A DNA stretch of 24,000 nt from Acholeplasmataceae bacterium (GCA_963675245.1 OY775910.1:752801-776800), one strand, 5' to 3'. Counted from the first letter of the stretch, positions 1-24,000 are shown. The notes: generated by a model not told the origin, from the sequence alone. Translations and numbers: made by a program.

Positions 1-663
1 ATCTTTACTAAAGGATTTTGGAAAGAAAATGGTATCTTCGTTATGGCGCTTGGTTTATGTCCTGCGCTTGCTGTTACCTCAACGTTTGAAGGTGCGTTTG
101 GTATGGGGATCCTCGTTATGATTATTCTAACGGCGACCAATACAACTGTTTCTCTGATTAGAAAATTCGTACCCGATACAGTACGTATTCCAACCTACGT
201 TATTATTATCGCGACTGAAGTTACTGTCTTAAAGATGATGGTAGATGCATTCGCTCCAGATTTAGCAAATGTATTAGGCGTATTCATCGCGTTAATTACT
301 GTTAACTGTATTGTATTTGGTAGAGCGGAATCATTCGCGTCTAAAAATACGGTTGTAAAATCAATGCTTGATGGTTTGGGAGTTGCTATTGGTTTTGCAT
401 TCTCACTATCAATGATCGGATTTATACGTGAATTTATAGGTACAGGTGCGATTAAACTAGGTTACACATTACCACTAGGATTCCAATATACATTATTTGG
501 CAATACCGTGCTTTCTGATTATGCGATTTCTGTACTCGTGAACCCACCAGGTGCATTCTTAACGATTGGTGTGTTGCTTGCTATCTTCACTTGGTATAAA
601 CAAGCAAAGACTGTTAGAGATGCCATGAAAGCTAAAAAGTTAAGGGAGGCTAAAAAAGCATGA
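1..663 (+). CDS. rnfE: Rnf complex subunit E (5' end cut by window edge)
   Basis: Frame 1 is open from nt 1. Translation GFWKENGIFVMALGLCPALAVTS matches the conserved RnfE/NqrD N-terminal motif (GLWK.N....LLGLCP.LAVTS). Polytopic hydrophobic protein. Its TGA stop overlaps the next start (ATGA at 660-663). Confidence 0.85.
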   Translation: MFTKGFWKENGIFVMALGLCPALAVTSTFEGAFGMGILVMIILTATNTTVSLIRKFVPDTVRIPTYVIIIATEVTVLKMMVDAFAPDLANVLGVFIALITVNCIVFGRAESFASKNTVVKSMLDGLGVAIGFAFSLSMIGFIREFIGTGAIKLGYTLPLGFQYTLFGNTVLSDYAISVLVNPPGAFLTIGVLLAIFTWYKQAKTVRDAMKAKKLREAKKA

Positions 664-1232
664 GTTTACTTCTATTATTAATATCCTCCATCTTAATTAA
701 CAATATCGTGTTGATGCAGTTCTTAGGATTATGTTCATTCTTCGGTGTCTCAACAAAGATGAAGTCAGTTGTTGGTATGGGATTAGCAGTTATCGTCGTT
801 ATTACATTAGCAGCGGCGATTACTTGGCCACTATATTATTATGTTTTACAACCTTTAAATATCGCTTATATTGATACGATTGCGTTTATCTTAGTGATCG
901 CATCACTCGTTCAATTAACTGAATTAGTGATTAAACGTGTCAGCCATTCTTTATATAAAGCACTTGGCGTCTATCTACCATTAATCGCGACGAATTGTGC
1001 GGTTTTAGGGGTAGCTTTACAAAACGTTGCAGTAGATAAAACTTATAGTGAAGCACTTGTTTATGGTGTTGGTTCAGCAATGGGTTATGCGTTTATTATT
1101 ATTGTGTTTGCTGCAATTAGAATCAGACTTGATTCAGCAAACGTTCCTAGAGCTGTCAAAGGCTTACCTATTGCATTTATTACAGCTAGTTTAATGGCGT
1201 TAGCGTTTATGGGACTAGGAGGCATGATTTAA
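660..1232 (+). CDS. rnfA: Rnf complex subunit A
   Basis: 190 aa. NNIVLMQFLGLCSFFGVS, YLPLIATNCAVLGVAL and AFILVIASLVQLTE closely match RnfA/NqrE signature segments. Translationally coupled on both sides. Confidence 0.9.
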   Translation: MSLLLLLISSILINNIVLMQFLGLCSFFGVSTKMKSVVGMGLAVIVVITLAAAITWPLYYYVLQPLNIAYIDTIAFILVIASLVQLTELVIKRVSHSLYKALGVYLPLIATNCAVLGVALQNVAVDKTYSEALVYGVGSAMGYAFIIIVFAAIRIRLDSANVPRAVKGLPIAFITASLMALAFMGLGGMI

Positions 1233-1462
1233 TGGATCTAGTACAATTTTTAATTTTGCTTGCTATTGTAGGCGGAGTGATCGGCTTATATGTAGCAACC
1301 ATGTATTTAAATAAAGCAGTTGCTATACCTGAAGACTGCAAACATGCGTATGACGAAGCACAAACATGTGGTGTTTGTGCATCTCATGGATCATGTACGA
1401 TTGCTGGAAGCGAAGATAAATTCCAAGACGCCATCGAATTCATGAAGGAGGTTAAATTATGA
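1232..1462 (+). CDS. Small membrane-anchored Cys-rich protein (one N-terminal TM helix, then C-x9-C-x2-C-x5-C), putative Rnf accessory or split RnfB-like peptide
   Basis: 76-aa ORF between rnfA and rnfB. Start overlaps the rnfA stop (TAATG) and stop overlaps the rnfB start (ATGA). Hydrophobic N-terminus LILLAIVGGVIGLYVA, then CKHAYDEAQTCGVCASHGSC. No family recognised. Confidence 0.6.
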   Translation: MDLVQFLILLAIVGGVIGLYVATMYLNKAVAIPEDCKHAYDEAQTCGVCASHGSCTIAGSEDKFQDAIEFMKEVKL

Positions 1463-1779
1463 TTGATTTATTTTTACCTCTCCTCATTTTAGGTGCGTTG
1501 GGTATTGTGATGGGAATTATCTTATCACTTGCCAATCGATTCTTAACGGTTGAAGAAGACCCAAGAATTGATGCTGTTGAAAAATTATTACCAAATTATA
1601 ATTGTGGTGCTTGTGGTACACCTGGTTGTCATGCATTTGCAGAAGGCATCATTATGGGTGAAGTGAAAAAACTTTCACGTTGTAAACCTGGTAAACCAGA
1701 TAAGCATTTCAATCCAATCTTAGAGTTCTTAAAAGATCATCCAAATGTTGATGGATCAAAGATTGATGTAAAGATCTAA
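1459..1779 (+). CDS. rnfB: Rnf complex subunit B, short form (N-terminal TM helix plus Fe-S domain only, no 2x[4Fe-4S] ferredoxin domain)
   Basis: 106 aa. RFLTVEEDPRIDAVEKLLPNYNCGACGTPGCHAFAEGI...CKPG aligns with the RnfB/RsxB N-terminal region (RRFAVEDDP..EKI.E.LPQ.QCGQCGYPGC..YAEA....C.PGG). The ORF stops before any CxxCxxCxxxCP motif. Confidence 0.8.
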   Translation: MIDLFLPLLILGALGIVMGIILSLANRFLTVEEDPRIDAVEKLLPNYNCGACGTPGCHAFAEGIIMGEVKKLSRCKPGKPDKHFNPILEFLKDHPNVDGSKIDVKI

Positions 1780-1804
1780 AGGACACATTGTTGTCCTTTT
1801 CTTT
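1779..1804 (+). terminator. Weak rho-independent terminator after rnfB
   Basis: AAGGACA (1779-1785) pairs with TGTCCTT (1792-1798), followed by TTCTTT. Confidence 0.45.
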
Positions 1805-1827
1805 GCAGGTATGAAAGAAGGGGTCTT

Positions 1828-2892
1828 ATGAAAAAAACATTAGTATTACTTATCGCAATATTCGGATTATTCCTTTTTTCTGCGTGCCAAGAAAGCACAC
1901 CGGATATCAAAGATTATACAAAATCGTTTATAAACGATTATATGGACACATATATTAGAATCGACTACGCGACTGATGATGCAGATTTAGCGGCTGAAAT
2001 CGCGTTAGGCGTTGAAGATATTCTCGCTCATTATCATGATTTAACAAACAATTATGAAGGACCGAGAGATGTGAATAACAGCCCTAATATTTATGAAATC
2101 AATCAGCGAATTGGTGAAACGATAGCGATTGATCCAGATTTATATGATATTTTAGTATTATCAGAAGAACTTAAAACATTGACAGACGGTTATTTTGATA
2201 TTGGCATTGGTAAACTAGTTGATTTATGGAAAGCTGAAATTGAGCATGGTTATGAGAATAATACGATGACCGAAATGGCATTTAATGCTGTCACTGCGGC
2301 ATCCGACGCACTTGATTTTTCTGGTAATGTGATTGATTTATCAGTTGATGGCTACATCACAACGGCTGGAGAACATTTAAAACTTGATTTAGGTGCGATT
2401 GCGAAAGGTTATGCGACACAAAAATTAAGAGAATATCTTATGGATAAAGAACTTGTATACTTCATGATTAATAGCGGCACAAGTTCATTTGTATTTGGAG
2501 AAAATAGAAATCGCGATACAGGTTTATATCATATTGGATTAGAAGATCCGATGAATACAGGTGTACCATATGGTGTGGTTTACGTTAAAAATACAAGTAT
2601 CACGACGAGTGGTAACTTTGTACAATATGTGATGTATAACGAGTTACGTTATCACCATATAGTTTCGCCACTTACAAAAAGACCAGAACAGTATTATCAC
2701 ACTCTGAGTTTAATCGCAGATGATGCAGGTGTGCTAGATGCATTATCTACGGCATTATTTTCTATGTCACCAAGTGTATTATCGTCTTGGTTAGAGGAGC
2801 ACCAAACGGATTTAGGATTAGAAGTGATTAGTTATAATTATGATTTAAGTATCTCAACATATCTCATTGATACGGTATTTGAGGAACAATAA
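1828..2892 (+). CDS. apbE: FAD:protein FMN transferase (ApbE/Ftp family) lipoprotein
   Basis: 354 aa. Signal peptide with lipobox LFLFSAC. DLGAIAKGYA and TTSGN motifs are typical of the ApbE family. Lies directly downstream of rnf, whose RnfG/RnfD subunits need ApbE flavinylation. Confidence 0.85.
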   Translation: MKKTLVLLIAIFGLFLFSACQESTPDIKDYTKSFINDYMDTYIRIDYATDDADLAAEIALGVEDILAHYHDLTNNYEGPRDVNNSPNIYEINQRIGETIAIDPDLYDILVLSEELKTLTDGYFDIGIGKLVDLWKAEIEHGYENNTMTEMAFNAVTAASDALDFSGNVIDLSVDGYITTAGEHLKLDLGAIAKGYATQKLREYLMDKELVYFMINSGTSSFVFGENRNRDTGLYHIGLEDPMNTGVPYGVVYVKNTSITTSGNFVQYVMYNELRYHHIVSPLTKRPEQYYHTLSLIADDAGVLDALSTALFSMSPSVLSSWLEEHQTDLGLEVISYNYDLSISTYLIDTVFEEQ

Positions 2893-2893
2893 A

Positions 2894-3394
2894 ATGAAAC
2901 AATGGGGCTTAAAAACAAGAGATTTATTGTTAGCGGCAATTTTACTGCTATTAGCTGGTGGTGTTTTTATCACGATTAGGATTATCGCGTTGAATAGTGA
3001 CGCCTCATATGCTAATGTGTACTATGGCAGTTCAAATGAACCTATTGTTGAAGTTAATTTTGATTCAGGATTGGCACAAGTCAATTATGAGCAAAGTGTC
3101 CCAGAAAGTTATACCATCACTTATCCTTATATAGAAAACGGTCAAAATGATGCTGGTCATGCAGTGATTTGGGTGACATTGTTAGGTGACTATGAAATAG
3201 ATCATATAAGACAAGAATTGGTGATTGAATTTGATTTAGATCAAAAATCAATTCAAATTATAGAGGAAGAAAGTCCACAAAACATTTGTAGTAGACAAGG
3301 GATATCGACATCAGCACCACTCATTTGTCTACCCAATCGTGTCCGTGTAGAGTTTGTCACATCAGGTGATGTTGACATCGACTATTTGAGTTAG
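2894..3394 (+). CDS. NusG domain II-containing membrane-anchored protein (DUF1312-like)
   Basis: N-terminal TM helix LLLAAILLLLAGGVFITI. C-terminal IQIIEEESPQNICSRQGISTSAPLICLPNRVRVEF matches the NusG_II signature (CP..iC..qGwI......ivCLPn.v.i). Start moved to ATG 2894, with GAGGA 8 nt upstream. The track's 2867 start would overlap apbE. Confidence 0.75.
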   Translation: MKQWGLKTRDLLLAAILLLLAGGVFITIRIIALNSDASYANVYYGSSNEPIVEVNFDSGLAQVNYEQSVPESYTITYPYIENGQNDAGHAVIWVTLLGDYEIDHIRQELVIEFDLDQKSIQIIEEESPQNICSRQGISTSAPLICLPNRVRVEFVTSGDVDIDYLS

Positions 3395-3397
3395 CCT

Positions 3398-3916
3398 ATG
3401 AACAGAAGAGAACAGACAAAGAAAATGGTGTTACTTGCTAATTTTCTAGCGATAGCCATTGTCTTAAACATTGTTGAATCGATGATTTCTATCATCCCCG
3501 TACCTGGTGCTAAAATAGGATTCGCTAATATTGTTACGTTGATTATTATCTATATATATGGGTACAAAGAAGCGACGACAGTAACCATACTTAGAATTTT
3601 ATTGGTGGCGTTGCTAAGCGGAAGACTCTTTGGTCCTACTTTTTGGTTAGGATTATCTGGATCAATATTATCCTTATCAGTGATGATTGTTATTCATAAA
3701 TTTAAATTATTCGGGACAGTTGGCGTGAGTGTTTTGGGTTCGTTTTTCCACAGTATAGGACAGATTATCGCAGGTATATTTGTGCTTGGTAGTGTCGCGG
3801 TTTTAACGTATTTACCCATCATGTTATTGATTAGTATACCGGCAGGTATTCTAACTGGGATGATCGCGGCTAAATTTGTCTCAGTTTGGACAGCAACACA
3901 CAACGAAAAAACCTAA
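3398..3916 (+). CDS. Gx transporter family membrane protein (formerly annotated 'heptaprenyl diphosphate synthase component I')
   Basis: 172 aa, about 5 TM helices. LANFLAIAIVLNIVESMISIIPVPGAKIGFANIVTLIIIYIYG matches the family's N-terminal signature (lal.l..iE..ip.PiPG.KlGlaNivtl..l). Typical partner gene of NusG_II proteins. Confidence 0.75.
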   Translation: MNRREQTKKMVLLANFLAIAIVLNIVESMISIIPVPGAKIGFANIVTLIIIYIYGYKEATTVTILRILLVALLSGRLFGPTFWLGLSGSILSLSVMIVIHKFKLFGTVGVSVLGSFFHSIGQIIAGIFVLGSVAVLTYLPIMLLISIPAGILTGMIAAKFVSVWTATHNEKT

Positions 3917-3940
3917 TTTTTTGAAAGTGGAAACAAATGC

Positions 3941-3969
3941 TTGCACTCGTGTGGGCTTAATGATATAAT
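3941..3969 (+). promoter_or_regulatory. Sigma-70/SigA-type promoter of rpmE
   Basis: TTGCAC (3941-3946), 17 nt spacer, TATAAT (3964-3969) with an extended -10 TG at 3961-3962. Confidence 0.6.
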
Positions 3970-4025
3970 GTATTCGCAAAACTTACTATGGCGGACAAAA
4001 AGCCATGGCGGAAGGAGACCAAACG

Positions 4026-4289
4026 ATGAAAAAAGGAATTCATCCAAATTTCAACGTTATTAAGGTAAAATGCTCAACTTGCGGGTTTGAACATGAAATC
4101 GGAACGACAATTAAAGATTTCAGAATTGATACATGTTCAAATTGCCATCCATTCTATACAGGACAACAAACGTTCGTTCAGGCAGCTGGACGTGTTGAAA
4201 GATTCAACAAGCGTTATGGCATTAACAGCAATCAGCAACAACCACAAAACGAAGAAAATACAGAAGCAGAAGTTAAAGAACAAGAATAA
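4026..4289 (+). CDS. rpmE: 50S ribosomal protein L31 (Zn-ribbon type A) with a Q/E-rich C-terminal extension
   Basis: MKKGIHPNF...CSTCG...CSNCHPFYTGQQ...GRVERFNKRYG is the canonical L31 sequence. GGAAGGAG RBS lies upstream of ATG 4026, so the track's 4005 start was rejected. Confidence 0.92.
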   Translation: MKKGIHPNFNVIKVKCSTCGFEHEIGTTIKDFRIDTCSNCHPFYTGQQTFVQAAGRVERFNKRYGINSNQQQPQNEENTEAEVKEQE

Positions 4290-4312
4290 CGTGATATTAA
4301 TCACGTTTTTTC
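4289..4312 (+). terminator. Rho-independent terminator after rpmE
   Basis: ACGTGAT (4289-4295), ATTA loop, ATCACGT (4300-4306), then TTTTTCTT. Confidence 0.75.
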
Positions 4313-4339
4313 TTAAACAGAGGACAGAGGTGTCAGGGG

Positions 4340-4930
4340 ATGTATCATACATATAACAAAGGGTTTATTGAAGTTGTCTGTGGACCAATGTTTGCAGGTA
4401 AAACAGAAGAGTTGATTAGACGAATCAAAAGACTTGAATATGCGAAACAAAATGTACTCGTCTTTAAACCAGCTGTTGATGTTCGCTATGAAAAAGATGA
4501 AATTGTCTCACATAACCTATCTAAAAAACCATCCATCGTTGTAGGTACAAGTGGAGAAATTATGGATTATGTTCAAGAAGCAACGGACGCTGTTGTGATT
4601 GATGAAGCACAATTTTTTGATCACGGGATTGTTGATGTTGCTGAACATTTAGCAGATCGCGGAATTCGCGTGATTGTAGGCGGTTTAGATACTGACTTTA
4701 GAGGTGAACCATTTGGTGCAATGCCAGACTTGCTTGCTAGAGCTGAGTTTGTTACAAAACTCACTGCGATTTGTGTGAAGAGCGGGTTACCAGCAACAAG
4801 AACACAACGTATCATTAATGGTAGACCAGCGAATTATTCGGATCCTTTAGTGCTGATTGGCGCGACAGAGTCTTATGAACCAAGATCAAGACATTATCAT
4901 GAAGTCCCAGGAAAACCTAAAAAAGATTAA
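4340..4930 (+). CDS. tdk: Thymidine kinase
   Basis: 196 aa. P-loop GPMFAGKTEELIRR and DEAQFF, with a C-terminal Zn-lasso region. Typical type II TK. Confidence 0.92.
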   Translation: MYHTYNKGFIEVVCGPMFAGKTEELIRRIKRLEYAKQNVLVFKPAVDVRYEKDEIVSHNLSKKPSIVVGTSGEIMDYVQEATDAVVIDEAQFFDHGIVDVAEHLADRGIRVIVGGLDTDFRGEPFGAMPDLLARAEFVTKLTAICVKSGLPATRTQRIINGRPANYSDPLVLIGATESYEPRSRHYHEVPGKPKKD

Positions 4931-4934
4931 ATTT

Positions 4935-5366
4935 ATGACCGCTGCACTTAAAGAAGCACAAAAAGCATTTGAAAAAAATGAAGTGCCCGTTGGTGCAGTC
5001 GTCGTATATGATGGTAAAATCATTGCGAGAGGTCATAATAAAAGAGAAGGCGAACAGCTCATTCACGGCCATGCAGAATTTTTGGCAATGATGAAAGCTG
5101 CGAAAAAATTAGGCAGTTGGCGGTTAGAAGATTGTGACATATATGTGACGATGGAGCCGTGCCCAATGTGTGCTGGCGCGATGATTCAATCACGTGTTAG
5201 AAATGTTTTTTATGGTGTTAAGGATTATAAGTCTGGTGTCGCTGATAGTATCATGGAAATGTTTGACTTACCCTTTAATCATCATGTGCACGTTGAAGGA
5301 ATGATTATGGCAGAAGAAAGCGAAGCATTGTTAAAAAGGTTTTTCAAACAATTAAGACATAAATAG
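4935..5366 (+). CDS. tadA: tRNA-specific adenosine deaminase
   Basis: CDA-fold motifs HAE (GHAEFLA) and PCPMCAGA. Start set to ATG 4935 (MTAALKEAQKA...) just after the tdk stop. The track's 4857 start lies inside tdk. Confidence 0.9.
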   Translation: MTAALKEAQKAFEKNEVPVGAVVVYDGKIIARGHNKREGEQLIHGHAEFLAMMKAAKKLGSWRLEDCDIYVTMEPCPMCAGAMIQSRVRNVFYGVKDYKSGVADSIMEMFDLPFNHHVHVEGMIMAEESEALLKRFFKQLRHK

Positions 5367-5478
5367 CCCTTTTCGGGCATCATCACTCAATTGTAGCGTG
5401 TGAACCTGGTCAGGCCTTGATCGGAGCAGCCATAAGCACTTCTATGATGTGGGTGATGATGCCCGAGTAGGGCTTTTA
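5365..5478 (+). ncRNA. ffs: Signal recognition particle RNA (small 4.5S/scRNA type)
   Basis: ACCTGGTCAGGCC...GGAGCAGCCATAAGCA matches the conserved SRP domain IV motif (GGUCAGGUCC....GGAAGCAGCCAAGGCA). It is closed by a long helix, GGGCATCATCAC (5375-5386) with GTGATGATGCCC (5453-5464), and an outer pair AGCCC/GGGCT. Ends in a T-run. Position directly after tadA mirrors the tadA-scr arrangement in Bacillus. Ends are approximate. Confidence 0.75.
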
Positions 5479-5570
5479 TTATTTGAATAACCAATAAATC
5501 ATGTACTAACCAGATACTAAAGGTGTATACTATACAATGTAAGAAATAAAAAAATTCAAGATTTAGTGGG

Positions 5571-7901
5571 GTGCTTAAGGTGGGGAAAAAGTCTATTTGG
5601 TTAATCTTAATCATGATGTTTTTTTTAGTATCTTGCCAAAGTCAAATTTCTAGCATAGAAGATATCGATAACTATATTGAAAATTTTATGTCTCACAGTA
5701 ATCAATTTAATATTGATACAACAATTGATGCATCTATTACTGCTAACGGTGTTGAAACATCACTTACTGAAGAGATTGAAATGTTTATTCAAATAGAGCC
5801 ATACTACCTTACATATGTGGACGAAGGTATGACATATATAGAGTATATGGAAGACGACTTAATAAAAACAGCTTCGTATGATGAAATGTCACAAGTTGAA
5901 GGAAAATTTCTATATACATATTTAGAATATTTGCCTGATAATTATACAACATACGATATTGAATTAGATTTAAAAGACAATCATTATGATATAAAAAAGA
6001 CAAGACAGGGTTCATATGTCATAGAGGCTAACGTTAGAGATTTACTTTCAGAAAATGATTATGAATTAATTAATGCAATGATGGGCTCATTTCATTCAAC
6101 AGATGATTTTATAGAAGATGCTACTGCTAAAGCAGAGATTTTTTTATCAAGAAAAGAAATACGTTATATTGTGACAGTAAATATCGATATTGATGATTAT
6201 GATATTGCAGTGGAAGTTACAATGGACTTAAAAATTAGGTATGCATCATTTACAACAGTCGATGTTAGTGATACAACATTGTTTTTCCCTATCTCTTCTG
6301 GTGAAGGATCAGCTGTCATTGATGTTCACGAACATATATTATATCCTGCTCATCGAACAGGAGCAGTTAGTTACGATATTTATTTAGAGCCAGGTAAGTA
6401 TGTGTTTGATATCTTAGAAGAAGATTTTTCTGGAAGAAGAGTTCATGTTAATATCTATGACAAAAATACACTTGAAAGTGTATTAACTTTCGCAGACGTA
6501 TATAGTCCTACATACGATTTATATGAATCATCTATTAACACCTATTTCAATATCAATGAGGTGGGATATTACGAAATATTCATTGAGTATCCAGAATCAA
6601 ACATACCCGTAATTAGTCAACTTAAGGAGTATGAATATGATACAGATGGCACGATAAATCATGACTTAGTGGTTACTGAAAGTGGTACATATTACTACAA
6701 CATTGAAGGCCCATATGATTTCTTTTCTATCTATATTGACATACCTGGTTATACATATGTAGATATCACAAATTCAAACGGAAATAAGATGTATTTTACA
6801 GAATATGGCGAAGAAGAAATATATCATACATATAGTTTACACAATACACTTTCATATTTAAATCATGATCCACACAATATTTATATATTTGGTGACAACG
6901 CAATCAGTGGGACAGTTACTATTGAGTTAGAGCATTTAGATACAGCGGGTGAAATAGATTTTGACACAATGCCCGACATGCTAACAACGTTTGACATATA
7001 TTTACACACACAAAGTGACTTTATAGATCAATATTTAAAAGTTGAAATCATATCTCAAGGGTTTTATGAATTCTACTATGATATTATTGAAGGCTATCCA
7101 TTGATAAAAGATGCCCTGTATACTCAAAATGGAGAATTAGTAACAAACATCAATGAAGGCGAGATTGTACCACTAAGTATAGGAACATATTATTATTTAG
7201 TTTTGGGTGATAATTATGATGGTTACTACGGCATACGATATGATATGACATCAAAACATATTATCTCAAACGATTTGACAACACTTAATTCAATTGAAAC
7301 ACTTATAGGTAATTTAAATGACCTAAACTTAATTTGGGATTCAATAACAAGTAAAGATGACTATATTGTTTACAATTTTACATTGACAGAAGAAACAGAC
7401 GTTGTTATATCAAATGAAAGTGAATATCAATTGTATGCTGCTAGTGGAGAGAAGATTAGTTTAAATTTATATGATGCCACGTCGTATGGTGTTTACAGAT
7501 TAGATGCTGGAGACTACTTTGTTGGGGTGACGTTACCAAAAACATTTAATACAGATAATCTACCTTATGAGTATCATTTACTGCTTGGAGAATTAAATGT
7601 TCCTGGTTCTGAAAATGATACTTCAGTTTATCCATACTTTGAAATTTTAGAACCAAGAACCTGGGGAAATTCAATGCCAGATTATCTGGGAGATATTGAT
7701 GGTTATAAAATTATAGTTGACAAAGAAACAACATATGCTTTTACAGCTTATGAGTGGACAACAATTTTCAAAGGCAAACAACTGATTGCCACATTTTACA
7801 ACAGTGATACAATAACATTAGAACCTGGGATTTATTATGTCATTGGTGCGAGAAACCCAGAATATAATCCTTGGCACTTATACTATGATATTGTGGCGTA
7901 A
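5571..7901 (+). CDS. Large surface lipoprotein with repeated beta-sandwich-like modules, unknown function
   Basis: 776 aa. Signal peptide plus lipobox FFLVSC. Rich in Y/D/E/I/N. At least 8 recurrences of a strand motif h-x-x-G-x-Y-[YF]-h. The GTG start at 5571 is uncertain, since GTG 5580 is in frame. Confidence 0.75.
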   Translation: MLKVGKKSIWLILIMMFFLVSCQSQISSIEDIDNYIENFMSHSNQFNIDTTIDASITANGVETSLTEEIEMFIQIEPYYLTYVDEGMTYIEYMEDDLIKTASYDEMSQVEGKFLYTYLEYLPDNYTTYDIELDLKDNHYDIKKTRQGSYVIEANVRDLLSENDYELINAMMGSFHSTDDFIEDATAKAEIFLSRKEIRYIVTVNIDIDDYDIAVEVTMDLKIRYASFTTVDVSDTTLFFPISSGEGSAVIDVHEHILYPAHRTGAVSYDIYLEPGKYVFDILEEDFSGRRVHVNIYDKNTLESVLTFADVYSPTYDLYESSINTYFNINEVGYYEIFIEYPESNIPVISQLKEYEYDTDGTINHDLVVTESGTYYYNIEGPYDFFSIYIDIPGYTYVDITNSNGNKMYFTEYGEEEIYHTYSLHNTLSYLNHDPHNIYIFGDNAISGTVTIELEHLDTAGEIDFDTMPDMLTTFDIYLHTQSDFIDQYLKVEIISQGFYEFYYDIIEGYPLIKDALYTQNGELVTNINEGEIVPLSIGTYYYLVLGDNYDGYYGIRYDMTSKHIISNDLTTLNSIETLIGNLNDLNLIWDSITSKDDYIVYNFTLTEETDVVISNESEYQLYAASGEKISLNLYDATSYGVYRLDAGDYFVGVTLPKTFNTDNLPYEYHLLLGELNVPGSENDTSVYPYFEILEPRTWGNSMPDYLGDIDGYKIIVDKETTYAFTAYEWTTIFKGKQLIATFYNSDTITLEPGIYYVIGARNPEYNPWHLYYDIVA

Positions 7902-7913
7902 TTTATAAAGTTA

Positions 7914-7956
7914 AAACAGAAGATTTATTATATGAACGATAAATCTTCTGTTTTTA
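7914..7956 (+). terminator. Strong rho-independent terminator
   Basis: AAACAGAAGATTTAT (7914-7928) pairs with ATAAATCTTCTGTTT (7939-7953), followed by a T-run. Confidence 0.85.
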
Positions 7957-8009
7957 TGATGAAATCATAACATTTCACGCCTTTTACTTTACGCTTGCGA
8001 GTATGATGA

Positions 8010-8018
8010 TGTTATAAT
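8010..8018 (+). promoter_or_regulatory. Extended -10 promoter candidate for the 8051-13432 gene string
   Basis: TGTTATAAT (TG at 8010-8011, TATAAT at 8013-8018), 33 nt before the start at 8051. No well-spaced -35 element. Confidence 0.4.
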
Positions 8019-8050
8019 GATTATGACGTAAAATAACGGAGGAAACATAT

Positions 8051-8719
8051 ATGAGATTAAACCCTAAAGTATTTAAGGCACTTACAGGCGATCCTTTCGC
8101 TGTGCAAGAGATTGATGGCCAAAGAGTGGAATTCCATTATATGGACGATACACCATATCTCGAACAATATACGGCACGTGGTCGTTTCGCGATTTGGACA
8201 TCAGACGGTAAAGGAAATTATAAAGTTCTTATTCAAAGTCAATATTATGAAGCATTGAAACCATTTTATGAACAAGGTGTTAATAAAATTTGGTTAGGTT
8301 TTTTATCAAAAGTTGGCACGATGAGCAGAAAAGTAAACATGTTATTCTTAATTCCAACAATGGTTGTTTACGCGATTGCAGTTGTGTTGTTCTCAATTTT
8401 CTGGGAAGAACAAATTATGATCTTATTGATTGTCATGCTCGCAAGCGTTATTGTTACTAACATGTTTCAAAGCAGATATGTTAACAAGAAAGTAAAAGAA
8501 GAAAACAACAACACACAAGAAGCAATTAAAGCATATGTGGGAGAAGAAGAATTCTCAGCATTAGTTAAAAACCAAGAAACATTCTTTGCTGAATATTTTA
8601 AGACCGAAGAAGTTCAGCCTGAAACACCTGCTGAAAGTGAAGAACAAGAAGTGATTGAAGCAGACATAGAACCATCTGAAACAAATAGTAATGAAGAGGA
8701 CGATTCAAATGACAAATAA
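8051..8719 (+). CDS. Membrane protein of unknown function (soluble N-domain, 2 TM helices, acidic C-terminal tail)
   Basis: 222 aa. GGAGG RBS at 8039-8043. TM segments LFLIPTMVVYAIAVVLFSIF and IMILLIVMLASVIVTNMF. E/D-rich tail. No family recognised. Confidence 0.65.
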   Translation: MRLNPKVFKALTGDPFAVQEIDGQRVEFHYMDDTPYLEQYTARGRFAIWTSDGKGNYKVLIQSQYYEALKPFYEQGVNKIWLGFLSKVGTMSRKVNMLFLIPTMVVYAIAVVLFSIFWEEQIMILLIVMLASVIVTNMFQSRYVNKKVKEENNNTQEAIKAYVGEEEFSALVKNQETFFAEYFKTEEVQPETPAESEEQEVIEADIEPSETNSNEEDDSNDK

Positions 8720-10661
8720 GGCAATAGATGCAATCAGATTTTTAGCTGTTGATGCCATCAATAAGGCAAACAGCGGACACCCAGGTATTGTTTTAGGATC
8801 TGCACCAATGGCATATCAACTTTTCACAGAACACTTAAACATTGACGTTAAGAATCCTAAATGGATCAACCGTGACCGTTTTGTATTATCTGCTGGTCAT
8901 GGCTCAATGTTACTATATGCATTAAACCATCTTGTTGGATATAAAGTATCCATGGAAGATATAAAGAATTTTAGACAAATTGGAAAAACACCAGGACATC
9001 CTGAATATGGACATACTGAAGGTGTAGAAACAACTTCTGGACCATTAGGCCAAGGGATTAGTAATGCTGTCGGTATGGCGTTAGCTGAAACACATTTAGC
9101 CGCTAGATTTAATAAAGAAAATTTCCCAATCATCAATCATTACACATATGCTTTATGTGGTGATGGTGATCTTCAAGAAGGGGTTGCTTTAGAAGCAGTA
9201 AGTCTTGCAGGACATTTAGGGTTAGGCAAACTCATTGTTTTATATGATTCAAATGATATCCAATTAGACGGACCAACCAAATGGGCAATAAGCGAAGATA
9301 AAAAAGGTAAGTTTGAGGCATTAGGCTGGCAATATATCCTAGTAAAAGATGGCAATGATTTAGTTGCTTTACAAAAGGCGATTAGAAAAGCGAAAAGAGA
9401 AACAGAAAAACCAACACTCATCGAAGTGAAGACAGTCATTGGTTATGGTACCAGTTTAGCGGGCACTTCGGCTGTACATGGTGCAGCGATTGGTGAAGAA
9501 AAAGCTGATGAAATGCGCAAAAATTTAGGGTGGGAATTTCCACCGTTTGAAATACCTAGTGAGATTTATAATTTATATCGTCGCAAGGTAACATTGCGTG
9601 GACAACGTGTTCATCGTCGTTGGAAGAAACTTTTAAGTGAATATCGTTCTTCTTATCCAAATGAAGCAGCATTACTAGATTCATTTTTGGACGGTCACGT
9701 GACGGTTAATCTTGATGATTATGCAAACATCATGAATGTTGATAAAGAAGCGACTCGTGCGACGAGTGGCAAAATGATTAATGCATTATCATCTAAGTAT
9801 TTGAATTTGATTGGTGGATCTGCAGATTTAACCGCTTCTACAAAAGCGAAAGGTGCAGATGGGCATTTTAATAAGGAAAACAGATTAGCAAGAAACGTAA
9901 ACTTCGGTGTCAGAGAACACGCGATGGGTGCGATTGCTAATGGTATGGTTTTACATGGCGGGTTAAAAGTGTTTACGGGTGCGTTCTTCGTATTCAGTGA
10001 TTACATGAAACCAGCTATACGCTTAGCAGCGATTATGCAAATCCCTACGATTTTTGTCTTCTCACATGATACAATCGCAGTTGGAGAAGATGGACCAACG
10101 CACGAACCTATTGAACAATTAGCTGGTTTACGTGCAATTCCCGGGCTTAATGTGATTCGTCCTGCAGATGCGAAAGAAGTTGCTGCTGCATGGAAAGTCG
10201 CGATGGAATCAACAAGCACACCTACTGCTATTATCTTAACAAGACAAGGTATTAAAAACCATGCCTCTTCAAGTTATGAAGGGCTTGTTAAAGGTGCTTA
10301 TGTGGTATCTCCTGAAAAAGAAACTATCGATGGTATTTTATTAGCTGCTGGATCAGAAGTTGATTTAGCGTTAGAAGCGAAAAAGTTATTATCAGCAGAA
10401 GGTAAAGACATTAGAGTTGTTAGCATGCCTTCGCACTATTTCTTTGAAAAACAAACAAAGAAATATCAAAAACAAATTTTACCTGGACGTGCAAAAGTGG
10501 TTGCGGTAGAAATGGGTTCAAGACAGTCTTGGTATAAATATGCAAAAGATGTTTATGGCTTAGATGAGTTTGGTGTAAGTGCGCCACAAGATGTTGCACT
10601 TAAGCATTTCCATTTCACACCGGAAGAACTTGCAGCATATGCAAAAAAGGTATTTAAGTAA
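8709..10661 (+). CDS. tkt: Transketolase
   Basis: [17 protein letters not shown], the TPP-binding GDGDLQEG, and [20 protein letters not shown] are all canonical transketolase motifs. Start set to ATG 8709, with GAAGAGGA upstream. Confidence 0.93.
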
Positions 10662-10672
10662 GAAGTGATTTT

Positions 10673-12535
10673 ATGATTTACGATGGTATCATCGTTGGCG
10701 CTGGTCACGCAGGTGTAGAAGCTGCACTTGCCATGGCACGCATGAATAAGCATACAATACTCATTACAGGCAACCTGAACAAGGTTGCTTCTTTGCCTTG
10801 TAACCCCTCTATTGGTGGTCCTGCTAAAGGGATTGTTGTAAGAGAAATTGACGCACTCGGTGGCCAAATGGCTAAAAGTGCGGATCAAGGGCAAATTCAA
10901 ATCAAGATGTTAAATGCATCTAAAGGACCTGCTGTAAGAGCGTTACGCGCACAAATTGATAAATTAATGTATCCAAAAATTATGTTAGATGTGTTAAAAA
11001 ATACTGAAAACCTGACCCTATTAGAAGAACTCGTTGACCAAATGATCGTTGAAGATAATCGTGTCACCGGTGTTATATTAAAGAATGGTGAAAAGGTTTA
11101 TGGAAAAACAGTTATTCTAACGACAGGTACATATCTTGCAAGTAATATTTTAATTGGTAAAGAAAAGACAACCAGTGGGCCACATGGTGAACCGACGACA
11201 TTTGGTATATCTGGTCAATTAAAAGAATTGGGATTTGAAGTAGTTCGTTTAAAGACGGGCACACCACAACGCATCGCGATTGATTCGATCGATCCATCAA
11301 AAATGGTCGTTCAACCTGGCGATGAGATGGCATGGACATTCAGCTATGATAATCATTATCAGGATGAAAACCCGCAAAAGGTTTGTTATTTAACACACAC
11401 CACACCAGAAACACACGAGATCATTAATGAACACTTAACTGAATCTGCGATGTATGGTGGTATTGTTGAAGGTGTTGGACCAAGATATTGTCCATCCATT
11501 GAAGATAAAGTGGTTCGCTTTTCTGATAAGAACAGACACCAAATCTTTATTGAACCGGAAAGTTTATCTTTAGATGAATTATATGTTCAAGGTTTTTCAA
11601 CAAGTCTTCCAAGAGATGTTCAAGAAGAAATGATTAGAACTATCCCTGGATTAGAAAACGTTAAGATTATAAGGTACGCGTACGCGATAGAGTATGACGC
11701 AATTAATCCTATTCAATTAAACGCGACGTTAGAAACAAAACGTATTGAAAACTTATTTTGTGCGGGACAAATCAATGGCACAAGTGGTTATGAAGAAGCA
11801 GCTGGTCAAGGTTTAATGGCAGGTATTAATGCTGCGTTAAAGTTAGACCATAAAGAGCCACTTGTCTTAGAAAGACATGAAGCGTATATTGGTGTTTTAA
11901 TTGATGACCTAGTTACTAAAGGAACAGTAGAACCATATCGCTTGTTTACATCACGTGCTGAACATCGTCTTTTATTAAGACATGATAATGCAGATATCAG
12001 ACTTCGCGATTATGGCTATCAAATCGGTTTAGTGGATGAACAGACCTATCAATCGTATCTCGCTAAAAAAGACGCAATAAGTGCTTTATATGAAGACGTA
12101 AATACGTATCGCGTGTTGCCAACGGATGATAACAATCATTATTTAACATCTCGTGGCTCTGCGAAGATATTTGAAGCGATGACGATTGCTGATTTACTTA
12201 AGCGACCTGAGTTTAATCGTCAAGATATTGTTCACTTTCTGGGTGATCGATATGAAGAGGATATTTTAGAACAAGTTGAAATTGATATTAAATATGATGG
12301 TTATATCAAGAAGGCACTAAGAGAAGCTGAACGTATGACACGTTTGGAACATAAACTAATACCTGCTGATATTGATTATCATGATATTAACAATCTTTCC
12401 TCTGAGAGCCGTGAAAAATTATTAAAGATTAACCCTAGAACCATTGGTCAGGCATCACGAATATCAGGTGTTAATCCTGCAGATATATCGGTGTTAGTTG
12501 TTTATATTGAAGCGGGGATGAGAAAACGTGTTTAA
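10673..12535 (+). CDS. mnmG: tRNA uridine 5-carboxymethylaminomethyl modification enzyme MnmG (GidA)
   Basis: 620 aa. N-terminal FAD fold [17 protein letters not shown], plus [11 protein letters not shown] and [26 protein letters not shown]. Confidence 0.95.
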
Positions 12536-13223
12536 AAATGATGTATTAGAAGGATTGGAAATTGAACTATCCGATCAACAATTAAAAATGTTTGATTTGT
12601 ATTATGAACAACTGATTGCTTATAACGAACATACAAATTTAACGAGAATCACAGAGCGAAATGAAGTGAATATCAAACATTTTTATGATTCACTTACATT
12701 GGCGAAAACGCTCGATTTGACAGCGGTTCGTTCACTTTGTGATATGGGTGCGGGTGCTGGTTTTCCAAGTATCCCTTTGAAATTTATTTATCCTCATTTA
12801 AACATTACAATTATTGATTCACTTGGAAAACGGATTGTCTTTTTAAAACAACTGATTGAAACACTTGATTTAAGAGATGTTAATCTTGTCTATGATCGTA
12901 TTGAAAAGCATGCCGAAAACCATCAAGAGGTTTTTGATGTTGTGGTCGCGAGAGCACTTGGCAGCTTACCATTGATTTTAGAAATGGGGATTCCCATGTT
13001 AAAAACAAAAGGGAAGCTGGTTGCTTATAAAGGACATAATTATGAATCAGAGTTATTAGACAGCAAAAAAACATTGTTAAAACTAGGCTCTAAGTTAATC
13101 GAAGAAGAACGCTACGACTTGCCTAATGATATGGGGCATCGTGTGCACTTAGTTGTTGAAAAAATGAAGCATGTCCACGGTTATCCAAGAAGCTTTGCTA
13201 TCATGAAGAAAAAGCCTCTTTAA
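12528..13223 (+). CDS. rsmG: 16S rRNA (guanine527-N7)-methyltransferase RsmG (GidB)
   Basis: 231 aa. SAM motif [14 protein letters not shown]. Conserved mnmG-rsmG pairing. GTG start overlaps the mnmG stop by 8 nt. Confidence 0.9.
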
Positions 13224-13237
13224 ACGTATAGGTGATA

Positions 13238-13432
13238 ATGATGAAAATCGATTTAAACGATATCTTGGTCACGAAGAAAAAACATGTCTGTGGTTCGGAC
13301 AGGTGGATTGTGACACGTATTGGCGCGGAAGTGAAAATTAAATGTGAAAAGTGTGGACGAGAAGTGATGTTTTTCAAACCAACACTTGAAAAAAGAATCA
13401 AGGCTATTGAGAAGGTTAATACGGCCGAGTAA
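13238..13432 (+). CDS. DUF951 family small protein
   Basis: KKKHVCGSDRWIVTRIGAEVKIKCEKCGREVMF matches the DUF951 pattern (K.HpCGs..w...R.GaDi.ikC..Cgr.vm). AGGTGA RBS at 13229-13234. Start is ATG 13238 or 13241. Confidence 0.75.
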   Translation: MMKIDLNDILVTKKKHVCGSDRWIVTRIGAEVKIKCEKCGREVMFFKPTLEKRIKAIEKVNTAE

Positions 13433-13497
13433 AACCATTAAATTCATTCAATTTAACGTGTATAATCTAAAAACTCACAAAAAGTTGAGAAAAGCAG

Positions 13498-13526
13498 TTG
13501 ATATTTTAAGCATGTTAAGTTAGAAT
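13498..13526 (+). promoter_or_regulatory. Promoter upstream of tRNA-Tyr (rrn P1 candidate)
   Basis: TTGATA (13498-13503), 17 nt spacer, TAGAAT (13521-13526). Sits 20 nt before the tRNA. Confidence 0.6.
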
Positions 13527-13546
13527 ATATAAGCAAGCCCAAAATT

Positions 13547-13630
13547 GGAGGGGTAGCGAAGTGGCTAAACGCGGCAGACTGTAAATCTGTTCCCTAGGGT
13601 TCGGCAGTTCGAATCTGCCCCCCTCCACCA
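13547..13630 (+). tRNA. trnY: tRNA-Tyr (GTA), long variable arm
   Basis: 84 nt. Acceptor GGAGGGG/CCCCTCC, anticodon loop CTGTAAA, T-arm GGCAG-TTCGAAT-CTGCC, encoded CCA. Confidence 0.93.
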
Positions 13631-13684
13631 TTCTATTTTTGCAAGGCCTTGTTAAAGCAAATTGATATAATTGCACCAAGTGTA

Positions 13685-13713
13685 TTGACAGGGTTCTTTC
13701 ATCATGATAGAAT
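13685..13713 (+). promoter_or_regulatory. Strong promoter in the 16S leader (rrn P2 candidate)
   Basis: Consensus TTGACA (13685-13690), 17 nt spacer, TAGAAT (13708-13713) with extended -10 TG (13705-13706). Confidence 0.7.
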
Positions 13714-13745
13714 ATTAAAGCACGCGTGAGAACGCATGCAATAAA

Positions 13746-13774
13746 GGTCTTTGAAAACTGAATGATGATGAGCG
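13746..13774 (+). other. 5' strand of the pre-16S processing stem
   Basis: GGTCTTTGAAAACTGAATGATGATGAGCG is nearly perfectly complementary to 15456-15484 downstream of 16S. Contains the TCTTTGAAAACTGAA leader box common in Firmicutes. Confidence 0.8.
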
Positions 13775-13860
13775 TAATAGTCGCTTTATGGAGATAAAGC
13801 GACAGAGTTAAAAAGAAACTCAAAAAACAATAAAGAGCTATTAACAAACAAACTATAAAT

Positions 13861-15380
<1,520 letters not shown>

Positions 15381-15455
15381 AGGAGAAAGGCGAGTCGTAA
15401 CAGACTCATTACAATTCTCACTTATGGGTATTCGCAAGAAGACCTGTAAACATTA

Positions 15456-15484
15456 CACTCATCATATTCAGTTTCCAAAGACCC
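15456..15484 (+). other. 3' strand of the pre-16S processing stem
   Basis: CACTCATCATATTCAGTTTCCAAAGACCC pairs with 13746-13774 (about 26 bp, two mismatches, one bulge). Confidence 0.8.
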
Positions 15485-15493
15485 TTAACATAT

Positions 15494-15570
<77 letters not shown>

Positions 15571-15614
15571 TATAATGATTTATACGGTTTACCCTTTTTT
15601 AGTCACAAAAAAAA

Positions 15615-15690
15615 GGGGCCTTAGCTCAGCTGGGAGAGCGCCTGCTTTGCACGCAGGAGGTCAGGGGTTCGAGCCCCCTAGGCTCCACCA
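15615..15690 (+). tRNA. trnA: tRNA-Ala (TGC) in the 16S-23S spacer
   Basis: 76 nt. GGGGCCT acceptor with the G3:U70 identity pair, loop TTTGCAC, CCA encoded. Confidence 0.95.
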
Positions 15691-15790
15691 ATATTAAAGA
15701 TCTTTGAAAAGTAGATAAAAGCTGTCATAAAAAAGAAAAGTTGTTTTTAAGGCAAAACAACGTGTTGATTATTCTAACGAATAACAACTA

Positions 15791-18634
<2,844 letters not shown>

Positions 18635-18780
18635 AGTTAGTTTTGAAAAAACGAATAGCACGAGGGTTTTCCTAAGGAAAGCCAGTGCACAAGTTAACAA
18701 TGAAAGCCTTATAGACAACAAACTCTTGATTTTCCTAGTGAAAAACAAGTATGACAGCATTTATCTAGTTTTGAAGGATT

Positions 18781-18890
18781 GTCTGGTGGCGATGGCGAAG
18801 TGGACACACCTGTTCCCATCCCGAACACAGCAGTTAAGCACTTCTGCGCCGACGATAGCACTAAGGTGCGAAAATAGGACGCTGCCAGGC
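18781..18890 (+). rRNA. rrf: 5S ribosomal RNA
   Basis: GTCTGGTGGCGATGGCGAAGTGGACACACCTGTTCCCATCCCGAACACAGCAGTTAAGC...GGACGCTGCCAGGC closely parallels Firmicutes 5S. Confidence 0.93.
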
Positions 18891-18909
18891 ATTTCTTTAA
18901 TAATTAAAT

Positions 18910-18985
18910 GGGAGTTTAGCTCAGTTGGGAGAGCATCTGCCTTACAAGCAGAGGGTCAGCGGTTCGAGCCCGTTAACTCCCACCA
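18910..18985 (+). tRNA. trnV: tRNA-Val (TAC)
   Basis: 76 nt cloverleaf, anticodon loop CTTACAA, CCA encoded. Confidence 0.93.
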
Positions 18986-18992
18986 TTTAATT

Positions 18993-19068
18993 GCCGAAAT
19001 AGCTCAATCGGTAGAGCAACTGACTTGTAATCAGTAGGTTGCGGGTTCAATTCCTGTTTTCGGCACCA
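18993..19068 (+). tRNA. trnT: tRNA-Thr (TGT)
   Basis: 76 nt, anticodon loop CTTGTAA, CCA encoded. Confidence 0.93.
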
Positions 19069-19074
19069 CTTTTC

Positions 19075-19150
19075 GACCCGTTAGCTCAGTCGGTAGAGCA
19101 CTTGACTTTTAATCAAGGTGTCGAAGGTTCGATTCCTTCACGGGTCACCA
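19075..19150 (+). tRNA. trnK: tRNA-Lys (TTT)
   Basis: 76 nt, anticodon loop CTTTTAA, CCA encoded. Confidence 0.93.
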
Positions 19151-19157
19151 CTTTTAT

Positions 19158-19245
19158 GCCCGGATGGTGAAATCGGTAGACACGAAGGACTTAAAATCCT
19201 TTGAGCGATGAGCTCGTGTCGGTTCAAGTCCGACTCCGGGTACCA
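19158..19245 (+). tRNA. trnL: tRNA-Leu (TAA), long variable arm
   Basis: 88 nt, anticodon loop CTTAAAA, CCA encoded. Confidence 0.92.
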
Positions 19246-19248
19246 ACC

Positions 19249-19324
19249 GGGGCCTTAGCTCAGCTGGGAGAGCGCCTGCTTTGCACGCAGGAGGTCAGGG
19301 GTTCGATCCCCCTAGGCTCCACCA
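19249..19324 (+). tRNA. trnA: tRNA-Ala (TGC), second copy
   Basis: Identical to 15615-15690 except for one T-loop base (TTCGATC versus TTCGAGC). Confidence 0.94.
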
Positions 19325-19365
19325 AGAGATGCCTTATGCATCCCTAGTAAAACAAACAATTGAAT

Positions 19366-19443
19366 GGCGGTGTAGCTCAGCTGGTTTAGAGCGTACGGCT
19401 CATACCCGTAAGGTCGAGGGTTCAAGTCCCCCCGCCGCTACCA
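19366..19443 (+). tRNA. trnM: tRNA-Met (CAT), elongator type
   Basis: GGCGGTGTAGCTCAGCTGG...GGCTCATACCCGT...CGCCGCTACCA resembles Bacillus elongator tRNA-Met. Confidence 0.85.
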
Positions 19444-19448
19444 ACTAG

Positions 19449-19525
19449 GGACCCGTAGCTCAGTTGGTTAGAGCAGCCGGCTCATAACCGGCCGGTCGTA
19501 GGTTCGAATCCTACCGGGTCCACCA
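19449..19525 (+). tRNA. trnI: tRNA-Ile2 (CAT, probably lysidine-modified)
   Basis: GGACCCGTAGCTCAGTTGGTTAGAGCAGCCGGCTCATAACCGGCCGGTCGTAGGTTCGAATCCTAC resembles Firmicutes tRNA-Ile(CAU). The Met versus Ile2 assignment is by similarity recall only. Confidence 0.7.
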
Positions 19526-19552
19526 TTCATTATTTTAAATAGATAAAGCTTA

Positions 19553-19561
19553 TGTTATAAT
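19553..19561 (+). promoter_or_regulatory. Internal extended -10 promoter candidate inside the tRNA cluster
   Basis: TGTTATAAT in the 40-nt AT-rich gap between tRNA-Ile2 and tRNA-Ser. Confidence 0.35.
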
Positions 19562-19565
19562 AGTT

Positions 19566-19656
19566 GGAGGAATACCCAAGTCTGGCTGAAGGGACTGGTC
19601 TTGAAAACCAGCAGGCTGTCAAAGGCGCGGGGGTTCGAATCCCTCTTCCTCCGCCA
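19566..19656 (+). tRNA. trnS: tRNA-Ser (TGA), long variable arm
   Basis: 91 nt, anticodon loop CTTGAAA, CCA encoded. Confidence 0.92.
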
Positions 19657-19690
19657 CTAAGAAATTCCTTTAACTAAAGTTTAAATATAT

Positions 19691-19767
<77 letters not shown>

Positions 19768-19776
19768 AAAAAATTC

Positions 19777-19852
19777 GGTCCGGTGGTGTAGGGGTTAACA
19801 TGCCTGCCTGTCACGCAGGAGATCGCGGGTTCAATTCCCGTCCGGACCGCCA
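19777..19852 (+). tRNA. trnD: tRNA-Asp (GTC)
   Basis: 76 nt, anticodon loop CTGTCAC, CCA encoded. Confidence 0.93.
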
Positions 19853-19857
19853 TACTT

Positions 19858-19933
19858 GGCTCTGTAGCTCAGTCGGTAGAGCAAAGGACTGAAAATCCTT
19901 GTGTCGGCAGTTCAATTCTGCCCGGAGCCACCA
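19858..19933 (+). tRNA. trnF: tRNA-Phe (GAA). Intact gene and anchor of the cassette array
   Basis: 76 nt. Acceptor GGCTCTG/CGGAGCC, anticodon arm AAGGA-CTGAAAA-TCCTT, T-arm GGCAG-TTCAATT-CTGCC, CCA encoded. Confidence 0.95.
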
Positions 19934-19947
19934 TGGAGACCTTAAAT

Positions 19948-19974
19948 AAGCCATTTATAGTGGCTTTTTCTTTT
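19948..19974 (+). terminator. Rho-independent terminator after tRNA-Phe (prototype of the repeated terminator)
   Basis: AAGCCA, 7-nt loop, TGGCTT, then TTTCTTTT. Confidence 0.8.
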
Positions 19975-20009
19975 ATAAAACGCTTAAAAGTCAATCATTT
20001 GATTATATA

Positions 20010-20039
20010 TTGTCTAGATTAATTAAACAATGGTATAAT
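20010..20039 (+). promoter_or_regulatory. Cassette 1 promoter
   Basis: TTGTCT (20010-20015), 18 nt spacer, TGgTATAAT (TATAAT 20034-20039). The -10 starts 60 nt after the terminator T-run. Confidence 0.6.
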
Positions 20040-20064
20040 AAAAGAAAATTGTTGGTGGGGATTT

Positions 20065-20616
20065 ATGAAAAAAATTCTAATAGTTTTATTGTTTATTTTT
20101 TTGCTAACTGGTTGTGCTAAACAACGAACGGAAAATATTGTTGAAGATTTAAATGAGAGCAGTAATTTTGAATATGGCTTATTAATAGAAGTCACTAGTG
20201 ATATTAAAACTCATTTCAATATTAGTCCCGGTTTTGGAGTATATACACTTTTTGATTCATCCATTGAAATAGATATTCAGCAGGAAAGCATTCTAAGTTA
20301 TATAGATGAATATGAAACAACCACATATGATGTAACAGCATATCCAGATTATTCTGATGGTGGAGAATATATTACAATGATTTGGACGACCGATCCAGAT
20401 GTTCATATTTATGACTTATCTGTAGGTGATTCATATACTGAAGAGGAACTAAGTGAATATATGTTATCTTTAGGATTCACTCGAACAAACGATTCAGAAA
20501 ATATATTTATGTATAATAAAGAGCGATTAAATATTTCGATCTTCGTTGAGAGTAACATCATCACGAAGATGTATGTAAGAGTAGATATTACTAATAGATG
20601 GAATATTCAGTATTAA
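20065..20616 (+). CDS. Cassette 1: small lipoprotein, unknown function
   Basis: 183 aa. MKKILIVLLFIFLLTGC lipobox. GGTGGGG RBS. Acidic, Y/D/E-rich mature part. Confidence 0.75.
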   Translation: MKKILIVLLFIFLLTGCAKQRTENIVEDLNESSNFEYGLLIEVTSDIKTHFNISPGFGVYTLFDSSIEIDIQQESILSYIDEYETTTYDVTAYPDYSDGGEYITMIWTTDPDVHIYDLSVGDSYTEEELSEYMLSLGFTRTNDSENIFMYNKERLNISIFVESNIITKMYVRVDITNRWNIQY

Positions 20617-20645
20617 TTAATAGAATGAATTAGTAAAAGTTGCTT

Positions 20646-20738
20646 GAAACGACTGAAAATCCTTGTGTCGGCAGTTCAATTCTGCCCGGAGCCACCATGG
20701 AGACCTTAAATAAGCCATTGATAGTGGCTTTTTCTTTT
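20646..20738 (+). repeat. R1: GAAAC plus tRNA-Phe positions 30-76 plus terminator copy (att-like, no 5' half)
   Basis: 20651-20697 is identical to tRNA-Phe 19887-19933. The trailer and terminator are identical except for one loop base (T to G). Confidence 0.95.
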
Positions 20739-20774
20739 GTATATGGGGAAGCTTGTCCTTGTATTAACCAAGTA

Positions 20775-20803
20775 TTGTCCTCATTTGAAACTAATGCTAT
20801 AAT
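20775..20803 (+). promoter_or_regulatory. Cassette 2 promoter
   Basis: TTGTCC (20775-20780), 17 nt spacer, TGcTATAAT (TATAAT 20798-20803). The -10 starts 60 nt after the T-run. Confidence 0.6.
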
Positions 20804-20833
20804 TAAATTAATTAACACATGGGGGTAGAATTG

Positions 20834-21310
20834 ATGAAAAAAATAATTTTAATTTTTTTTGCAACATTCGTAGTTTTATTTATGTCAGCATGTAAACCAT
20901 ATACATATAACGGAAAAGAAATCGAGTCATTAAAATTCGTTGATATTGATTATTTTGGAGACTATAGACATGAATCAATCATTGATCTACAAAATGGAGA
21001 AGTACTCCACAGACAGTACTCGCCTGAAATCCCAACCCCAGATTATGAAATAGATTTTACATTTGATACTTCCGAAGTTGATTCTTTTTTGGATGAGTTT
21101 GGTTCATCAGGCATATTCAATTTAAAAGAAGAATATCATACAATCTATCATGTTGATGATGGTGGCGGATGGATATTTACAATTTATTATTCAGATGGAA
21201 CCGAAAAAACATCTACAGGAGATAATTATTGGTTAACGAAAGTTTTTGAAAAAGCAGGAACAGCGACTATCAATTTATACGGAGATAATTTATTTGATCC
21301 AGTACACTAG
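20834..21310 (+). CDS. Cassette 2: small lipoprotein, unknown function
   Basis: MKKIILIFFATFVVLFMSAC lipobox. Start moved to ATG 20834, downstream of GGGGG. Confidence 0.7.
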   Translation: MKKIILIFFATFVVLFMSACKPYTYNGKEIESLKFVDIDYFGDYRHESIIDLQNGEVLHRQYSPEIPTPDYEIDFTFDTSEVDSFLDEFGSSGIFNLKEEYHTIYHVDDGGGWIFTIYYSDGTEKTSTGDNYWLTKVFEKAGTATINLYGDNLFDPVH

Positions 21311-21332
21311 TCGATATATAGTTTGGCAGTAT

Positions 21333-21426
21333 GAAACGACTGAAAATTCTTGTGTCAGCGGTTCAATTCTGCCCGGAGCCACCATGGAGACCTTAAATAA
21401 GCCATTTATGATGGCTATTTCTTATT
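21333..21426 (+). repeat. R2: degenerate tRNA-Phe 3'-half plus terminator copy
   Basis: Three substitutions in the tRNA part (C40T, G49A, A52G), which breaks one T-stem pair. The terminator is re-registered as AGCCAT/ATGGCT. Confidence 0.95.
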
Positions 21427-21431
21427 GAAGA

Positions 21432-21440
21432 TGATATAAT
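21432..21440 (+). promoter_or_regulatory. Cassette 3 extended -10 promoter
   Basis: TGaTATAAT only 9 nt after the T-run, about 51 bp shorter than in the other cassettes. No -35 element. Confidence 0.45.
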
Positions 21441-21468
21441 CAAAATATGATTTCAGGGGGTTACACTT

Positions 21469-22011
21469 ATGAAGAAGACTATTATATTTTTCATGATGAT
21501 ATTAATTTGTGTATTACTTTATTCTTGTAATGGATATAATAATTTAATGTATGATCACTTGAGTGATTTGAATAATTATATATCAGTTACGGGAACGATA
21601 GAAAATATAGTATTTTTTGATGCAGATTGGAATGAATTGAATTGGGATTTATCTGATGATGATATTCCGGATTTATATGAACACTTATGCATATATATCA
21701 AGTTTTACTCTGAAGATGACTATCTGCAATTCACAGGAACATCAAATATTCCCGAAAATTTTGAGTATCAGTCAGTATCTATAATGTTTGATATGATTAA
21801 AACAAATATTGAAATATTAAACGAGAATAGCTTTTTTAAAGAATCGATGATTGATGAAGAAGTTTCAATAGTTACTTCAAATTGGATATATATGGATACA
21901 AATTTTTTTCAAATAGTTGGGCTGAGCTTTGAGGAGATTTCCTACCTTGATCCAGAAGAAGGGTTAAATAATTATAGTACTTATATGGAAGACAATAGTT
22001 CATTGTTTTAG
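21469..22011 (+). CDS. Cassette 3: probable small lipoprotein, unknown function
   Basis: 180 aa. MKKTIIFFMMILICVLLYSC, with an atypical Y at lipobox position -2. CAGGGGG RBS. Confidence 0.65.
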   Translation: MKKTIIFFMMILICVLLYSCNGYNNLMYDHLSDLNNYISVTGTIENIVFFDADWNELNWDLSDDDIPDLYEHLCIYIKFYSEDDYLQFTGTSNIPENFEYQSVSIMFDMIKTNIEILNENSFFKESMIDEEVSIVTSNWIYMDTNFFQIVGLSFEEISYLDPEEGLNNYSTYMEDNSSLF

Positions 22012-22026
22012 AAAGAAAGGGTACGT

Positions 22027-22119
22027 GTAACGACTGAAAATCCTTGTGTCGGCAGTTCAATTCTGCCCTGAGCAACCACGGAGACCTTAAATAAGCCATT
22101 TGTGATGGCTTATTCTTTT
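22027..22119 (+). repeat. R3: degenerate tRNA-Phe 3'-half plus terminator copy
   Basis: GTAAC replaces GAAAC. Substitutions G67T and C72A, and a trailer T to C change (CCACGG) shared with R4. Confidence 0.95.
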
Positions 22120-22154
22120 GTAAATTCAGTAAAAGTCCTTTTGCTTACTACGTT

Positions 22155-22184
22155 TTGTCGAAAACTAAATAGTAATGATATAAT
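22155..22184 (+). promoter_or_regulatory. Cassette 4 promoter
   Basis: TTGTCG (22155-22160), 18 nt spacer, TGaTATAAT (TATAAT 22179-22184). The -10 starts 60 nt after the T-run. Confidence 0.6.
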
Positions 22185-22208
22185 TAAAGAAAACTTTTTG
22201 GGGATCAC

Positions 22209-22712
22209 ATGAAAATAGAATATTTTATGATTGAACTTAAAGACATTTTAAAATCCTATTACTGTATATGGTATTTTTCTGAAAATAGCGAAAAGGATTT
22301 TTTAGTTAAAAGCAACAATAAGATTGCCGTATTTGATTATATTGAATCTGTAATTTTATATGCAAGTGTGAATAATATTGGATTATTGGATGAAAAACAG
22401 CATGCAATATACGATTTAAATTATATTCAAGATTTAGTTAATGGAAAAACATCTCACATTGATTGTAGCGATATACTTGATTTTTGGAATATAGTTGATG
22501 CAATATGTAATACACTGAATATTGTTTTCATTGGATTGGAACATAGATTTGATAAACTGTATGATAAATTATTCAGAGGATGTAATACAATATTAAATAA
22601 AGAAATATACACACCTCAATGGAGTAAAAGCGAAATTAATCAGATAAAAAAGTTATTGACAGAATTCCTATTGATTATTAGCAATGTGTTAAAAGGTGCA
22701 CGAAACGACTGA
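22209..22712 (+). CDS. Cassette 4: cytoplasmic protein, unknown function
   Basis: 167 aa with no signal peptide. GGGG RBS. The ORF reads into repeat R4 and stops at the TGA of GACTGAAA. Confidence 0.6.
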   Translation: MKIEYFMIELKDILKSYYCIWYFSENSEKDFLVKSNNKIAVFDYIESVILYASVNNIGLLDEKQHAIYDLNYIQDLVNGKTSHIDCSDILDFWNIVDAICNTLNIVFIGLEHRFDKLYDKLFRGCNTILNKEIYTPQWSKSEINQIKKLLTEFLLIISNVLKGARND

Positions 22713-22794
22713 AATTCCTTGTGTCGGCAGTTCAATTCTGCCCGGAGCAACCACGGAGATCTTAAATAAGCCATTGATAGTGGCTTTTTCTTTT
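22702..22794 (+). repeat. R4: tRNA-Phe 3'-half plus terminator copy
   Basis: Substitutions A38T and C72A in the tRNA part, and trailer changes CCACGG and GAGATC. The terminator stem matches the prototype and the loop matches R1. Confidence 0.95.
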
Positions 22795-22829
22795 GGAGAA
22801 TCATCAATAATCCCTTTGTCAACAATGCC

Positions 22830-22858
22830 TTGTCTAATTTTCATGAATAATATATAAT
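22830..22858 (+). promoter_or_regulatory. Cassette 5 promoter
   Basis: TTGTCT (22830-22835), 17 nt spacer, TATAAT (22853-22858). The -10 starts 59 nt after the T-run. Confidence 0.6.
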
Positions 22859-22882
22859 TAAATAAAAAAGTGGGGAGTATAT

Positions 22883-23188
22883 ATGACACCAGAGATGGAA
22901 AAACTTTACAACAGTCTTAGTACGGTTAAAGTTAAAAATGTTGCACAAGCATATGATTATTTAGGTAACGAAGTAAATGGGCTTGATATGGATCATAAAT
23001 TGTCGTTTGAGATGACTCTAGAAGCTTTAAAGAACGTCAATAAAGATTATAAATTATTAAAAAAATATTATAAAGGTAAAATCGATACTAATCTTGAAAG
23101 TGTTTATACTAAGTATCCAGAAGATTCAGAAGAATATTTCTTTTTAAAGTGCTTAATTAGATTGACTGAATATAATGTCACGAGATAG
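22883..23188 (+). CDS. Cassette 5: small cytoplasmic protein, unknown function
   Basis: 101 aa. GTGGGGAG RBS. Helical, K/E/Y-rich composition. No family recognised. Confidence 0.6.
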   Translation: MTPEMEKLYNSLSTVKVKNVAQAYDYLGNEVNGLDMDHKLSFEMTLEALKNVNKDYKLLKKYYKGKIDTNLESVYTKYPEDSEEYFFLKCLIRLTEYNVTR

Positions 23189-23208
23189 AGGGTTTGACAT
23201 TTGTGTAT

Positions 23209-23231
23209 GAAACGACTGAAAATCTTTATAT
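23209..23231 (+). repeat. R5: core-only copy (pseudo anticodon arm, 20/23 match)
   Basis: GAAACGACTGAAAATCTTTATAT versus consensus GAAACGACTGAAAATCCTTGTGT. No T-arm or terminator follows. Confidence 0.85.
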
Positions 23232-23255
23232 TTACTCGTAAAAGGGGAAGTTAAA

Positions 23256-23570
23256 ATGATATTGTCTGAAAAAACAGATTTAAGTTTCTTTCACGACTCA
23301 AGAGTTGGTGAGATTAATTATAATTATGCGAGCAAATCTTTAATTTTTCACTTGTGTTTAGATAGTTCATCATCAATTAGAAGAGAAGTTGAACTCAAAG
23401 CTAACATTGTTTTTTCTGTAGAATTAAATTCGATAGAGCCTTGGGGACCAGGAATATACATAAATGAGGTCACATTAGAAGATAAAATAGAATTTAAAAG
23501 GCTATCAATAATAATAAATTCAGGAGATATATTTGTTATTGATGCAAATTTATTTGAAATAATTATTTAA
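23256..23570 (+). CDS. Cassette 6: small acidic cytoplasmic protein, immunity-protein-like
   Basis: 104 aa. AAAGGGGAAG RBS. The pattern FHDSRVGEINYNYASKSLIFHL...F..VEL.SIEPWG resembles small immunity proteins of polymorphic-toxin loci. This is similarity by recall only. Confidence 0.55.
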   Translation: MILSEKTDLSFFHDSRVGEINYNYASKSLIFHLCLDSSSSIRREVELKANIVFSVELNSIEPWGPGIYINEVTLEDKIEFKRLSIIINSGDIFVIDANLFEIII

Positions 23571-23577
23571 CATGCAT

Positions 23578-23600
23578 GAAACGACTGAAAATCCTTGTGT
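23578..23600 (+). repeat. R6: core-only copy (23/23 match to consensus)
   Basis: GAAACGACTGAAAATCCTTGTGT, followed directly by TATAAT and unrelated sequence. Confidence 0.9.
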
Positions 23601-23606
23601 TATAAT
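23598..23606 (+). promoter_or_regulatory. Cassette 7 extended -10 promoter formed at the core junction
   Basis: The last bases of the core (TGT) plus TATAAT (23601-23606) give TGtTATAAT. Confidence 0.4.
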
Positions 23607-23655
23607 TATATAATTTAATAACAGGAACAAAAAACTAAGTAAGGAAGAAAATGTC

Positions 23656-24000
23656 ATGAAAACATTAAAGGATATTGAAATTAAGGATTTCAATGAAAGT
23701 AATCTCATTAGATTTAAAAATATAAATATTGATGAAGATACCGAAGTTTACAATGTCACCATGCATGTTTTTGTTAAGAATAATTTTCTACAATGCATAT
23801 CAGAATCATTGACTTTTCATTCTAAAGAACTGTTAACATTTTTTGATAACTGCAAAGACATTTATGATAAATTGACCGGAAACACAACTATTGAATCGAT
23901 AGAAAACAAAAAATGTATATTGACATTGAAAGCAATAAGCAAAGGATATATTGAAATATCTGGAACAATAGAGCAATTAATTGGTTCAAACAAGTGCGAA
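23656..24000 (+). CDS. Cassette 7: cytoplasmic protein, unknown function (3' end beyond window)
   Basis: Not in the supplied ORF track because no stop is reached. ATG 23656 follows AAGGAAG, and the frame stays open for 115 codons to the window edge (MKTLKDIEIKDFNESNLIRFKNINIDEDTEVYNVTMHVF...). Confidence 0.6.
   Translation, partial: MKTLKDIEIKDFNESNLIRFKNINIDEDTEVYNVTMHVFVKNNFLQCISESLTFHSKELLTFFDNCKDIYDKLTGNTTIESIENKKCILTLKAISKGYIEISGTIEQLIGSNKCE

Follow-up and report, generated by a model that had tools for sequence, protein, structure and literature searches.

A chromosomal gene cassette array in wall-less Bacillota, a probable product of site-specific recombination in the anticodon loop of tRNA-Phe

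This work describes a chromosomal array of small gene cassettes that follows the tRNA-Phe gene of an Acholeplasmataceae bacterium, within a 24,000-nucleotide stretch of DNA (referred to here as the window). Our reading, to which we assign a probability of roughly 0.7, is that site-specific recombination at the anticodon loop of tRNA-Phe assembled the array and reordered its units. The anatomy of the array, the conservation of its recombination site, the shuffling of whole cassettes with breakpoints inside that site, and the association of an integrase with the site are all read directly from genome sequences and carry this reading. We lean slightly toward a broader proposal: that an integron-type system for gene capture may have evolved a second time, independently, among wall-less Bacillota (Acholeplasmatales, Izemoplasmatales, and relatives), with the Xer-like recombinase of a tiny rolling-circle mini-element acting in trans on 28-bp duplex sites. 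If this is true, hundreds of different single-gene cassettes are excised, inserted, and reordered with the tRNA-Phe anticodon loop as the insertion point, and many of them bring a promoter, a terminator, and a replacement tRNA half along. No earlier description of such a system was found in the literature.

Architecture of the array

The array starts at an intact tRNA-Phe(GAA) gene (19858-19933, + strand; ARAGORN; Rfam tRNA, 71.9 bits), which closes a cluster of 11 tRNA genes that itself lies behind a 16S-23S-5S operon. A repeat search of the window returned a 28-nt repeat family with 7 members, namely, tRNA-Phe and six copies, all in the same orientation. The copies (starting at 20641, 21328, 22022, 22697, 23204, and 23573) reproduce the tRNA-Phe sequence from the anticodon stem onward, and the search gave exactly the spacings of the original prediction: 764, 687, 694, 675, 507, and 369 bp. 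The pattern AACGACTGAAAWTYYTTRTRT has 6 exact matches in the window and matches the tRNA with 1 mismatch, compared to an expectation of 0.00 in shuffled sequence. The predicted division into four full and two partial copies was borne out: copies 1 to 4 carry the T-arm, CCA, and terminator hairpin, and copies 5 and 6 retain only ~25 nt. Terminator-like sites number 5 in the window, against 1.4 expected. As anticipated, no copy is a tRNA gene; ARAGORN calls none, and neither it nor Rfam matches any repeat copy in the window. The features are as follows.

19858..19933, +: tRNA-Phe(GAA), head of the array, attL/attI-like role (host left arm, anticodon loop, cassette 0 3' half); ARAGORN, Rfam
19889..19898, +: anticodon loop CTGAAAA plus TCC, putative strand-exchange zone with an equivalent in every site; extrapolated to the window from breakpoints in related arrays
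19896..20659, +: cassette 0, 764 bp, left arm GCTTGAAAC; repeat, ORF, and promoter/terminator searches
19948-19974, +: cassette 0 terminator, after its tRNA 3' half; terminator search
20010-20039, +: cassette 0 promoter-like sequence; consensus match
20065-20616, +: cassette 0 lipoprotein ORF, 183 aa; ORF and similarity search
20641..20669, +: site 1, T-GCTTGAAAC-GACTGAAAATCC-TTGTGTC, full type, with tRNA 3' half and terminator to 20738; repeat and pattern
20660..21346, +: cassette 1, 687 bp, partial tRNA and terminator
20775-20803, +: cassette 1 promoter-like sequence; consensus match
20834-21310, +: cassette 1 lipoprotein ORF, 158 aa
21328..21356, +: site 2, full type, with 3' half and terminator to 21426; repeat and pattern
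21347..22040, +: cassette 2, 694 bp
21469-22011, +: cassette 2 lipoprotein-like ORF, 180 aa
22022..22050, +: site 3, full type to 22119, degenerate left arm ACGTGTAAC; repeat and pattern
22041..22715, +: cassette 3, 675 bp
22155-22184, +: cassette 3 promoter-like sequence; consensus match
22209-22712, +: cassette 3 ORF, 167 aa, whose stop codon is a TGA within site 4
22697..22725, +: site 4, full type to 22794; repeat and pattern
22716..23222, +: cassette 4, 507 bp
22830-22858, +: cassette 4 promoter-like sequence; consensus match
22883-23188, +: cassette 4 ORF, 101 aa
23204..23232, +: site 5, short type (core, without T-arm or terminator); repeat and pattern
23223..23591, +: cassette 5, 369 bp
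23256-23570, +: cassette 5 ORF, 104 aa
23573..23601, +: site 6, short type, without mismatch to the family consensus GCATGAAACGACTGAAAATCC; repeat, pattern, and logo
23592..24000, +: cassette 6, cut by the window end
23656->24000, +: cassette 6 ORF, >115 aa

Each interval holds one sizeable ORF on the + strand (183, 158, 180, 167, 101, 104, and >115 aa for intervals 0 to 6), and the seven ORFs are mutually unrelated (best pairwise E = 0.09), both as originally proposed. Relatives of some lie in other arrays: a protein 77% identical to that of cassette 0 occupies an internal cassette of four of them (L025, L078, L106, and L128), and homologues of the ORFs of cassette 3 (35% identity; L095/L096) and cassette 6 (46% identity; L117) were also found. 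The cassette 6 ORF has weak similarity to WapI immunity proteins (E = 0.014), short of the cutoff. In G+C content, the array (29.2%) differs from the upstream core genes (36.0%). Units 0 to 4 resemble one another beyond the repeat itself, over ~175 nt at 67 to 77% identity, and this similarity takes in a promoter-like TTGTCN-17/18-(TG)TATAAT at 20010, 20775, 22155, and 22830. By consensus matches only, 4 of the 7 window units have their own promoter-like site and 5 of 7 an upstream terminator. Consensus searches found neither promoter nor terminator for cassette 5 and no terminator between units 5 and 6; cassette 5 is probably cotranscribed with cassette 4. The array extends past the window end.

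A conserved site with a non-tRNA left arm

The site spans ~28 bp, T-GCATGAAAC-GA-CTGAAAA-TCC-(A/T)TGTGTC, with its right two-thirds corresponding to tRNA-Phe positions ~30 to 48. The left arm (consensus TGCATGAAAC) is element sequence and not tRNA: copies 1 to 6 read, in order, GCTTGAAAC, GTATGAAAC, ACGTGTAAC, GCACGAAAC, GTATGAAAC, and GCATGAAAC, and the tRNA gene reads GAGCAAAG. The original prediction gave this flank as GYAT-GAAAC, which is close; the consensus over 254 related sites is instead T-GCATGAAAC. A logo of these 254 unique sites shows a sharp left boundary at T(-1), an invariant left arm, and A or T at position 21, which tracks the host tRNA stem. The same 10-nt left arm recurs across distant lineages and orders, and adjacent DNA is not conserved. 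As read from the consensus, the left and right arms form no clear inverted repeat. A cassette begins with TCC(W)TGTGT, continues with a promoter and a single gene (in some cases several genes), and ends in TGCATGAAACGACTGAAAA. Several sites are degenerate, among them site 3 of the window and a decayed site in L025 (2205-2235), so parts of the arrays are fossil.

Distribution and cassette content

Public genomes and metagenomes were scanned with patterns for the site. More than 100 loci share it, mostly from Acholeplasmatales, Izemoplasmatales, and related MAGs, with arrays in Acholeplasmataceae (OY781159.1 and UBA12080), Mariniplasma, Izemoplasmatales, and Bacillota MAGs; the site is also present in 103 metagenome stretches. 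The link to Acholeplasmatales made in the original prediction proved correct. Sites lie a median of 723 bp apart (221 spacings), with up to 12 per locus. In 15 loci (the window and 14 others found by the site pattern alone), tRNA-Phe is the head of the array, and it stands first in every array whose start lies on the contig.

There are 159 families among the 221 cassettes, and 42 of these families recur. Cassette units range from 0.24 to 1.5 kb, and in 150 of the 159 families (median size, 725 bp) the longest ORF is cooriented with the array. Their cargo includes GNAT, toxin-antitoxin-like, Fic, methyltransferase, and lipoprotein genes and is otherwise largely unknown.

Cassette shuffling and breakpoints within the site

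Arrays differ between relatives in the manner predicted, with cassettes reordered, gained, or lost as units. Many recurrent families occur in different neighborhoods or orders at 98 to 100% nucleotide identity, and in ~20 independent comparisons the site is precisely where homology stops. Polymorphisms that go with the upstream cassette extend to core position 15 to 20, and those that go with the downstream cassette begin at positions 12 to 21. The breakpoints map to core positions ~12 to 21, CTGAAAATCC (loop plus 3' stem), which agrees with a crossover in the anticodon loop, as the original prediction had suggested. At the hybrid junction 1/4 of L094, the longest uninterrupted identity between the two parental-type sites where they were exchanged is ≤5 bp, which argues against RecA-type recombination. 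Taken from array comparisons, in which no circular cassette, empty site, or excision junction was seen, these patterns suggest that the cassettes are mobile.

A candidate recombinase on mini-elements

No recombinase lies within the window, as first noted, and no integrase gene was found in its seven units or in the 159 cassette families. Related genomes contain a candidate, as the original prediction had envisaged: a ~285-aa Xer-like (simple) tyrosine recombinase. It is carried by ~3-kb mini-elements with Int, Rep, and XRE genes that are themselves bounded by tRNA-Phe and the site (L081, L099, L129, and L130). In L081 and L099, matches to PF00589 (E = 1e-30 to 1e-34) occupy the interval that separates tRNA-Phe from the first site; in L103, such a match immediately follows a site. 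Homologues with 48 to 89% identity again lie directly 3' of tRNA-Phe. The Rep family varies among mini-elements (PF23343 versus PF02407), whereas neither the integrase nor the site changes. In the complete genome of Mycoplasmatota bacterium WC30, the integrase element is followed by at least 11 cassettes, and in a 98-kb contig by at least 8; several long contigs in all have such an element at the head of a cassette array. An integrase element is present at 2 of the 15 heads located through the site alone. A search at E < 1e-20 gathers 261 members of the integrase family, all under no other name than "integrase/XerD." Its best models are XerA and XerC, below cutoff, and it misses the cutoffs for XerC, XerD, and XerS. 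The integrase lacks a separate arm-binding domain, in keeping with a minimal site of 28 bp that suffices by itself.

Alternative explanations

The strongest competing account, which we consider unlikely, is fossil accretion: the units would be decayed stumps of integrase elements, and arrays would differ through deletion and homologous recombination between repeats. Integrase elements do integrate at tRNA-Phe, sometimes as two in tandem, degenerate sites and fused cassettes exist, and tycheposon islands likewise contain remnants and extra partial tRNAs. Decay of this kind, however, sits poorly with unrelated cargo in 159 families and zero integrase or Rep remnants, with units as small as 236 bp that have intact sites at both ends, and with a non-tRNA left arm that is conserved across orders while neighboring DNA is not. 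Nor is deletion alone sufficient to place 98 to 100% identical cassettes in new orders and contexts.

Somewhat more doubtful is exchange by homologous recombination, with the repeats as portable homology arms for RecA-dependent double crossovers after DNA uptake and no dedicated recombinase. Most array heads do lack an integrase, and the ~90 to 175 bp shared at full-type junctions is sufficient length; however, 119 of the 159 cassette 5' ends are of the short type, where only ~28 bp is shared. Breakpoints confined to a ~10-bp zone, one hybrid junction between sites with ≤5 bp of uninterrupted identity, and a 10-nt left arm conserved across distant lineages, for which homologous recombination has no need, also count against it.

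It is very improbable that the repeats act in transcripts as tRNA-like processing or termination signals. Full-type copies do give the upstream gene a terminator, but short-type sites have neither T-arm nor terminator and are unfolded, the conserved left arm breaks the anticodon stem, no copy is matched by Rfam or ARAGORN, and shuffling and integrase linkage would be left unexplained. Least credible is a generic, dispersed REP- or MITE-like repeat resembling tRNA-Phe by chance, a possibility raised with the original prediction: the site is short, conserved, and abundant in AT-rich genomes, but across 127 related loci the site occurs only in co-oriented arrays, exact-pattern matches are clustered at one locus per contig (a single locus on the 1.56-Mb chromosome OY781159.1) and headed by tRNA-Phe, and 2.9 million viral contigs contain no true matches, which already contradicts it.

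Proposed mechanism

Under site-specific recombination at the anticodon loop, a circular cassette would carry one complete site, and the Xer-like tyrosine recombinase of the ~3-kb Int/rolling-circle Rep/XRE mini-elements is the likely enzyme. Full-type units would supply a replacement tRNA 3' half and terminator (in the window, also a promoter), so that insertion into the tRNA gene would be possible with the tRNA kept intact and each gene insulated. Short-type units, with the 28-bp site alone, would be restricted to internal sites. Probably, the integrase acts in trans to excise and insert cassettes that have no integrase of their own, as happens with integron cassettes, and insertion is presumably mainly at the tRNA end. 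The genome of the window may still have access to such an integrase.

Comparison with known systems

Among known systems, pdif modules of Acinetobacter plasmids and IMEX are likewise small, integrase-less modules between ~28-bp sites for an Xer-type recombinase. The pdif sites are dif-like and alternate in orientation; the sites described here are direct repeats derived from a tRNA, and the recombinase is element-borne and below the XerC/XerD/XerS cutoffs, which sets the array apart from an Xer/dif module. CIMEs, known from work on ICESt1 and ICESt3, are att-flanked, lack recombination genes, arise or persist beside an integrase-bearing partner, and can be mobilized by it. Our cassettes are structurally alike, with att-like flanks and no recombination genes, and by analogy may be mobilized similarly. 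However, CIMEs are few, kilobases long, and ICE derived, whereas the units described here are gene sized, come in hundreds of different kinds, and span many genomes.

The tRNA islands of the anticodon-loop class (Williams 2002) share a loop-centered crossover, a replacement 3' half, a displaced 3' fragment at each boundary, and tandem arrays from repeated integration. The direct tRNA 3' repeat characteristic of such elements, in the same orientation as the intact tRNA, is present in the window and 14 other loci. Among its 3919 islands, Islander lists only 125 tandems with at least 2 members and 4 with at least 3, and it requires an integrase in every member (PMC4383910), whereas the present arrays have 7 to >12 units of 0.24 to 1.5 kb, almost all without integrase. 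Many of these units keep the 28-bp core alone and would be unable to restore the tRNA. Tycheposons of Prochlorococcus carry integrases, average 1 to 2 per genome, and stack at an "island tRNA" with partial tRNAs between them, while older ones move toward the interior and leave remnants (Hackl et al., bioRxiv 10.1101/2020.12.28.424599). Their architecture, a tRNA-specific tyrosine recombinase with a replication module and cargo, appears analogous; the arrays described here differ in their mostly integrase-less single genes, precisely conserved site, and high density.

Integrons (above all sedentary chromosomal integrons and CALINs) likewise have small, co-oriented, mostly single-gene cassettes with unrelated, largely unknown cargo, one recombination site per cassette boundary, reshuffling of cassettes as units, a Xer-like "simple" tyrosine recombinase, and arrays often without an adjacent integrase. 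The original description as integron-like holds as a functional analogy and fails for the IntI model and the attC hairpin. The associated integrase scores 85 bits against TIGR02249 (cutoff, 265), with only its C-terminal ~60 aa matching, and the site is a sequence-conserved ~28-bp duplex rather than a structure-defined hairpin (dG of 0 to -0.7 kcal/mol and z-score >0 on both strands). Integrons are anchored at attI, rely on Pc, and carry the integrase on a fixed platform; here, the anchor is a tRNA anticodon loop, many cassettes appear to have their own promoter and terminator (consensus matches), and the integrase belongs to a small element with a Rep gene. The shuffled units of relatives, sometimes beside a dedicated recombinase, thus point to integron-like behavior from different parts.

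Architecture of the tRNA-Phe array

The window opens with housekeeping genes (Rnf, ApbE, L31, thymidine kinase, deaminase, transketolase, MnmG, and RsmG), followed by a 16S-23S-5S operon and eleven tRNA genes. Downstream of the last of these lie six direct-orientation copies of the tRNA-Phe sequence from the anticodon stem onward, each forming part of a repeated site.

Features of the array end of the window
19858-19933, tRNA-Phe(GAA), final gene of the eleven-tRNA cluster
Starts at 20641, 21328, 22022, 22697, 23204, and 23573, site copies 1 to 6, same direction as tRNA-Phe
22209-22712, + strand, ORF ending at a TGA inside the site at 22697-22715

A degenerate 21-mer matches all six copies exactly, compared to 0.00 in shuffled sequences. 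Copies 1 to 4 are of the full type, retaining the T-arm, CCA, and terminator hairpin; copies 5 and 6 comprise only ~25 nt. The left flank of every copy is non-tRNA sequence close to GCATGAAAC. Each interval holds one + strand ORF, and these ORFs are unrelated to one another. The original prediction had thus described the array accurately, from its tRNA-Phe head to its six direct copies and single-ORF intervals. It was also right that no recombinase gene lies within the window, where the upstream genes are housekeeping genes. A promoter-like TTGTCN-17/18-TATAAT motif lies downstream of the terminator, in sequence common to units 0 to 4 (numbered from tRNA-Phe), and the array has a G+C content of 29% versus 36% for core genes.

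Three of the window ORFs encode lipoproteins, and none has a curated-family match: Pfam and NCBIfam returned only lipoprotein signal peptides and subthreshold matches (e.g., WapI, E = 0.014). For three window cassette ORFs, no identical protein was found in the searched collection. Elsewhere in the window, two + strand ORFs of 776 aa (5571-7901) and 222 aa (8051-8719), located between the SRP RNA (5374-5468) and transketolase, gave no Pfam match at E<1e-5. A lone tRNA-Tyr (13547-13630) sits just 5' of the 16S rRNA gene, outside the main tRNA cluster.

A conserved composite site

A logo of 254 unique sites shows, in order, T(-1), GCATGAAAC, GACTGAAAATCC, and (A/T)TGTGTC, with a sharp left boundary and only AT-rich noise past the final motif. 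Position 21 is A or T, matching the anticodon stem of the host tRNA-Phe, while the left arm is constant; the right part is therefore tRNA-derived and the left arm element-specific. In L138, the core is of another variant, GGATTG. C at core position 8 (numbered within the site) disrupts the anticodon stem, and attC-like folding was found on neither strand, which makes this a sequence-defined duplex site, unlike attC. Sites also erode: in the related locus L025, a decayed copy (GGAAATGGTTGAAAATCTTTTGG, 2205-2235) occupies the exact position expected for the end of the window cassette 0 homologue, leaving two cassettes fused in one 1.3-kb interval.

Cassette ORFs often extend across the site boundary and terminate at the TGA of GACTGAAAA, as at 22697-22715 in the window and at many sites in other loci. 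ORFs that start within a site begin with MHETTENP, an artifact of the conserved site sequence.

Distribution of arrays

The tRNA-Phe array is real and widespread. Genomes were scanned with an exact pattern, using one genome per species, and relaxed matching was then applied to the matching loci. Junctions with the same left arm occur in Acholeplasmataceae (OY781159.1, UBA12080), Mariniplasma, Izemoplasmatales, Acholeplasmatales SZUA-569, and Bacillota MAGs, with 4 to 8 sites per array under relaxed matching. A metagenome scan with GCATGAAASGACTGAAAATCC retrieved 103 stretches, one of which (L079) matches only by chance, within GC-rich coding DNA. Matches in Mucilaginibacter, Opitutales, Enterococcus, and Vibrio proved to be plain partial tRNA-Phe fragments lacking the TGCATGAAAC arm, or chance. 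A viral origin was rejected, as IMG/VR viral contigs contain a single match, a chance one within an ORF of a phage, and no match to a second pattern.

In every locus, the sites are always co-oriented, with up to 12 per locus and a median of 723 bp over 221 spacings. An intact tRNA-Phe in the same orientation heads the array in the window and in 14 other loci that contain the array start, and is usually the final gene of the same tRNA cluster. The original prediction had set against itself the possibility of a dispersed REP- or MITE-like repeat. No such dispersal was seen; the sites are confined to co-oriented arrays, headed by tRNA-Phe where the start is included, so the repeat is not of that kind.

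In three loci, a conserved stretch of ~75 nt (…CCCAAAATGTAAACTAGGCATAAATCCATAGTAAAGCACTCTATTTAAGTAGTAAAAACAT) lies immediately 3' of the last site, and in L084 core genes come next. No Rfam family matches it, and it probably represents the ancestral flank of the chromosome or else a leader.

Conserved stretch after the array
L019, ~2037-2110
L084, ~1200-1275
L105, ~7128-7200

Cassettes and their recent reshuffling

Clustering of 221 intersite segments gave 159 families, of which 42 are recurrent. Cassettes range from 236 to 5,275 bp (median, 725 bp). In 150 of the 159 families the longest ORF runs in the direction of the array, and 40 families are of the full type (T-arm and CCA). Cargo is diverse and mostly unannotated, and includes Flg_new surface proteins, Fic, GNAT, HNH, methyltransferases, YcxB, SHOCT, and many lipoproteins. 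The protein of window cassette 0 shares 77% identity with an internal cassette of four loci; cassettes 3 and 6 have homologues in other arrays at 35% and 46% identity, respectively.

Cassette reordering between relatives, which the original prediction had singled out as a check, is evident: the same cassettes recur beside other neighbors. Family 0 occurs in three different contexts; the order in L025 is 3 1 8 9 10 4 18, compared to 110 40 1 4 in L094; families 23 and 24 are inverted in order between L034 and L067; and L111 unites cassettes seen elsewhere in L095, L070, L059, and L094. Many recurrent cassette pairs in differing neighborhoods retain 98 to 100% nucleotide identity, indicating that the rearrangements are recent.

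The breakpoints fall in the anticodon-loop part of the site. Similarity ends exactly at the site in ~20 independent comparisons. Polymorphisms linked to the upstream cassette extend to core position 15 (19-20 in one case), and those linked to the downstream cassette start at core position 12 to 21, which locates the exchange within CTGAAAATCC, a stretch spanning the anticodon loop and the first part of the 3' stem. Judged from sequence, this pattern is what would be expected of a tyrosine recombinase with a 6- to 8-bp overlap region. RecA-dependent recombination is hard to reconcile with the 1|4 junction of L094, where the parental-type sites have no identical run longer than 5 bp at the point of exchange. 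Given an exchange point within the site, a cassette can be written as TCC(W)TGTGT...gene...TGCATGAAACGACTGAAAA.

An integrase family and its mini-elements

The original prediction had pointed beyond the window for a recombinase. Six-frame translations of all loci were searched with phmmer, using XerD, Cre, and Hin queries, and this search recovered tyrosine recombinases in L081, L099, and L103 and a serine recombinase in L120. The latter is a second recombinase type beside an array, a large serine recombinase fragment (3-1592, reverse-complement orientation) directly 5' of four sites. Recurrent large array ORFs were also considered as a hidden recombinase and proved to be cargo instead (Fic, HNH nuclease, ABC transporter, LRR and Flg_new surface proteins, a GGDEF-HD-GYP protein, and M48 peptidase).

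The tyrosine recombinases include a dedicated integrase family. Its elements stand at the head of such arrays, with the tRNA at one boundary and the same site at the other. In L081 and L099, the integrase gene lies right after tRNA-Phe on the opposite strand, and the element, which has genes for a rolling-circle Rep (PF23343) and an XRE regulator as well, closes 2.8 to 3.3 kb on at a canonical site. These two integrases share 65% identity; that of L103, directly after the fourth site of its array, is 30% identical to them. The tRNA-Phe of L099 has the same 5' half and T-type stem as that of the window, so the lineages in which the integrase circulates include some with the site variant of the window. 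At E<1e-20, the family numbers 261 members, bearing generic names only, all from Tenericutes, Mycoplasmatota, Izimaplasma, or Bacilli assemblies.

Genomic context was compared for five homologues. Mycoplasmatota bacterium WC30 has a complete genome, in which gidA-gidB-parAB is followed by a tRNA cluster ending in tRNA-Phe, an IS200-type gene, Int-XRE, and at least 12 sites, a lower bound since the array extends past the retrieved locus. A 98-kb contig carries after tRNA-Phe a tandem pair of integrase elements with different Rep families and then at least eight cassettes, including a Fic gene and a HepT/MNT pair. Comparison with a sister contig, where one Rep is intact, indicates ongoing loss of Rep with retention of Int. 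Homologues at 63% and 48% identity also lie directly after tRNA-Phe, and one at 44% identity lies 6.6 kb from a tRNA-Phe.

Features of integrase-bearing loci
L129 (WC30, CP134495.1), 11007-11477, IS200/IS605-type Y1 transposase gene between tRNA-Phe and the integrase mini-element
L130, 8453-14037, tandem integrase mini-elements; Reps are PF02407 Viral_Rep and a truncated 111-aa remnant
L132 (sister contig), 3516-4448, intact 310-aa PF23343 Rep, position equivalent to the L130 remnant
L141 (Acholeplasma hippikon plasmid 2, NZ_LR215051.1, a 9.5-kb record), 5583-6440, integrase 30% identical to the array integrase; DnaD and HTH genes adjoin

The integrase belongs to the simple Xer-like tyrosine recombinases. 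XerA and XerC are the models that fit it best, both under cutoff; it scores 85 bits against IntI (cutoff, 265), and its closest relative of solved structure is XerA (PDB entry 5hxy). It has no extra arm-binding domain, which is in keeping with a 28-bp site being enough. No phage or plasmid relatives above ~30% identity were found. As for free forms, the best plasmid candidate, L141, carries no site copy, and the Rep is just 30 to 38% identical to those of small ssDNA phages.

Proposed mechanism

We propose a tRNA-Phe-anchored, integron-like cassette platform and place its probability at roughly 70%, the main uncertainty being present-day, integrase-driven mobilization and an integrase in the window strain. 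The integrase would recombine any pair of sites, with cleavage predicted as a 6- to 8-bp stagger across CTGAAAAT. Full-type units, which bring a replacement 3' half, could for that reason enter the tRNA gene itself, and short-type units would be restricted to internal sites. Cassettes without an integrase would be mobilized in trans by integrase elements acting as transient helpers; among the 15 array heads identified from the site alone, 2 have such an element. Full-type junctions in the window are predicted to supply a terminator for the upstream gene and promoter-like sequence for the downstream one; cassettes 5 and 6, which lack such junctions, are probably cotranscribed.

Such a platform would account for a hypervariable locus in genome-reduced Mycoplasmatota, carrying surface lipoproteins, Fic, HNH, GNAT, and immunity-like proteins. 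The 28-bp site and ~285-aa recombinase could also serve as a compact recombination tool.

Comparison with known systems

So far, integrons are the only well-established means by which bacteria stockpile and reshuffle single genes in cassettes bounded by sites, and they are essentially absent from Firmicutes-derived lineages. The array resembles them in function but has neither of their defining features, the IntI integrase and attC sites. If our model is true, an analogous platform has arisen from different parts (anchorage at the anticodon loop of a tRNA, a duplex site defined by its sequence, and a helper mini-element encoding a simple Xer-like integrase), and cassette-based gene capture has evolved more than once.

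Tyrosine integrases that target tRNA genes, cross over in the anticodon loop, and accrete in tandem are an established principle, reportedly described by Williams in 2002. Islander, which demands an integrase in every member, lists 4 tandems of 3 or more among 3,919 islands (PMC4383910). Island finders with this requirement would reject arrays of the present kind, which are therefore probably underreported. Tycheposons of Prochlorococcus likewise stack at island tRNAs with partial tRNAs in between, yet they are integrase-carrying elements (Hackl et al., bioRxiv 10.1101/2020.12.28.424599). Full-text literature searches found no prior description of a tRNA-Phe cassette system, which is apparently undescribed hitherto. 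Site-specific integration anchored at tRNA genes is already known; here it would be miniaturized into an integron-like cassette platform.

Follow-up and report, generated by a model that had tools for sequence, protein, structure and literature searches.

The window, a 24,000-nucleotide stretch of the genome of an Acholeplasmataceae bacterium (GCA_963675245.1, OY775910.1:752801-776800), includes an rRNA/tRNA operon that ends in an intact tRNA-Phe gene, followed by an array of small gene cassettes (Table 1). The first five cassettes are each preceded by a "head" of about 175-185 bp, present as five long, co-oriented copies in front of unrelated ORFs. A 28-nt core of this repeat family occurs seven times in the window, always in the same orientation. 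The two additional "short" copies of the core, starting at 23205 and 23574, lie beyond the region considered in an earlier note on this DNA. The array runs on past the end of the window.

Table 1. Features of the tRNA-Phe cassette array, with positions counted from the first nucleotide of the window.
Feature	Position	Strand	Details
tRNA-Phe(GAA), intact, last gene of rRNA/tRNA operon	19858-19933	+	ARAGORN; Rfam 71.9 bits
Core GACTGAAAATCC, putative crossover region	19887-19898	+	Anticodon loop CTGAAAA and flanking stem bases
Native intrinsic terminator of tRNA operon	19948-19975	+	8-bp stem, 3-nt loop, TTTTTCTTTT; terminator scan; RNA fold centroid -7.9 kcal/mol
Cassette 1 promoter	20010-20039	+	TTGTCT, 18 nt, TGgTATAAT; 10/12 matches, TG present
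Cassette 1 ORF	20065-20616	+	183-aa lipoprotein, GGGG RBS; LPAM_1
Site 2	20642-20668	+	Cassette-type left arm GCTTGAAAC, then core, then TTGTGT
Head 2 (pseudo tRNA-Phe 3' half, terminator, promoter)	20669-20833	+	tRNA half and terminator 87/88 identical to true gene
Head 2 terminator	20712-20739	+	
Head 2 promoter	20775-20803	+	TTGTCC, 17 nt, TGcTATAAT
Cassette 2 ORF	20834-21310	+	158-aa lipoprotein-like protein; alternative start 20819
Site 3 and shortened head	21329-21468	+	Pseudo tRNA half 81/88 identical, T-stem broken
Head 3 terminator	21400-21426	+	Weakened
Head 3 -10	21435	+	TGaTATAAT, 10 nt past T-run, 50 nt missing
Cassette 3 ORF	21469-22011	+	180-aa lipoprotein-like protein
Site 4 and head 4	22023-22208	+	Left arm GTGTAAC; pseudo tRNA half 81/88 identical, acceptor strand altered
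Head 4 terminator	22090-22120	+	
Head 4 promoter	22155-22184	+	TTGTCG, 18 nt, TGaTATAAT
Cassette 4 ORF	22209-22712	+	167 aa
Site 5 and head 5	22698-22882	+	Pseudo tRNA half 83/88 identical
Head 5 terminator	22768-22795	+	
Head 5 promoter	22830-22858	+	TTGTCT, 17 nt, TATAAT, TG absent
Cassette 5 ORF	22883-23188	+	101 aa
Site 6, short type	23205-23231	+	GTATGAAACGACTGAAAATCTTTATAT; no tRNA half, no terminator, RBS immediately after
Cassette 6 ORF	23256-23570	+	104 aa
Site 7, short type	23574-23614	+	GCATGAAACGACTGAAAATCCTTGTGT
Extended -10 adjoining site 7	23598-23606	+	TGtTATAAT
Cassette 7 ORF, truncated by window end	23656-24000	+	Only a weak sub-threshold WapI-like match

A homologue of cassette 1 in another locus (L024) shares ~81% DNA identity and has a short head there, and homologues of the cassette 4 ORF are found in cassettes of two other loci. 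The stop codon of cassette 4 is a TGA within the core of site 5 (22710-22712). At site 6, the only promoter-like match in a consensus scan is weak and straddles the junction; by the same scan cassette 6 has no convincing promoter of its own, and it is probably co-transcribed with cassette 5.

The earlier note had described the heads as a terminator, a promoter at a fixed distance and a G-rich RBS, and its measurements hold up. On recounting, the distance from the final T of the terminator run to the start of TATAAT is 60, 60, 60 and 59 nt in cassettes 1, 2, 4 and 5, and the TTGTCN -35 elements are placed 18, 17, 18 and 17 nt upstream of TATAAT. The extended -10 TG is found in three of these four (it is absent from cassette 5) and also in cassette 3. 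The ATG follows 24-30 nt past the -10 behind a GGGG that is a genuine RBS, unlike the GGAGG of housekeeping genes in the same window. In cassette 3, TATAAT lies only 10 nt past the T-run (9 in the earlier count) instead of about 60, so that this head is 50 nt shorter than the others (previously estimated at ~51).

All five terminator-like sites that a consensus scan finds in the region fall in heads, against 1.4 expected. The promoters of cassettes 1, 2, 4 and 5 are among eight sites tied at the top score of 10/12, but promoter-like sites overall are not enriched (32 versus 28.6 expected), and the promoter signal is thus positional. Between copies, the tRNA half and terminator are 94% identical, the 35-nt spacer 40% (shuffled 27.5%, z 4.4) and the 31-nt promoter segment 51% (z 5.0), with essentially no indels. 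The fixed spacing is beyond chance, yet it reflects homology.

These values separate the head into two parts with different histories, an attachment-site arm and the cassette's own promoter. The first part, ~95 bp and 94% identical between copies, comprises a ~27-bp recombination site, a tRNA 3' half and the terminator of the tRNA operon; the recombination site is centred on the anticodon loop of tRNA-Phe (tGCATGAAAC, GACTGAAAATCC, TTGTGT). The second, ~90 bp and 40-51% identical, holds a promoter and 5' UTR that belong to the cassette. The conserved unit of about 180 bp proposed in the earlier note is a real repeat, but it is a composite and not a purpose-built insulator.

The window contains one intact tRNA-Phe gene and four partial copies of it, and the inserts lie between direct repeats of the tRNA's 3' part. 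The intact gene is the chromosomal attachment site (attB) and anchor of the array, and its terminator is the template for the four downstream copies; the terminator in each head is thus the tRNA operon's own, carried along. The only segment common to the tRNA and every cassette boundary is GACTGAAAATCC, where the homology between them begins, which would place the crossover inside the anticodon loop or stem. The site is predicted to consist of a left arm tGCATGAAACGA, a 7-bp overlap CTGAAAA, identical to the tRNA-Phe anticodon loop, and a right arm TCCTTGTGTC. An insert that enters the anticodon loop must carry the arm in order to rebuild the tRNA, and the first site of an array is always of the tRNA type (in the window, L043, L046 and L098). 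A second accessory site directly past the terminator was also considered and was, overall, unsupported.

When one cassette with its promoter is followed into three hosts, it is found behind three different, host-specific tRNA halves and terminators, so the ~95-bp arm tracks the host, not the cassette. This segment has presumably been homogenised with the resident gene. Internal copies decay: cassette 3 has a damaged T-stem and T-run in addition to its deletion, and cassettes 4 and 5 have acceptor-strand mutations.

Repeats of ~95 bp that are 92-99% identical to the true tRNA-Phe region (81-87/88) could support homologous exchange, and some homogenisation through gene conversion is probable. 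The array might then have arisen without a recombinase, if the 3' region of tRNA-Phe was duplicated locally in tandem or underwent unequal homologous recombination. However, the ORFs that separate the repeats are unrelated, every copy gains a non-tRNA arm, GCATGAAAC, exactly at the anticodon stem, the tRNA homology of short sites is limited to ~18 nt, and the same motif occurs in hosts whose MnmG is as little as 57% identical. On these sequence comparisons such an origin is already contradicted, and it is very improbable. A role of the pseudo-tRNA halves as RNA, such as marking points of processing or stabilisation along a long transcript, is equally hard to credit. tRNA-like punctuation is known in other systems, and the T-arm and acceptor strand of cassette 2 are intact and could still fold. 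Nevertheless, half a tRNA is unable to form the acceptor or anticodon stems, internal copies have stem-breaking changes, most cassettes lack the half altogether, and Rfam detects no tRNA at the pseudo copies.

Outside the window, 103 metagenome stretches contain a 21-mer of the site, as do genomes of Acholeplasmataceae, Izemoplasmatales, Mariniplasma and Bacillota, and the site also delimits co-oriented arrays in a number of genomes from Acholeplasmatales, Izemoplasmatales and Mycoplasmatota. A set of 233 sites gives the consensus tTGCATGAAACGACTGAAAATCCaTgTGTC, whose left edge is sharp; 73 of these sites are long, while the other 160 are short, without a tRNA half or terminator, as are those of cassettes 6 and 7 in the window. 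The GCATGAAAC arm is retained in 200 of 251 cores. Sites point in a single direction within every locus and reach a maximum of 11 per 9.5 kb. Cassettes have a median length of 761 bp, 168 of 179 have their longest ORF in the orientation of the site, and the encoded proteins form 129 families.

The integrase is absent from the 24-kb window, in which the array is cut by the window end, but related genomes carry one. In L098, the tRNA-Phe gene is followed by a 3.3-kb element encoding a tyrosine integrase and an XRE protein, and then by GCATGAAAC with an identical tRNA 3' half and terminator. The two ends are the same from the anticodon-arm core through the terminator, a classical attL/attR arrangement. 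L080, L128 (complete genome CP134495.1) and L129 have tRNA-Phe, an integrase together with Rep and XRE genes, and then arrays of long and short sites; in these three loci and in L098 the tyrosine recombinase gene adjoins the target tRNA. The integrase matches PF00589, and its nearest families and solved structures are of the Xer type (XerA, XerC-like). The replication gene encodes a rolling-circle Rep of the G2P or Viral_Rep type (PF23343, PF02407). At E <= 1e-20 the integrase has 261 homologues, those with a named source coming from Tenericutes, Mycoplasmatota, Izimaplasma, Bacilli, Firmicutes/Bacillota and one Bacteroidales MAG. In two DNA scans, an integrase lay within the retrieved stretch in only 3 of ~88 oriented loci, a count that excludes L128-L131, which were retrieved via the integrase itself.

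Cassettes are reshuffled as units. Cassettes that are 98-100% identical are found beside different neighbours, and block indels and a change of order distinguish the array of L024 from that of L093, and the array of L033 from that of L066. The junction between cassettes 22 and 26 in L093 combines the left arm of the 22/23 junction of L024 with the right arm of its 25/26 junction, and the switch lies inside GACTGAAAATCC.

This turnover bears on the idea that the cassettes are not individually mobile and represent successive full-length integrase elements that inserted at tRNA-Phe and eroded, each keeping one cargo gene, like degenerate tycheposons or prophage remnants. Full elements are indeed inserted in tandem in L129, the tRNA halves decay with age, and most retrieved arrays have no visible integrase. 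Since the window's cassettes contain no fragments of integrase, Rep or XRE genes (all E > 0.9), they are not visibly gutted full elements. The frequent retention of the arm, the uniform cassette size with a complete, co-oriented ORF in each, and the clean chimeric junctions at which near-identical cassettes are re-ordered also speak against erosion, which is accordingly thought quite unlikely.

The observed site, its co-orientation, its linkage to tRNA-Phe and the integrase, the cassette turnover and the chimeric junctions point instead to a head that serves mainly as attachment site for mobile gene cassettes, which an Xer-like integrase stacks behind tRNA-Phe in wall-less Bacillota (probability roughly 0.8). 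A dedicated Xer-like tyrosine integrase, which in related genomes shares a ~3-kb element with a rolling-circle Rep and an XRE regulator, would recombine the site with the tRNA-Phe anticodon loop or with any earlier copy of the site. Entry at the tRNA itself would require that the insert supply the tRNA 3' half and terminator, as otherwise the tRNA-Phe copy of the locus would be destroyed. Every such entry would displace the previous 3' half downstream, and this displacement would leave the tandem copies of pseudo tRNA half plus terminator. The ~90 bp beyond the arm would be the cassette's own promoter (TTGTCN, 17/18 nt, TGnTATAAT), leader and GGGG RBS. Long cassettes would be able to sit beside the tRNA, while short ones, which carry the site only, presumably enter solely at internal sites. 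The array would thus accrete from cassettes that lack an integrase and mostly hold a single gene, and site-specific recombination would add, remove and re-order them. In the window's own genome, an acting enzyme is presumed, and the cassettes would be mobilised in trans.

The earlier note had seen in each cassette an insulated, self-expressed module, and cassettes 1 to 5 do have a hairpin, a T-run and a good sigma-70-type promoter. The -10, TG and -35 are kept although the rest of the spacer has diverged to 40% identity. Because of the hairpin/T-run and the conserved promoter elements, each of these cassettes probably has its own transcription and is protected from read-through. Promoter and terminator activity of the heads is predicted from motifs and folds: the terminator hairpins have modest folding energies (-7.9 to -10.9 kcal/mol), and most do not stand out from shuffled sequences, with z of -0.8 to -1.5 for four copies and -2.8 for cassette 4.

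A purpose-built expression and insulation module, in which the ~180-bp head is conserved to give each cassette a terminator and a fixed-distance promoter, is nevertheless unlikely. The hairpin, T-run and strong promoter in cassettes 1, 2, 4 and 5 and the preservation of hexamers and TG amid a diverged spacer agree with it, as does spacing within a few nt of 60 in two heads of L013 and in L086. Elsewhere, the spacing is ~90-100 nt or widely variable, so the regularity noted in the window extends to other genomes only in part and differs among head lineages. The loss of regular spacing in other genomes, which the earlier note had named as a result that would count against its reading, is thus partly seen. 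The terminator is copied from the tRNA operon and always joined to a tRNA 3' half that has no expression role, and the segment follows the host. It is missing from 160 of the 233 sites and from cassettes 6 and 7, internal copies decay, and integrases of the related loci retrieved show linkage either to tRNA-Phe or to the sites themselves. Insulation and self-expression are plausibly consequences for the long cassettes and not the reason why the head, with its attachment-site arm, is conserved.

The system resembles integrons in its co-oriented arrays of mostly single-gene, site-bounded cassettes with very diverse cargo, which are reshuffled as units, and in its use of a tyrosine recombinase, but it is unrelated to them. 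The integrase is Xer-like rather than IntI: its best model matches are of XerA and XerC types, and it scores only 85 bits with the integron-integrase model TIGR02249 (cutoff 265) and 52 bits with NF011946 (cutoff 435). The sites are ~27-bp sequence-conserved sites of a duplex type and lack the attC hairpin; single-stranded folds of the cassette junctions on both strands revealed no attC-like hairpins (-2 to -5.5 kcal/mol, z -0.6 to +0.7). The array is anchored at a tRNA gene, not attI, many cassettes have their own promoter, and the hosts are wall-less, low-GC Bacillota. The contrast with classical integrons drawn in the earlier note is therefore borne out.

Other systems share individual features. 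Cis-mobilizable elements (CIMEs), known along with the site-specific accretion of ICEs and IMEs from streptococci, are integrase-less, att-flanked units in tandem with an autonomous element, whose integrase is thought to mobilise them. The cassettes are likewise integrase-less units between att sites in tandem with an autonomous element, but CIME units are kilobases long, few and tied to conjugation, and are not known to form long single-gene arrays or to reconstitute a tRNA half per unit. In Xer/dif systems and the pdif modules of Acinetobacter plasmids, small gene modules lie between dif sites of alternating orientation. Shared features are a simple site of ~28 bp whose two arms are separated by a centre of 6-8 bp, an Xer-family enzyme and small site-bounded modules. 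However, the enzyme is here a dedicated, element-encoded one (not host XerC/D) whose gene adjoins the sites, a tRNA anticodon arm takes the place of dif, and all sites are direct.

Tycheposons (Hackl et al., bioRxiv 10.1101/2020.12.28.424599) belong to the integrative elements that target tRNA genes and pile up in tandem. They likewise combine a tyrosine recombinase, a replication module and cargo, integrate at tRNA genes leaving partial tRNA repeats, and have newer inserts that displace older ones into the island. In contrast, the units described here are uniform single-gene cassettes of ~0.4-1.8 kb with an intact 27-bp site that are individually reshuffled, the Rep is of the rolling-circle kind, unlike the primase, helicase or polymerase replication modules of tycheposons, and the hosts belong to another phylum. 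The mycoplasma vpma and vsa loci, which are Xer1-driven phase-variable lipoprotein loci (mentioned in PMC7466169), share mollicute-type hosts, an Xer-like recombinase and lipoprotein gene clusters with a conserved 5' region that contains a short recombination site. There, inversion between inverted sites switches a single promoter. In none of the loci examined here were sites found on both strands and, because every site is direct, the products are excision and insertion; the cargo comprises 129 families and not one paralogous family.

No prior description of this cassette system was found in the literature. There is about an even chance that Acholeplasmatales, Izemoplasmatales and other Mycoplasmatota possess here a previously undescribed means of gene capture that is independent of integrons. 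In such a system an Xer-like integrase, carried on a small rolling-circle replicon, would act at a ~27-bp site that copies the anticodon arm of tRNA-Phe, and hundreds of different single-gene cassettes would be inserted, excised and reshuffled behind tRNA-Phe, in two classes, a long, "tRNA-repairing" one and a minimal short one. As regards an integron-type platform of integrase, promoter and primary site, two cases bear on it: in L129 and L094 a conserved promoter follows the XRE gene, and ~30 nt further on there is a core with a non-cassette left arm, and then a cassette. Some cassettes may come under the control of the element's XRE regulator through the conserved AGCAAATTTACTTGCT promoter.

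The repeated head in front of the cassettes is best explained as an attachment-site arm, belonging to a cassette system with a Xer-like integrase and an anchor at tRNA-Phe, joined to promoters that the cassettes carry with them. In the window, tRNA-Tyr, a complete rRNA operon and eleven tRNAs come after the housekeeping genes rnf, apbE, tdk, tkt, mnmG and rsmG; the last of these tRNAs is tRNA-Phe(GAA). From there to the window end runs an array of seven cassettes, small co-oriented ORFs with a repeat between them. The repeat is present in five copies of about 175–185 nt, and two further boundaries keep only a remnant of it. The reading frame of cassette 4 extends into the repeat, since its stop codon lies in the recombination core. 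Searches of the window cargo against Pfam, NCBIfam and PHROGs returned only lipoprotein signal peptides and sub-threshold matches, and no integrase is found within the 24 kb. Exact look-ups of three of the window's cassette proteins gave no match. Elsewhere in the window, two ORFs after the SRP RNA gene have no Pfam match at E <= 0.001; the genes adjoining them are ordinary housekeeping genes.

Positions of features in the window and in related loci that carry the same site
Feature	Locus	Position	Remark
Housekeeping genes compared for RBS type	window	660-12528	
SRP RNA	window	5374-5468	
776-aa ORF	window	5571-7901	GTG start; immediately 3' of SRP RNA
222-aa ORF	window	8051-8719	next after 776-aa ORF
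tRNA-Phe(GAA)	window	19858-19933	final tRNA of operon
Repeat copy, cassette 1	window		at the tRNA-Phe anticodon arm
Repeat copy, cassette 2	window	20642	
Repeat copy, cassette 3	window	21329	
Repeat copy, cassette 4	window	22023	
Repeat copy, cassette 5	window	22698	
Cassette 4 stop codon	window	22710-22712	TGA in core (GAC-TGA-AAT)
Boundary, cassette 6	window	23205	~25 nt of repeat; outside the span of the earlier note
Boundary, cassette 7	window	23574	~25 nt of repeat; outside the span of the earlier note
RBSs of cassette ORFs	window	20053-23252	
IS200-like Y1 transposase gene	L128	11007-11477	between tRNA-Phe and integrase
AGCAAATTTACTTGCT module	L129	9300	reverse-complement coordinates
AGCAAATTTACTTGCT module	L129	12415	reverse-complement coordinates
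AGCAAATTTACTTGCT module	L094	1041	reverse-complement coordinates
AGCAAATTTACTTGCT module	L080	12495	reverse-complement coordinates
AGCAAATTTACTTGCT module	L128	12989	reverse-complement coordinates

The earlier note described this head as a terminator, a promoter and a G-rich RBS in front of unrelated ORFs, and its description is accurate for the five copies on recounting and scanning. The TATAAT hexamer starts 60, 60, 60 and 59 nt after the terminator T-run in cassettes 1, 2, 4 and 5, and only 10 nt after it in cassette 3, which lacks 50 nt. A -35 element of the form TTGTCN lies 17–18 nt 5' of the -10, cassettes 1–4 have the extended -10 TGn, and the ATG follows 24–30 nt past the -10 with GGGG in front. 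In a consensus scan, all five terminator-like sites of the region fell inside heads (1.4 expected), and four of the promoters reached the top score of 10/12, which four other sites share. The terminator hairpins are modest, with folding energies of -7.9 to -10.9 kcal/mol. A GGGG-type Shine-Dalgarno sequence precedes six of the seven cassette ORFs, as it does the cassette ORFs of the related loci L098 and L128, unlike the window's housekeeping genes, which mostly use GGAGG.

Conservation along the head drops abruptly past the T-run. The copies are 94% identical over the stretch that begins with the core, spans the tRNA 3' half and ends at the T-run; the next 35 nt are 40% identical (27.5% by chance, z 4.4) and the promoter segment 51% (z 5.0). 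The two parts of the head thus evolve under different regimes. The copies are homologous over their full length, which accounts for the constant spacing, and the retention of the -35, TG and -10 within a drifted spacer argues for functional promoters. The fixed distance proposed in the earlier note holds in the window and recurs within a few nucleotides in L086 and in two heads of L013, but it is not general. Another lineage of heads has a spacing of about 90–100 nt and a different, well-conserved promoter, AGCAAATTTACTTGCT-N12/13-TATAAT, which with its optional TG is found in 30 unique copies in the related loci, each of them on the cassette strand. In the remaining heads, the spacing ranges from 72 to 244 nt. 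L044 has a spacing like that of the window but was rejected as a member of its lineage, being a deletion derivative of the other one.

To the left of the tRNA-derived part, every boundary has a non-tRNA motif, (t)GCATGAAAC, in place of the tRNA's own GAGCAAAG. This left arm stands directly before the core, GACTGAAAATCC, which comprises the anticodon loop CTGAAAA and flanking stem bases. In a degenerate pattern search, the motif turned up in MAGs assigned to Acholeplasmataceae, Acholeplasmatales, Izemoplasmatales, Mariniplasma and "Bacillota", and the 21-mer GCATGAAASGACTGAAAATCC is present in 103 metagenome stretches. Within each locus, all sites are on the same strand, with up to 11 sites per 9.5 kb. 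The consensus of 233 sites is tTGCATGAAACGACTGAAAATCCaTgTGTC, with a sharp left edge; 73 are long sites followed by the tRNA T-arm, and 160 are short, consisting of the site alone. The hosts are deeply diverged, as the window's MnmG shares only about 57% identity with its counterparts in L080 and L128.

Alternative left arms, TGCA(G/A)TTTTG-GACTG and TTAACG-GACTG, are also seen (L009, L016, L058, L097; L048, L062, L089), which suggests sub-families of cassettes or integrases with a common core. Partial tRNA-Phe 3' halves with the same starting position in the anticodon arm are found in L014, L015 (Mucilaginibacter) and L022 (Opitutales), where further integrative elements in unrelated phyla appear to use the same crossover point.

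A second, accessory site was considered in the form of a degenerate full site right after the terminator (ATAAAACGCTTAAAAGTC in cassette 1, TAAAAGTCCTTTTGC in cassette 4, and 18/27 matches in L098), but it failed its control and was rejected as a general feature: the best match over 59 long heads was 13.2, against 13.0 in shuffled sequence. The right arm also has an inverted copy, GACACAAGGAC, in 12 of 67 long heads, including those of L009, L043, L058, L059, L067, L069, L076, L084, L094 and L097, against a control frequency of 3%. It reads GACACA(A/T/G)GGAC, the inverse of the tRNA's TCC(T/A/C)TGTGTC, with a variable base that appears to track the host tRNA, and mostly lies 97–101 nt after the site (outliers 85 and 179 nt). 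This copy, which none of the window heads has, may be an accessory binding site for the integrase.

The median cassette length is 761 bp. In 168 of 179 cassettes, the longest ORF runs in the same direction as the site; the proteins form 129 families. Among the cargo are lipoproteins, membrane proteins, Fic, HNH, HepT/MNT, GNAT, methyltransferase, AAA_14/DUF4143, a trypsin-like peptidase and several DUFs. The same cassettes (98–100% identical) are seen beside different neighbours: L024 holds cassettes 20–26 in order, L093 has 22 directly before 26 and another neighbour upstream, and L033 and L066 have two common cassettes in reversed order. The 22/26 junction of L093 joins the unusual left arm of cassette 22, GCAGTAAAC, to the right arm of cassette 26, ATG(C/T)GT-tatt.cggaat, and the switch falls inside GACTGAAAATCC. 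Such junctions are exactly as site-specific exchange would predict. Their composition implies that the left arm is the 3' end of the upstream cassette, and that everything from about TCC/TTGTGT on belongs to the downstream one, including the tRNA half, terminator and promoter if present.

An insert that recombines in the anticodon loop would swap the 3' half of the tRNA for the sequence after its own site, so that any insert at the tRNA must bring a working 3' half and in practice would also have to supply the tRNA operon with a terminator. The resident half, once displaced, would become the next "pseudo tRNA half plus terminator", and long heads would stand in tandem because entry at the tRNA displaces resident halves. 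Entry at the tRNA would likewise account for the tRNA-type site always being first in the array, and displacement for the intact copy at the far end of the array in L128. Cassette 2 matches the true tRNA-Phe gene at 87 of 88 positions, and cassettes 3, 4 and 5 at 81–83 of 88, with changes in the T-stem or acceptor strand; such decay of internal copies would be that of displaced halves.

A lipoprotein cassette and its promoter are about 82% identical in L009, L084 and L044 but stand behind three different tRNA halves and terminators, a segment only 56–66% identical. The arm of about 95 bp thus follows the host, not the cassette, probably through selection at entry and homogenisation with the resident copy. 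In L086, the promoter and leader of window cassette 5 (ATATAATTAAATAAAAAA...GGGG) stand behind a different tRNA half. A homologue of cassette 1 in L024 shares about 81% DNA identity with it, and their pairwise alignment gives a mean column identity of 86%. Its promoter-like stretch, TTGTCT...TATAA, resembles that of cassette 1 and stands only 10 nt past a short site, with neither tRNA half nor terminator, which indicates that the promoter part is cassette-borne.

The earlier note saw each cassette as an insulated, self-expressed module. This interpretation is partly borne out: the long cassettes are probably shielded by a terminator and transcribed from their own promoters. The arrangement is not universal, since the head is absent from two of the seven window cassettes and from about two thirds of cassettes elsewhere. 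Cassette 6 has no convincing promoter and no terminator in front, so cassettes 5 and 6 are probably co-transcribed, and cassette 7 has only an extended -10 abutting the site. Insulation and self-expression thus appear to be a by-product of the integration mechanism and cassette-borne promoters.

Clustering of all locus ORFs revealed a tyrosine recombinase adjoining the sites in three loci. L098 is the model case: an intact tRNA-Phe comes first, then a 160-aa ORF, an integrase gene on the opposite strand, the XRE regulator and small ORFs, and last GCATGAAAC with the core and with a tRNA 3' half and terminator that are identical to those following tRNA-Phe. In L080, tRNA-Phe precedes the integrase, a rolling-circle Rep (PF23343), XRE and a short site. 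Two integrase homologues led to further contexts that agree with this arrangement. The complete genome L128 (CP134495.1) shows mnmG-rsmG...parA-parB and then a tRNA cluster whose last gene is tRNA-Phe; an IS200-like gene, integrase and XRE come next, and after them twelve more sites, long and short intermixed. The last site is an intact tRNA 3' half that precedes a flanking gene. In L129, two tandem integrase elements stand before the cassettes.

The integrase is Xer-like. It has the R...HxxR...H...Y residues and matches PF00589; its best NCBIfam models are XerA and XerC, both under their cutoffs, and the closest solved structures are XerA and XerC-like. The 261 homologues at E <= 1e-20 include, among those with source names, Tenericutes, Mycoplasmatota, Izimaplasma, Bacilli, Firmicutes/Bacillota and one Bacteroidales MAG. 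A viral origin was rejected, as the site has no exact match in IMG/VR and the integrase is at most about 28% identical to phage integrases. The idea that the cassettes are gutted full elements was also discarded: the window has no remnants of integrase, Rep or XRE.

The REP_ORF2-G2P gene of the element is full-length (310 aa) in L131 and reduced to a 111-aa remnant in L129 and L130, so some copies are losing the replication module. Directly 3' of the XRE gene, the autonomous elements have a promoter/operator-like AGCAAATTTACTTGCT module, which may serve as an expression platform similar to that of integrons or else be a site at which the XRE regulator acts. In L129 and L094, about 30 nt past it lies a core site whose left arm is not of the cassette kind (gttacg/gttagg GACTGAAAATCC), and a lipoprotein cassette comes next.

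Functionally, the array works like an integron, but it is not one; the earlier note likewise set it apart from classical integron cassettes. The defining features of integrons, the IntI integrase and attC hairpins, were both looked for: the integrase scores 85 bits with the integron-integrase model, whose cutoff is 265, and attC hairpins are absent. Mechanistically, the system would belong with tRNA-targeting tyrosine-integrase elements that accrete in tandem. Conceptually, its nearest described relatives are the tycheposons and the streptococcal cis-mobilizable elements, which are integrase-less; it differs from both in its uniform single-gene cassettes, intact 27-bp site, rolling-circle Rep partner and host group. 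Xer/dif-bounded modules and the Xer1 inversion switches of mycoplasmas are reminiscent, but here all sites are direct and the enzyme is element-encoded. A literature search of incomplete coverage, on this system in Acholeplasma/Izimaplasma, tRNA-Phe cassettes and integron-like systems, found nothing relevant.

For annotation, repeats of the "pseudo-tRNA plus terminator" kind should be taken as attachment sites and not as regulatory inventions. The system opens to test the expression logic of own-promoter cassettes versus the promoterless ones of integrons, how a tRNA gene at a recombination hot spot is preserved, and the origin of cassettes. It would also offer a compact recombination system, probably light on host factors, for engineering mollicute-type chassis. 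If the cassettes are mobilised as units, this would be a second, integron-unrelated way to stockpile and shuffle single genes, relying on a small Xer-like enzyme and a simple duplex site of 27 bp, in reduced-genome bacteria whose evolution was believed to proceed mainly through gene loss. Such a system would account for the large flexible gene pool beside the origin-proximal rRNA/tRNA operon, with its lipoproteins, membrane proteins, Fic, HepT/MNT, GNAT, HNH and many unknowns.
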